Source: Methanomassiliicoccales archaeon
GTDB lineage: Archaea; Thermoplasmatota; Thermoplasmata; GCA-020350865
Direction of reading: 5' to 3'
Assembly: GCA_020347705.1 (NCBI GenBank)
Contig: CP070739.1
Coordinates: 2,446,834-2,491,851, forward strand
Length of the DNA stretch: 45,018 nucleotides
Every line of letters starts with the position of its first letter. Position 1 is the stretch's first letter. The position numbers and the translations under genes were made by a program. Below the pieces are notes generated by a model. It searched no databases and was not told where the DNA came from. It was given only the letters and a program-made list of their open reading frames with translations. Shown here in pieces: positions 1 through 45,018 of the stretch.

Positions 1-1
1 T

Positions 2-235
2 CGTAAGAACGTCTCAAGCAAGGACGCGTTGCTAAAAATTGAGCCCTGGCTCACGGTTTTTAAGGATAACGAGGGCATTCTAAGGTGCGTTCACAGCGCC
101 CGCGACGAGGCCATAAAGCTATTGAAGTCCATTGAGGTCGTAGGAAGGGACAGTATCAAAATCAAAGTGGAACCTCTCGGTACTTCCGGAACGATAAAAA
201 AGGCCAAGATGAGATATCTAGGCTCGCGTAGATAA
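2..235 (+). CDS. RNase P protein component Pop5/Rpp14-like, C-terminal fragment (5-prime end cut by window edge)
   Basis: The frame is open from nt 2 to TAA 233-235. The C-terminal ...EPLGTSGTIKKAK resembles the end of archaeal Pop5. Its position directly upstream of psmA-SBDS-rrp4-rrp41-rrp42 matches the conserved archaeal exosome superoperon order. Confidence 0.55.
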   Translation, partial: RKNVSSKDALLKIEPWLTVFKDNEGILRCVHSARDEAIKLLKSIEVVGRDSIKIKVEPLGTSGTIKKAKMRYLGSRR

Positions 236-294
236 AAATAATCGCACCATTACCTTTATATTTAGGGTAGGTGATTACCAACCGGGGATTTATA

Positions 295-1011
295 ATGCAA
301 CCAGGACAAATGGCTTACGATAGGGCAATCACGGTCTTCTCACCAGACGGAAGATTGTTTCAAGTGGAGTACGCAAGAGAAGCTGTCAAACGGGGCACGA
401 CAACTGTCGGCCTGAAATTCAAGGATGGCGTGGCCCTGATAATCGATAAGAGGGTTACAAGCAGACTGATCGAACCGACATCCATAGAAAAGATTTTTCA
501 GATAGATGAGCACATCGGATGTGCGACCTCGGGTTTGGTAGCCGATGCCCGGGCCTTGGTAGATTATGCCAGGATCACGGCCCAAATCAACAGGGTAACA
601 TATAACGAGCGTGTATCGGTTGAGCAATTGGTCAAAAAGATATGCGATTACAAGCAGAACTACACACAGTTCGGTGGCGTCAGGCCTTTTGGGACTGCGC
701 TATTGGTTGCGGGTACGGACGCACAGGGGATAAATCTATTTGAAACGGACCCAAGCGGTGCTCTCATGGCCTATAAGGCGGGTAGCATCGGGGCCGGTAG
801 AAACACCGTCATCGAGATTTTTGAGGAGAAGTACAAAGAGAACATGCCGATGAACGACTCGATTATACTGGGCTTGGAGGCTCTTTCTAAGGCTACTGAG
901 GGTGAACCGAACGTGCTTTCCGTAGAAATCGGAGTGGTTAAGGTTAAAGAGAGATTCAGGAAGTTGGAGACAAAGGAAGTTGAAAAGTTCGTGAACAAGC
1001 TGGGTAAATGA
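295..1011 (+). CDS. psmA: Proteasome subunit alpha
   Basis: [34 protein letters not shown]... is the canonical archaeal PsmA N-terminus. ATG 295 is preferred over the GTG at 271 that opens the ORF. Confidence 0.95.
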
Positions 1012-1036
1012 TGGATTTAGTGGGCGAGATAATATT

Positions 1037-1732
1037 ATGGTAAAGTTGGAAGATGCTGTAATAGCACGGTTGGAGATTGAGAGCGAAACCTTCGAGATAT
1101 TGATTGACCCTGAATCTGCCCAGAAATTTAAGAATGGGGAGGATATCGGGATATTGGAGAGCCTGGTAATTGATACCATATTCAAGGATTCAAAGAAAGG
1201 TGACAAGGCCTCCGAAGAAAAAATGAATAAGATATTCAGTACAAACGATATCTCCGAGGTGGCCAAGAGGATACTTTTAGAGGGTACGATTCAGCTTACA
1301 ACGGAGCAGCGGAAGCAGATGCAGGAGAACAAGAGGAAGCAGATCGTGGCATCCATTGTAAGAAATGCAATCAACCCACAAACTGGGGCTCCCCATCCTT
1401 CCCAGAGGATAGAACTGGCCATGAAGGAAGCAAAGGTTCAAATCGATCCCTTCAAACCCGTGGATTTGCAGGTGCAATATGTATTGGACAAACTCAGGGC
1501 AATAATACCGATAAGATTCGAAAAGGTGAAGATCGCCGTGAAACTGTCTGGTGAAAATTACGGAAGAACATATGGGGACATAACCAGCTTTGGGAAGATC
1601 ATCCGCGAGGAGTGGCAGTCGAATGGGTCATGGATAGGAGTGGTGGAAATTCCTGCAGGTCTTCAATCTGAATTTTTTGACAAACTGAACAAAAAAACAA
1701 AGGGAGAAGTTGAAACCAAAATACTAAAATAA
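1037..1732 (+). CDS. sdo1: Ribosome maturation protein SDO1/SBDS ortholog
   Basis: SBDS-type motifs are present: ...FKDSKKGDKASEE..., LTTEQRKQM..NKRKQI, RNAINPQTGAPHP. Superoperon position also fits. Confidence 0.9.
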   Translation: MVKLEDAVIARLEIESETFEILIDPESAQKFKNGEDIGILESLVIDTIFKDSKKGDKASEEKMNKIFSTNDISEVAKRILLEGTIQLTTEQRKQMQENKRKQIVASIVRNAINPQTGAPHPSQRIELAMKEAKVQIDPFKPVDLQVQYVLDKLRAIIPIRFEKVKIAVKLSGENYGRTYGDITSFGKIIREEWQSNGSWIGVVEIPAGLQSEFFDKLNKKTKGEVETKILK

Positions 1733-1795
1733 TGGGACATAGTTATGGTTGCACTTTGTGTAGTGTGGATTTGAGTTAGAGTAGATGTGATTTAG

Positions 1796-2518
1796 ATGGA
1801 CAATGTTGAAAAAACCGCTGATTCTTCCAATGGTAATAAACTTGAAAGAGAGCTTGTTATACCTGGAGATCATTTGAGTGAGGAGGACCTGAAATCAGGA
1901 ATGGGCACATACAGTGATTCCGGCAGAATATACGCTTCCCGATTGGGTGTTAAGAACATAAGGGCAGGCTACATAAATGTGGTTCCTCTGGGTGGCAGAT
2001 ATATCCCACGACCAGGGGATTATGTAATCGGAAGCATCATAGATATAGGCCCTTCAAACTGGTTAGTGGATATCAATGCGCCATATCCTGCGCCACTGCA
2101 TGTGAACGAGGTACCTTGGCGGGTTGAGTTCGGTGACACTGCGAGGTTTCTAAAGGTGGGCGACACCATATTGGTGAAGATACAAAATGTGGATGAGATT
2201 AAACGAGTTCATGTGACCATGAACGACCATGATTTAAGAAGGCTTTCCGGTGGGTTGATTACCGAGATTTCCCACTCAAAAGTTCCCAGGGTTATTGGCA
2301 AGGGTGGTTCGATGATCACCCTTATTAAGAGATATACAAAATGTAGAATGTTCGTGGGTCAGAATGGTAGAATATGGATAGACGGAGATGCGAAAGATAT
2401 CATGATCGCTGTGGAAACCATAGAGAGAATCGAGGCTGAGGCCCAGGTGATGGGCTTAACGGATGCAATAAAGGCATTTTTGGAGGAGCATTACTCCTTG
2501 GATGCCAGGGTCAGTTGA
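1796..2518 (+). CDS. rrp4: Exosome complex RNA-binding protein Rrp4 (S1 + KH domains)
   Basis: An S1-like segment (PRPGDYVIGSIIDIGPSNWLVDI) is followed by a KH GxxG segment (IGKGGSMI). Gene order fits. Confidence 0.9.
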   Translation: MDNVEKTADSSNGNKLERELVIPGDHLSEEDLKSGMGTYSDSGRIYASRLGVKNIRAGYINVVPLGGRYIPRPGDYVIGSIIDIGPSNWLVDINAPYPAPLHVNEVPWRVEFGDTARFLKVGDTILVKIQNVDEIKRVHVTMNDHDLRRLSGGLITEISHSKVPRVIGKGGSMITLIKRYTKCRMFVGQNGRIWIDGDAKDIMIAVETIERIEAEAQVMGLTDAIKAFLEEHYSLDARVS

Positions 2519-2582
2519 GTAAAAAATGATAGTCATTGAGTAGAATGTAAATTGATATGGATTTTATCCTAGGGTGATTTGA

Positions 2583-3368
2583 ATGGGAGAAAATATTGAT
2601 TTGAAGTTGATGGATGAAGAAGGGCGAAGAATAGATGGCAGGAAATTTGATGAGCTAAGGCCTATAAAAATCGAGGCAAATGTCCTTAAAAGAGCCGATG
2701 GCTCCGCTTACTTGGAATGGGGAGGTAATAAGATTTTGGCCGCGGTCTACGGCCCAAGAGAAGCACATCCGAGACATCTGCAGGACCCAACAAAGGCCCG
2801 GGTCCAATGCCGGTACAACATGGCCGCATTTTCTGTTATGGACAGGAAAAGGCCGGGCCCTGATCGCAGGTCTGTTGAGATATCGAAGATATTATCCGAA
2901 GCTCTGGAATATGTGATATTCACAGAACAATTTCCCAGAACAACAATTGACATCTTCATAGAGATTTTACAGGCAGAGGCGGGAACGAGATGTTCAGGTC
3001 TGACCGCAGCATCTGTGGCCCTGGCAGATGCGGGCATTCCCATGAGGGACTTGATAGTCTCCTGCGCCTTTGGCAAGATAGCGGGGAAGGTGGTTTTGGA
3101 CCTACGCAAGGAAGAGGACAATTTTGGGGAGGCAGATGTTCCACTGGCCATCGTTCCACGTACCGAGGAGATAGTGCTGTTGCAGATGGACGGACATCTC
3201 ACTACAAATGAGTTTCAAGAGGGATTGTCCATGGCGATGAAGGCCTGCAAGAACATCTACGGCCTTCAGAGAGAGGCACTGAGAAAGAGATACTCCACGG
3301 TCATTGATAAGAATGAGGAGAAGGAGAAAAAGGAGGAAAAGAAGGAGAAGGAGGAGGTGGTTCAATGA
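2583..3368 (+). CDS. rrp41: Exosome complex exonuclease Rrp41 (RNase PH family), with Lys/Glu-rich C-terminal tail
   Basis: [12 protein letters not shown]...[23 protein letters not shown] is an RNase PH signature. The stop overlaps the rrp42 start (ATGA at 3365-3368). Confidence 0.92.
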
Positions 3369-4141
3369 GCGATGAGGTTATTTCCGAGATCAATCGCAAT
3401 TTCATCTATCAATTGACAGAGAAGGGCAAGCGCATCGATAACCGAGCTCCCAACGAGTATCGGCCCATCAGGGTGGAAAAGAGCGTGGTGGAAACCGCTG
3501 AAGGCTCAGCCAGGGTGTATCTTGGAAACACCGTTGTTTTGGTGGGAGTAAAGATCGGATTAGGTGAGCCCTTTCCTGACACCCCCCAAAAAGGTGTACT
3601 TACCACCAATGCAGAGCTCGTCCCCATGGCCTCCCCAACTTTCGAGTCAGGACCGCCTAGGGAAGGCTCAATCGAACTCGCGAGAGTGGTGGACAGAGGC
3701 ATTCGGGAATCCGGTACATTAGATCTCGAAAAACTGTGTTTGGAGGAGGGAGAGAAGGTTTGGGTGGTGTTCATAGATATCCATGTATTGGATTATGACG
3801 GAAACCTGTTCGACGCTTCAGCACTCGGTGCTTTAGCAGCTTTGACAAACACCACCGTTCCTGCATCCAGGTTCGAGCTGGGCGAAGATTTCAAATTGCC
3901 GATCATGCATTACCCCATCGCCTGTACCACTATTAAGGTGGAGAACTCTCTTCTGGTGGATCCATCATTGGAAGAAGAGAAGGTGGCATGTGCTCGTCTA
4001 ACTGTTACTACCGATGAAAACGGAGATATTCGAGCGATGCAAAAGGGTTTAGGAGGCTCCTTCACTTTGGAGCAGATAAAGAATATCGTAACCTCATCCC
4101 AGGAATTGGCAAAGGTGAACAGAAAATATGTATTGGATTAA
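3365..4141 (+). CDS. rrp42: Exosome complex component Rrp42 (inactive RNase PH-like)
   Basis: [13 protein letters not shown]...[18 protein letters not shown] shows the RNase PH-like fold pattern. The start overlaps rrp41 by 4 nt. Confidence 0.9.
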
Positions 4142-4188
4142 AGTTTATTAAACGGTACACGCCTTAAGATCAACGGGAGGACGAAAAA

Positions 4189-4464
4189 ATGTCAAAGAAA
4201 AAGAAGAATGTAGGTATCGCGGGTAAATTAGGGCCCAGATACGGGGTGAAGGTTAGAAAGCAGATTCAAGAGATAGAAAAGGAGAAGGTAAAAAGGCATA
4301 CTTGTCCCCGCTGTAAACATCGATCCGTTAAGAGAGTCGGTGCTGGCATATGGAAGTGCAGGCGGTGTGACTTAACGTTCGCAAGCGGTGCTTATTCACC
4401 TGTTCATTCCAAGATAACGGCTGCGGAAGCCTATAAACCAACGGAGGAAGAGGCCAATGTATAA
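4189..4464 (+). CDS. rpl37ae: Large ribosomal subunit protein eL43 (L37Ae)
   Basis: GKLGPRYGVKVRK and the zinc ribbon CPRC...CRRC are present. A GGAGG lies upstream. Confidence 0.93.
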   Translation: MSKKKKNVGIAGKLGPRYGVKVRKQIQEIEKEKVKRHTCPRCKHRSVKRVGAGIWKCRRCDLTFASGAYSPVHSKITAAEAYKPTEEEANV

Positions 4465-4591
4465 ATGTAGCAGATGCAAGGAGCCGATTCGCACGGATAT
4501 CAATACCGTGGGAATCCAATGTGAAAAATGCGGCTCTAAGATATTCTTCAAAGAAAGACCGAACGTAAAGAAGGTAATCAGAGCAAGATAA
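4457..4591 (+). CDS. rpoP: DNA-directed RNA polymerase subunit P (Rpo12/RpoP), 44 aa
   Basis: Translated by hand as MYKCSRCKEPIRTDINTVGIQCEKCGSKIFFKERPNVKKVIRAR, with a CxxC...CxxC zinc ribbon. The ATG overlaps the rpl37ae stop by 8 nt. This is the expected superoperon position. It is absent from the ORF track, which lists nothing shorter than 60 aa. Confidence 0.8.
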   Translation: MYKCSRCKEPIRTDINTVGIQCEKCGSKIFFKERPNVKKVIRAR

Positions 4592-4642
4592 GGGATGCAT
4601 TTTTAGAACCACTTAGAGTGAACATCAAGCAGAGGTAATAGT

Positions 4643-5788
4643 ATGGCGTACCAATCCATCGAGAATTTAAAAGCTGAGGACGTGATGACCAAAAACGTAG
4701 TAACAGCTACAGAAGATGAGAAACTTTCAGATGTACTTGCCAAGTTAAAAAAGTATGACATCCACGAATTACCGGTACTGAGGAAAAATAGACTCGTTGG
4801 GTTAGTGAGCTATGACACACTCATCAAGCGTAGAAATCTACCCCTTTCCACGAAGGTAGAGCACTTCATGTCCACGCCGCCAAAGCTCGAAAAGGAGGCT
4901 CCTATAACAACCGTGGCTGAGATGATGATGAGCTCGGGATACAGGGCTTTGCCCATCACCTCAAAAGGAAAAATATTGGCAGGTATTGTCTCACGAAACG
5001 ATATGCTCAAGGGAATAATTCAGGACAAGAAGCTCGCGGATACGAGTATTTCCTCAATAATGACGCAAAGACCCCAGTGCATCCGGGATAACGATAATAT
5101 AACAAAAGCAAGGACAATGATGAAGCGATTGAGCATGCGCACCTTACCTGTAATCGATAAAAACGACAAGCTGGTAGGGGTTGTTGGCGTCAAGGACATC
5201 GCAAGAATCTGGACCCCGAAGACGAAAGAGAGCACTGGTGAGCTCAAAGGTGATAAGATATCCTTGGATGTCGAGGTTAAAAGTATCATGAATCCAGAAC
5301 CGATATTCATAGGAAAAGAAGGCAGGGTAAAAGACGTTATCAAACTCATGCAGGTTCATGATATTTCCAGTGTATTGATCACAGAGGAGCAAAAACCTCT
5401 GGGTATAATCACACCTCTTGATCTTATAGAGCTGCTTGTAAGAACCAAGGAACGAGAATCCCTTTATGTTCAGATCACAGGGCTTGACGAGGAGGATGCC
5501 GAATATTACGATGAGATGTACGACCTCATACAGAAATACATGAGCAAGGTGAACAAGATCGAAAAAACGAGGATCTTTGCCCTTCATGTGGTCCAATACC
5601 ACAACAGGAGCTTTGTAAAGGAATACGAGTTGAGAGCACGATTATCCACCAAGAAACAGATGTTCTATGCACAAAGCGATGGATGGGATCTGATGAGGGC
5701 ATTGGACGAAGCCCTGGATGCCTTGGAAAGAATGGTCACCAAGGAGAAGGAACGGAGGGTCGATGCCAGAAAAAAGCTTAGCTATTAA
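4643..5788 (+). CDS. Four-CBS-domain protein with C-terminal HPF/RaiA (ribosomal S30AE)-like domain
   Basis: There are four CBS-like units (VMTKNVVT...HELPVL; FMSTPP...RALPIT; IMTQRP...RTLPVI; IMNPEP...SSVLIT). The tail is then LYVQITGL...YAQSDGWDLMRALDEALDALERMVTKEKERR. Confidence 0.8.
   Translation: MAYQSIENLKAEDVMTKNVVTATEDEKLSDVLAKLKKYDIHELPVLRKNRLVGLVSYDTLIKRRNLPLSTKVEHFMSTPPKLEKEAPITTVAEMMMSSGYRALPITSKGKILAGIVSRNDMLKGIIQDKKLADTSISSIMTQRPQCIRDNDNITKARTMMKRLSMRTLPVIDKNDKLVGVVGVKDIARIWTPKTKESTGELKGDKISLDVEVKSIMNPEPIFIGKEGRVKDVIKLMQVHDISSVLITEEQKPLGIITPLDLIELLVRTKERESLYVQITGLDEEDAEYYDEMYDLIQKYMSKVNKIEKTRIFALHVVQYHNRSFVKEYELRARLSTKKQMFYAQSDGWDLMRALDEALDALERMVTKEKERRVDARKKLSY
5462..5785 (+). 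other. HPF/RaiA-like domain segment of the CBS protein
   Basis: By-eye alignment to the E. coli HPF pattern (xxNITG...; beta-alpha-beta-beta-beta-alpha; ...[16 protein letters not shown].KHK). Matching segments here are VQITG, IFALHVV, ELRARLS, FYAQSDGWDLMRALDEALDALERMVTKEK. Confidence 0.5.
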
Positions 5789-5809
5789 TTTCCTATCCTG
5801 GTCCCTTGG

Positions 5810-6817
5810 TCACAGCTTCCAATATCTTCTTTGAATCTCTTTTAATTCGTTAATCGTTTCCCTTCCTAGGGTATCCAAATCGTATACCTCGGAGAAAAAT
5901 ATTGGAGTTTCTTTGTCGTAGAACTTACCCACGATGCCGCAGATGATATCGGCCAGTGCACCTGTGTGGTAACCCCCCTCAAGATAGAACGAGACCCTAC
6001 CATCACAGAATCTTTTGGCGCACCTAATCAATTTTTCAGCCAAAGAGACATATCCAAGGCTCGATAGCGTTAAACTTGCCAAAGGGTCCATATAATGTGC
6101 ATCCCCACCCACACTCATCAGCAACGCCTCGGGCTTAAATTGATCGAGGATAGGTTCTATTATTTCCTCCCAGGCCAAGGTGTATGACATGTCTCCGGTC
6201 CTCGAGGGAAACGGGATGTTTACCGTATAACCTTCCCCCTCTCCTTCACCAACATAATTTACAGGACCGGTTCCAGGGAAGATACCCCATTCGTGAGTAG
6301 ATATGTAGAGAACATCTTTTCGTTTGCAAAATATATCGCTTGTCCCGTTTCCGTGATGGACATCGATATCCACAATGGCAACTCTTTTCACCTTATCCAG
6401 GAGGTGTTGTGCAGCCAGGGCGATATTATTGAAATAGCAAAAACCCCCGCAGTAATCGGCTCCGGCATGATGCCCAGGTGGGCGAAGTAGGCCCATTGCA
6501 GGTTTTCTTTCAAAGAAGGAATTATCGGCCGCAAGAAGCGCACCCCCACATGCCAGGAGGGCGATTTCGAAGGTCTCCTCGTGGGACACGGTGTCCAAAT
6601 CGATTCTTCCCTCGCCCACGTTCTTTATGAAATTGATATGAGTGGGAGTATGTATCTTCTCCAGATCGTTTTCGGAAGCTGGCTCCGGTGTCAAAACTTC
6701 CCTATTCAATCTCTCCTCGTCCAACTTGGTATTGATGGCCAAAAGCCTTTCAGGACTTTCCGGATGATATGAATTCTGATAATGGTCTAGATATCGTGGG
6801 TGGAAGATGATCGCCAT
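5810..6817 (-). CDS. Histone deacetylase-family (AcuC/acetylpolyamine amidohydrolase-like) zinc deacylase
   Basis: RPPGHHA, DIDVHHGNGT and GGGY-type (LEGGYH) motifs of the class I/II HDAC fold are present. Confidence 0.85.
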   Translation of the reverse strand: MAIIFHPRYLDHYQNSYHPESPERLLAINTKLDEERLNREVLTPEPASENDLEKIHTPTHINFIKNVGEGRIDLDTVSHEETFEIALLACGGALLAADNSFFERKPAMGLLRPPGHHAGADYCGGFCYFNNIALAAQHLLDKVKRVAIVDIDVHHGNGTSDIFCKRKDVLYISTHEWGIFPGTGPVNYVGEGEGEGYTVNIPFPSRTGDMSYTLAWEEIIEPILDQFKPEALLMSVGGDAHYMDPLASLTLSSLGYVSLAEKLIRCAKRFCDGRVSFYLEGGYHTGALADIICGIVGKFYDKETPIFFSEVYDLDTLGRETINELKEIQRRYWKL

Positions 6818-6870
6818 GCAAGGGGGGAATTGATTGAAGGTTAAAAAAAGTTACTCAAAGATATAGAATC

Positions 6871-8067
6871 CTAGTCTCCAATCTTCTTGAACTCCTCCAC
6901 TAAAAGAGGCACCACCTCATGCAGGTCCCCCACGATACCGTAATGAGCGATCTTGAATATTGTGGCATCTGGATCCTTGTTTACGGCCACGATTATCTCG
7001 CTGTTCTGCATACCTGCCCGATGTTGAATCGAACCTGAAATCCCGCAGGCTATGTACAGCCTGGGCCGAACGGTTTTTCCTGTCTGACCCACCTGGTGAT
7101 CCTGTTCGATCCATCCCTTTTCCACGGCGACGCGAGAGCCTCCTACCTCGCCCTTAAGTGCCCTTGCGAGCTCCCTTATTATATTGAAGCCTTCCTTGCT
7201 TCCCACACCCCTTCCTCCAGAGACGATTATGTTTGCCTCCTCGAGGTTTACCCGCTTTTTCGCTTCCTTTACGATCTCCAAAATCTTGGTCTTTATCTCT
7301 GCATCGCTCAGTTTGACGGGGAAGTCCACTATCTCTCCTTTTCTTTTTTCGTCCTTTTCGAGCTCCTTCATTATGCCAGGTCTAACGGTTGCCATTTGAG
7401 GCCTCGTACCAGGTGTGATGATGGTGGCCATGATGTTGCCCCCGAATGCAGGCCGGGTTTGCAACAGGATTTGCTCCTCGGGGTCTATGGTCAATTCCGT
7501 GCAATCAGCTGTCAAGCCCAAATCAAGGCGCTGTGCAATTCTCGGGGCGAGATCCCTTCCGATATGCGTGGCTCCGTAAATCACGATGTTGGGTTTAAGC
7601 TCCTTGATCATATTACAAATTACAGATGCATAGGCGTCGGTCTGGTAGTTATTCAATTTTTCATCTTCTGCCACATAGACCTTGTCCGCACCATATGCGA
7701 TGAGCTCCTGTGCCAATTTCTTGACATCATTGCCCAGCAACATGGCACAAAGTTGCTGACCCAGTGCGTCTGCCAGTGCTCTTCCACCACCTGTTAATTG
7801 GTAGGCCACTCGTTTTAGCTCTCCGCCCCTTTGCTCCGCGAACACCCAGACATCCTTGTATTGGGAAAAGTCGATAACCTCGGCCTTCTCCTCCTTCTCA
7901 ACCTCTAATATGGCCTCAACAGGACAGGACTCGATGCAGGCGTTGCAGCTGTTGCAGTTGTCCTTGATTTTGGCTATCCCGTCCTTCATTTCAATTGCCT
8001 CGATGGGACAGGCATCGATACATGACTCGCAGCCTGTGCATTCCTCTTCGTTGACTTTGACTACCAT
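6871..8067 (-). CDS. etfA: Electron transfer flavoprotein alpha subunit with N-terminal 2x[4Fe-4S] ferredoxin domain
   Basis: Two CxxCxxCxxxCP motifs (CTGCESCIDACP, CNSCNACIESCP) precede the EtfA core. The C-terminal FAD-binding region reads IVSGGRGVGS...YIACGISGSIQH. Confidence 0.88.
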   Translation of the reverse strand: MVVKVNEEECTGCESCIDACPIEAIEMKDGIAKIKDNCNSCNACIESCPVEAILEVEKEEKAEVIDFSQYKDVWVFAEQRGGELKRVAYQLTGGGRALADALGQQLCAMLLGNDVKKLAQELIAYGADKVYVAEDEKLNNYQTDAYASVICNMIKELKPNIVIYGATHIGRDLAPRIAQRLDLGLTADCTELTIDPEEQILLQTRPAFGGNIMATIITPGTRPQMATVRPGIMKELEKDEKRKGEIVDFPVKLSDAEIKTKILEIVKEAKKRVNLEEANIIVSGGRGVGSKEGFNIIRELARALKGEVGGSRVAVEKGWIEQDHQVGQTGKTVRPRLYIACGISGSIQHRAGMQNSEIIVAVNKDPDATIFKIAHYGIVGDLHEVVPLLVEEFKKIGD

Positions 8068-8068
8068 G

Positions 8069-8857
8069 TTACCTCACCACGTTATCATCCTTTAATTTGG
8101 AGACGAGATCCTTTGCCATCTCCTCCACGGTACCTTCAAGTATTATTCCCTCACCATGCGGCTCAGGTGCAAAGGACCTTTTTACCTGTGTTGGAGAGCC
8201 GTCCAGTCCGATTTTTTTAGGATCTGCACCGATGTCCTTGACGGTCCAAATGGGATACTCGGCTTCTCTACAGGCCTTGACAATTCCCGCAACAGATGGA
8301 TATCTCGGTTTATTCAGGTCTTTTATCACCGTAATCAAAGTAGGTAAGGTGGTCTCAATCCTTTCAAAACCGTCCTCCAATGCCCTCTCCGCCAGCACGG
8401 TCTTGCCTTCGATATCCAATTTACGCACATATGTTATTTGAGGAAGCCCCAAGCATTCGGCGACCTGCGGGCCCACCTGCGCCGTATCACCATCGATGGC
8501 CTGCCTACCGCATATGATCAAATCGTAGTCTCCTATCTTCTTTATGGCCATGGCCAATGTGTATGAGGTCGCCCATGTGTCCGCCCCTGCGAAGGCCCTA
8601 TCGCTTAAAAGGATATTTTCGTCCGTTCCCATGGCCTGGGATTCCCTCAGAGCATCCAGGGCCTGGGGAGGACCCATGGAAAGCACCGACACCTTACCAC
8701 CGAATTTTTCCCTGAGTCGCAGCGCCTCCTCGATGGCATGCTTGTCATCGGGATTTATTATACTCGGTACACCCTCACGGATCAAAGTACCAGTCTTTTT
8801 ATCGATTTTAACATCTGTAGTATCTGGAACCTGTTTTATCAGCACAACTATATTCAT
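8069..8857 (-). CDS. etfB: Electron transfer flavoprotein beta subunit (bifurcating-type signature)
   Basis: MNIVVLIKQVPD and GRQAIDGDTAQVGP are present. ATG 8857 is preferred over 8872 because GGAGGGG lies 6-7 nt upstream of it. Confidence 0.88.
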   Translation of the reverse strand: MNIVVLIKQVPDTTDVKIDKKTGTLIREGVPSIINPDDKHAIEEALRLREKFGGKVSVLSMGPPQALDALRESQAMGTDENILLSDRAFAGADTWATSYTLAMAIKKIGDYDLIICGRQAIDGDTAQVGPQVAECLGLPQITYVRKLDIEGKTVLAERALEDGFERIETTLPTLITVIKDLNKPRYPSVAGIVKACREAEYPIWTVKDIGADPKKIGLDGSPTQVKRSFAPEPHGEGIILEGTVEEMAKDLVSKLKDDNVVR

Positions 8858-8872
8858 TTTTCGCCCCTCCAT

Positions 8873-10012
8873 TTACTTCAACTTGTCACCTGCAATAACC
8901 ATCCTCTGCACCTCAGAGGTTCCTTCATAGATCTCAGTGATTTTTGCATCTCTATAAAGTCTTTCCAGGGGATAGTCCTTGATGAATCCATAACCTCCAT
9001 GAATCTGAATGGCGTTCCTGGTGGCCTTCACAGCGGTGTCGGAAGCATACAGCTTTGCCATGGCCGCTTCAGCAGAATATCGATTGCCGGAATCCTTTGT
9101 GAAAGCTGCCTTATAGACTAAAAACCGCGCTGCTTGTATTTCCGTGGCCATATCAGCTATCATCCACTGTATCGCCTGAAATTTTCCTATGGGCCTTCCG
9201 AACTGCTCCCTTTCCTTGGCGTATTTCAGGCTTTCATCCAACGCTGCCTGGGCTATGCCCAGGGCCTGGGAGGCTATGCCGATTCTTCCTCCATCCAAGG
9301 TGGACATAGCGATCCTAAAGCCTTTACCCTCTTGTCCCAGCAGATTCTCCTTTGGAAGGTGCATATTCTGGAAGACCAACTCCGCTTGAACAGAGCCTCT
9401 GATTCCCATCTTGTCCTCGATAGTGCCTATTGAGAAACCGGGTGTGTTCTTATCGAGAATGAAGGCTGATATACCCCTTGTTCCCTTGCTCTTGTCCGTC
9501 ATGGCAAAAAAGACTATAGTATCGGCCACGGCACCATTGGTGATGAATATCTTGCTTCCGTTGATCACATATTCGTTGTCCTTTAGAACTGCAGTGGTCT
9601 GCTGGGAGGCCGCGTCGGTTCCTGCACTGGGCTCTGTGAGTCCAAAGGCCCCAAGTTTTTCCCCGTTAGCAAGAGGTGTTAAAAACCTCTTCTTCTGCTC
9701 CTCTGTACCGTAGGTTTCAATTGGATAGCACGCCAAGGAGTTGTTCACGGACATAATCACACCATGGGACGCGCAGACCCTTGAGATCTCCTCGACGCCT
9801 ATAGCGTAGCTTATGGAATCGAGTCCCCCGCCTCCGTACTCCTTTGGTACCGTCATACCCATCAGCCCGAGTTTTCCCATCTTTTTAACGGTCTCCTTCG
9901 GGAATTCACAGGTCTTGTCTATATCGGCCGCGATGGGTCGAAGTTCGTTTTCCGCGAACTCTCTCACCATCTTCCTGACCATCTCTTGTTCTTTGGTTAA
10001 AGCAAAGTCCAT
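8873..10012 (-). CDS. Acyl-CoA dehydrogenase (butyryl-CoA dehydrogenase-like)
   Basis: ACAD signatures are present: GLTEPSAGTDA, GSKIFITNG, IHGGYGF..DYPLERLYRDAKITEIYEGTSE. It lies directly upstream of etfB-etfA on the same strand. Confidence 0.9.
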   Translation of the reverse strand: MDFALTKEQEMVRKMVREFAENELRPIAADIDKTCEFPKETVKKMGKLGLMGMTVPKEYGGGGLDSISYAIGVEEISRVCASHGVIMSVNNSLACYPIETYGTEEQKKRFLTPLANGEKLGAFGLTEPSAGTDAASQQTTAVLKDNEYVINGSKIFITNGAVADTIVFFAMTDKSKGTRGISAFILDKNTPGFSIGTIEDKMGIRGSVQAELVFQNMHLPKENLLGQEGKGFRIAMSTLDGGRIGIASQALGIAQAALDESLKYAKEREQFGRPIGKFQAIQWMIADMATEIQAARFLVYKAAFTKDSGNRYSAEAAMAKLYASDTAVKATRNAIQIHGGYGFIKDYPLERLYRDAKITEIYEGTSEVQRMVIAGDKLK

Positions 10013-10266
10013 TTACTCTCTCTCCCGGGGAGGTTGGCGTATGAGTTTTTCGATTAATAAGTTTTCTGTTTTTAGGTTTAAAAAGACATATAATCTCGAT
10101 GATGATGCAAGATTTGAAAGGGTTCTGTAAAGGAAGTGGCTCCGCCTGTGAATTCCAACCGTACTCCGAAAAAACTCCGAAAACATTATTAGGTGGTAAT
10201 CATTTGTAACAATGGCAAAACTTATTGGATTGTCAATTTGAATCAAAGTGAATCAAGGAGAGCGCC

Positions 10267-11136
10267 ATGACCGAGTTGCTTGAAGATTTGGAGGAGCAAA
10301 GAAGTAAATTGAACAAGAAAGCGGAGCAGTACAGGAGGCGAAGGGACAAATTTAACAATACTGCGAGGAGATGGGCCGATAAAAGGGACAAATTAAACGG
10401 CCAATCAAGGGAGAATATTGAAAAGGCCAATTCCCATAGGAAGGAGAGGGACACATTAAACGACCTCGTAAAAAAGGCAAAGGAAGAGAGGGAAAATTGG
10501 AACAAAAAGGTTTCTGAGGCCCAATCCAAACTTGGAGGTCTTAAGAAAAAGCATCTTCCCAAGGATGGAATCACCCTTGAAAAATTGAAGAGAGAGGTTA
10601 GGAATCTAGAATTCAAGCAACAGACCACGGTGTTATCCGTGGAGAAGGAGAGAGAGTTACTGGAACTTCTGTCGGACGTTCAGAGCCAAATTCGGGAAAG
10701 AGAAAAGTTACTTGAAGGCAACAAGGAGATTCAAGAGGCCTTAAAGAAAAGAAACGAAGCGAAAGAGAAGGCCGAAGATGCCCATGGACTGGTGAGTGAA
10801 CATGCGGAATCGGCCCAAAAGGAACACGATGCAATGTGTAAATTTTATGATGAGGGTGACCGTTTAAGAAGAGAGGCAGACGGTGCTCAGATTGAGTTTA
10901 AAAAGGCCAAATTGGCAGCCGATGAGGCCCATAAGAATCATGTCGAGATGGTAAGGCAGGTCCATGATTTTGATAAGATCATTGCAGGTTTGAGACAAAA
11001 GAAGGCAAGGGCAAGCCGGGAGATAGAGGAAACCACAGCAAAGAAGGAAGCAGAAGACATCTATGAACGGTTCAAAGCGGGAGAAAAGCTCAGCACAGAG
11101 GATTTGATGTTCCTTCAAAAAGCCGGTTATTTATAG
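10267..11136 (+). CDS. Archaeal coiled-coil protein (COG1340-like), function unknown
   Basis: 289 aa, almost entirely Lys/Glu/Arg-rich heptad sequence. GGAGAG lies upstream of the ATG. Confidence 0.55.
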   Translation: MTELLEDLEEQRSKLNKKAEQYRRRRDKFNNTARRWADKRDKLNGQSRENIEKANSHRKERDTLNDLVKKAKEERENWNKKVSEAQSKLGGLKKKHLPKDGITLEKLKREVRNLEFKQQTTVLSVEKERELLELLSDVQSQIREREKLLEGNKEIQEALKKRNEAKEKAEDAHGLVSEHAESAQKEHDAMCKFYDEGDRLRREADGAQIEFKKAKLAADEAHKNHVEMVRQVHDFDKIIAGLRQKKARASREIEETTAKKEAEDIYERFKAGEKLSTEDLMFLQKAGYL

Positions 11137-11193
11137 GAGTTTATATTTAAAAGTTTCGGCAAAGAATTAAATATTCAGAATCTAATTTAAGTA

Positions 11194-11253
11194 GGGGACT
11201 TTGGGCTAGTTGTTAGAGTGCATCCCATCCCTTCTGACAAGGCTAGCCCCCCC
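11194..11253 (+). other. GC-rich imperfect hairpin in a long AT-rich intergenic region (possible terminator element or small RNA)
   Basis: GGGG(11194-97)..GGGCTAG(11203-09) pairs with CTAGCCC(11243-49)CCCC(11250-53). A T-rich tract follows (tattttatttaaatatttgtttt). Confidence 0.25.
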
Positions 11254-11327
11254 TTCCTATTTTATTTAAATATTTGTTTTACGGTATTATTCTTCAATTT
11301 AGTACGTATTTTCTGTTTTTAAAGGGC

Positions 11328-11347
11328 GGTAAAACGAACGTTTTACC
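11328..11347. promoter_or_regulatory. Perfect 20-nt palindrome, candidate operator upstream of coaBC
   Basis: GGTAAAACG-AA-CGTTTTACC has 9-bp arms. GTAAAAC/TAAAAC half-sites recur immediately downstream (ctGTAAAACactaTAAAACaca). A second inverted repeat, AACACAA..TTGTGTT, lies at ~11366-11388. Confidence 0.3.
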
Positions 11348-11474
11348 CCTGTAAAACACTATAAAACACAACATATAGTTAATTGTGTTAATCCACATTA
11401 TTTGATGCAACGTTTTGATAATTTATCTTATTAAACCCATTATCTATAAATCCTATAAATACATTTATAGCGTT

Positions 11475-12674
11475 ATGCATCCGGCAAGGGAGCTTTGCTG
11501 CATAAAAAGCCACAAATTGGAAGGCAAGAAGATCGTTATCGGAGTAACGGGGAGCATAGCTGCGGTGGAGAGCGTTAAACTGTCCCGTGAACTTATCAGG
11601 CACGGCGCAGAAGTGTATCCGGTTATGAGTCCTGCAGCCCAAAGGATAATCCATCCGAACGCTTTGGAATTTGCCACTGGAAATGTCCCTGTAACGGAGA
11701 TTGATGGACAGGTTCAGCATGTTGCTTTATGCGGTGAGGTTAAGGATAGGGCCGATATGCTACTTATCGCTCCTTCCACGGCAAACACGATTTCAAAGAT
11801 CGCCTGCGGCATCGATGACACATCCGTTACGACATTCGCAACCACGGCCATAGGCTCTAAGATTCCGGTTATCGTCGTTTGCGCCATGCACATTTCGATG
11901 TACAATCACCCCCTCGTCCTGGAGAACATAAAAAAGCTAAGGGAAATTGGTATCAGCATATTGGAGCCTAAGATCGAAGAGCACAAGGCCAAGATGCCAA
12001 ATATCCATGAAATCGTTGCGGAAGTGATTAGGATTTTGGGTAAAAGAGACCTGGATGGCAAGAAGACCTTAATAATCGCAGGCGCAACCGCGGAAGAAAT
12101 AGACGATATGAGGATAATAACGAACAGGAGTACAGGAAGAACCGGAGTGGAACTGGCGATGAATTCCTATGAGAGGGGGGCCGACGTTGCGCTTTGGATG
12201 GGTAGATGTCATGTTCCATTGCCAGAATTCATCCCTACAAAGCGATTTGAGACGGTGCAAGATCTATTGAAAATGGTGGATGAAATCGATCATGACATCG
12301 TGATTATCCCAGCAGCGATATCTGATTACTCTCCAGAAAAGCATAAAGGCAAGATACCTTCCCAAAGCGAAGAGCTGAGCATAAAACTGAGGCCGAATCC
12401 AAAGATAATCCAAAAGATAAGGTCGAAATCAGATTGCTATTTGGTAGGATTCAAGGCCGAGTACGGTGTAACCGAAGAGGAGCTTGTCGAAAGAGCCCGT
12501 AGCCGGATGAAGGAGACGGGATTGGATTTGATAGTAGCAAATGATATCAGCAATACGACACAAGATGAGAATTGCGTTTTCATCCTGGGCAATGACATGA
12601 AGAATGAAAAGATAGCCGGCAGAAAAGAAAAGATCGCTATGAGGATTTTGGACAGGGTTGTGAGCCTTTGCTGA
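11475..12674 (+). CDS. coaBC: Bifunctional phosphopantothenoylcysteine decarboxylase / phosphopantothenate-cysteine ligase
   Basis: A flavoprotein N-domain (KKIVIGVTGSIAA..., APSTANTISKIACGIDD) is followed by a CoaB domain (ITNRSTGRTG, GFKAE). ATG 11475 is preferred over the ORF opening at 11415. Confidence 0.88.
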   Translation: MHPARELCCIKSHKLEGKKIVIGVTGSIAAVESVKLSRELIRHGAEVYPVMSPAAQRIIHPNALEFATGNVPVTEIDGQVQHVALCGEVKDRADMLLIAPSTANTISKIACGIDDTSVTTFATTAIGSKIPVIVVCAMHISMYNHPLVLENIKKLREIGISILEPKIEEHKAKMPNIHEIVAEVIRILGKRDLDGKKTLIIAGATAEEIDDMRIITNRSTGRTGVELAMNSYERGADVALWMGRCHVPLPEFIPTKRFETVQDLLKMVDEIDHDIVIIPAAISDYSPEKHKGKIPSQSEELSIKLRPNPKIIQKIRSKSDCYLVGFKAEYGVTEEELVERARSRMKETGLDLIVANDISNTTQDENCVFILGNDMKNEKIAGRKEKIAMRILDRVVSLC

Positions 12675-13552
12675 GGGCTTCGGCTTTCGTCCCAGGTCAT
12701 GTAACAGGTTTTTTCGAGATCCGTGATAATGCGAAAAAGAAGAGGCATAGAGGCTCAAGAGGTGTTGGTATTTGCCTCTCGAGGGGAGTTCATACCGTTG
12801 TGGGGATTACGAGTTCTAAAACGCAGAGCATAGATGTACTTATCGATAATAAAACAGCCCAAGCACCCGTTACGAAACATGTCGTAAAAAGGATCCTTGG
12901 CAACGAACTTCTGAAGGTGAAGATATCAAGCACGTTAGAACTTCCGCAAGGTCAGGGATTCGGGATGAGCGGTGCAGGGGCATTGAGTGCTTCTCTGGCC
13001 CTGGCAAAGGCCTTGGAATTGGAAATCTCAAGGGATGAAATCGTATGTATGGCCCATGAAGCTGAAATAGAATACAGCACTGGCTTGGGAGATGTTGTCC
13101 CCCAATCGGTTGGGGGAATGGTCATAAGAAAAATGGAAGGCTGCCCTCCATTCGGGATGATTGACCAAATATCTCCTGAAAACACGGATATCGTCTGTTG
13201 CGTCATAGGAGAGCAACTACCTACCAAGACGATCATCACAAATGAGGAGTACAAAAAGCGTATAAACGAGGATGGAAAACGCTGCCTTCAAGAGTTATTA
13301 AAGAATCCAACCCAAGAAAAAATGATGCATCTTTCATTTGAATTTTCCAAAAACACAGGACTCCTTTCAGGGGAACTGGAGGATGCAATTGCGGCCGTTA
13401 AAAAGTACGGCCAGGCAAGCATGTCTATGCTTGGTAATTCCATTTTTGCAATGGGGGACACAGGGATTATGGCAAAAATTTTAAAAGATTTCGGAGAGGT
13501 ATATATCTGTAAGATGGACAGCGAAGGGGCGAGGGTAGTAAAGGGAAGGTAG
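12668..13552 (+). CDS. Pantoate kinase (archaeal GHMP-family kinase, COG1829-like)
   Basis: AFVPGHVTGFF and the GHMP motif GQGFGMSGAGALSASLA are present. The TTG start overlaps the coaBC stop. The neighbourhood is CoA biosynthesis. Confidence 0.7.
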   Translation: MLRASAFVPGHVTGFFEIRDNAKKKRHRGSRGVGICLSRGVHTVVGITSSKTQSIDVLIDNKTAQAPVTKHVVKRILGNELLKVKISSTLELPQGQGFGMSGAGALSASLALAKALELEISRDEIVCMAHEAEIEYSTGLGDVVPQSVGGMVIRKMEGCPPFGMIDQISPENTDIVCCVIGEQLPTKTIITNEEYKKRINEDGKRCLQELLKNPTQEKMMHLSFEFSKNTGLLSGELEDAIAAVKKYGQASMSMLGNSIFAMGDTGIMAKILKDFGEVYICKMDSEGARVVKGR

Positions 13553-13553
13553 C

Positions 13554-14219
13554 ATGAAAGAGATAAGGAATTGGAAATTTCATGGCGTATTCACTGATGG
13601 GGAGAGGCTGCTTACCAGGAATCTTGTACCAGAAAATCGGGTTTACGGTGAGGAACTGGTGAGATTCGAAGGAAAGGAGTATAGGGTTTGGAATCCCAAA
13701 AGGAGCAAGGCGTGCGCAATGCTTCGAAAAGGCAGCAGGTACTTCCCGATAAACGAGGATTCAAAAGTGCTGTATCTGGGTGCTGCAAACGGGACAACCG
13801 CAAGCCATCTTTCGGATATCGTGGGTAAAGGCATGGTGTTTTGTGTGGAGTTTTCAAAGAGAGCATTTCGAGACCTCATCACGGTAAGCGAGAATAGGAA
13901 GAACATGATACCTATTTTTGCGGATGCGAACAGGCCCGAAATCTATAGAGGTATCGTGGGCAAGACTGATGTGGTCTATCAGGATATCTCTCAGAGGGAT
14001 CAAACGAAGATATTTCTCAAGAACGTCAGGAATTTTCTTTCCCCGCAAGGGTTCGGGATATTGATGGTCAAGGCCAGGAGCATCGATGTTTCCGCCAAGC
14101 CCAAGGATATCTTCAATATGGCCCAGTTTGAATTAAAAGATGGTGGATTGAAGGTCCTGGAGAGCGTTATTTTGAAGCCTTATGAAAAGGATCATGCGGC
14201 CATAGTTATCAAACGATAA
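13554..14219 (+). CDS. flpA: Fibrillarin-like rRNA/tRNA 2-prime-O-methyltransferase
   Basis: YRVWNPKRSK, the SAM motif VLYLGAANGTTASHLSDIV, and MVKARSIDV are present. Confidence 0.92.
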   Translation: MKEIRNWKFHGVFTDGERLLTRNLVPENRVYGEELVRFEGKEYRVWNPKRSKACAMLRKGSRYFPINEDSKVLYLGAANGTTASHLSDIVGKGMVFCVEFSKRAFRDLITVSENRKNMIPIFADANRPEIYRGIVGKTDVVYQDISQRDQTKIFLKNVRNFLSPQGFGILMVKARSIDVSAKPKDIFNMAQFELKDGGLKVLESVILKPYEKDHAAIVIKR

Positions 14220-14224
14220 TTGTC

Positions 14225-14914
14225 ATGAAAAATGTTTATATAATCGAAGCTATACCATCGACGATGTTCTCTAAGATAGGGTCTAAAAAGAGGACCAAGT
14301 CGAAGATGTTGATCCTTGTGTTCATCTTTTTCATTTTTATCAACTCGTGCTCATCGGTAGTTACCGCCGCTAACTCTCCTCCAAAACTTACACACGGCAC
14401 CGTGACGCCGAGGAGAGGTTATCCGAATATCGACTACCTCTTCACGGTGACCTATGAAGATGCTGATAATGATGCACCGGCGGGCGTCAGGGTGGTAATC
14501 GACCAGGTAGACTACTTAATGGAAGAGGTAGACCCCACCGATGTGAACTATTCGGATGGCAAGGAGTATTCATTTAAGAAGGCTCTTAGGGAGGGAACAT
14601 ATTCTGTTTATTATACCGCAGATGATGGCAACGGCGGTGTCGTTACCACGAGTTCGTTCACTTTGAGCGTTACCTGGGATGTGGGACATTACGACATCAT
14701 ACATTTTATCGAGGAGAAGGTCTTCCCTGGTGTGCTGCTCCTTTTGGCCATCATTTTCATTCTGCTTTTGATTTTGTGCTTGATCTCCATTTTCATGATG
14801 CTGCAGATGAGGAAGATCGCAAAGGGTTTGGAGGCAAAAGAAGTGGAGAAAAAGGAGCACGAGGAAGGGGTAGAGGAGTTGGAAGGGGAAAAGAAGGAAA
14901 TCGAAACTTCTTAA
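14225..14914 (+). CDS. Small type-I membrane-anchored surface protein with one Ig-like ectodomain and Lys/Glu-rich cytoplasmic tail
   Basis: It has a basic + hydrophobic signal (KKRTKSKMLILVFIFFIFINSCSS) and a beta-rich ~110-aa domain. The C-terminal TM is VLLLLAIIFILLLILCLISIFMML, followed by an EK-rich tail. The start is ambiguous (ATG 14225, 14264 or 14306). Confidence 0.55.
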   Translation: MKNVYIIEAIPSTMFSKIGSKKRTKSKMLILVFIFFIFINSCSSVVTAANSPPKLTHGTVTPRRGYPNIDYLFTVTYEDADNDAPAGVRVVIDQVDYLMEEVDPTDVNYSDGKEYSFKKALREGTYSVYYTADDGNGGVVTTSSFTLSVTWDVGHYDIIHFIEEKVFPGVLLLLAIIFILLLILCLISIFMMLQMRKIAKGLEAKEVEKKEHEEGVEELEGEKKEIETS

Positions 14915-14979
14915 GAATCCCCACCAAACTCAGTAACAATTTAATAGTTTCAAGCCTTTTTACACCCTCGTTTTCGGAA

Positions 14980-15795
14980 GTGGGGGCTTTGTCAGAAGAA
15001 AAATCACGGCTTGCCAGGAAAACAATCGAGGATAAGGACGAAATAAAAATCGATGAGGTAAAGGACGTCCTAGAAACAAAACCCGAGAAGAAGAGTAAGG
15101 GAATAATCCTGGCCCAGTTCTTCGTCCCGTGGCTTATCGCACTGCTTTTTATCGCAGGCCTTTACATTTTCCTTCCCAGCGACAAATTCACAACCCTCGG
15201 CTTCTGGATGCTCGTGTACTTCTTCCCGCCCTTCGGCAAGGAATCGGTTATACCCTTGGCAATAGCCGGTGATAGACTCGGGGAGGCTGTTCCCTGGGAA
15301 TACCCCGAAATGTTCGTTCCCATAGATCCCTGGCTAATCGCCATATCCGTCGCGTTCTTGGACATCATCGTGGGTCTTTTTTTGGTTTGGAATTTCGACT
15401 TGGCGAAGAAGATACCAATAATGGGCCGGTGGATAACGAAATTGGAGAAGAAGGGCGGCACAATATTGAAGGAGAACCGCTACATCGAGGCCCTATCGTT
15501 CGTTGGAGTGGTGCTCTTCGTGATGTTCCCGTTTCAAGGAAGCGGGGGAGTGGGTGCCTCCATAGTGGGCAGGGCCATAGGGATGAATCCCTATAAGGTA
15601 TGGGTGGCCATCATAATCGGGGCCATATCAGGCTGTTTTCTCATAGCCTACGCTGCCGATTCATTCTTCAAAGTGTTCATGGAAAATCGAATATTAGGTC
15701 TTCTGATACTCGTTTTGATCGTCGCATTAGCTGCGGTGCTGATCTTAAAAAGGCGTAAAAATAGGGAAAAAATCGAGGATGAAGAGGAGAATTGA
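14980..15795 (+). CDS. Polytopic membrane protein, small multidrug export-like (Sm_multidrug_ex/COG2426-like)
   Basis: KESVIPLAIAG and LFVMFPFQGSGGVGASIVGRAIGM resemble that family. The ORF opens at 14776 inside the previous gene. GTG 14980 is the first plausible start after the upstream stop, so the start is uncertain. Confidence 0.5.
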   Translation: MGALSEEKSRLARKTIEDKDEIKIDEVKDVLETKPEKKSKGIILAQFFVPWLIALLFIAGLYIFLPSDKFTTLGFWMLVYFFPPFGKESVIPLAIAGDRLGEAVPWEYPEMFVPIDPWLIAISVAFLDIIVGLFLVWNFDLAKKIPIMGRWITKLEKKGGTILKENRYIEALSFVGVVLFVMFPFQGSGGVGASIVGRAIGMNPYKVWVAIIIGAISGCFLIAYAADSFFKVFMENRILGLLILVLIVALAAVLILKRRKNREKIEDEEEN

Positions 15796-15808
15796 AGGAG
15801 AGGAAAAC

Positions 15809-16765
15809 ATGGAGCTTATAAACAAGAAAATATTGGTTACAGGCGGCGCTGGTTTTATCGGGAGCCATCTGGTAGATAAGCTTGTTGACCAGGAAAATCA
15901 GGTCATCGTTGTCGATAACCTTGTCAGTGGTAAGATGGAATTCCTCCAGGAAAGCCAGGAAAAAATCGAGATGGTCAAGGCAGACCTCCAAAATGCTGAT
16001 ACCCTGTTGCCCATCCTCGAAGGATGCGATGCCGTGTTTCATCTCGCCGCCAATCCCCAGGTCAAAATCACCGATGACGAAACAAGGCTGCATATCGATT
16101 CGAACATCATACTCACCTATCATGTGCTTGAGGCCATGCGCAAAAAAAGTGTAAAGGACATAATTTTTGCATCCACATCAACTGTATACGGAGAGCCGAA
16201 TGTGGTTCCCACACCAGAGGATTACGGGCCTTTGATTCCCATCTCATTGTACGGTGCCTCCAAACTCGCGTGTGAGGCCTTGATTTCTGCATATTGTTAC
16301 AGTTACGGCATGCACAGCGTGATATACCGTTTCGCCAATGTAATCGGATCCAGGAGCACTCACGGTGTGATATATGATTTCGTAAATAAACTCAGAGCAA
16401 CCCCTAATTCCATGGAGATACTCGGCAGGGAACCAGGCACTAGGAAATCCTACATCCACATCTCCGACTGTGTGGGGGCAATGATCCACGGCTATGAGCA
16501 CTCAAAGGAGAAGGTCGGTATATACAATATCGGCACCGAGGATTACACGGATGTAAAAACCATCGCCGATATCGTTTGTAGAAGCATGGAATTGGAGGAT
16601 GTTGATTACAAATGGACGGGAGGGGTGGATGATGGCAGGGGTTGGAAGGGCGATGTCAGAATCATGCTCCTTGTAATCGAAGGTATCAAGGCCCTGGGTT
16701 GGAAGCCAAAACACAAAAGTGACAAGGCCGTTGAGCTTACAGCGAGAGAGCTGGTGAAAGGTTAA
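15809..16765 (+). CDS. NAD-dependent nucleotide-sugar epimerase/dehydratase (UDP-glucose 4-epimerase-like)
   Basis: KILVTGGAGFIGSHL Rossmann motif and YGASK catalytic motif are present. ATG 15809 is preferred (MELINKKILVTGG). Confidence 0.88.
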   Translation: MELINKKILVTGGAGFIGSHLVDKLVDQENQVIVVDNLVSGKMEFLQESQEKIEMVKADLQNADTLLPILEGCDAVFHLAANPQVKITDDETRLHIDSNIILTYHVLEAMRKKSVKDIIFASTSTVYGEPNVVPTPEDYGPLIPISLYGASKLACEALISAYCYSYGMHSVIYRFANVIGSRSTHGVIYDFVNKLRATPNSMEILGREPGTRKSYIHISDCVGAMIHGYEHSKEKVGIYNIGTEDYTDVKTIADIVCRSMELEDVDYKWTGGVDDGRGWKGDVRIMLLVIEGIKALGWKPKHKSDKAVELTARELVKG

Positions 16766-16836
16766 ATATTACCAGCAACCATATAATCCCCGGAAAATTC
16801 CAAAACACCACAATAAACGATAAAAGGAGAGAATAT

Positions 16837-19800
16837 ATGGCTTACTGGCCAAAACAGAGATCCTCAAGCATTCCCGAGGGAAGAAACGGTCCGTCAATTA
16901 TTATATTGGGCTTAATCTTCTTGCTTCTTATAGGCTGCTTGCATATATTCGATGGAGAAGTGATACAAATAGAGCGGGAATCTGAAAACCGAAACGACTT
17001 TCGCCTCGATCCGAGAGAAAACGATATTCAACTTCCTGATTCCCAAAAAATGAAAACAACAACAAGGTCACAACCAGAATACTATGATCTAATAAGCTAC
17101 GATGACGTGCTCGTCATAAGAAACCTCAATTCGCCCATTTCCATGCAGATCGCTGATTACTTTCAGGCCGCAAGGAATATCTCGAACTCGCATATATGCA
17201 ATATTTCCACCCTAACCATTGAGGTCGTAAGCCGTACCGTATTCGAAAACGAGATAAGAGGGCCTATAGAGGATTTCATAGTCAACAATGGGCTTCTCGG
17301 CCAGATCAACTACATCGTTACAACAAAGGGTGTGCCCCTTAGGGTTTTACAAGATGCAAATGCCTGGGATACCGCCAGTGTGGATTCCGAGCTCACCATG
17401 ATTCTAGGCCCTTATCAATCAGGTATCGGTCAACCATTCTATGTAAATAATCCTTACTTCGATCCTCCCACTTATCAAGAATTTTCATGGTCCTTATACG
17501 GTATCTTCCTGGTCACTAGGTTCACGGGCTATGATTGGGACGACATAAAACCGTTGATAGATAAACCAGAGATGAGCATCGGAAGAAAGGGAACGTTCGT
17601 ATTGGATGTGGATCCAAGAAAGGACGGAGGCGGTTACGAGGTTGGCAATACCTGGATGAGGGATGCTAACGTAAGCCTCACAGCAAAGGGATTCGACGTC
17701 GTTCTCGATGAAACGAACACATTCTTAACGGGTAATGAAAATGTCTCGGGCTACTGCAGCTGGGGCAGCAACGATGGAAGCTGGAATTATGGAGTAAATC
17801 AGAATTACGGGTTTGAGACCGACAGCAATGGTGACGACCTTCCGGATAACTGGCTCTTGGAGAGGGATTTCGGAAACGATGACATCGACAGGAACAATAC
17901 CAGAAAGATTGGGTCGTGGTCCCTGAGAATCAACAGGAGTGTGGTAAATACCAACTACTCGGCCGCCAGCCAGAATGTGACCATAAAACCTGGTGTGCGA
18001 TATTTTCTAAAAGGGCAGGTTAATTTTTCATCATGTTCCGGAGGAAAGGGTGCACATCTTCGTATTGAGGCGTACAATGGTCTTGATCTGCTCGTCTGGG
18101 AAAAGAACGGGAATCCTAGAACAAGTCCTCCAGACCTATGGCGCTCCCTAAATCAGGTCATTTACGAACCCATCGACGGCGTGACAAAGCTCTGCGTGTC
18201 CGTGATTTTTTCTGAAGCAAGCGGCGAAGGTTATTTCGATGATGTTCGATTGGTTGAAATAAAACCGGACAACACCTGGATTCCTGGGGCCATTGTCGAA
18301 ACGTATGTATCTACAGGGGGAAGGAGCTTTACTTACGGAACACAATACGGTCAATCCCTGGTTGCGGATCTCATCATGGATGGCGTTACAGGTACGAAGG
18401 GCTATGTCTACGAACCCTTCCTCGATGCCTGTGCACACCCTGACATATATTTGGACGCTTATACAGACGGTTTTAAGCTGGCTGAAAGCTATTATATGGC
18501 CTCGGTATGGATTGGCTGGATGGATGTAGTAATAGGAGATCCAAAGCTCGAGCCTTACGATTCCGACATCATCCCAGATTTGGAAATCGTTTCCCAGAAC
18601 ATCTCCTTTTCAGAAGAAATGCCGGGAGAGGGCGATTCCATCGATATCACGGCCACCTTCGAAAACCGTGGACCTGTACGAGTATCTAATATCACCGTAG
18701 AGTTTTGGGCAGGCGACCCAGGAAGCGGATCTCTATTGGGCTCGAAGATCGTTGATGTTGAGGGCTTCGACTCGAATTCGACCTCGATTGTCTGGGACAC
18801 GGGCGGCTATGGAGGTTTTCACAATATCACCGTGTTTCTCGATGCAAAGGATATCTATTTTGAGTTGAGCGAGAGCAACAATATCGCCAATCGGAGTATT
18901 GCCGTGCACACGGGCCCTCCTACTGCTGATGCTGGGAAAGATGATAGCGTAAACGAGGATTCTCAGTATACTTTCAACGCTTCCGCCTCCACAGACAACA
19001 CAAGCATTGAAAATTACACCTGGGACTTCGGTGACGGGAGCTTGGGATACGGTGAATATCCAACCCACACCTATACACTCAATGATACATATGAGGTAGT
19101 TCTTAACGTGACAAACGTCTTCGGTTTTTGGGATCAGGACACCATGAATATTTCCGTCAATAACGTAATACCCACGGCCGATGCAGGCGAGGATGAATCA
19201 GGTATCGAGGGACAACCCCTTACCTTCAACGCTTCGGGATCATGGGACACGCCTTCGGATATCGATACACTCAATTATACATGGTATTTTGGGGATGGAA
19301 ACATTGGATTTGGAATGGAAGTCACATATGCATTCCAGGACAACGGGACTTATAACGTCACACTGGAGGTGAGGGACGATGACGGTGCCAAAAGAAACGA
19401 CACACTGAATGTGACATTGAGCAATTCTGATCCGCAAATAACGCAGTTATCATCCCAGATATCGCAGGAAGATTCCATATTCACCATCCAGATTTATGCT
19501 ACAGATGTCAGCGGCGATACCATCACCTTTTTTGACAACTCGACGCTGTTTACCATCGATCCCGTTTCAGGTGAGATATCGTTTACTCCACAGAACGAGG
19601 ATGTGGGAGATCATTTGATAAATATCACAGCTTTCGATGAGGACGGAGGCGAAGGCTACATGGAATTTTTATTGACGGTTGAAAACACGAACGATCCCCC
19701 CCATATCGTATCGACACCTATTACCGACGCCACCGAAGAGACGCTTTATCAATATCAGGTCGTGGTCGAGGACGATGATCTGTTGGTGTCAGAATATGAG

Positions 19801-21288
19801 GTGATAACCTATTCCCTCGATTCTGCACCCTCGGGCATGGAAATCGACTCCATGGGTATAATCAATTGGACACCAAACGATCTTCAGGCATCATATACGT
19901 TCAATGTTATTGTCAATGTATCGGATGGCGAGGAATTCGATTTACAGATCTTCGATATCGATGTAACCAACTTAAACGATGAACCCGAGATAGTCTCCAC
20001 ACCCGTCACATCTGCTCTCGAGGATCATCAGTATACCTACGACGTCAACGCAAACGACGTGGACCAGGGAGATGTGCTAACGTACAAACTCGATATTGCA
20101 CCCCAAGGTATGACCATCAATGAAGAAAGCGGTGTAATCTCGTGGCTTCCAACAAATGATGATGTCGGAGAGAACAGAGTGAGAGTCAATGTTAGCGATG
20201 TTGCAGGCTATTATCATACACAAGAATTTACCCTCATCGTCACCAATACCAATGATAAGCCTTTTTTGGAACCAATAGGTGAATTGGTTGCAACAGAGGA
20301 TCAGCTGTTTGAATATCAGGTTGTGGCAACTGATGTGGATTCGGGTGATGTGCTGAGTTTCTATGATGATTCAGGATTATTTCAGATAGACAAAGACACC
20401 GGTATAATATTCTTTACACCTTCCAACGATGATGTGGGAACCCACACTGTGAAAGTTACAGTAAAGGATGAAGATGGTGCCATGGCCAACGAAACCGTAA
20501 CCTTCAAGGTCTTAAATGCAAACGATCCGCCTGTCCTGGATTTCATCAGCAATTGGCAGGCAACAGAAGATAAGGAGTTCACATTGACCATCACGGCCGA
20601 CGACATTGATGCAGATGATTCAATGACATTCTCTGATAACACAACATTATTTGATATCGACCCGAACACAGGTGAGATAACATTTACTCCGAAAAATGAA
20701 GATGTGGGAGTGCATTTGGTCAATATCTCGGTTGTGGATGAAAATGGGTTAATAGATTTTCAAGAAGTTACTTTCATAATAGAGAATACAAACGATCCAC
20801 CCTCAATAGACCGAGAAGGCGCTCCAGATGCGACCGTTGATTTTGAGTTGTCCACAGGAGGGACTTTCACATACAAAATCAATGTAGAGGACGTAGACAC
20901 GGGCGATACTTTGACTTTCAGTGATGATACAGACCTGTTCGATATAGATCCAAATACCGGAGAGATTTCATTTACACCAACTAAAGATGATGTTGGAACC
21001 CATACAGTCACTATAACCGTTACCGATAGCGAGGGAGATACCGATTCCCTGATCATGACATTCGAGGTGGTTGGCGAAAAGGAGGAGGGAGTCGATTTAA
21101 TATGGTTGATGTTGTCGATATTAGTGGTAATAATTGTCATTGTTATTCTGTACTTTGGATGGAAAAGGAAAAGAGCTACATCCAATGAGGAGGTCATGGT
21201 AGTGGAAGAATCACCCGATAAGGTGAATGAAATACCAAAACCAGCGGACTTGCCCCCTCCACCCCCGCCGCCTCCTCCCCCTCCATAA
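16837..21288 (+). CDS. Giant surface adhesin-like protein: TM/signal + TIGR03790-like domain with inserted CBM-like module + CARDB + 2 PKD + 6 cadherin-like repeats + TM + poly-Pro tail
   Basis: TIGR03790-like motifs: VLVIRNLNSP...TTKGVPLRV...ASVDSEL...VTRFTG...GDPKLEP. CARDB: GDSIDITATFENRGPV...ESNNIA. PKD: WDFGDGS and WYFGDGN. The six repeats each end in xNDxP. TM: LIWLMLSILVVIIVIVILYFGW. An AAGGAGAG RBS is present. Confidence 0.85.
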   Translation: MAYWPKQRSSSIPEGRNGPSIIILGLIFLLLIGCLHIFDGEVIQIERESENRNDFRLDPRENDIQLPDSQKMKTTTRSQPEYYDLISYDDVLVIRNLNSPISMQIADYFQAARNISNSHICNISTLTIEVVSRTVFENEIRGPIEDFIVNNGLLGQINYIVTTKGVPLRVLQDANAWDTASVDSELTMILGPYQSGIGQPFYVNNPYFDPPTYQEFSWSLYGIFLVTRFTGYDWDDIKPLIDKPEMSIGRKGTFVLDVDPRKDGGGYEVGNTWMRDANVSLTAKGFDVVLDETNTFLTGNENVSGYCSWGSNDGSWNYGVNQNYGFETDSNGDDLPDNWLLERDFGNDDIDRNNTRKIGSWSLRINRSVVNTNYSAASQNVTIKPGVRYFLKGQVNFSSCSGGKGAHLRIEAYNGLDLLVWEKNGNPRTSPPDLWRSLNQVIYEPIDGVTKLCVSVIFSEASGEGYFDDVRLVEIKPDNTWIPGAIVETYVSTGGRSFTYGTQYGQSLVADLIMDGVTGTKGYVYEPFLDACAHPDIYLDAYTDGFKLAESYYMASVWIGWMDVVIGDPKLEPYDSDIIPDLEIVSQNISFSEEMPGEGDSIDITATFENRGPVRVSNITVEFWAGDPGSGSLLGSKIVDVEGFDSNSTSIVWDTGGYGGFHNITVFLDAKDIYFELSESNNIANRSIAVHTGPPTADAGKDDSVNEDSQYTFNASASTDNTSIENYTWDFGDGSLGYGEYPTHTYTLNDTYEVVLNVTNVFGFWDQDTMNISVNNVIPTADAGEDESGIEGQPLTFNASGSWDTPSDIDTLNYTWYFGDGNIGFGMEVTYAFQDNGTYNVTLEVRDDDGAKRNDTLNVTLSNSDPQITQLSSQISQEDSIFTIQIYATDVSGDTITFFDNSTLFTIDPVSGEISFTPQNEDVGDHLINITAFDEDGGEGYMEFLLTVENTNDPPHIVSTPITDATEETLYQYQVVVEDDDLLVSEYEVITYSLDSAPSGMEIDSMGIINWTPNDLQASYTFNVIVNVSDGEEFDLQIFDIDVTNLNDEPEIVSTPVTSALEDHQYTYDVNANDVDQGDVLTYKLDIAPQGMTINEESGVISWLPTNDDVGENRVRVNVSDVAGYYHTQEFTLIVTNTNDKPFLEPIGELVATEDQLFEYQVVATDVDSGDVLSFYDDSGLFQIDKDTGIIFFTPSNDDVGTHTVKVTVKDEDGAMANETVTFKVLNANDPPVLDFISNWQATEDKEFTLTITADDIDADDSMTFSDNTTLFDIDPNTGEITFTPKNEDVGVHLVNISVVDENGLIDFQEVTFIIENTNDPPSIDREGAPDATVDFELSTGGTFTYKINVEDVDTGDTLTFSDDTDLFDIDPNTGEISFTPTKDDVGTHTVTITVTDSEGDTDSLIMTFEVVGEKEEGVDLIWLMLSILVVIIVIVILYFGWKRKRATSNEEVMVVEESPDKVNEIPKPADLPPPPPPPPPPP
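19423..21075 (+). repeat. Six tandem ~92-aa cadherin-like (dystroglycan-type/He_PIG-like) domain repeats inside the adhesin gene
   Basis: A recurring pattern is NDxPxI...ATEDxxFxYQVxAxDVDxGDxLTFxDxxxLFxIDPxTGEIxFTPxNxDVGxHxVxIxVxDxxG...FxVxN. The repeats are diverged at the DNA level. Confidence 0.7.
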
Positions 21289-21299
21289 TATTTATCTTT

Positions 21300-22469
21300 T
21301 TATTTCACTACATCGATAGCGTGTATCTCTAGTGTATCTTGGAAATTAAATCCATACATCAGAGGATTCTCATATATCAGTGCGGGTTTTGCATCGGCAG
21401 GTAATCCACCCATATACAAAGAACCCGCAGGGTCTGCAGCGAGCCATGAGTTACCTTCATCCTTAAAGATGACATAGTTCGATTCCGTGCCATAATAATT
21501 ATCGATGGCCTCTAGAATCTCATTTATTTCGGTTCCGTTGCCGATGTAAAGCGCAGGAAAGGCATGGCTTTTTGTGAGATAGACCCGTGTGGTCCCGCCA
21601 ATGGCCCCCACCATAGAGGAAAAGAGTATGGAAAAATCCTCACAATCCCCACCGCCTTTGTTCAGGGTATCTTGGCAGTATGCCCAGTAATCTCTTCCCG
21701 CAGGATCCGAAATATATGTGAGATTGTTCACAATGAAATCGAATATGGCCAACACCTGATAGATATTGTAATCACCCTCGTAGGCAGCTGTTATGTTGGA
21801 GACAAGGTTTTGAACCTCAACGGCTTCAAAATCCACCTTTTCATTGAGTTTATCCTGGTAATATTTGTAGTTATTTGTCAACTTGATATCATCCTTACCT
21901 TTCAATGGATGTACAAAAAATATTTTCTCTGACCCAAGGACGGTACCGTTGTCGTACCAGCTTTCTATGTTGTGTTTCGAATACAGTCCATTGTCCATTA
22001 CAAGGAGCGATATCAGGACTTGATACGTATAATTTCCAGTGGTGTTAGGTGCGTTAAAATAGACCAGTCCAAGATGTTTTTCCTCCCCGACACGGATCAA
22101 GACATTCCGCTCCTCGTAGATCCATTCTGAAGGAGTTGACCAGTTCACTACAATACCGCTTCTGTAGACGAATATGTCGTTCGAACCGGTATTTTCGATG
22201 CTGATTCTGATGAAACCTCCCCAGAACGCATACACATCCCCCATGGCCCAGTTAATTTTGTATTTGAAACCAGGAGGAAGTTGTGATTCGTTCACAGGAG
22301 GTTTATCAGGCATAGAATGGGGTGGGTAGGACGGCACCTGAGGTGCAACCAGATCTTCTTCCTTGAATTCCTCTCCATGATCCTCTTCATCTGAAAACCA
22401 AGTGCAACCCGATAAAGTTTGAAACAAAAACAGTCCCAATATCAGAACAATAAAAAATCTTCGTCTCAT
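21300..22469 (-). CDS. Transglutaminase-like (Cys-His-Asp) lipoprotein
   Basis: A signal peptide with lipobox L-S-G-C (FQTLSGCTW) is present. The transglutaminase core reads GGGDCEDFSILFSSMVGAIG ... KSHAF ... AADPAG. Confidence 0.7.
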   Translation of the reverse strand: MRRRFFIVLILGLFLFQTLSGCTWFSDEEDHGEEFKEEDLVAPQVPSYPPHSMPDKPPVNESQLPPGFKYKINWAMGDVYAFWGGFIRISIENTGSNDIFVYRSGIVVNWSTPSEWIYEERNVLIRVGEEKHLGLVYFNAPNTTGNYTYQVLISLLVMDNGLYSKHNIESWYDNGTVLGSEKIFFVHPLKGKDDIKLTNNYKYYQDKLNEKVDFEAVEVQNLVSNITAAYEGDYNIYQVLAIFDFIVNNLTYISDPAGRDYWAYCQDTLNKGGGDCEDFSILFSSMVGAIGGTTRVYLTKSHAFPALYIGNGTEINEILEAIDNYYGTESNYVIFKDEGNSWLAADPAGSLYMGGLPADAKPALIYENPLMYGFNFQDTLEIHAIDVVK

Positions 22470-22603
22470 ATGATCTTCGAGCGGAGAATATGTGGGTTTT
22501 ATTAAATAAAAGTTTTCATGAGGTTATCATGAATTATCCTTGTAAAAGAAAATATAATCCCACTTGCCTTCCAATAAAATGAATAAAAAGAATTATGCAA
22601 AAA

Positions 22604-22613
22604 ATATTTAAAA
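22604..22613 (+). promoter_or_regulatory. BRE/TATA-like box for the candidate ncRNA
   Basis: gcaaaaaATATTTAAAAgcc. The box centre lies ~27 nt upstream of G22636, the first base of the terminal helix. Confidence 0.3.
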
Positions 22614-22635
22614 GCCTATGGTCATACTTTTATTT

Positions 22636-22790
22636 GAGAGGAGTAGCGTAGTAAGGCCATTCGGTGTTTGGCACGCTTACTCAGAAAGCTGTGCTCCGAA
22701 ATTACAAATATTAAATGGCAGCGCGTCAGGAAGAATATCCTGTGTCCATTAGTACAGGGGAATTGCCTGCTCCTCTCACCTGAACTTTTG
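22636..22790 (+). ncRNA. Candidate structured non-coding RNA of unknown class
   Basis: An 11-bp terminal helix GAGAGGAGUAG (22636-46) / CUGCUCCUCUC (22767-77) encloses a bulged hairpin (22651-22680), an A-rich single-stranded stretch and a GGCAG/UUGCC domain (22717-22767). That domain contains mutually exclusive CAGG/CCUG/CAGG hairpins. T-rich tracts follow the helix. The only ORF here (minus strand, 74 aa) looks like noise. Confidence 0.3.
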
Positions 22791-22905
22791 ATCTTTGATT
22801 GATTACCTAATCGTTCTTGGATACTCACGACTACTAGCTCGATCATAGTCCAATTTCAAGGATAAATATCTGCATTAATAAACGTCGCCAGTAAATAAAA
22901 GGAGC

Positions 22906-23445
22906 TTATTCTTTTATGATCTCCAAACTCAAGGTTTCAAAGGCTTTGTTGACATTCTCTCCTGTCTTGGCGCTTGAGGAGAAGACAGCAGATTTTTCGT
23001 ATTTGGCGGCGAATTCACCGAATTCATCCAATGTGAACTGGGCTTTGTTCTCAAGATCGGATTTATTGGCAAGGAATATAATAGGCACCTTGCCCGTGAC
23101 ATTGAAGGCCGACTCAATCCAACCGTCGAGTTCCTCCATGGTTTCTTTATTAGTAATATCACAAACCGCTATCAATCCCTGAGCTCCGTAGAAATATGCC
23201 TCCTGGAGTAACTCCCTGAATCCCTTCTGACCCATGATGTCCCATATCAGTATTGTCACATTTACTTTATCTCCCTTGGAAGGATGTTTGATTGTGACCT
23301 CCTTTTTAGTTATCTTGGTGCCTAATGTTGTGATATATTTGCCATCGAATGCATCGAAAACGAATCTTTTAATTAGACTGGTTTTTCCAACTGCTCCTTC
23401 ACCCACCAGGCAAATCTTCAACTTGATAATTTTGCTATCGGGCAT
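22906..23445 (-). CDS. Ras-superfamily small GTPase (Rab/Rup-like), 179 aa
   Basis: All five G boxes are present: G1 GEGAVGKT, G2 TTLGT, G3 WDIMGQ, G4 NKSD, G5 SAKTG. ATG 23445 is preceded by AAAGGAGGGGAG. There is no C-terminal Cys prenylation motif. Confidence 0.88.
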   Translation of the reverse strand: MPDSKIIKLKICLVGEGAVGKTSLIKRFVFDAFDGKYITTLGTKITKKEVTIKHPSKGDKVNVTILIWDIMGQKGFRELLQEAYFYGAQGLIAVCDITNKETMEELDGWIESAFNVTGKVPIIFLANKSDLENKAQFTLDEFGEFAAKYEKSAVFSSSAKTGENVNKAFETLSLEIIKE

Positions 23446-23745
23446 TTTCTCCCCTCCTTTCGGGACTTGGAAATTCCAATTTATGACACAATGATGTAAT
23501 GCTCTCATCATTAATAAAACCTTTCAACCACGAGATTATTTTACATATTTATGCTCACACCCTTTATAATAAATAGATATATTAGTTGAAAATATTCCAA
23601 AAGGGGAATATATGGCCTTTTTTATCTGGTCTGGCGTGTAACAGAGCATCTGTAAAATCACACCACAATCTATTTAGATGAGTGAAACATTTTAGTTTAC
23701 AGGAAGTCGGAAACTAATACTATCTCTTCAAAAGGAGATGATAAC

Positions 23746-24960
23746 TTGCCTGAGAATGGGGAAGAAAATGAAATGACTGAAAGCACCCAAAATAAGACCG
23801 ATAAATTAAGTGCAGAGCAGGCCATCAAGGCTTATATTGGGACATATATCGATTCATACATGGATTATGTGGAGGAGTTGAACCTTAATGAAGCGGATTT
23901 CCCCCTGTTCTATACCTATTATCCATTTGTCGTCAGAGGGTATATATTACCGGATAATTCAACTTGTATCCTTTTTGAAGGACTTGCATCTTCCGCTGAC
24001 ATAATCGTAGAGAAAGCGGACTTCAATTCAGTTGATTCCGAGATTACCAAAAGGAAATTCGATCACATCTGTTGCTACCCTCCTTCCCATCTATACACGA
24101 AGGAGGAGGCTCGATTCCAGGCGAGAAAGGATGTAGATCAAGATGTCGAAAACGCCAGGGCCCTGGGCCGTGAAAAGACGGAGTTTGCGAAACGAGATGA
24201 GACACTCAAATCCATCAAACTATTAAATGTTACGATACCGTGGATTGGCACCAGAAAAACTGAACAAGGTACTTTACGTTCTCCACCCAAAACCGAGGCA
24301 ACAAAATTCACTTTTGAGGAGTTAAAAATAAAAGAAAACGAGGATTTTTCCAGCTACTCAGAAAGGGTAAAGAATTTAGAGACGGCCATTTTTACTCCCT
24401 CAAAAAAAGAGTCAGTACCCGCCGCAGGAAAAGCGGCGTTAACTCCGAGTACACCCCTTTCCCCTCCGCCCGTGGTGCCGCAAGGGGCCAATATCAGTAT
24501 CGAAATCAAACAGCCAGAGGCACCTGTAAAGGAGGAAAAATACGACGAGAAAAAAGATCTTGATATCCTCCGCCTGAAAAAGACCCTTTACATTCAAACC
24601 ACCGACATCGAAGACCTCAGGCGAAGGGTAATGGAACTTACCAACAAGTTCGGAAATATCGAGCAGATGAGGCAAACGGTCTTCAGGATGAACAGGAAAG
24701 TGTACGACATGGATGCGCGCATGAGCAACGTGGAAAAGACCAACAGGGATACGATGAAAAAAGTGGCAGAGATGCGTGCAGAGCAGAGGGAAGAAAATAA
24801 AAAGATGAGGCGTTTCATAACCGAGAAAGCTAAAAAATCTCGAAACCAGGCCATGATGGTTGGTTTTGTGGCAATTGCTATCTCACTGGTCACCCTATTT
24901 TTCGGCCTGCCTTTGATCGTGGAATATTGGGATGTTGTGAGTAATTTTTTCGGTTTTTGA
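23746..24960 (+). CDS. Tail-anchored coiled-coil protein, function unknown
   Basis: The protein has an N-terminal ~130-aa globular part and a Pro-rich linker (PSTPLSPPPVVP). A ~100-aa heptad region is followed by a basic juxtamembrane KAKKSRNQ and a single TM (AMMVGFVAIAISLVTLFFGLPLIV) 15 aa from the C-terminus. The TTG start is preceded by AAGGAGA. Confidence 0.6.
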   Translation: MPENGEENEMTESTQNKTDKLSAEQAIKAYIGTYIDSYMDYVEELNLNEADFPLFYTYYPFVVRGYILPDNSTCILFEGLASSADIIVEKADFNSVDSEITKRKFDHICCYPPSHLYTKEEARFQARKDVDQDVENARALGREKTEFAKRDETLKSIKLLNVTIPWIGTRKTEQGTLRSPPKTEATKFTFEELKIKENEDFSSYSERVKNLETAIFTPSKKESVPAAGKAALTPSTPLSPPPVVPQGANISIEIKQPEAPVKEEKYDEKKDLDILRLKKTLYIQTTDIEDLRRRVMELTNKFGNIEQMRQTVFRMNRKVYDMDARMSNVEKTNRDTMKKVAEMRAEQREENKKMRRFITEKAKKSRNQAMMVGFVAIAISLVTLFFGLPLIVEYWDVVSNFFGF

Positions 24961-24962
24961 GT

Positions 24963-25235
24963 TTATTTTTCTTTTTTCGTCCATTCCAATGCAACACCGC
25001 AGCCAGAGCAGTAGTTTGCCGCCACTTTCAATTCCTCGTTGCATTTGGGACATCTATAGATTATACTCTTACCCTTTTTGGAAAGCTCCGCCAGCTCCTC
25101 CTCTCCTAGAATTTCGTCCAGCAGATAGCGACCTACGATCACTCCTCCTATAAATCCCACCACCGCGTAGCCTGCAGCCTCAGGGTTCGCATCCTTTTTC
25201 TTTTCCATTTTTAGCACCGAATGTTCTATATTCAA
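24963..25235 (-). CDS. Small membrane protein with C-terminal zinc ribbon
   Basis: A TM segment (GYAVVGFIGGVIVGRYLL) and CPKC...CSGC are present. The start is ambiguous (M1 or M10). Confidence 0.5.
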   Translation of the reverse strand: MNIEHSVLKMEKKKDANPEAAGYAVVGFIGGVIVGRYLLDEILGEEELAELSKKGKSIIYRCPKCNEELKVAANYCSGCGVALEWTKKEK

Positions 25236-25367
25236 ATAACCTCACCAATATAAATCATTGTCGCCTATTGTAGGCATAACCCCCAATTTGCCGGAGAAAA
25301 ACCTAAAAGAGAAAGCTTATATGGTATAACTTAAATAACATCCAAAACCCCCAAAGGAGGGACAAAA

Positions 25368-26561
25368 TTGAAGGCCGTAATCCTTGCAGCAGGAGAAGGT
25401 ACAAGATTGAGACCGTTCACAGTATCCAAACCGAAGGTTATGATACCCATAGCCAACCGTCCCATAATAGAATATGCTGTGGATGCCCTGTCCCAGAATG
25501 GGATTAAAGATATCGTAATAGTGGTCGGCTACAAAAAGGAGCGTATAATGAGCCATTTTGAAGACGGGAAAAAATTCGGAGTGGATATTAAATATGTCTT
25601 TCAACCAAAACCGCTGGGTACGGCACATGCATTACTTCAGGCACAAGAGGATATAACCTCGGACTTTTTGGTGTTACCGGGGGACAACCTCATTGACTTA
25701 AAGGAAGTATCAAAACTCATGGAAAGCGAAGGCGAAAATTCACTTCTCATTGCAGAAAGCGATATTCCTTCTAAATACGGCGTAGTGTTTTTGGAAAAAG
25801 GAAATATTACCAAGATATTGGAAAAACCACCAGAAAAACTGAGCAATCTCATAAGCACAGGTATTTATCGATTTACTCCAGGCGTCTTTGATTCCATCAG
25901 TGTTATGGGAGAAGAAGGTAAACATGCGCTTTCGGCCGTTGTTCAATTCATGATCGAAAAAGGACATAAAATAAGCGGAATACGCGGGGTTGGGAAGTGG
26001 ATAGATGCCGTATATCCCTGGGACATACTCGATGTAAATGCCTCGGCCATTACGGACGCGAAAATCGGAGTTGCTGGAAATATCGAAGAAGGGGCCATAA
26101 TCAAAGGCCAGGTATCTATTGGAGACGGAAGCGTAATAAGATCCGGATCGTACATCGTTGGACCTGTTGTCATCGGAAAAGGATGCGAGATAGGCCCAAA
26201 TGTGTGTATATACCCCTCAACAAGCATAGGTGATAATGTATCAATTCAACCGTTTTGCATGGTGAAACACAGCGTTCTCATGAACGATGTACAGATTGGT
26301 AGCTCATCAACGATATCAAACTCGGTGATCGGTGATGGTGTGCGGATAGGTTCGCATTTCACCACCAATAACGATGAGGCGTTAGTTCAAATAGAATCGG
26401 GATATCATTCTGTAGCTAATATCGGAGCCATAATTGGAGAAGATTCGGATATCGGGGATCTGGTTAATGTTCGTCCCGGTATGATAATGGGTGCCAGATG
26501 TAAGGTTTCATCCTCGATAGTACTCGAAGGTTCGTTGCCAAACAGAAGCATAGTAATGTAA
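25368..26561 (+). CDS. glmU: Bifunctional sugar-1-phosphate nucleotidylyltransferase / left-handed beta-helix acetyltransferase (archaeal GlmU-type)
   Basis: MKAVILAAGEGTRLRP is a nucleotidyltransferase motif. The C-terminal half is hexapeptide repeats (IGDGSVI, IGKGCEI, IGDNVSI, IGDGVRI). The TTG start has AAAGGAGGG upstream. Confidence 0.75.
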   Translation: MKAVILAAGEGTRLRPFTVSKPKVMIPIANRPIIEYAVDALSQNGIKDIVIVVGYKKERIMSHFEDGKKFGVDIKYVFQPKPLGTAHALLQAQEDITSDFLVLPGDNLIDLKEVSKLMESEGENSLLIAESDIPSKYGVVFLEKGNITKILEKPPEKLSNLISTGIYRFTPGVFDSISVMGEEGKHALSAVVQFMIEKGHKISGIRGVGKWIDAVYPWDILDVNASAITDAKIGVAGNIEEGAIIKGQVSIGDGSVIRSGSYIVGPVVIGKGCEIGPNVCIYPSTSIGDNVSIQPFCMVKHSVLMNDVQIGSSSTISNSVIGDGVRIGSHFTTNNDEALVQIESGYHSVANIGAIIGEDSDIGDLVNVRPGMIMGARCKVSSSIVLEGSLPNRSIVM

Positions 26562-26598
26562 AGGCCAATTTGAAATGGCATATTTGGATGTGTAGTGA

Positions 26599-28389
26599 AT
26601 GTGTGGAATTGTTGGGTATGTCGGTGAAAACGAGGCGGTGCCCATCCTGTTGCGCGCTTTAAAACGTTTGGAGTACCGCGGCTACGACTCCGCTGGCCTG
26701 GCAGTGGTAGGGAATGAGCTCTCCTGCTTTAAAGATAAGGGAATGATCGATAATTTACAAGGAAGCCTACCACCGATTAAAGGAAAAGTTGGCCTTGGCC
26801 ACACCCGATGGGCAACCCATGGAAAACCTTCGAAAGAGAACGCACATCCATTTCTTGATTGTGAAGAAAAAATCGCCGTGATACACAATGGGATAATCGA
26901 GAATCACATGGAACTTCGCAAGCAGCTTATAGATGAAGGTCATACCTTCACTTCGGAAACAGATACCGAAGTGCTGGCGCACCTGATAGAGAAGCACTAC
27001 AACGGTAACTTAGAAAAGGCGGTTTTAAAGAGCCTTAAGCTGATTTGCGGTTCTTACGCTATCGCTTGCGTTCATGGGGATGAAAAGGATAATATTATCG
27101 CAGCTAGAAATGAAAGCCCATTGGTTGTGGGCATCGGGAATTCCGAGAATTTTATAGCATCAGATGTGGCGGCACTGCTGGACTACACAAACAAAGTGGC
27201 TTATGTAATGGATAACGAGGTTGTAAGATTGACAAAGGAAGAATTTTCTATAACCACCATTGATGGAGAGCCCGTTTCAAGGGAGGTGGAACAAGTAAAT
27301 TGGACTGTGGAGGATGCGGAGAAGGGGGGATATGAACACTATATGTTAAAAGAGATATTTGAGCAGCCCATTGCCGTACACAATTCACTACTTGGCAGGA
27401 TTCCAGATTTAACGCTTAACGGATTTTTAGATGGCCGGTTCAACACCATAAAGATCATCGCCTGTGGAACCTCCTATCACGCGGGATTGATAGGTAAGTA
27501 CATTTTTGAAAACTTTTCAAAGGTACCTGTTGTAGTTGAGATGGGATCAGAGTACAGATATTCCGAACCTACCTATGAAAATACCTTGATCGTACTAATT
27601 ACCCAAAGTGGTGAGACTGCAGATACCGTGGCTGCTGCAAGAGAAGCTAAGCGACGTGGCAGTATGACCATCGCAATAACCAATGTTGTAGGCAGCAGTA
27701 TTACGAGGGAAGTGGATTACACCTTCTATACCAGGGCTGGCCCCGAGATTGGAGTGGCCGCAACCAAGACGTTTACTACCCAGTTGATAGCCTTGTATAT
27801 CCTCGGTATAGCTCTGGGTTTGATAAAGGGAACTTTAAAATATGATAGGATAAGAGAACTTACATCGACATTAAGAAAGCTACCAAGGTATATGCAGAGT
27901 GTGCTGGACGATTCTGAAAATATAGAAAAATGTGCCATGACCATGACAGATGCAACCGATGTGTTTTATATTGGCCGGAACATAAACTATCCCACCGCTT
28001 TGGAAGGTGCTCTGAAATTCAAGGAGATTTCTTACATCCATGCTGAAGGTTATCCTGCGGGTGAGCTCAAACACGGCCCCCTGGCTCTTCTAACCCCTCA
28101 AACTCCCGTGGTGGCTATCGCACCCAGGGACCATACATACGAGAAGATGCTCGGAAATATAAGCGAAGTTTCTGCCAGAGGTTCTCCTGTGATAGCAATA
28201 GGTTTTCAGGACGATACAGAGCTTAGCAAACTTGCGGATCAGGTCATCTTTATTCCCGAAGTACCAGCTTTGTTCTCCCCAGTGCCGATAACGGTGGTGG
28301 TACAGCTCCTTGCCTATTACGTCGCCAGGGAAAGAAAGTGCTCTATTGATAGACCGCGCCATCTCGCAAAAAGTGTCACGGTTGAATGA
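26599..28389 (+). CDS. glmS: Glutamine--fructose-6-phosphate aminotransferase (isomerizing)
   Basis: MCGIVGY Ntn start, two SIS domains (GTSYHAG, ITQSGETADT) and the C-terminal ...KSVTVE are present. Confidence 0.95.
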   Translation: MCGIVGYVGENEAVPILLRALKRLEYRGYDSAGLAVVGNELSCFKDKGMIDNLQGSLPPIKGKVGLGHTRWATHGKPSKENAHPFLDCEEKIAVIHNGIIENHMELRKQLIDEGHTFTSETDTEVLAHLIEKHYNGNLEKAVLKSLKLICGSYAIACVHGDEKDNIIAARNESPLVVGIGNSENFIASDVAALLDYTNKVAYVMDNEVVRLTKEEFSITTIDGEPVSREVEQVNWTVEDAEKGGYEHYMLKEIFEQPIAVHNSLLGRIPDLTLNGFLDGRFNTIKIIACGTSYHAGLIGKYIFENFSKVPVVVEMGSEYRYSEPTYENTLIVLITQSGETADTVAAAREAKRRGSMTIAITNVVGSSITREVDYTFYTRAGPEIGVAATKTFTTQLIALYILGIALGLIKGTLKYDRIRELTSTLRKLPRYMQSVLDDSENIEKCAMTMTDATDVFYIGRNINYPTALEGALKFKEISYIHAEGYPAGELKHGPLALLTPQTPVVAIAPRDHTYEKMLGNISEVSARGSPVIAIGFQDDTELSKLADQVIFIPEVPALFSPVPITVVVQLLAYYVARERKCSIDRPRHLAKSVTVE

Positions 28390-28397
28390 TTTTTTTT
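28390..28397 (+). terminator. Oligo-T tract directly after glmS stop (archaeal-type terminator candidate)
   Basis: Eight consecutive T residues begin at the base after the TGA stop. Confidence 0.4.
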
Positions 28398-28479
28398 ACA
28401 TTTATTCGGGTTTAAAGTGGGTTTAAAGTGACCCTCACATACAAACTCAACAAAAAATATTTATATCCCTCTATTCATT

Positions 28480-28498
28480 ATTAACATAGATTAACATA
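28480..28498 (+). promoter_or_regulatory. Direct repeat ATTAACATA x2 (10-nt period) at the predicted transcription start downstream of a TATA-like box (28457-28466)
   Basis: aaaaaATATTTATATccc is followed ~20 nt later by ATTAACATAgATTAACATA. A separate tandem 11-mer, GGGTTTAAAGT x2, lies at 28408-28429. Confidence 0.25.
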
Positions 28499-28539
28499 CA
28501 CCCAGAGAATACAAAAAATCAGACACAAGGGGGGGGTAT

Positions 28540-28953
28540 TTGAAATCACTTACACAGCAAACAAGAAAAATCGAGAAAAGGACTTGGGTGGAGAAGGTAA
28601 CAGACGATACCAACTCATGGCTGCTGGCAAGAAACCTTCTTAGGGAGGGACATTTTGAGGATGCGGCTCAGCAATATTTAGAAGACGCTTCTGAGCAGAA
28701 AGAGAAAAACGTCCTGAGAGCAGCGTTGAGCATAAGCGCTGCTGCGAGATGCCTGGCTTCCATTGGTAAGACCCAGGAATCGTCCGATCTTTTCCTAAAA
28801 GCTGGCATGTTATACGAAAGTGCAAGAGAATCTGAAAACAGCGATCAATCATACACAGACTGGATATCGGAGAGAATCTTCTATTGCCAGAGGAGAGCCT
28901 CACACCAAGAGAACGAGAAGCTTTCAGTGGAAAAACCTACCGTGGAAAAATAA
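28540..28953 (+). CDS. Small helical (TPR-like?) hypothetical protein
   Basis: The TTG start has a G8 RBS-like run upstream. The protein is 137 aa, predicted all-helical, with no TM. It ends 15 nt upstream of the PelF-like start. Confidence 0.4.
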   Translation: MKSLTQQTRKIEKRTWVEKVTDDTNSWLLARNLLREGHFEDAAQQYLEDASEQKEKNVLRAALSISAAARCLASIGKTQESSDLFLKAGMLYESARESENSDQSYTDWISERIFYCQRRASHQENEKLSVEKPTVEK

Positions 28954-28967
28954 TCAGGGGGAATCGA

Positions 28968-30413
28968 TTGAAGGTGCTCTTTCTAGTCTCAGGAGTCTAT
29001 CCGCACTACCGCGGAGGGGTTTCAACATGGTGTGATCTCATTGTGAATGGACTTCCTGAGATCGATTTTGATGTGGTAAGCGTAGTATCAAATCCTCATG
29101 TGGAGATCAGATACGAATTACCTCCCAACGTAAAAGATGTGGTGACCATCCCTTTGTGGGGATCTGAAAGACCAGAAGAGTACAACCACGTAAGGCCCTT
29201 TAGATTTTTCTTAAATAGCCTTGATACATCGAACTCATCCGTAAATAAATATTTCATTCCTTATTTTCACGACTTTATTAAAGAAATTATCGCAGGTGGT
29301 AACAATTCGCAACTGATAGGCGATTCCTTTTATGGTATGCATCAATACTTAAGGGAACATGATTATAAGAAATGCTTCCAAAGCGAGCCTGTTTGGGAGT
29401 GTTTTATTTCGCTGTTGAAAGAAAATGAATTTTTATCTCAACTCAATATGTATCAATCCATCAATATCCTCAGAACTATGGGACGTTTCCTTCATGTTCT
29501 TTCTTATCGACCAAAAAAGGTGGATTTGTGCCACTCTGCTATCGCCTCTGTGGCAGGCATTGTCGGTATAATGACACATTATGAGTACGGTACGCCCAAT
29601 ATTCTCACTGAGCATGGCGTATATTACAGGGAGAGACTCCTTGACCTCATCAATCAACCGCTGCAGTTCCAGGCGAAATTCATTTGGGAGAATTTCTATA
29701 AGGCTCTGGCCAGAGTGAATTACCATTTTGCAGACAAGATCTATCCTGTATGCAGCTTCAATTCCCGCTGGCAACAGGAATTCGGATTTCCGGAAAGCAA
29801 AATCGACGTCATTTATAACGGAGTGGATAGTAATTTCTTTGCTCCTATGGACCTCTCTGATAAAGGGGATGACCCCTCTGTGGCAGCGGTCATAAGAATC
29901 GACAGGCTGAAGGATACACTCAATTTGATAAGAGCGATGAAGTATGTTGTGGATGAAATCCCGAATGCAAAATGCAGAGTATACGGCCCTTCTCCTGACA
30001 AGGACTATGCAAAACTTTGTATAAGGATAAGGAAGGAGTTGGGATTGGAGAATGCTGTCAGGTTCGAAGGTTACACCACTGAGCCGGAAAAGTCGTACAA
30101 TATGGGAGATGTAATCGTTATGTCCAGCATTTCCGAGGGATTTCCATTCGCTCTAATAGAGGCCATGGCCACTGGAAAGGCGATAGTTGCAACTAATGTA
30201 GGTGGAATGGCTGAGGCTCTCGGAGGTACAGGGCTCATGGTCCCCTCGAGGTCCCCGAGTCAACTTGGAAAGGCTATACTAAAACTCCTGAAAAATCCCG
30301 AGTTAAGGGAGGAACTCGGTAAAAAATCCCGAGAATTGGCCGTCAGGGATTATTCGATAGAGGGTTTCCTGGATAGGTATAGAGAGGTTTATAATGGATA
30401 CGCAGGCTCGTGA
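28968..30413 (+). CDS. PelF-like glycosyltransferase (DUF3492-type N-domain + GT4 Glycos_transf_1)
   Basis: The N-terminus LKVLFLVSGVYPHYRGGVSTWCDLIVNGLPEIDF matches my recollection of the EGTYPYxxGGVSxWxxxLIxGLPE DUF3492 signature. The GT4 C-domain reads SISEGFPFALIEAMATGKAIVATNVGG. TTG 28968 has AGGGGG upstream; the ORF opens earlier, at 28884. Confidence 0.75.
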   Translation: MKVLFLVSGVYPHYRGGVSTWCDLIVNGLPEIDFDVVSVVSNPHVEIRYELPPNVKDVVTIPLWGSERPEEYNHVRPFRFFLNSLDTSNSSVNKYFIPYFHDFIKEIIAGGNNSQLIGDSFYGMHQYLREHDYKKCFQSEPVWECFISLLKENEFLSQLNMYQSINILRTMGRFLHVLSYRPKKVDLCHSAIASVAGIVGIMTHYEYGTPNILTEHGVYYRERLLDLINQPLQFQAKFIWENFYKALARVNYHFADKIYPVCSFNSRWQQEFGFPESKIDVIYNGVDSNFFAPMDLSDKGDDPSVAAVIRIDRLKDTLNLIRAMKYVVDEIPNAKCRVYGPSPDKDYAKLCIRIRKELGLENAVRFEGYTTEPEKSYNMGDVIVMSSISEGFPFALIEAMATGKAIVATNVGGMAEALGGTGLMVPSRSPSQLGKAILKLLKNPELREELGKKSRELAVRDYSIEGFLDRYREVYNGYAGS

Positions 30414-31998
30414 CCTCGAGGGAAAGGATCAAATTCTTATAGATTCCATCGCAAGAACCGTTTCCGAGGTTGAGGGGCACCCAAAGGACCATTTGGAAGT
30501 TGCTGTCATTCTAGAGATTTTGGGTTATACCATCCAGGATGCGAATGATGCAGGATACCCCAATATATTTGAATTGGCCAAGGATATTTACGAAACCATT
30601 CCTCACTTATCAGTGGAAGATGTTATTGAGCAAGTAGAGGAGGAGCAGCCAGGCGGCATGCTTCTGTTTTTTGCTGGGATGTTTTACAATTTGGGATGGA
30701 TGATCATGTTACTTTCCCTCTTTCTCGGTGGCCAGTCACTTTGGGCCGCAAAGGACCTGCCTGTCCATATCTCAACTGGTATCGGTATGGGTGTACTTCT
30801 TGGCCTGGTCTCCACTGGGGGAATCCAGCAATTCACGGCTTGGAAATTGATATACTATCAAGGGCAGGGGAATAAACCCCTTGCAAAATTCATCATGAGA
30901 AGGAACCTAATCGTAGGAACACTGATCATTCTTACAACATTGGGGCTATTTGTCTTAATCAACATCTTGGCACTTTCATTCCCCTTACAGGTTATTCTCA
31001 TCACTCTGTATTTTTTTACTATGATAGCAGTGTACAGGTTGTTTGCAACGCCCGTTTTCGCTTTCAGAAGATTCAAGGCGCTCTTGGTCATATCATTCAC
31101 GGCATTGGCAGTGATGTTCATCTCCTATTTCGTGTTTGCATCCTTTGGGATGGACAGGGTAAGGGCTGTGATCGCCTCTCAGAGCCTTGGACTCGGGATA
31201 CTCATATTCACAAGCGGCTATTTTTCTTATAGATATATTTTCTCTGAGCGGGAGGTGAGAGATGAAGATGAACCGCCATTCTATGCTCGCCCTGACCTGC
31301 CAAAGAACGTTAAACCTCCAAGATACTGGGTCCTTTTATACGAGGGGATTCCGTTTATCCTTTACGGAACTTTGTACTTCGTATTCATTTTCGGGGACAG
31401 GCTCGTGTCCTGGATGGGTGCAGGTCCCATGTTCATAAACTACAACCGAACTTATCAAATTGGAGTCGATCTGGCTCTCTTGCTTTTAATTCCCATAACC
31501 GGTGTTAAGTTCACCTATCTTTACCGATTGTCAGGTTATCTAGAGAAAAATCTTAGTGAGACCGATTTGGCCGACCATCCCAAGTTCAATGTCGCTCTTT
31601 CTAAATTTTATAAAAAAATGGTGATAGGGATATCTTTTTTCGGGGGTCTCTTCGTTCTCTCGGCCTTTCTTTTGGGTGATTGGATAGTTGAAGCAGGAGG
31701 CGGAAATGAGGAAAGTACCACAGTTTTTAAATGGGCGCTTTTGGGTATATTCTTTTTCAGTCTATTTCTAATGAACTCTGTTTTTTCATTTTGCTTCAGA
31801 AAACATAAAGCCATAGTTGTTGTCCTCGCCATTGGATGCTTCTTTGCCTATAGCCTAAGTTATATTTTCTCCACCGTAAATCACTGGTATTCCGTGTTCG
31901 GTTTCCTACTCAGCTCATTTTTCTTGGCTGCTGCATCCTTTTTCTTGATATTTGATATGCTGAAAAAAGCAGATTATGTCTATTATCAAGCGTTCTAG
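30394..31998 (+). CDS. 12-TM polytopic membrane protein, candidate PelG-like/MOP-type polysaccharide exporter
   Basis: An ~85-aa soluble N-terminus is followed by about 12 hydrophobic helices, counted by eye. The ATG overlaps the PelF-like gene by 20 nt. Confidence 0.55.
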   Translation: MDTQARDLEGKDQILIDSIARTVSEVEGHPKDHLEVAVILEILGYTIQDANDAGYPNIFELAKDIYETIPHLSVEDVIEQVEEEQPGGMLLFFAGMFYNLGWMIMLLSLFLGGQSLWAAKDLPVHISTGIGMGVLLGLVSTGGIQQFTAWKLIYYQGQGNKPLAKFIMRRNLIVGTLIILTTLGLFVLINILALSFPLQVILITLYFFTMIAVYRLFATPVFAFRRFKALLVISFTALAVMFISYFVFASFGMDRVRAVIASQSLGLGILIFTSGYFSYRYIFSEREVRDEDEPPFYARPDLPKNVKPPRYWVLLYEGIPFILYGTLYFVFIFGDRLVSWMGAGPMFINYNRTYQIGVDLALLLLIPITGVKFTYLYRLSGYLEKNLSETDLADHPKFNVALSKFYKKMVIGISFFGGLFVLSAFLLGDWIVEAGGGNEESTTVFKWALLGIFFFSLFLMNSVFSFCFRKHKAIVVVLAIGCFFAYSLSYIFSTVNHWYSVFGFLLSSFFLAAASFFLIFDMLKKADYVYYQAF

Positions 31999-32026
31999 TA
32001 GCGAGGTGGAAAAGAGAGGTTCGTCT

Positions 32027-33655
32027 CTATGTTTCCTCGCTACCATAAGTAATGAATTCATCGTTTTCTGAAAGGTATTGCGCTTTTATCCAGTTCGGGC
32101 TTCTGGCCATATCCGATATACGGACTTCGTCAATTGTGCCATTGAATGGAATATACACTTTGACATCGTCAAAATATATCTCGTATGGGTCGGTGTGATC
32201 ATAACCTAAAAGCGCTAACCAGGTATAATCCATAAGATCACCGTCTGTTGTCTCAACATATAAGACATCGTTAACCCATACCTTGATTCGATTGGTATTT
32301 CCTTCCGTCGTAATTTGTGTTTTGAGAGTATACCATGTATTGTTTTGGATGGTCCATCCCAGTGGTTCGGTTGCTATATTCGTCCAAAGATTCTCAACCA
32401 CCTTATTCAAGACAACATTACTGTACTGCGTATCCAACACCACTTCGTATTTATCTTCAGTGGTATCGTATCTGGGACAAATGAAGGCTCCCCCGGTAAG
32501 AGACGTGGTCTTTACTCTTGCTTCGGCGATACAATCTTTTGCTTCGAAGCCCTTGATTATCGCAAATGTTTCATTTCTAGGAACCGGACAACTCCAATGA
32601 AATTCCTCATTTTCGATGATCTGTGTCGAATAAGGACCGTAGTCCTCAAATTCCCAGGTTGGAGCGCCGTCAGGTGAATTGGCATACTTGGAGAAATCGT
32701 CCATAAATATGTGTTTTCCAACGTAGAGGTTGTTGGTTAGGAAAGGGGAAATTGAGCCGGTATGTACGCTTTCCCCTTCTAAATTGCCATTTAAATAGAG
32801 TCTTTGGTTGTATCCATCAAAAGTTAAAACAACACGATACCAATTATCTGCAGACAGTATTGTGGTTCCAATGACTGGATACCAATTGCTTTCGTCATAG
32901 ATAGCACCCACTAATTTGTATTCGTAATTTATCTCCAGATAGTATGCTCCCGGTTTCGATGCAATTATGCCAGGTTTCAACGAATCCAACCTAACCCAGG
33001 CTTCGATTGTAATGGTATCGGTGATATTCAAGCTATTATCATTCCCGCAATCTATAAAACCTTCATTGCCATCGAACCCGCCTGCACCATCTATCTTGCC
33101 GGTGTTCACCTGATTCAATCCACTAAAAGGATTTCCGTCATTATCATTTGAAGTGGAATCGTATCTGAGCCCAGAATTCTCCTGCAAATGCTGAACCATC
33201 ATGTAATTTGTATCATAGGTTCCGATCTCGTCTTGACCATCGGGAGCGTCTGAATTGCCATAATACATCCAAATATAGTCTATATTCGACTCAGCATCTA
33301 TCTTTGGTACGTTTACCCAAACAAAGCTTTTTCCTGAGGAATCCCAATCTTCGATATGGTATTTTAACTCGGTACTACCATCGGCATCGATAAACCGCAG
33401 GTCTTTACCATCGGATTTAGCTTTGGAATAATCAAAATTCGATGAACTCAAAACAACCAAAGCAGGAAAATCAATTAACGCTTCAGTTTGTCCAGCATTG
33501 TCGAAGTTCAATTTCTTTCGATAAGACCAATTATCGTTCCACCAATCCCGCTCTCTATCATCTGTCTTTTGACTCTCTATGAAGTAATACCCCCCGATGG
33601 CGCTGATAATTACGATTATCACGATTACGATCGCAATTAAAACTCTCTTATTCAT
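32027..33655 (-). CDS. Secreted/anchored DUF2341 + LamG (concanavalin A-like lectin) domain protein
   Basis: N-terminal TM. DUF2341 pattern: WSYRKKLNFDN...DLRFIDADGSTELKYHIEDWD...VWVNVPKI...YIWMYYGN. LamG-like: ITIEAWVRLDS...WYRVVLTFDGYNQRLYLNG. Confidence 0.7.
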   Translation of the reverse strand: MNKRVLIAIVIVIIVIISAIGGYYFIESQKTDDRERDWWNDNWSYRKKLNFDNAGQTEALIDFPALVVLSSSNFDYSKAKSDGKDLRFIDADGSTELKYHIEDWDSSGKSFVWVNVPKIDAESNIDYIWMYYGNSDAPDGQDEIGTYDTNYMMVQHLQENSGLRYDSTSNDNDGNPFSGLNQVNTGKIDGAGGFDGNEGFIDCGNDNSLNITDTITIEAWVRLDSLKPGIIASKPGAYYLEINYEYKLVGAIYDESNWYPVIGTTILSADNWYRVVLTFDGYNQRLYLNGNLEGESVHTGSISPFLTNNLYVGKHIFMDDFSKYANSPDGAPTWEFEDYGPYSTQIIENEEFHWSCPVPRNETFAIIKGFEAKDCIAEARVKTTSLTGGAFICPRYDTTEDKYEVVLDTQYSNVVLNKVVENLWTNIATEPLGWTIQNNTWYTLKTQITTEGNTNRIKVWVNDVLYVETTDGDLMDYTWLALLGYDHTDPYEIYFDDVKVYIPFNGTIDEVRISDMARSPNWIKAQYLSENDEFITYGSEET

Positions 33656-33828
33656 CTATTTCCCCGTTTAAAATGGGATATTGTCACATATATTTGAGCT
33701 TTTTGCCAACTGTTCAATACTCTTGTGCATTTATTTTACAATGAATATCAACCTGAGCCCATTCTTAATTAGCATATGTTCTTTAAAAAATTTTTGAGGT
33801 TTATTACGGGTTACTCATTCCCCCAATT

Positions 33829-35958
33829 TTAATGAGTATCTTTTTCCTCATCGCCTTCGTTAATTTTGTTACCTTCCCCGGTCTTTTCACCCTCATTTTT
33901 CTTCTCAGTGTTTTCTTTCTCAGGTTCATTTTCTGATCCTTCATCATCGGATTTTTCTTCTGCTTCGGTCTTTTCGTGTTCATCGTCTTTTTCCACGGTC
34001 TTCTGCTTCTCTATTGGAGGTGCCCCAGGAGCGGGCTTTCTAGAGGCTTTTCTAGTAAATAGAATAACTACTATCAACAGTATAATAATTATAATCAAGG
34101 CGATCACTAGCCAGAACCAGTTTTGCTCGTAGATGGATTCAGGTTCTTCTTCAGGAACGGAATTATCGACGATTACATCCACCCTTAATTCAACTGAATA
34201 GTCCATTCCATCAAAAGAACGGACAAATATCTCATGTTCCCCATCGGATAGGGAGGTGGTATCCACTTCATAACTCCAAGGAGCGGTGCCTATGGCCCGA
34301 ATCCACTCACCATCATCTGTTTTAACCTCCACCCTCTCCACCATTCCATCGGAATCAAGAGCTGAGCCTGTGATCTCAGAGGTACCAGATATTATAGCAT
34401 CCGAGGCCGGGGCCGTAATATTGCAGCTCGGAGGATCATTTGTTTCGAGCATTGGGGGAGGTATGAAAGGACTCATCAAGGGATATCGGTCCTCTCCAGT
34501 TCCTGCTAAAATTTCATATGGAGTATCACCTATGCCATCGCCACCGTATTGGTCTTGGTTAGAACCGCTTTTTTTGTCCCCCCCGATATAATCATTCCAA
34601 TAGTTGCCGCCAGAAAGATATCCATTATCCCATTGATTGTTATCAATGGTATTGTCAAAGGCTTGATATCCGTTGTTTATTATATTATTGTGATAGATTT
34701 GATTGTTGTTGCTGAACTCCCAATTATAGATACCGTACTCATTATTCGAGGAAATTGTGTTGTTTGTAATTTTATTATACGTCGAAGAGAAGAGTTCTAT
34801 GCCGTCATCACCATTCTTCAGAAAATTGTTATTGGTGATGATGTTTTCATTGGAGGATTCGAATATTATGCCGTCATCGCTGTTTGAGGAGAGGATGTTA
34901 TCGGCCACCCTGAGGCCATCAGATTGAGAGATTTTAATGCCGCATTCTTCGTTGTCCAGGGCATTGTTGTTGGTGAAGATGATGTTATCAGACTGGTCTA
35001 TGCGATAACCGTCTTCGTTAGAGATGGCATCATTATTGATGATCGTGTTATCATCAGAGGACTCGAGATGGATACCATAATCGTTATCCAAGACACTATT
35101 ACCATCAATGACATTGTTACTGGAGCTAGAAATCTGGATGCCTTCTTCGTTGCTCGAGAGAATGTTTTTCTCAACCTTGTTGTTACCAGAATTATTTAGA
35201 TAAATTCCGTCATCATTGTTTAGTACGGTGTTATTTCCAACCCTGTTCCAATTTGAAGATTCCAGATTGATACCGTCACCATCATTGTGTGAGATGGTAT
35301 TGTGGTCAATGATATTGGTGTTTGATTTGGAAATCTGAATACCATAATCGTTTTCGAACATATTGTTGTTGCTGATGATATTTCCGTCCGAGTGCGTTAG
35401 GTAGATACCATCAGCGTCATTTGAGGAGATTTCATTGTTGGAGATCTCATTATTTCCAGATGAATAATGAAAGAAGATACCATAGAAATTGTTTGTGATG
35501 ATATTGTTTGCTACATAGCAGTCCTGTGTAATATGGAGTTCTACACCAGCATCGCCCCAATCGGAACCGCTATTTGTTATTGTGAAGCCTTTGATGGTAA
35601 CCGAATCCACAGTTACATGAACCACATCGCTGGTTTCATTTCCATCGATTATGGTGGTGTCTTTGTTTTCTCCGATTAAGGTTATAGATTTATTGATAGT
35701 GATATTTTCAAGGTAAGTTCCTTCGTATATGTATATTATATCCCCAGAGGTCGCATTATCTATTGCCTCTTGTATGCTCGTGTAATTTTGAGCGCCCAAT
35801 CCTCCCACATTAAGGGTAGCTCCACCAGCAGTCGATACTGGATTTCTATTTGCAGGTAAAAGTAATATAACTGTTGTGATTAAAAATATGCTCACTACTA
35901 TTGATAGACACCTTACACTGTGTGCTCTGATTGTGGTATTAAATCCTTTTTTTAGCAT
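33829..35958 (-). CDS. Right-handed parallel beta-helix (NosD/CASH, PbH1 repeat) surface protein with Ig-like domain, C-terminal TM and long acidic tail
   Basis: About 14 repeats of NxIxxNxxDGIxLxxSxxNxI are present. One Ig-like module (ITAPASDAIISGTSEITGSALDSDG...DGEHEIFVRSFDG) is of the same type as the repeats in the divergent giant gene. The TM WFWLVIALIIIIILLIVVILF is followed by a ~75-aa Lys/Glu/Asp tail. Confidence 0.8.
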   Translation of the reverse strand: MLKKGFNTTIRAHSVRCLSIVVSIFLITTVILLLPANRNPVSTAGGATLNVGGLGAQNYTSIQEAIDNATSGDIIYIYEGTYLENITINKSITLIGENKDTTIIDGNETSDVVHVTVDSVTIKGFTITNSGSDWGDAGVELHITQDCYVANNIITNNFYGIFFHYSSGNNEISNNEISSNDADGIYLTHSDGNIISNNNMFENDYGIQISKSNTNIIDHNTISHNDGDGINLESSNWNRVGNNTVLNNDDGIYLNNSGNNKVEKNILSSNEEGIQISSSSNNVIDGNSVLDNDYGIHLESSDDNTIINNDAISNEDGYRIDQSDNIIFTNNNALDNEECGIKISQSDGLRVADNILSSNSDDGIIFESSNENIITNNNFLKNGDDGIELFSSTYNKITNNTISSNNEYGIYNWEFSNNNQIYHNNIINNGYQAFDNTIDNNQWDNGYLSGGNYWNDYIGGDKKSGSNQDQYGGDGIGDTPYEILAGTGEDRYPLMSPFIPPPMLETNDPPSCNITAPASDAIISGTSEITGSALDSDGMVERVEVKTDDGEWIRAIGTAPWSYEVDTTSLSDGEHEIFVRSFDGMDYSVELRVDVIVDNSVPEEEPESIYEQNWFWLVIALIIIIILLIVVILFTRKASRKPAPGAPPIEKQKTVEKDDEHEKTEAEEKSDDEGSENEPEKENTEKKNEGEKTGEGNKINEGDEEKDTH

Positions 35959-36236
35959 TTTTATGCCTCCCCCAGTTTTTTATTGTATTGCCTAAATAAC
36001 TTGGTTTTTTGGATTGTATTAGGGTTTTATAAAGGTTTCGAGCCTTAAAAGAAGGAGTTTTAACCTATGTATAGATACTACTTAGGATTTAGATTAAAGC
36101 ATTCAGGTGTGGGATTTTTAGTCTATTACTTACACTTGTTCTTTGCTCAAAATACTAAAAGGTGACTAATATATACCGTCATTTTAACTTATAGAAGCAA
36201 AAAAACTTAATATCAATAAAACCCTGTTCCAAAGGA

Positions 36237-36251
36237 TTTATATAAATATAA
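36237..36251 (+). promoter_or_regulatory. TATA-like box abutting the giant ORF
   Basis: TTTATATAAATATAA. If this box is used, transcription would start near 36270 and the real start codon would be GTG 36297 rather than GTG 36252. Confidence 0.3.
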
Positions 36252-39200
36252 GTGGGTGTTGTAAATTGGGTGATACTTGTGTCATACCATAAAAAAGTGG
36301 GCATTAAATCAGAATTTTTAAGAAAACCGTGGACGAGTTTGATAGGATATTTTATACTGCTATCACTCATTATTTCTGCAGTTTTGGTGATTCCGGTACC
36401 AGTTGCTGCAAACAACCCACCCGGTATCGCGATTGTTGAACCTGATCATGGGGCGACGGTTAGTGGAGTTGTGGTGGTCTGGATGGTGGCCTGGGACCCT
36501 GACGGGAATGATGAAATCCAGGAAGTGTGGGTCAAGATCGATGGTGGAGAGCTACTTAATGCAACCTATAATCACACCGATGCCGAGGGCCAGTGGTGGT
36601 ACTACGAATGGGACACCACAGAAGTTGAGGACGGATGGCATCATATCACGGGCATCACGTTTGACGGCATTGATGACGCTCTTGATATAATAGAGGTTTA
36701 TGTTGATAATGTTCCGGACAACAATCCACCAGGTATCGATATCGTCGAGCCTGGAGGAGGAGAAACAGTGAGTGGGGTTGTTGTAGTTTGGATGGTGGCC
36801 TGGGATCCAGATGGGAATGATCAGATAGAGGAAGTATGGGTCAGGATCGATAATGGAGAACTCCGTAATGCTACCTATAACCATACCGATGGTGAGGGCC
36901 AGTGGTGGTACTACGAATGGGATACAACAGAGGTGGAGGATGGATGGCATACAATTAAGGCCATCACGTTCGACGGTGTCGATGACGCTCATGATTTAAT
37001 AGAGGTCTTTGTGGACAATGAGCCGGATAACAGCCCGCCTGGTATCGCGATTGTAGAGCCTGATCATGGGGCGACGGTTAGCGGAGTGGTCGTAATCTGG
37101 ATGGTTGCTTGGGATTCGGACGGGAATGATCAGATACAGGAAGTATGGGTCAGGATCGATGGCGGAGAGCTACTCAATGCAACCTATAACCATACCGATG
37201 GTGAGGGCCAATGGTGGTATTACGAATGGGACACCACGGAGGTAGAGGACGGATGGCATGATATCACGGGCATCACATTCGACGGCATCGATGATGCGCA
37301 TGACGTAATAGAGGTCTTGGTGGACAATGAGCCGGACAACAATCCCCCACACGTGGAGATAATGGAACCCGAACAAGGGGCAACGGTAAGCGGTGTTGTG
37401 GAAGTGTGGATACGTGCCTGGGATGCTGATGGTCCCGATGACATAGAGGCCGTGTTCGTGAAGATCGATAACGGTAATTGGAACTCGGCCACATTCGTAG
37501 AAATCGAAGGTGAATACTCATGGTGGGTGTGGGAATGGGATACTACAGAGGTTGAAGACGGTGAGCATCACATCTACGCCAGGGGTTGGGACGGTGAGGA
37601 TCACTCTGAGGATGATGTAATATGGGTTATCGTGGACAATGAGCCGGACAACAATCCACCCGGCATCGCGATCGTTGAGCCAGAAGATGGAGCGACTGTT
37701 AATGGAATAATCGTTATCTGGATGGTTGCTTGGGATCCAGATGGTAATGACCAGATAGAGGAAGTGTGGGTCAGAATCGATAATGGAGAACTGCGTAATG
37801 CAACCTATAACCATACCAATGGTGAGGGCCAGTGGTGGTACTACGAATGGGACACCACAGAAGTGGAGGACGGATGGCATTTAATAAAGGCCATCACATT
37901 CGACGGTATTGACGATGCTCATGATGCAATTGAGGTCTTTGTTGATAACATTCCAGAAAACAACCCCCCCGGTATCGCGATCGTTGAGCCGGAAGATGGA
38001 GCGACGGTTAGTGGAATAATCGTTATCTGGATGGTTGCCTGGGATCCAGATGGGAATGATCAGATAGAGGAAGTGTGGGTAAGAATCGACAATGGAGAGC
38101 TTCGAAATGCAACCTATAACCATACCAATGGCGAGGGACAATGGTGGTATTACGAATGGGATACTACAGAGGTGGAGGACGGATGGCATTTAATCAAAGC
38201 CATCACTTACGACGGTGTCGATGACGCTCATGATGCAATAGAGGTTTTTGTGGACAATGAGCCTGACAATAATCCACCGCACGTTGAGATCATGGAACCC
38301 GAACAAGGGGCAACGGTAAGCGGTGTTGTGGAAGTGTGGATACGTGCCTGGGATGCGGATGGTCTCGATGACATAGAGGCCGTGTTCGTGAAGATCGATA
38401 ACGGTGATTGGTACGAGGCCAACTTCGTAGAAATCGAAGGTGATTACTCATGGTGGGTGTGGGAGTGGGACACAACAGAGGTTGAGGACGGTGAGCATCA
38501 CATCTACGCCAGGGCATGGGACGGTGAAGACCATTCCGAGGACGATGTGATATGGGTCATAGTGGACAATGAGCCAGACAACAATGCACCGGGCATCGCG
38601 ATCGTAGAACCTGATCATGGCGCAACGGTTAGCGGAGTTGTCGTAGTCTGGATGGTTGCTTGGGACCCTGACGGCAACGATGAGATCCAGGAAGTGTGGG
38701 TCAGGATCGATAATGGAGAGCTACGAAATGCAACCTATAATCACACCGATGCCGAGGGCCAGTGGTGGTACTACGAATGGGATACCACAGAGGTTGAAGA
38801 TGGATGGCATTCAATCAAGGCCACCTGCTTCGACGGCATCGATGATGGGCATGATATAATAGAAGTCTTTGTGGACAATGTTCCGGACAACAGCCCACCG
38901 CATGTGGAGATAATGGAACCCGAACATGGGGCAACGGTCAGCGGTGTTGTGGAGGTGTGGATACGTGCCTGGGATGCGGATGGTCTCGATGACATCGAAG
39001 CCGTGTTCGTGAAGGTCGACAACGGTGAATGGCATCAAGCTACCTTCGTAGAAATAGAAGGCGATTACTCATGGTGGGTGTGGGAATGGGATACCACAGA
39101 GGTTGAAGATGGCGAGCATCATATCTTCGCCAGGGCCTGCGACGGTGAAGAACACTCCGAGGACGATGTGATAGGGGTCATCGTGGATAACGTTCCAGAG

Positions 39201-40988
39201 AACAATGCACCCGGTATCGAAATAGTGGAGCCAGATGATGGTGAAACGGTGAGCGGTGTAATCGAAATCTGGATGGTGGCTTGGGACCCGGATGGCAACG
39301 ATGAAATCGAAAACGTTTGGGTAAAGATCGATAATGGTAATTGGCATGAGGCCACCTTCGTTGAGATAGACTCTGAAGGCTCCTGGTGGGTGTTCGAGTG
39401 GGATACCACCACCGTTGAAAACGGCTGGCATCATGTCTATGCCAAGACGACAGACGGCGAGCTGTGGGCGGACGATGTGATCGAAGTCTTTGTATATAAC
39501 CTAATAGATAATCATCCTCCATACATCGAAATCATGGAGCCTGGAAATGGTGAGACCGTTTCAGGAGTCATCGAGATATGGATGGTGGCATGGGATGCGG
39601 ACGGACTTGACGATATCGAAAATGTATGGGTAAAAATCGATGACGGACCACCTGCTGAAGCGATCTTTCATCACATTGATGGGTTAGGTTCATGGTGGGT
39701 GCTTGAGTGGGATACCACCACCGTTGAGGATGGTTGGCATCATATAACGGCCATAGTTTATGATGGTATCGATGACGGGCACGATGTCATAGAGGTGAAG
39801 GTTGACAACGACCAAACTGAGAACAGCCCACCGCAAGTTGAGATAGTGGAACCGGAACAAGGGGATACTGTAAGTGGTGTTGTGGAAGTTTGGCTCCGCG
39901 CATGGGATGCCGACGGAAAAGAGGATGTGGAGGCGGTGTTCGTGAAGATTGATGACGGTGAATGGCATGAGGCCACATTTGACGAATATGGAGGCGATTA
40001 CTCGTGGTGGGTGTGGGAGTGGGATACCACAACGGTTGAGGATGGTGAGCATCACATCTTTGCCAGGGCATGGGATGGTGAGGATCATTCTGAGGATGAT
40101 GTGATCGGGGTCATCGTGAAAAACGAGGGTGATGACGGAGGAGAAGGTGGAGGAGCTGGTGGCGGAGAAAGTGCAGGGGGGGATGGAGGAGAGAGTGAGG
40201 GCGGTTCCGGCTCATCCGAACCAGATGGCGGTTCCCCTGACGATGGCGGAGAGAGCGGCGGAGAAAGTGGTGGAGAAAGTGGTGGAGAGAGTGAGGGTGG
40301 AACAGGAACAACCGGATCAATCGGAGGCCCTGAGGAAAATAACGACGGCACCGGAGAATCAGCTTCGGATTCTGAGGCATCGTTGGATAATGATAAGGTG
40401 TCAATTAGGGATTCCGACTCAACGCAGCAATTTAACTGGATATATGTAATCATATCTCTTACCGCTGTAAGCGCTTTGGTGGCATTTTCCGTGGCTGCAG
40501 GGACTGAGGTAGGCACATTTGCACTCCTCAGTTTAATAATTCTACCGCTGTATACGAAGCTCAGTAAAAAGGAAATCCTCGATCAATTCGTTAGAGGCCA
40601 GATATTCGGATATATTAAGGTCAATCCCGGAGATAATTATACCACCATTAAAAAGAACCTGGACCTGAATAACGGAACCCTGACATATCATCTTAATGTT
40701 CTGGAGCGCGAGGGGTTAATCAAATCGTGGAACAATGGAAGCCACAAGTATTTCTATCCAAAAGGTGTAAATATTCCGGGTAACGGGGTGAAGAATCCAA
40801 GTATCCATGATGCAATTCTGAAGAGCATCAAGGATAGCCCGGGAATATCTGTCAAGGACATAGCAGCAGTTTGTGGCATTTCCCGCCAGCTAGCGAATTA
40901 TCATGTAAGAAAACTGGCTGCTTCCGGTTCAATCGCGCTGGAAAGAGGACCATTATCCAAGGTCTGCTTCCCAATAAACGTTGATTAG
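36252..40988 (+). CDS. Giant membrane protein: signal/anchor + 12 Ig-like repeats + acidic Gly/Glu/Ser linker + hydrophobic segment + tandem winged-helix (ArsR/MarR-like) module
   Basis: This is a single open frame of 1578 codons; GTG 36297 is an alternative start. The repeats fit the Big_7-like pattern IxxPxxGxTVSGxVxVxxxAxDxDG...V.VxIDxG.W..A......W.x.WDTTxVxDGxHxI. The C-terminus contains NPGDNYTTIKKNLDLNNGTLTYHLNVLEREGLIKS and SPGISVKDIAAVCGISRQLANYHVRKLAASGSIAL. Confidence 0.85.
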   Translation: MGVVNWVILVSYHKKVGIKSEFLRKPWTSLIGYFILLSLIISAVLVIPVPVAANNPPGIAIVEPDHGATVSGVVVVWMVAWDPDGNDEIQEVWVKIDGGELLNATYNHTDAEGQWWYYEWDTTEVEDGWHHITGITFDGIDDALDIIEVYVDNVPDNNPPGIDIVEPGGGETVSGVVVVWMVAWDPDGNDQIEEVWVRIDNGELRNATYNHTDGEGQWWYYEWDTTEVEDGWHTIKAITFDGVDDAHDLIEVFVDNEPDNSPPGIAIVEPDHGATVSGVVVIWMVAWDSDGNDQIQEVWVRIDGGELLNATYNHTDGEGQWWYYEWDTTEVEDGWHDITGITFDGIDDAHDVIEVLVDNEPDNNPPHVEIMEPEQGATVSGVVEVWIRAWDADGPDDIEAVFVKIDNGNWNSATFVEIEGEYSWWVWEWDTTEVEDGEHHIYARGWDGEDHSEDDVIWVIVDNEPDNNPPGIAIVEPEDGATVNGIIVIWMVAWDPDGNDQIEEVWVRIDNGELRNATYNHTNGEGQWWYYEWDTTEVEDGWHLIKAITFDGIDDAHDAIEVFVDNIPENNPPGIAIVEPEDGATVSGIIVIWMVAWDPDGNDQIEEVWVRIDNGELRNATYNHTNGEGQWWYYEWDTTEVEDGWHLIKAITYDGVDDAHDAIEVFVDNEPDNNPPHVEIMEPEQGATVSGVVEVWIRAWDADGLDDIEAVFVKIDNGDWYEANFVEIEGDYSWWVWEWDTTEVEDGEHHIYARAWDGEDHSEDDVIWVIVDNEPDNNAPGIAIVEPDHGATVSGVVVVWMVAWDPDGNDEIQEVWVRIDNGELRNATYNHTDAEGQWWYYEWDTTEVEDGWHSIKATCFDGIDDGHDIIEVFVDNVPDNSPPHVEIMEPEHGATVSGVVEVWIRAWDADGLDDIEAVFVKVDNGEWHQATFVEIEGDYSWWVWEWDTTEVEDGEHHIFARACDGEEHSEDDVIGVIVDNVPENNAPGIEIVEPDDGETVSGVIEIWMVAWDPDGNDEIENVWVKIDNGNWHEATFVEIDSEGSWWVFEWDTTTVENGWHHVYAKTTDGELWADDVIEVFVYNLIDNHPPYIEIMEPGNGETVSGVIEIWMVAWDADGLDDIENVWVKIDDGPPAEAIFHHIDGLGSWWVLEWDTTTVEDGWHHITAIVYDGIDDGHDVIEVKVDNDQTENSPPQVEIVEPEQGDTVSGVVEVWLRAWDADGKEDVEAVFVKIDDGEWHEATFDEYGGDYSWWVWEWDTTTVEDGEHHIFARAWDGEDHSEDDVIGVIVKNEGDDGGEGGGAGGGESAGGDGGESEGGSGSSEPDGGSPDDGGESGGESGGESGGESEGGTGTTGSIGGPEENNDGTGESASDSEASLDNDKVSIRDSDSTQQFNWIYVIISLTAVSALVAFSVAAGTEVGTFALLSLIILPLYTKLSKKEILDQFVRGQIFGYIKVNPGDNYTTIKKNLDLNNGTLTYHLNVLEREGLIKSWNNGSHKYFYPKGVNIPGNGVKNPSIHDAILKSIKDSPGISVKDIAAVCGISRQLANYHVRKLAASGSIALERGPLSKVCFPINVD
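36411..40122 (+). repeat. Tandem coding repeat array: 12 units of 309 or 312 bp, two interleaved subtypes
   Basis: I verified unit starts codon by codon at 36411, 36720, 37029, 37338, 37650, 37959, 38268, 38580, 38889, 39201, 39510 and 39822. Each begins AAC/AAT (Asn) followed by N/S/H-P/A-P. Confidence 0.95.
40578..40985 (+). other. Tandem winged helix-turn-helix module (C-terminal ~135 aa of the giant ORF)
   Basis: LDQFVRGQIFGYIKVNPGDNYTTIKKNLDLNNGTLTYHLNVLEREGLIKSWNNGSHKYFYP, then IHDAILKSIKDSPGISVKDIAAVCGISRQLANYHVRKLAASGSIALERGPLSKVCF. Both show the helix-turn-recognition helix-wing spacing of ArsR/MarR-type wHTH domains. Confidence 0.6.
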
Positions 40989-41067
40989 AATTGCTCTGTT
41001 TGGCAGCAATTTCGCAGATTCTTTATTAGACCTTTAATTCAATCAATGGATATTCCTTTTTGACACC

Positions 41068-41805
41068 TTATTCGCTCTCGATTCTCGGGGCGAGAAGGTA
41101 CTTAACATGTCCGTTTCCTTCTGCGATATCGAATTCCAAATTGATGGGATAATCGGTTCCAATATACATGGTAACCTCAGGAGTGCTCCCGATGGCCTTG
41201 ACCATGGTTGAGAAGTAGTCTAAAGAAAACAGACTTTTTTGATTTTCCTTGCAGTCCAACTCCTTCAATAATGCTTTTGGTAGCTTCAGGTTTACAGAGT
41301 CGGTATCCCCCTCAGATACCATCTCGAAACTGTCCGAGGATGCGATGAGGGCCACATGATCCGATACTGCCTCTGCGGCCCTAAGGCCTCTTCTGAGTTC
41401 ATTTGTATTGACTATCAATTTTGCAGGAAGGTTCAGATTTGGAACCTTAGGATCGGACATACCTGCTGTGTCCACCAAGGCCATTCTTCTCGTGATATTT
41501 CCAACATCAAGTATCAACTTGTTCTTATCCTCGTCATGCTCTAAGTCTAAGATATCCCCCGCTCCCGCCAGCTTCAGTACATCTTTCAACTTATCTATAT
41601 CAATGCCTAACTCACACTCTTTGGCCTTGAACTCCTCAAACCCCTTCTTCTGAAGGGCCAAGTCTAGCATGGCCACGTGTGCAGGATCAACGGCTCTTAA
41701 ACTGACTCCGTCCGAAGTGATATTGAACTTCGCTTCGTCAACAAGCGCCGATATAACATCCACAACTTCTTTTAATGTCTCTGCCTTGATTTTAGCTTTA
41801 AACAT
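41068..41805 (-). CDS. pcn: DNA polymerase sliding clamp (PCNA)
   Basis: MFKAKIKAETLKEVVDVISALVDEAKFNITSDGVSLRAVDPAHVAMLDL is typical archaeal PCNA. ATG 41805 is preceded by GGGGGAG. Confidence 0.93.
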   Translation of the reverse strand: MFKAKIKAETLKEVVDVISALVDEAKFNITSDGVSLRAVDPAHVAMLDLALQKKGFEEFKAKECELGIDIDKLKDVLKLAGAGDILDLEHDEDKNKLILDVGNITRRMALVDTAGMSDPKVPNLNLPAKLIVNTNELRRGLRAAEAVSDHVALIASSDSFEMVSEGDTDSVNLKLPKALLKELDCKENQKSLFSLDYFSTMVKAIGSTPEVTMYIGTDYPINLEFDIAEGNGHVKYLLAPRIESE

Positions 41806-42041
41806 ACCAATCTCCCCCAATGTCTTATAGGGTAATCATGTCGAAGATTATAAATCTTTTTAATGGAATTTTCAAACAACGATATGAATGATAACAGGAA
41901 GAACATATAGAAAAAAAAATAATTGAAACACAAAAGTTATAAGAGCGCTTAGTGATATGTAATACGGAAGAAGGGGACAAAGTGTTTGGCTATAGAATAC
42001 CTATGTTGCCAAGAAACCTGCATCCAAGGAGGCAAAAATAA

Positions 42042-42722
42042 ATGGCTACAATGAGAAGGGAGACAGGGATAGCAGGATTGGATAAGCTTGTTATGGGCGG
42101 ATTTCCGGTTCCAGCTACAGTTATGATCGGGGGGGAGCCAGGTACAGGAAAAACGACTATTGCGGTCCAGAGTCTATTTTACGGTGCAAAAAAAGGTGAG
42201 ATAGGTATATATATTACCGGGATCTCAGAACCGAGATGGGTTGTTCAGAAGTTTTTATCCGAATTTACTTTCTATGATGAAACGGTAATTGAAAAGGAGA
42301 ATATTGTATTCAAGGAGATCAGATCGGAACTCTTCAAGGAACCTGAGAAAATTATCTATAAAATCGAGGAGCTCGTTGAAAAGTACGAACCGCAGAGGCT
42401 TGTTATAGACCCTATCACACCCATTAAGCTGTCGCTAAAAAAAACAGGGAGAATAAGGGAATTTTTCCATGAACTTTTTGAGTTTCTAAAGGGTTTCAAC
42501 TGTTCAACCATCGTGACGGCAGAAATGTCCTACGACGAAATCCCAAAAAGTATCGAGGGATACATGGTTGACGGCATAATTATGCTCTCATATCCTATTG
42601 AGAAGGATGTGAGGCGCAAGTTCCTGGAAATATTGAAGATGCGGGGCACCAAACACGCCACTGGCAAACATCTGTTGGACATAACCTTGGAAGGTGTGGA
42701 GGTTCATGCGGGATTAAGGTGA
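42042..42722 (+). CDS. KaiC/RadA-like single-domain RecA-superfamily ATPase (COG0467-like)
   Basis: GIAGLDKLVMGGFP, Walker A GEPGTGKT, Walker B RLVIDPI and LKMRGTKH are present. AAGGAGG lies upstream. Confidence 0.8.
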   Translation: MATMRRETGIAGLDKLVMGGFPVPATVMIGGEPGTGKTTIAVQSLFYGAKKGEIGIYITGISEPRWVVQKFLSEFTFYDETVIEKENIVFKEIRSELFKEPEKIIYKIEELVEKYEPQRLVIDPITPIKLSLKKTGRIREFFHELFEFLKGFNCSTIVTAEMSYDEIPKSIEGYMVDGIIMLSYPIEKDVRRKFLEILKMRGTKHATGKHLLDITLEGVEVHAGLR

Positions 42723-42763
42723 GCCCTCGTAAAAAAGAATCCCCGAGAGGTGGTTTTAGGGAA

Positions 42764-43096
42764 TCAATCCCCGAATATTAAACCTACGCCCTGAGCAACG
42801 TCGCTTTCTTCATTTTTAATTTTATTGTATATACTCTTGGCTTCGGCTTCATCCTCTTTTTTCCCTGCATCCTTAAAGAGCTCCTCGGCCTTTTTTATCG
42901 CTTCATCAGAACCTTCGATGAGAACATACCTCACATCCTTATCGATGCTCAAGGCCTGTGCATCCCTAATAAAAATGCTTTGCCTGCTTATGAGGTCGTC
43001 CTTTAAAATTTTATTGATCTTGCTAGCCTGAGATTTGTCCACACTGAATATGGCGTAATTCATACCAATCCCGCACATGAATAGCGAATCTAGCAT
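42764..43096 (-). CDS. Small hypothetical protein with ribosomal-stalk-like acidic C-terminal tail
   Basis: It is 99-110 aa, with the start ambiguous between ATG 43096 and ATG 43063. The C-terminus is ...NEESDVAQGVGLIFGD. Confidence 0.5.
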   Translation of the reverse strand: MLDSLFMCGIGMNYAIFSVDKSQASKINKILKDDLISRQSIFIRDAQALSIDKDVRYVLIEGSDEAIKKAEELFKDAGKKEDEAEAKSIYNKIKNEESDVAQGVGLIFGD

Positions 43097-43264
43097 TTAA
43101 AAGCTATGGTCAGGGATGTGGTGGAGGATGTGGTCAGGGCAAATAAATATATAGTTCTCTTTACATTGTTTATCTTGCTTTGGAAATATCATATATTACT
43201 TGATATGACACTCGTTTCAAATACCGCGAATATAATTTCGCATTTAGACTGCAGGTGGGCTATA

Positions 43265-45018
43265 ATGAATAAAATGATGTCCTTGTTGATTACGAGTATG
43301 TTAATCTCGGTCACCCTTTATGGACTGACTTATGAGGGTTTTATACTTAACGCTTCAGCACAAGGCTCTTGGGAAAAGGTCTCATCCATATCCAAGACGG
43401 TTGAAATCCCACCAGGTGAAGAGTACTTCGCTTATTTTGATAGGGACACAGGCTCCATAGTCGAGATGATGTTGCCGTCCCTTGAAGCTGGCCTCAGCCA
43501 AAAGGCAAGGGATGCCTTAATCCAGGTCCCAGGATGGCTGTATTGGGACCTGGCTAAGAAATTCGCCGAGTTAGGTGATACAACGATAGATGTCGGGGAT
43601 TTCGCAACTCCTATTTATGCGGACATGGATGCAGATGGAGATTTAGACCTATCAATCGGTTCCCAGGAGGGAACACTTTACTATTACGAAAATGTAGGTA
43701 CCCGAAGCAGACCGATATATATTATAGATAATGATATGTACTCATATATATGTGAAGAATGGTGCTCAGATAAATTAAAAACAGCATTGGCAATCGCGGA
43801 TTTGGATGCAGATGGGGACAATGACCTCATTATAGGATATGATCTTGGTCTGCTTTATTACTTCGAGAACATTGGTACACCGACACAAGCGGTATGGGGC
43901 CCCAATGAAATGCTAATGGGCCCTGGGGCCGGTATTGGCAACAGCCATCCTGCTCTGGCAGATCTTGATGATGACGGCGATTTCGATATGGCAGTGGGAG
44001 GGGCTGACGGTTATATAAATTTCTATGTGAATATAGGCAGTCCGGAATCAGCGGAATGGCAGGCTTCTTATAGAATGTATACAGGTGAAGAGGATGACAG
44101 ACCCATAACCTTCGGTGATATGGACGATGACGGTGATTTTGATCTGACAGTGGGAGATGGGGATTTTGCCACTCTGTATTACTATCGGAACATCGGTGAT
44201 CCTGAGCAAGAGATTTGGGCAGAAGATGCCACGATGTACAACGGGGTAAGTCCTGAGTACGGGACATCACCTGCCATTGCAGATTTAAACGGCGATCATA
44301 GACTGGATATTGTTGTTGGTGGTTTCTCAGGCAGGTTGTACTCCTATAAAAATATCGGTACCGCTTCAAACGCTGAATGGGTCATTTGGAGCTTTTACCA
44401 GGTTGCCGAGGGCTACATGTATTATCCAAAGGAGGTTTTACTGAGTTATCTAGCAGATTATCATATGGATAGATATGCTGATCTCATTTTAGATGCGTCT
44501 TCGCAATTCAAGGACGAGATCGGATTTGCCATAGCACACACCCCTTCCGAGAATCTAAAAGCCATGGGCAATAATCAGATACAACTTTTTGTGGATAACG
44601 CCGAATTGATATACGAGATCGACCAATATTTGGATTACGTCGAGGTGGTTGAGAAAGAGGACTATACCACGACAAGGTATAGATTCGGAGAACCGGGTAA
44701 TATAATTTTCAGGGAACTTCCAAGGGACATCTATTATTGGTATATCGTGCACCCGAAGATCACGGACGAGAATGTATTTTATATTCACCCCGACGACTCC
44801 GACCCGAACCATCCCACAGACCCGGCCCAGGGAGGCAGATTCTGGCGGGAGTATCTATTCTATCACTCAGATTCCTCTTATCCTCCTGATAACAGCGGCG
44901 CACCCGATGATGGTGTGGATGACTATCCCCAGGATATAAGTCCACCCCTTTTAAAGGATGTGTTAAGTGGAATTACAACACTCTGGAACGGCACAACACA
45001 TTTTGCACCGGGAGGAAG
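43265..45018 (+). CDS. Secreted FG-GAP/VCBS-repeat (integrin-alpha-like beta-propeller) protein, 3-prime end beyond window
   Basis: Hand translation from ATG 43265 (MNKMMSLLITSMLISVTLYG...) finds no stop through 45018. There are at least 6 repeats of the type ADxDxDGDxDLxxG...LYYYxNxG. It is not in the ORF track, presumably because it lacks a stop. Confidence 0.75.
   Translation, partial: MNKMMSLLITSMLISVTLYGLTYEGFILNASAQGSWEKVSSISKTVEIPPGEEYFAYFDRDTGSIVEMMLPSLEAGLSQKARDALIQVPGWLYWDLAKKFAELGDTTIDVGDFATPIYADMDADGDLDLSIGSQEGTLYYYENVGTRSRPIYIIDNDMYSYICEEWCSDKLKTALAIADLDADGDNDLIIGYDLGLLYYFENIGTPTQAVWGPNEMLMGPGAGIGNSHPALADLDDDGDFDMAVGGADGYINFYVNIGSPESAEWQASYRMYTGEEDDRPITFGDMDDDGDFDLTVGDGDFATLYYYRNIGDPEQEIWAEDATMYNGVSPEYGTSPAIADLNGDHRLDIVVGGFSGRLYSYKNIGTASNAEWVIWSFYQVAEGYMYYPKEVLLSYLADYHMDRYADLILDASSQFKDEIGFAIAHTPSENLKAMGNNQIQLFVDNAELIYEIDQYLDYVEVVEKEDYTTTRYRFGEPGNIIFRELPRDIYYWYIVHPKITDENVFYIHPDDSDPNHPTDPAQGGRFWREYLFYHSDSSYPPDNSGAPDDGVDDYPQDISPPLLKDVLSGITTLWNGTTHFAPGG

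Follow-up and report, generated by a model that had tools for sequence, protein, structure and literature searches.

A Rab-like small GTPase gene divergent from the gene for a predicted tail-anchored coiled-coil protein in a Thermoplasmata lineage

The window analyzed here, a 45,018-nucleotide stretch of the 3.2-Mb genome of an uncultured Thermoplasmata archaeon, carries a gene for a Rab-like small GTPase that diverges from a gene for a predicted tail-anchored protein of 404 residues (hereafter the partner), and in another family-level lineage paralogs of the partner form a branch whose genes lie head to head with those of a further Rab-like GTPase. Given this recurrence in two clades, a functional relation between GTPase and partner is plausible, though unproven, and we give somewhat less than an even chance to the reading that the partner family acts with Rab-like GTPases as effector, adaptor or regulator. 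Wherever mutual binding, the binding part, nucleotide dependence or downstream function is discussed below, it is something we infer. To our knowledge, hardly any partners have been described for archaeal Rab-like GTPases, and studies of these GTPases have centered on Asgard archaea.

The GTPase and its divergent neighbor

The GTPase is placed in the Ras superfamily by a complete set of G1–G5 boxes (GEGAVGKT, TTLGT, WDIMGQ, NKSD and SAKTG), the core residues of which are invariant in 32 orthologs, and by scores above the curated cut-offs of Pfam Ras (PF00071; 115.9 bits, cut-off 21.6) and NCBIfam small_GTP (TIGR00231; 1.5e-20, 73.6 bits, cut-off 42.5). The open reading frame from the first ATG encodes 201 residues (22906..23511, minus strand), and an internal ATG at 23445 yields the 179-residue protein; this ATG is preceded on the coding strand by GGAGGGGAG and is the start in most of 32 ortholog rows, the remaining rows being extended upstream by earlier start calls. 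The best match in the PDB search is a Thorarchaeota Rab (8.2e-26), followed by Rab6, Sec4 and Rab18, and the top matches are all Rabs. By eye only, the protein partly resembles the RabF1–F5 motifs (IWD..GQ, YFYGA, CDIT), the strings of which reportedly go back to Pereira-Leal and Seabra in 2000. The C-terminus reads LEIIKE and the sole cysteines lie in KICLVG and AVCDIT; the GTPase has no C-terminal cysteine and therefore no prenylation motif, and it does not show the combination of such a motif with a hypervariable tail that marks eukaryotic Rabs. The first-pass annotation, which had described a Ras-superfamily protein outside the MglA family with all five G boxes and no lipidation motif, is borne out on each of these points, the protein being not MglA-like. 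It falls in an orthogroup of 40 rows (tree support 99/95), one of those that make up a large expansion specific to the lineage; to judge by its sequence, it is unlipidated, Rab-like and catalytically intact.

The earlier statement that Ras-like GTPases outside the MglA family are patchy in archaea does not hold for the host lineage: the host genome encodes 26–28 Ras/Rab-type GTPases, genomes of the genus encode 24–34 each, and matches are found in 33 of 41 relatives. The host paralogs come in two forms, a short form and a long form with a C-terminal extension of ~100 residues. Crude tests of 24 upstream regions of GTPase genes detected no exact 5-mer inverted repeat (spacer 0–10) common to at least four of them, and the best 7-mer, GATTGAT, occurs in six of the 24 against 42 of 2274 background regions. 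An open-access word search, which is not proof of absence, found no publication on such Rab-like expansions in Thermoplasmata.

The two genes are divergent with their starts separated by the 300 bp first reported (23446–23745), and alignment of seven intergenic regions resolves separate conserved blocks for each of them (Table 1). Within the GTPase block, the core TTAATAAAA at 23511–23519 (TTTTATTAA on the GTPase strand) is invariant in all seven regions and may be an archaeal TATA box, while the ACCACAATCTATTTAG block is a putative promoter of the partner gene; no shared operator was seen between the genes in the seven aligned regions. The pair sits in a seven-gene block composed of genes for a surface protein, a transglutaminase-like protein, the GTPase, the partner, a Zn-ribbon protein, a GlmU-like protein and GlmS. 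Rfam gave no match between 21000 and 26000 of the window. As the first-pass annotation had noted, no Roadblock/LC7 gene lies nearby: the host genome has five Roadblock/LC7 matches, none of them in the window, and two other host GTPases do have a Roadblock neighbor.

Table 1. Coordinates of the GTPase and partner genes, their upstream elements and the partner protein segments in the window
Feature	Position	Strand	Basis
Rab-like small GTPase, short form, 179 aa	22906..23445	-	Pfam Ras 1.8e-33; best PDB match 7ezb
Conserved promoter-like block upstream of GTPase	23494..23523	-	7 intergenic regions aligned
Conserved promoter-like block ACCACAATCTATTTAG upstream of partner	23662..23677	+	nearly invariant in 7 intergenic regions; separate from GTPase block
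Conserved ribosome-binding-like site GGAGATGAT and partner TTG start	23734..23748	+	TTG aligns with ATG in 6/6 orthologous loci
Predicted tail-anchored protein, 404 aa; unnamed family restricted to Thermoplasmata	23746..24960	+	no Pfam/NCBIfam family; AF2 mean pLDDT 74
N-terminal alpha/beta domain, residues ~19-165	23800..24240	+	domain model pLDDT 84.6, pTM 0.73
Low-complexity Pro/Ser/acidic linker, predicted disordered	24241..24546	+	pLDDT <50, model residues 158-192 and 206-256
Long cytoplasmic helix (predicted), residues ~268-368	24547..24849	+	continuous in AF2 model
Single C-terminal TM segment (predicted), residues ~369-392, then 12-residue tail	24850..24921	+	hydropathy scan

The partner is composed of an N-terminal domain, a linker, a long helix and a C-terminal transmembrane (TM) segment. 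In the model, the N-terminal domain has a helix followed by three strands, then a second helix, one more strand and a final long helix, and its conserved residues are two tyrosines, two prolines, an aspartate and a PW motif. The linker differs in length among orthologs and contains a clade-conserved NISIEIKQPE motif. The C-terminal helix spans residues ~268–393 in the AF2 model, with a helical region of ~110 residues, and carries the family signature QTVFRMNRKV (24673–24702), a motif common to distant family members, as well as a juxtamembrane stretch, EENKKMRRFI...RNQA, that is invariant in 35 orthologs. The ~100 residues of heptad repeats originally proposed stand as a long helix, with clear periodicity in residues 268–320 only (hydrophobic fraction at a/d positions 0.73, matched by 11 of 2000 shuffles) and weak periodicity in residues 320–366 (299 of 2000 shuffles). 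The basic juxtamembrane patch KAKKSRNQ is present as described; the single TM segment also stands, with a tail of 12 residues rather than the 15 first given. Basic residues on the N-terminal side of the TM segment fit an N-in orientation, and the N-terminus is acidic with no signal sequence. A single TM segment near the C-terminus, no signal peptide and a predicted cytoplasmic bulk together characterize the partner as a predicted tail-anchored protein.

A partner family with no detected relatives

Members of the partner family are defined by an N-terminal domain with the Y..Y, P, P, D and PW residues and by a TVFRMNR-type signature in the C-terminal helix, which takes the form ..F/L-x-RMN-x-R/K.. 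on the long helix across the family; against the family profile, the window protein reaches 9.2e-59. A search with the N-domain profile found 69 representative clusters. Members are present in 66 of 251 genomes of the class, and the sample comprised these 251 genomes together with 58 loci outside the genus. Presence follows taxonomic family: 30 of 30 genomes in family f4 and 12 of 13 in f9 have a member, and four other large families have none (0/27, 0/29, 0/33 and 0/27). Half of the partner family is without a TM segment. Among 48 close homologs, all are unnamed or called hypothetical except one labeled "Ca2+/Na+ antiporter". No fused Pfam domain was found in the 66 representatives scanned of the 69, and therefore no GTPase fusion was seen. 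No publication on the family was found by open-access word search, which is not proof of absence.

The partner matches no family in Pfam or NCBIfam, and a Pfam search at E<=10 with the whole protein and its C-terminal 146 residues returned just sub-threshold coiled-coil noise, MCU, DUF2207_C, SlyX and Dor1. The PDB profile search gave no match below E 0.18. With the model of the whole partner, Foldseek against pdb gave no match at E<=0.001 and the structural fold search (VIA wide) gave long-helix matches only (Z<8), among which 2ocy is a weak helix match and nothing more. With the N-domain model, the same fold search reached a best Z of 4.2, with neither Roadblock nor longin among the 50 best rows, Foldseek gave no match at E<=0.001, and the ESM Atlas gave no usable match. 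When 17 N-domains were scanned singly against Pfam, no family was common to more than three members, and Fuz_longin_2 was matched weakly (E 0.24) in one of the 17. Homology to SNAREs or to Roadblock was not found in these sequence and fold comparisons. The first-pass annotation had claimed only an architectural analogy with eukaryotic fusion and tethering proteins; no homology to these is detectable in the Pfam, PDB profile and fold searches, and the restriction to analogy is therefore correct.

Gene pairing within and beyond the genus

The pair is adjacent in all five species genomes of the genus, the window's own included, and in two metagenome loci; an alignment-based locus search returned three genome loci and two metagenome loci. 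Consecutive NCBI protein accessions for the pair were found in two of three further genomes. In the third, a 4.2-Mb NCBI record, the partner is 5'-partial, lacking its first 71 residues, and the accession of the GTPase ortholog is 1208 numbers off, a rearrangement or assembly break that we counted neither way. In 13 ortholog pairs the longest contig is of the same size for both genes, some of these contigs being only 3.3–4.4 kb. The whole seven-gene block is syntenic in every genus locus that reaches far enough, and the adjacency of the pair is therefore no better conserved than that of its housekeeping neighbors.

Outside the genus, all 28 f4 loci have a member of a paralogous partner branch (~370–390 residues, no TM segment) head to head with a Rab-like GTPase of the long form, at an aligned 5'-to-5' distance of 90–305 bp and with partner identity down to 40%. 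The long-form GTPase is 38–41% identical to the window GTPase (five loci, four from f4 and one from f24), and in f24, which the N-domain tree places as the sister lineage, it is still divergent from the family member, at a distance of 2.5 kb. This tree keeps the two GTPase-adjacent clades apart, with support of 100/99 each, and a tree joining them was rejected (lnL difference 49.9, p-AU 0.0005), the group having been defined after the first tree was seen. The original proposal of a membrane-recruitment or remodeling module thus gains a second pairing and loses generality in its membrane component: the f4 branch has no TM segment, and therefore, if the families cooperate, anchoring would be a feature of the genus and some other branches only. 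Co-occurrence, which the first-pass annotation had named as a possible refutation, gives a mixed picture, with adjacency in all in-clade loci, where the whole block is syntenic, and no adjacency at the main-copy loci of other families. No GTPase gene was found near main-copy partner homologs at 13 loci of seven other families (flanks of up to 8 kb, shorter at contig ends), where in seven loci the homolog adjoins an isopropylmalate/isocitrate dehydrogenase-like gene; nor was one found beside nine paralog B loci or five loci of f21, f23 and f24. Among 41 genomes, the 18 with the partner family all have Rab-like GTPases as well; GTPases are also present in seven of 11 families without the partner family, and the phyletic link therefore runs one way only.

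On another reading the two genes are unrelated neighbors, namely a lineage-specific constitutive membrane or cytoskeleton-type protein with a housekeeping gene context by ancestry, and one of ~27 GTPase paralogs that lies beside it by accident in a stable syntenic block, with f4 as a second synteny-frozen coincidence; we regard this as a serious possibility, though one we are inclined to doubt. The block-wide synteny in the genus and in f4 (where the GTPase side is flanked by genes for a methyltransferase, Csl4, SHMT and ThiF in four of four loci, each of another genus), the main copies standing apart from GTPases, the all-or-none distribution by taxonomic family that is typical of a core gene, the separate promoter-like blocks and the lack of fusion proteins all favor it. 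Against it, two separate clades of a family of only 69 clusters are both head to head with Rab-like GTPases. By a rough estimate of our own, 26–27 GTPase genes among ~2855 ORFs that do not overlap would give the single partner gene an immediate GTPase neighbor in ~2% of cases. Equally roughly, chance adjacency would be 1–2% in each lineage, with about a dozen lineages at family level to consider, and orientation is a further factor, both pairs being divergent and 90–305 bp apart.

Possible roles of the pair and comparison with known systems

If the partner family does act with Rab-like GTPases, the tail-anchored member in the genus may bind the GTPase in a GTP-dependent manner. The GTPase has no lipid anchor and would therefore need a protein to reach the membrane; since the partner is tail-anchored in the genus, GTP-dependent binding would bring the switch, or its output, to the cytoplasmic side of the membrane, on a partner stalk with a cytoplasmic reach of ~15 nm or more. 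A control-free complex prediction for partner residues 1–365 with the GTPase, GTP and Mg from separate alignments gave no answer, its scores of 0.01 and 0.00 falling short of the mark of 0.32, and counts neither for nor against binding. The broader proposal, that this is a dedicated coiled-coil partner family for the expanded Rab-like GTPases of Thermoplasmata whose tail-anchored members would be membrane receptors or tethers of a GTP-bound switch, resembling the Rab–golgin arrangement but independently evolved in a prokaryote outside Asgard archaea, we consider unlikely. The eukaryotic tail-anchored coiled-coil golgins (giantin, golgin-84 and CASP) pair with Rab/Arl GTPases, and by analogy the window pair may combine the same elements: an unlipidated or peripheral switch and a long coiled coil with a C-terminal TM segment and its free end extending into the cytoplasm. 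However, the partner has no sequence or fold homology to golgins in the Pfam, PDB profile and fold searches, and we know of no internal membranes in the host organism.

Rather than a passive anchor or effector, the partner could be a GEF or GAP that regulates the GTPase by way of the N-terminal domain or coiled coil of the partner. Sec2 is a coiled-coil GEF for Sec4, the window GTPase has no Roadblock-type GAP near it although two other host GTPases have one adjoining, the conserved signatures on the helix (TVFRMNR, ENKKMRRFI) are polar, and the f4 paralog is without a TM segment, so that anchoring is not the common function of the family. Yet none of the known GEF and GAP families resembles the partner in the Pfam, PDB profile and fold searches, and hhalign of the partner-family alignment against that of the host's own Roadblock proteins gave a probability of 0.1%. 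We consider such a role quite improbable. The strand and helix order of Roadblock also differs from that of the partner N-domain.

Cooperation of the GTPase with the envelope genes of the region (those for a giant PKD/Ig surface protein, a transglutaminase-like lipoprotein, a GlmU-like protein, GlmS and a glycosyltransferase) instead of with the coiled-coil protein is very unlikely. The window is rich in surface and glycan genes from ~15.8 to 41 kb and the GTPase and transglutaminase-like genes run in the same direction, but there are 436 bp between the stop of the former and the start of the latter, so that the two show no operon structure, and the f4 GTPase pair lies among unrelated housekeeping genes. 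That the partner is a SNARE-like fusion protein is suggested by architecture only (tail anchor, helical region next to the TM segment, folded N-terminal domain) and can hardly be credited, with no SNARE, synaptobrevin or syntaxin family at E<=10 (HMMER filters drop most matches above ~0.1), nothing below the E value already given for the PDB profile search, no longin fold among the top 50 rows for the N-domain, a helix of ~110 residues against a SNARE motif of 53 in Neveu et al. (10.1101/810531), and a TM segment missing in half of the family. The prototypic SNAREs of Heimdallarchaeota, which the same paper identified by SNARE HMMs (E<1e-4) and which contain the SNARE motif, are like the partner archaeal tail-anchored helical proteins; unlike them, the partner matches no SNARE family.

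Among described systems, the archaeal Rab-like GTPases of Surkont & Pereira-Leal (2016, PMC4915359) are the class to which the window GTPase corresponds, with a Rab-like G domain and a short C-terminus with no cysteine. That paper reports a single Rab-like copy each for Aciduliprofundum and a Thermoplasmatales archaeon, in contrast to the two forms and 26–28 copies of the host, and its passages on these proteins describe no partner like the 404-residue protein. MglA–MglB and the Asgard GTPase–Roadblock/longin modules (Tran et al. 2024, PMC10933270) likewise join a GTPase gene to the gene of a presumed partner, and the two GTPase–Roadblock neighbor pairs elsewhere in the host genome are of this kind; the window pair differs in that its partner is not a Roadblock protein by sequence profile, no Roadblock gene is adjacent, the genes are divergent and not in tandem, and the partner is a 404-residue protein with a coiled coil and a TM segment.

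The finding concerns a non-Asgard lineage with ~25–35 Rab-like switches per genome and a lineage-restricted partner family whose fold has no known match, in which two independent head-to-head pairings, one fully soluble in f4 and one membrane-anchored in the window, point to a definite and testable candidate for the target of these switches. If the proteins do not bind, the window holds one more Rab-like paralog beside a hypothetical protein. If they do, this would be a prokaryotic small GTPase recruited to the membrane through a tail-anchored coiled-coil protein.

The GTPase and its divergently encoded partner

The first-pass annotation had described a 179-aa small GTPase with five Ras-type G boxes and no lipidation motif, diverging across 300 bp from a 404-aa gene, and each of these statements was borne out. 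Both genes are present as described, with 300 bp between their starts; all five G boxes are complete, with cores invariant in 32 orthologs; and a C-terminal cysteine is absent from the GTPase. A 201-aa frame opens at 23511, a start avoided by most orthologs, and a GGAGGGGAG site precedes the 179-aa start. The protein matches Pfam Ras (1.8e-33), also Roc and Arf, and among solved structures it comes closest to a Thorarchaeota Rab (7ezb, 8.2e-26), along with eukaryotic Rab6, Sec4, and Rab18. Its orthogroup of 40 rows is distinct (support 99/95), and the GTPase is a further member of the already known archaeal Rab-like kind.

Features of the window around the GTPase-partner pair
Feature	Coordinates	Strand	Description
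Surface and glycan genes (many)	15779-40988		NAD-dependent epimerase; 1483-aa PKD/He_PIG/Big_9 surface protein with C-terminal TM; transglutaminase-like; GlmU-like nucleotidyltransferase; GlmS; DUF3492+GT1 glycosyltransferase; Laminin_G_3 and NosD beta-helix proteins
GTPase	22906-23445	-	179 aa; Pfam Ras, NCBIfam small_GTP
Partner	23746-24960	+	404 aa; TTG start
Zinc-ribbon protein	24963-25235	-	90 aa; one TM, C-terminal zinc ribbon; convergent with partner, coding ends 2 bp apart
Ig-like repeat protein	36252-40988	+	1578 aa; many Big_7 Ig-like repeats and C-terminal winged-helix/MarR-type HTH matches, an unusual mix

The TTG start of the partner aligns with ATG in 6/6 orthologous loci and is preceded by a conserved GGAGATGAT. 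An AF2 model (mean pLDDT 74) and a separate N-domain model (pLDDT 84.6, pTM 0.73) predict an N-domain at residues ~19-165 (helix, three strands, helix, strand, long helix), a disordered Pro/Ser/acidic linker, and a single unbroken helix from residue ~268 through the membrane segment. Of the ~100 aa of heptad repeats proposed earlier, residues 268-320 show significant periodicity (11/2000 shuffles equally good), but it is weak over 320-366 (299/2000). The basic patch and single TM stand, the patch lying N-terminal to the lone hydrophobic segment (369-392), though the C-terminal tail is 12 residues rather than 15. A signal peptide is absent, and the topology is tail-anchored, with most of the protein cytoplasmic.

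The partner matches no Pfam or NCBIfam family. At E<=10, Pfam gave only sub-threshold coiled-coil noise with SNARE families not listed, and a PDB profile search returned no match, which agrees with the earlier restriction of any likeness to fusion and tethering proteins to architecture. The best N-domain fold match (Z 4.2) was not convincing, and Foldseek found none.

The partner family and the Rab-like GTPase repertoire

The partner family is unnamed, with a fold without known match. Its N-domain profile matched only 69 clusters among 1.84 billion representative proteins at E<=0.001, and 0/66 clusters scanned carried a Pfam domain above cut-off. Homologs are present in 18/41 relatives and, by N-domain profile, in 66/251 genomes of the class, with an all-or-none distribution among taxonomic families: 30/30 genomes of lineage f4 and 12/13 of f9, against 0/27, 0/29, 0/33, and 0/27 in four large families. 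Members share an N-domain with conserved Y, Y, P, P, D, and PW, and their C-terminal helix bears a TVFRMNR-type signature; 27-32 of the 69 clusters have a C-terminal TM. Two or three N-domains precede the coiled coil and TM in representatives P0049-P0053, P0059, P0061, P0073, P0074, P0076, P0079, and P0084. An 830-aa member from a sister family of the same order (locus L034, genome G005) is extended at its N-terminus by a long stretch containing a zinc ribbon (C..C...YKRYYC..CK.Y), and the upstream gene there bears a ribbon of the same type (L034:86-2104 and L034:2047-4536).

The window's genome (3.2 Mb, one contig) holds 28 PF00071 matches (27 ORFs by phmmer), same-genus species hold 24-34 each, and 33/41 relatives have at least one such GTPase; "patchy", as Ras-like GTPases had been called, therefore does not fit this lineage. 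A 2016 archaeal survey (PMC4915359) reported single Rab-like copies in a Thermoplasmatales archaeon and Aciduliprofundum. Among 26-27 own-genome paralogs, ~11 are short and ~14 long (275-298 aa); the long forms (e.g. L005:1189-2028 (-), G000, outside the window) have at their C-terminus a conserved helical stretch of ~100 aa (D.II.DFC..Y.....AM..LR.QF..A.L....P), for which Pfam has no matching family. GTPase loci near 1847301-1848590 and 2658297-2658818 are broken by runs of N, leaving their sequences incomplete. None of the genome's five Roadblock/LC7 genes lies inside the window, in line with the first reading. Two of them (G000:C1:1777498-1777755 and 1846985-1847248) directly adjoin Ras-family GTPase genes at 1777855 and 1847301, sets that look like MglA/MglB-type pairs.

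Two separate GTPase pairings

Within the genus-level clade the pair is adjacent in 5/5 species genomes, the window's own included, and in two metagenome loci. Consecutive accessions were found in 2/3 further NCBI genomes, the third, with a 5'-truncated partner, being counted neither way; both members of 13 ortholog pairs lie on contigs of equal size. In-genus adjacency alone is weak evidence, since synteny spans a whole block of seven genes (surface protein, transglutaminase-like, GTPase, partner, Zn-ribbon protein, GlmU-like, GlmS) in every in-clade locus reaching far enough. The GTPase and partner have distinct conserved promoter-like blocks. In all five in-clade loci reaching it, the zinc-ribbon protein is more conserved (75-81% identity) than the partner (50-58%).

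The pair is adjacent in every resolved in-clade locus, but no GTPase lies within the fetched flanks of main-copy homologs at 13 loci from seven other families, where the homologs sit amid housekeeping genes, an isopropylmalate/isocitrate dehydrogenase-like gene being next in seven. That GTPase and partner are unrelated neighbours is a strong rival and quite possible.

A second pairing bears on this question. Among 20 fetched paralogous or distant loci, four have a Rab-like GTPase head-to-head with a family gene, all in f4. A class-wide search found this paralog in 30/30 f4 and 3/3 f24 genomes, and 30 loci (28 f4, two f24) were checked. The divergent GTPase is present at 28/28 f4 loci, where 90-305 bp separate the aligned 5' ends, an arrangement kept while partner identity drops to 40%; of the two f24 loci without it, one is a short contig and the other has a GTPase 2.5 kb upstream, still divergent. 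The f4 paralog has no TM and is paired with a long-form GTPase (38-41% identity to that of the window); on the GTPase side, the pair is bordered by conserved housekeeping genes (methyltransferase, Csl4, SHMT, ThiF). In the N-domain tree the genus and f4 clades (each 100/99) are separated by lineages that lack the GTPase adjacency; forcing them together was rejected (p-AU 0.0005), the group having been chosen after the first tree was viewed. Two f4 paralogs contain in-frame stops (L098 (G050) and L099 (G129); two TAG in one genome, one TAA in another) beside intact GTPases, and could reflect pseudogenization, sequencing errors, or frameshifts.

A putative membrane-anchored GTPase module

Frozen synteny could account for either pairing singly. 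Chance is a less ready explanation for head-to-head placement in two separate clades of a small family, each beside a Rab-like subfamily of its own: the chance of any adjacency is roughly estimated at 1-2% per lineage, across some dozen family-level lineages, and is lower for the same orientation. We therefore tentatively favour a functional relation, in which the partner family could well serve Rab-like GTPases as effector, adaptor, or regulator. The likeness of such a module to MglA-MglB and Asgard GTPase-Roadblock pairs is one of logic and to Rab-golgin pairs one of architecture. Profile searches found in the partner no defining feature of the protein families that serve as partners in those systems, and a search of open-access literature found no account of the module. 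In the window, the tail-anchored partner would carry an unlipidated GTPase switch to the membrane.

Follow-up and report, generated by a model that had tools for sequence, protein, structure and literature searches.

The window analysed here, a stretch of 45,018 nucleotides from a Methanomassiliicoccales archaeon, carries a gene whose product is probably a membrane-tethered one-component transcription regulator of type I topology (with presumptive DNA binding, signal, targets and coupling). Five parts follow one another within a single open frame, as the first-pass annotation had described, namely an N-terminal signal/anchor, twelve Big_7 repeats, an acidic linker, a hydrophobic region and two winged helices. 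On sequence evidence, the gene is a large but ordinary member of a big Thermoplasmatota family, in which a constant module is combined with a variable ectodomain and which has been expanded by paralogs.

The uninterrupted frame (36252..40988, + strand) is intact over 4.7 kb; however, the start at position 36252, on which the original figure of 1578 codons was based, was moved to GTG 36279 because of the N-termini of orthologs, a conserved GGTGA and the location of a TATA box. Orthologs possess an ATG at the position aligned with GTG 36279, and their products begin with MSKITKVG, MSYRRKVG and MSYAKKVG (orthologs L003, L004 and L082, respectively) versus MSYHKKVG in the window protein. Additionally, GGTGA is located 5 nt upstream of the start in the window gene and in the same three orthologs, while GTG 36252 abuts the TATA box. 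The true start is thus most likely GTG 36279, which would yield a protein of 1569 aa. Ortholog alignment places the Shine-Dalgarno-like GGTGA at 36269-36273 within the block 36269..36281 (+). The putative promoter block (36206..36251, +), as read from the sequence, comprises an upstream element (36206-36222), a BRE-like element (GTTCCAAA, 36226-36233) and a TATA box (TTTATATA, 36237-36244); it is retained at the orthologous loci L003 and L004, and its promoter role was assigned by the archaeal BRE/TATA consensus. The intergenic region of the window contains weak inverted repeats only, no RNA family was identified by Rfam within the window, and a scan for sigma-70 promoters and terminators returned counts equal to those of shuffled sequences, this model being uninformative for an archaeon.

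The N-terminal region (36279..36410, +) displays the features of a signal peptide or signal anchor, with a basic n-region (5 K/R versus 1 D/E), a hydrophobic core of approximately 21 aa (19-aa Kyte-Doolittle windows of up to 2.7) and the sequence VPVAA|NN, and it is conserved across orthologs. VPVAA|NN, at which the first-pass annotation had ended the signal/anchor, fits a candidate signal peptidase site, but with an h-region of about 21 aa the N-terminus may represent a cleaved peptide or a retained anchor. The ectodomain (36411..40130, +; aa 54-1293) is composed of twelve tandem Ig-like repeats of 103-104 aa each, falling into two main subtypes, in agreement with the initial count of twelve repeats of about 103 aa. 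These were defined by repeat boundaries, a 309-bp tandem period and matches to Pfam Big_7 (PF17957) in 12 stretches (E=1.1e-81). The ectodomain is acidic (pI 4.05) and contains 12 N-x-S/T sequons as opposed to 5.3+/-2.3 in shuffled sequences, and the array is probably glycosylated. The number of repeats differs sharply among orthologs, with roughly 5-7, 12 or 14 repeats and one protein of 2460 aa.

Between the last repeat and the membrane lies an acidic Gly/Glu/Ser low-complexity stalk (40131..40436, +; aa 1294-1395) of 102 aa with four GGES copies, matching the linker of about 100 aa proposed previously. It contains 26 D/E versus 2 K/R residues and is encoded in part by coding microsatellites (24 bp x2.7 and 12 bp x4.2). 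The stalk is missing from all orthologs examined (L002, L003, L004, L082, P0001, P0004, P0008 and P0009), in which the last repeat is followed by the membrane helix within ~10-30 aa. Furthermore, JGI metagenome contigs, scanned both for an exact 42-mer and with a protein pattern, contained no match to it, and the stalk, known from this window alone, appears to be unique to the window gene.

This restriction of the linker to one gene is among the features that a chimeric ORF, generated by repeat misassembly, or a decaying pseudogene would explain. Repeat arrays do break assemblies, as illustrated by the CP070726.1 ortholog (cut by an N-gap) and by the L002 ORF (which contains Ns), and one ortholog carries an in-frame stop. 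Such an artefact is nevertheless highly improbable. The frame is intact along its entire length, repeat pairs are 59-91% identical at the DNA level and share exact sequences of at most 65 bp, and in close pairs protein identity exceeds DNA identity (e.g. 95% versus 87%), indicating a coding sequence under purifying selection. The promoter, Shine-Dalgarno-like motif, start, signal and ectodomain-helix-winged helix junction are all conserved in independent orthologs; the Big_7-membrane helix-winged helix junction occurs in one frame in L002, L003, L004, P0001, P0004, P0008 and P0009, while L082 retains the same frame and is split only by an in-frame TGG-to-TAG change. Since the same junction is present in independent orthologs, and since the split ortholog is explained by one TAG, misassembly or a frameshift as the origin of the fusion was ruled out, and the artefact reading of the fusion itself is, as judged from these comparisons, largely refuted.

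The 40-aa hydrophobic stretch (aa 1396-1435) could at first sight accommodate two membrane passes. The only 19-aa windows with a summed insertion energy near or below 0 correspond to a single predicted transmembrane helix (WIYVIISLTAVSALVAFSVAAG, 40437..40502, +; out to in), which coincides with residues 22-43 of the AlphaFold2 model (pLDDT >90) and with 19 charge-free positions in the family profile. This helix is followed by a conserved juxtamembrane segment (40503..40565, +), which in the family profile (anchored on PLY, n=204) consists of T-E-x-G-(K), a short hydrophobic helix (residues 45-61 of the AlphaFold2 model) and then P-L-Y-x-K-x-K-K. In all of 293 relatives, the uncharged run of the second hydrophobic segment is shorter than 18 aa (median 12); in the window gene, Thr replaces the usual Lys after T-E-x-G, and for this reason the segment looks longer (16 aa versus the family median of 12). 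The family statistics and insertion-energy windows rule out two passes, and the stretch is best described as a single membrane-spanning helix followed by a short juxtamembrane one. The shortness of the second segment, together with the rise in K+R counts across the membrane helix (1.3 before versus 4.2 after, in the family), places the winged-helix module in the cytoplasm, consistent with its basic character (pI 9.6 and net charge +9; family medians of 4.3 for the ectodomain and 9.75 for the module). By these sequence and model criteria the question of topology is settled, with one pass and a DNA-binding-type module inside the cell.

Outside the domains, the juxtamembrane region is the best-conserved part of the family: a Pro marks the outer end of the helix, T-E-x-G follows on its inner side and P-L-Y comes next. 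This conserved motif probably mediates the coupling. Substrates of intramembrane proteases typically carry helix-breaking Gly and Pro residues close to a membrane helix, and the arrangement may be read in terms of regulated proteolysis, whereby a surface event would trigger cleavage near or within the helix and a 16-kDa tandem winged-helix fragment would diffuse to its targets. Parallels exist in RsiW/RseA-type intramembrane proteolysis and in the eukaryotic SREBP and Notch proteins. In favour of such release, a 1,500-aa ectodomain would hamper a chromosome search by a tethered factor, and in the natural split variant L082 the 203-aa part comprising the membrane helix and winged helices could be made alone. 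We consider this explanation rather improbable, however, as the family has no consistently linked protease gene. A multi-pass membrane protein of 253 aa, encoded two genes upstream in ~8 loci, was considered as a linked PrsW-like protease but was rejected, since despite its EExxK-like motif it matches no Pfam family, and any cleavage site in the window protein would be hypothetical. Moreover, characterised archaeal and bacterial transmembrane regulators act while tethered (PMC10269533).

The C-terminal module consists of two predicted winged helices, the second directly downstream of the first and at the extreme C-terminus, both delineated by Pfam, PDB profiles and AlphaFold2. Winged helix 1 (40566..40760, +; recognition helix NGTLTYHLNVLE) is ArsR-like and matches HTH_HVO_0163_N (PF24266) and HTH_20 at aa 1447-1505 above Pfam gathering scores, PF24266 scoring 38.5 bits with the whole protein and 46.0 bits with the module alone (cut-off 31) and HTH_20 46 bits. 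Winged helix 2 (40803..40985, +; recognition helix SRQLANYHVRKL) matches HTH_24 and MarR_2 at aa 1521-1567, likewise above gathering scores (HTH_24 45-53 bits, the highest being 52.9, over aa 1521-1559; MarR_2 42.8 bits). The nearest solved proteins by sequence are all DNA-binding regulators, namely PDB 5duk for winged helix 1 (E=2e-10, sequence profile), the MarR regulators 3bpv/3bpx, AdcR, YgaV and SlyA for winged helix 2, as well as ArsR and SmtB. An AlphaFold2 model based on a 35-sequence alignment (an 11-sequence run was too shallow, with a pLDDT of 65) displays two complete winged helices with a pLDDT of 87.6; the first contains three helices and a beta wing (pLDDT >90), and the second reaches 93-97. 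Foldseek, in turn, matched the model to tandem winged-helix proteins including ScpB, ESCRT-II and Pyrococcus furiosus PF0095 (2quf). With two winged-helix folds, an odd number of membrane passes that leaves the module cytoplasmic, and a single gene in several independent orthologs, none of the outcomes that the first-pass annotation had named as fatal to its proposal (no such fold, an even number of passes with the module outside, or separate genes joined by misassembly or frameshift) was observed.

The window protein scored 34.3 bits with NCBIfam HTH_metalloreg, below the cut-off of 55, and its likeness to ArsR/SmtB metalloregulators, which are homodimers of a single wHTH (~100 aa) with metal-binding sites, is confined to the HTH core. 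MarR proteins are obligate dimers of ~140-150 aa whose wHTH has dimerisation helices on both sides. The MarR and MarR_2 cores scored 28-43 bits (cut-offs 24.6 and 27), and the AlphaFold2 model shows no dimerisation helices flanking winged helix 2.

A profile search with the C-terminal module retrieved 6947 protein clusters at E<=1e-3, 2872 at 1e-10 and 777 at 1e-30, and almost all of the 150 best matches carried the module at the C-terminus. The uniqueness implied for this architecture is therefore not tenable, as hundreds to thousands of protein clusters follow the same plan; the archaeal family of membrane-associated proteins with two HTH domains to which the first-pass annotation had pointed, on the other hand, is in essence substantiated by the PF24266 match and by the size of the family, which, with PF24266 as its first winged helix, presumably corresponds to COG3398. 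PF24266, HTH_24 and HTH_20 were present in all 63 scanned members, whose ectodomains comprise PKD, CARDB, NPCBM_assoc, Big_5, beta-helix or Big_7 domains (Big_7 in three of these representatives only); DUF11 also belongs to the ectodomain repertoire. Many MAGs encode at least 2-3 paralogs, and module identity between the window protein and its relatives is 36-82%. Ectodomains are small (~130-150 aa) in many members, while several members exceed 1200-2400 aa. The window protein has the N-terminal signal/anchor and extracytoplasmic domain that characterise the family (in most full-length relatives, a hydrophobic window falls among the first 30 residues), and it follows the family pattern of one charge-free helix that precedes an invariant P-L-Y-x-(K/R) by ~33 aa, with the latter followed by (K/R)(K/R)(E/D)(E/D)VLDHFxRGxIYGY (window: ...AAGTEVGTFALLSLIILPLYTKLSKKEILDQFVRGQIFGYI). 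Soluble tandem winged-helix relatives exist, such as a 242-aa PF24266 protein (L001, 8420-9148). Public pipelines label family members 'winged helix-turn-helix transcriptional regulator'; the exact window protein has no record in the assembly index, and searches of the literature on HVO_0163, COG3398, PF24266 and related terms found no study of the family. We infer DNA binding by the module from homology only, because no member has been characterised.

The window gene is surrounded by envelope and glycosylation genes. Its divergent neighbour (33829..35958, - strand) encodes a NosD/beta-helix surface protein, with matches to Pfam NosD and Beta_helix as well as a single Big_7 domain; it also has a membrane helix and an acidic tail. 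The two genes have a common intergenic region of 320 bp (35959-36278). The Big_7 domain of the neighbour aligns with repeat 9 of the main gene at 38% identity across 108 aa (E=4e-9), and this divergent gene is a candidate regulatory target. In related subfamilies, the corresponding gene follows a Big_7-array surface gene in the same orientation, at a distance of 20-36 bp, or lies beside a membrane-anchored ABC binding protein. As a general rule, resemblance of the ectodomain to the neighbouring surface protein was rejected, being true at BLAST level for the window gene only. Enrichment analysis of k-mers upstream of family genes identified no family-wide operator motif; the enriched k-mer TCAAAAC (9/41 versus 3/278) was rejected as such, since it represents the BRE-proximal promoter (BRE/TATA region) of two ortholog groups. 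A palindrome, CAAAATTTTG, in a subfamily of ~450-aa proteins constitutes a motif lead.

Transmembrane transcription regulators (TTRs) are widespread in archaea and are defined as proteins in which a DNA-binding domain and one or more membrane helices are predicted together, HTH_20 and HTH_24 being among their domains (Demey et al. 2023, PMC10269533); by this definition, the window protein is a TTR. It resembles most closely in plan the other members of the Thermoplasmatota membrane-anchored tandem winged-helix family, with which it shares the signal, a variable ectodomain, one helix, T-E-x-G-K...P-L-Y-x-K and two C-terminal winged helices, and from which it differs in having one of the larger ectodomains (12 Big_7) and the unique 102-aa acidic stalk. 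With ToxR and CadC, one-component regulators of a type that acts without a kinase (PMC5430869, PMC10269533), it shares the combination, within one polypeptide, of an extracytoplasmic domain and a cytoplasmic winged-helix DNA-binding domain joined through a single membrane helix. In contrast to the window protein, however, ToxR/CadC proteins have an N-terminal DNA-binding domain and no signal peptide (i.e. the reverse order), their DNA-binding domain is OmpR-type (Trans_reg_C, for which Pfam gave no match at E<=1 in the window protein) rather than two ArsR/MarR-type domains, and they possess a compact sensor instead of an Ig-like array. The window protein is thus not a ToxR/CadC member, while by analogy it would work like that family. 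ArnR and ArnR1 of Sulfolobus acidocaldarius, characterised archaeal membrane-bound HTH factors that regulate surface structures (PMC6396743, PMC13286277), are likewise archaeal, HTH-containing and membrane-bound, but have an N-terminal HTH and C-terminal membrane helices, without a large ectodomain or tandem winged helix; homology to ArnR was not detected in any search run. Soluble HVO_0163-like regulators and P. furiosus PF0095 also carry two winged helices per chain, PF24266 representing the first domain, but lack the signal, ectodomain and membrane helix, and the similarity to PF0095 is structural only (Foldseek TM-score ~0.27).

A further comparison is with Ig-repeat adhesins and envelope proteins (e.g. 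the Big_7 and the PKD proteins encoded nearby in these genomes), which share the Sec signal, a long acidic Ig-like array, N-glycosylation sequons, a C-terminal membrane helix and a variable number of repeats, yet end in a short charged tail where the window protein has a folded, basic tandem winged-helix module of 150 aa. It is conceivable, if unlikely, that the protein is itself a structural surface protein (an adhesin or part of an envelope lattice), with the basic tail serving as an anchor that holds either to a conserved partner in the cytoplasm or, non-specifically, to the nucleoid. The ectodomain repertoire of the family (Big_7, PKD, CARDB, beta-helix and DUF11) is that of archaeal surface proteins, the variation in repeat number is typical of adhesins, and neighbouring surface proteins carry a plain membrane helix with a short basic or acidic tail at the position of the module. 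The recognition-helix residues (LTYHL, NYH) hardly vary between paralogs whose ectodomains differ, and the tandem winged-helix proteins ScpB and ESCRT-II bind proteins. Conversely, both domains are closest by sequence to the sequence-specific ArsR/MarR regulators rather than to ScpB or ESCRT-II, some tandem winged-helix relatives are soluble, and the many members with only short ectodomains are unlikely to be structural components.

Some of these features also weigh against a regulator as such. Adhesin- or S-layer-like modules are not classical ligand-sensing domains, and a structural surface protein fits them equally; among the closest structural counterparts of the tandem arrangement are winged helices that bind proteins, not DNA; near-invariant recognition helices are unexpected if each paralog controls different genes; and family genes have no shared upstream operator motif, while the acidic linker is found only in the window gene.

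As a membrane-tethered one-component regulator, the protein would be exported by its N-terminal signal/anchor, exposing the acidic, probably glycosylated twelve-Big_7 array on its acidic stalk. One helix would cross the membrane, and the juxtamembrane segment would lead into the basic cytoplasmic module, whose two winged helices may pair as a pseudo-dimer within one chain and bind DNA at the membrane. DNA binding would then depend on the state of the ectodomain, be it contact, ligand binding, clustering or envelope integrity, with likely targets being envelope genes such as the divergent beta-helix/Big_7 gene. As the 150-aa soluble module is predicted to fold with high confidence, DNA-binding assays on a synthetic construct are feasible.

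The generic winged-helix regulator label was already known, while the one-pass topology with the module inside the cell and the defined juxtamembrane motif are new here. A broader and quite speculative proposal, to which we attach little probability, is that the constant helix and tandem winged-helix tail with interchangeable adhesin-like heads constitutes the main surface-to-chromosome coupling of Thermoplasmatota, as a kinase-free DNA readout of Ig-array engagement or clustering, or else a nucleoid-envelope tether acting via the near-invariant recognition helices. If true, this would represent a contact- or mechanosensing pathway in one polypeptide, or a link between envelope and nucleoid, and in either case archaea offer no characterised counterpart. 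Many Thermoplasmatota are uncultured and their environmental sensing is poorly known. Comprising hundreds to thousands of proteins that join surface Ig-like, PKD and beta-helix domains directly to tandem winged helices, the family stands out in this phylum as a strong candidate for a major system of signalling or envelope coupling that has yet to be studied.

The main gene occupies an open frame of 1578 codons at 36252–40988 (+), in which all five parts named by the first-pass annotation were found (amino acids are numbered from 36252). When the translation was cut at the recurring N-N-P-P-G/H motif, twelve units of 103–104 aa each were obtained, spanning aa 54–1293 and comprising two main subtypes and two divergent units; Tandem Repeats Finder detected a 309-bp period in the array, and Pfam assigned the Ig-like repeat domain Big_7 to twelve stretches of the protein (E=1.1e-81). 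DNA identity among the repeats is 59–91%, the longest exact sharing between any two does not exceed 65 bp, and the closest pairs are more alike as protein than as DNA (e.g. 95% versus 87%). These features identify the array as selected coding sequence rather than an assembly stutter. Across the repeats (window 36411–40130) an acidic W-D-x-D-G-x-D loop is present in 12/12 units, recalling the Ca2+-binding loops of rigid Ig-like adhesin stalks, and N-x-S/T sequons occur in seven of the twelve (the NATYNHT subtype), five of which carry both NAT and NHT. The array is followed directly by an acidic Gly/Glu/Ser stretch of 102 aa, partly composed of 12- and 24-bp coding microsatellites; this linker was absent from every ortholog examined, and no near-identical contig that could corroborate it was recovered in two metagenome scans.

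No in-frame ATG lies near the 5' end of the main gene. A TATA box (TTTATATA, 36237–36244), with GTTCCAAA before it, is located immediately 5' of GTG 36252. In three orthologous loci the same promoter block precedes a GGTGA and, a few bases on, an ATG, from which the N-termini MSYRRKVG (L004), MSYAKKVG (L082) and MSKITKVG (L003) are read; the window at 36279 presents GGTGA, 5 nt and GTG TCA TAC CAT AAA AAA GTG, corresponding to MSYHKKVG. Because the orthologs share the promoter block, the GGTGA and the aligned N-terminus, GTG 36279 is most likely the start codon, giving a predicted product of 1569 aa. The N-terminus consists of a basic n-region and a hydrophobic core of ~21 aa, followed by VPVAA|NN; cleaved signals usually have a shorter core, and thus both cleavage and retention as an anchor are possible, the array being predicted to be exported in either case.

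The first-pass annotation had noted a 40-aa hydrophobic block that could form one helix or two, the latter placing the winged helices outside the cell. Within this stretch, the summed insertion energy of 19-residue windows comes close to zero or drops below it at aa 1396–1417 only, and stays at about +2.9 or higher throughout the second segment. In a juxtamembrane profile of 204 relatives aligned on the invariant P-L-Y, positions -33 to -15 are essentially charge-free, a polar T-E-(E/V)-G-K-(K/Y) turn occupies -14 to -9, and a run of just about nine hydrophobic positions (Lys at -5 in 22% of sequences) leads into the closing P-L-Y-(T/S)-(K/R)-x-(K/R)-(K/R)-(E/D)-(E/D)-V-L-D-H-F-x-R-G. Measured in 293 relatives, the median length of the uncharged runs is 22 residues for the first and 12 for the second (5th–95th percentile of the second 8–16, none reaching 18), and mean K+R amounts to 1.3 in the 15 residues ahead of the helix and 4.2 past P-L-Y. 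Furthermore, the ectodomain has a pI of 4.05 versus 9.6 (net charge +9) for the C-terminal module, the family medians being 4.3 and 9.75. Two membrane passes are ruled out by the short second run, the insertion-energy windows and the charge asymmetry; the protein is predicted to cross the membrane once, with its C-terminal module in the cytoplasm. The block appears continuous because Thr replaces the usual Lys following T-E-x-G, which extends the second segment to 16 residues, the family's upper extreme.

Both winged helices score above Pfam thresholds, the first (aa 1447–1505) as HTH_HVO_0163_N (PF24266)/HTH_20 and the second (aa 1521–1567), which closes the protein, as HTH_24/MarR_2. AlphaFold2 produced a weak model from 11 sequences (pLDDT 65) and a better one from a 35-sequence module alignment (pLDDT 87.6, pTM 0.60), comprising a membrane helix (aa 1396–1417), a second helix (aa 1419–1435) and two complete three-helix, beta-wing winged-helix domains (aa 1439–1503 and 1518–1574). 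Foldseek searches of the PDB returned tandem winged-helix matches to RPC34, TFIIIC, ESCRT-II, SelB, ScpB and P. furiosus PF0095, and the single domains superposed on MarR and ArsR proteins with an rmsd of 1–3 A. The sequence profile of the module retrieved DNA-binding regulators exclusively from the PDB sequences, with 5duk as match of the first winged helix (2e-10) and MarR 3bpv/3bpx, AdcR, YgaV, SlyA, ArsR and SmtB as matches of the second. The two C-terminal folds anticipated in the first-pass annotation are thus borne out, and by sequence the module groups with DNA-binding ArsR/MarR proteins rather than with protein-binding tandem winged-helix proteins.

That ectodomain and winged helices form one gene, rather than a misassembly, is indicated by the same Big_7/membrane helix/tandem-wHTH junction in the independently assembled relatives P0001, P0004, P0008 and P0009, and in full-length ORFs of 942 aa (L003), 853 aa (L004) and 2460 aa (L002, Ns included), with conserved synteny in the order GlmU-like, GlmS, main gene, PCNA (-) and KaiC-like. 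At locus L001 of a 'complete' Thermoplasmata archaeon genome (CP070726.1), which also encodes a soluble 242-aa PF24266 tandem-wHTH paralog (8420–9148), an N-gap inside the repeats (9727–10113) cuts the ortholog, deposited as 'partial'; even where the genome has been closed, short-read assembly fails at the array. L082 (JGI 3300041077, contig Ga0452210_001105) carries a 14-repeat ortholog in one frame throughout, in which a TAG (7980–8003) stands in frame where the last Big_7 repeat should have its conserved Trp codon, TGG; gene callers consequently split the gene into a 1441-aa Big_7 protein and a 203-aa protein made up of the membrane helix and the wHTH part (P0002). This TAG may have arisen by nonsense mutation or sequencing error or, if the lineage uses pyrrolysine, may be a read-through codon; the split variant argues for, not against, collinearity of array and wHTH part. 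Together, the N-gap and the TAG illustrate that the array causes trouble for assemblers and for the gene that contains it.

The main protein is a bona fide member of a PF24266-containing, membrane-anchored tandem-wHTH family, probably COG3398, and is set apart within it by its large Big_7 ectodomain and unique acidic stalk. A search of 1.84 billion representative proteins with the module profile alone, as the first-pass annotation had proposed, yielded 6947 matches at E<=1e-3 (2872 at <=1e-10, 777 at <=1e-30), and nearly all of the 150 top matches, proteins of 170–2185 aa, carry the module at the extreme C-terminus. A scan with one genome per species gave 99 relatives; all 80 retained loci derive from Thermoplasmatota-type MAGs (labelled Thermoplasmata, Methanomassiliicoccales, Methanobacteriota, Euryarchaeota, Thalassarchaeaceae or Marine Group III), many with two or three family copies, although the scan relied on just two narrow peptide patterns. 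Nearly all full-length members have an N-terminal hydrophobic segment and one hydrophobic window ~33 residues ahead of P-L-Y. PF24266, HTH_24 and HTH_20 were assigned by Pfam in 63/63 representatives, whose ectodomains vary: PKD (21), CARDB (17), NPCBM_assoc (14), Ig_VWA7 (9), FixG_C (8), Big_5 (6), beta-helix (5), Big_7 (3) and DUF11 (3). The adhesin-like character of these ectodomains, the strong differences in repeat number among orthologs and the near-invariance of recognition-helix residues across paralogs would suit a structural role at the surface, with the winged-helix tail serving as an anchor to the nucleoid or a partner; we consider this rival reading unlikely.

Given the many profile matches and the existing public names ('winged helix-turn-helix / MarR / ArsR family transcriptional regulator', where given), the architecture is common and already generically annotated. 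The earlier statement that no archaeal protein of this architecture had been characterised stands insofar as no published study of the family was found in the literature on HVO_0163, COG3398 and PF24266, but the architecture itself is not rare. The one paper found to mention HVO_0163 (PMC10294847) calls it 'ArsR-type' and reports its induction by hypochlorite.

The window belongs to a chromosome and carries core genes of archaea (proteasome alpha, SBDS, exosome Rrp4/41/42, fibrillarin, PCNA). It also encodes a 201-aa small GTPase of the Ras/Roc/Arf family (22906–23511 (-), Pfam Ras E=2.7e-33) and a 381-aa protein (4643–5788 (+)) with four CBS domains fused to Ribosomal_S30AE (ribosome hibernation/modulation factor), possibly an archaeal ribosome-hibernation factor. 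Envelope and glycan genes surround the main gene (epimerase, GlmU-like enzyme, GlmS, GT4 glycosyltransferase, LamG/DUF2341 protein), and a 1483-aa PKD/He_PIG/Big_9/Rib-like surface protein (16837–21288 (+)) has a C-terminal membrane helix followed by a cytoplasmic tail whose last eleven residues are all proline. A block of four genes (28884–35958) separates GlmS from the main gene and is lacking in orthologous loci L003 and L082; it encodes the GT4 enzyme with DUF3492, a 534-aa protein whose C-terminal region is hydrophobic and which matches no Pfam family, the LamG/DUF2341 protein and a NosD/Big_7 protein, and it looks like an inserted envelope-gene cassette. The last of these proteins, encoded divergently from the main gene across 320 bp, combines NosD/beta-helix matches with a single Big_7 domain, a membrane helix and an acidic tail; its Big_7 matches main-gene repeat 9 (38% identity, E=4e-9), the sole ectodomain-neighbour match at BLAST level among 63 loci.

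In the ~730–740-aa subfamily (beta-helix plus PKD ectodomain; L005–L015), a Big_7-array surface gene lies 20–36 bp upstream on the same strand, e.g. L005 3865–6279 (array, membrane helix, short basic tail) and 6312–8540 (beta-helix/PKD, membrane helix, tandem wHTH). This domain distribution is the reverse of that in the window, where the wHTH tail belongs to the array protein and the neighbouring gene encodes the beta-helix protein. The ~340-aa subfamily adjoins a membrane-anchored SBP_bac_5 binding protein (955–977 aa, Big_1 domains, own C-terminal membrane helix; gene +1 or +2 at L020, L024, L025, L027, L030, L039, L053 and L059) and then an ABC permease, which may constitute a regulator/transporter pairing. 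Such linkages to envelope and uptake genes fit a local regulator, within ortholog groups only. At gene -2 of the ~753-aa subfamily (L050, L052, L062, L064, L066) a 253-aa multi-pass membrane protein with 'EESFK' (EExxK-like) and no Pfam match is conserved; a membrane protease would be pure speculation. A search upstream of family genes did not identify a common operator, returning promoter elements of two ortholog groups only. In a ~450-aa subfamily a palindrome of 10 bp, either CAAAATTTTG or a form with one mismatch, lies just upstream of the BRE/TATA TTTCAAAACATATAAATA, ~50–65 bp upstream of the family gene at L046, L068, L070, L074 and L077; it is a candidate operator, though it may reflect no more than orthologous promoter conservation.

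Beyond the anatomy, topology, folds and family membership established here, we infer DNA binding, a sensed signal, responding genes and a mode of action, tethered or cleaved. The main protein is probably a membrane-tethered one-component regulator, in which two ArsR/MarR-type winged helices in one chain would stand in for the usual homodimer, the basic module would be placed at the inner membrane face, and the strongly conserved T-E-x-G-K...P-L-Y segment would couple ectodomain to DNA-binding module; release of the factor by proteolysis, with the anchor role the other main rival, seems improbable. The likeness to ToxR/CadC proposed in the first-pass annotation holds for the manner of working, yet the protein falls outside that family, as its orientation is opposite and it has two DNA-binding domains of another type. 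Judged by its NCBIfam score, it is not a metalloregulator of the ArsR type either. Transmembrane transcription regulators are documented across archaea (PMC10269533), among them Sulfolobus ArnR/ArnR1 (PMC6396743), and the layout of ArnR is unrelated. Taken alone, the main gene is unremarkable among its relatives; the family, seen together, offers a sizeable and so far unexplored candidate for the coupling of surface to genome in Thermoplasmatota.
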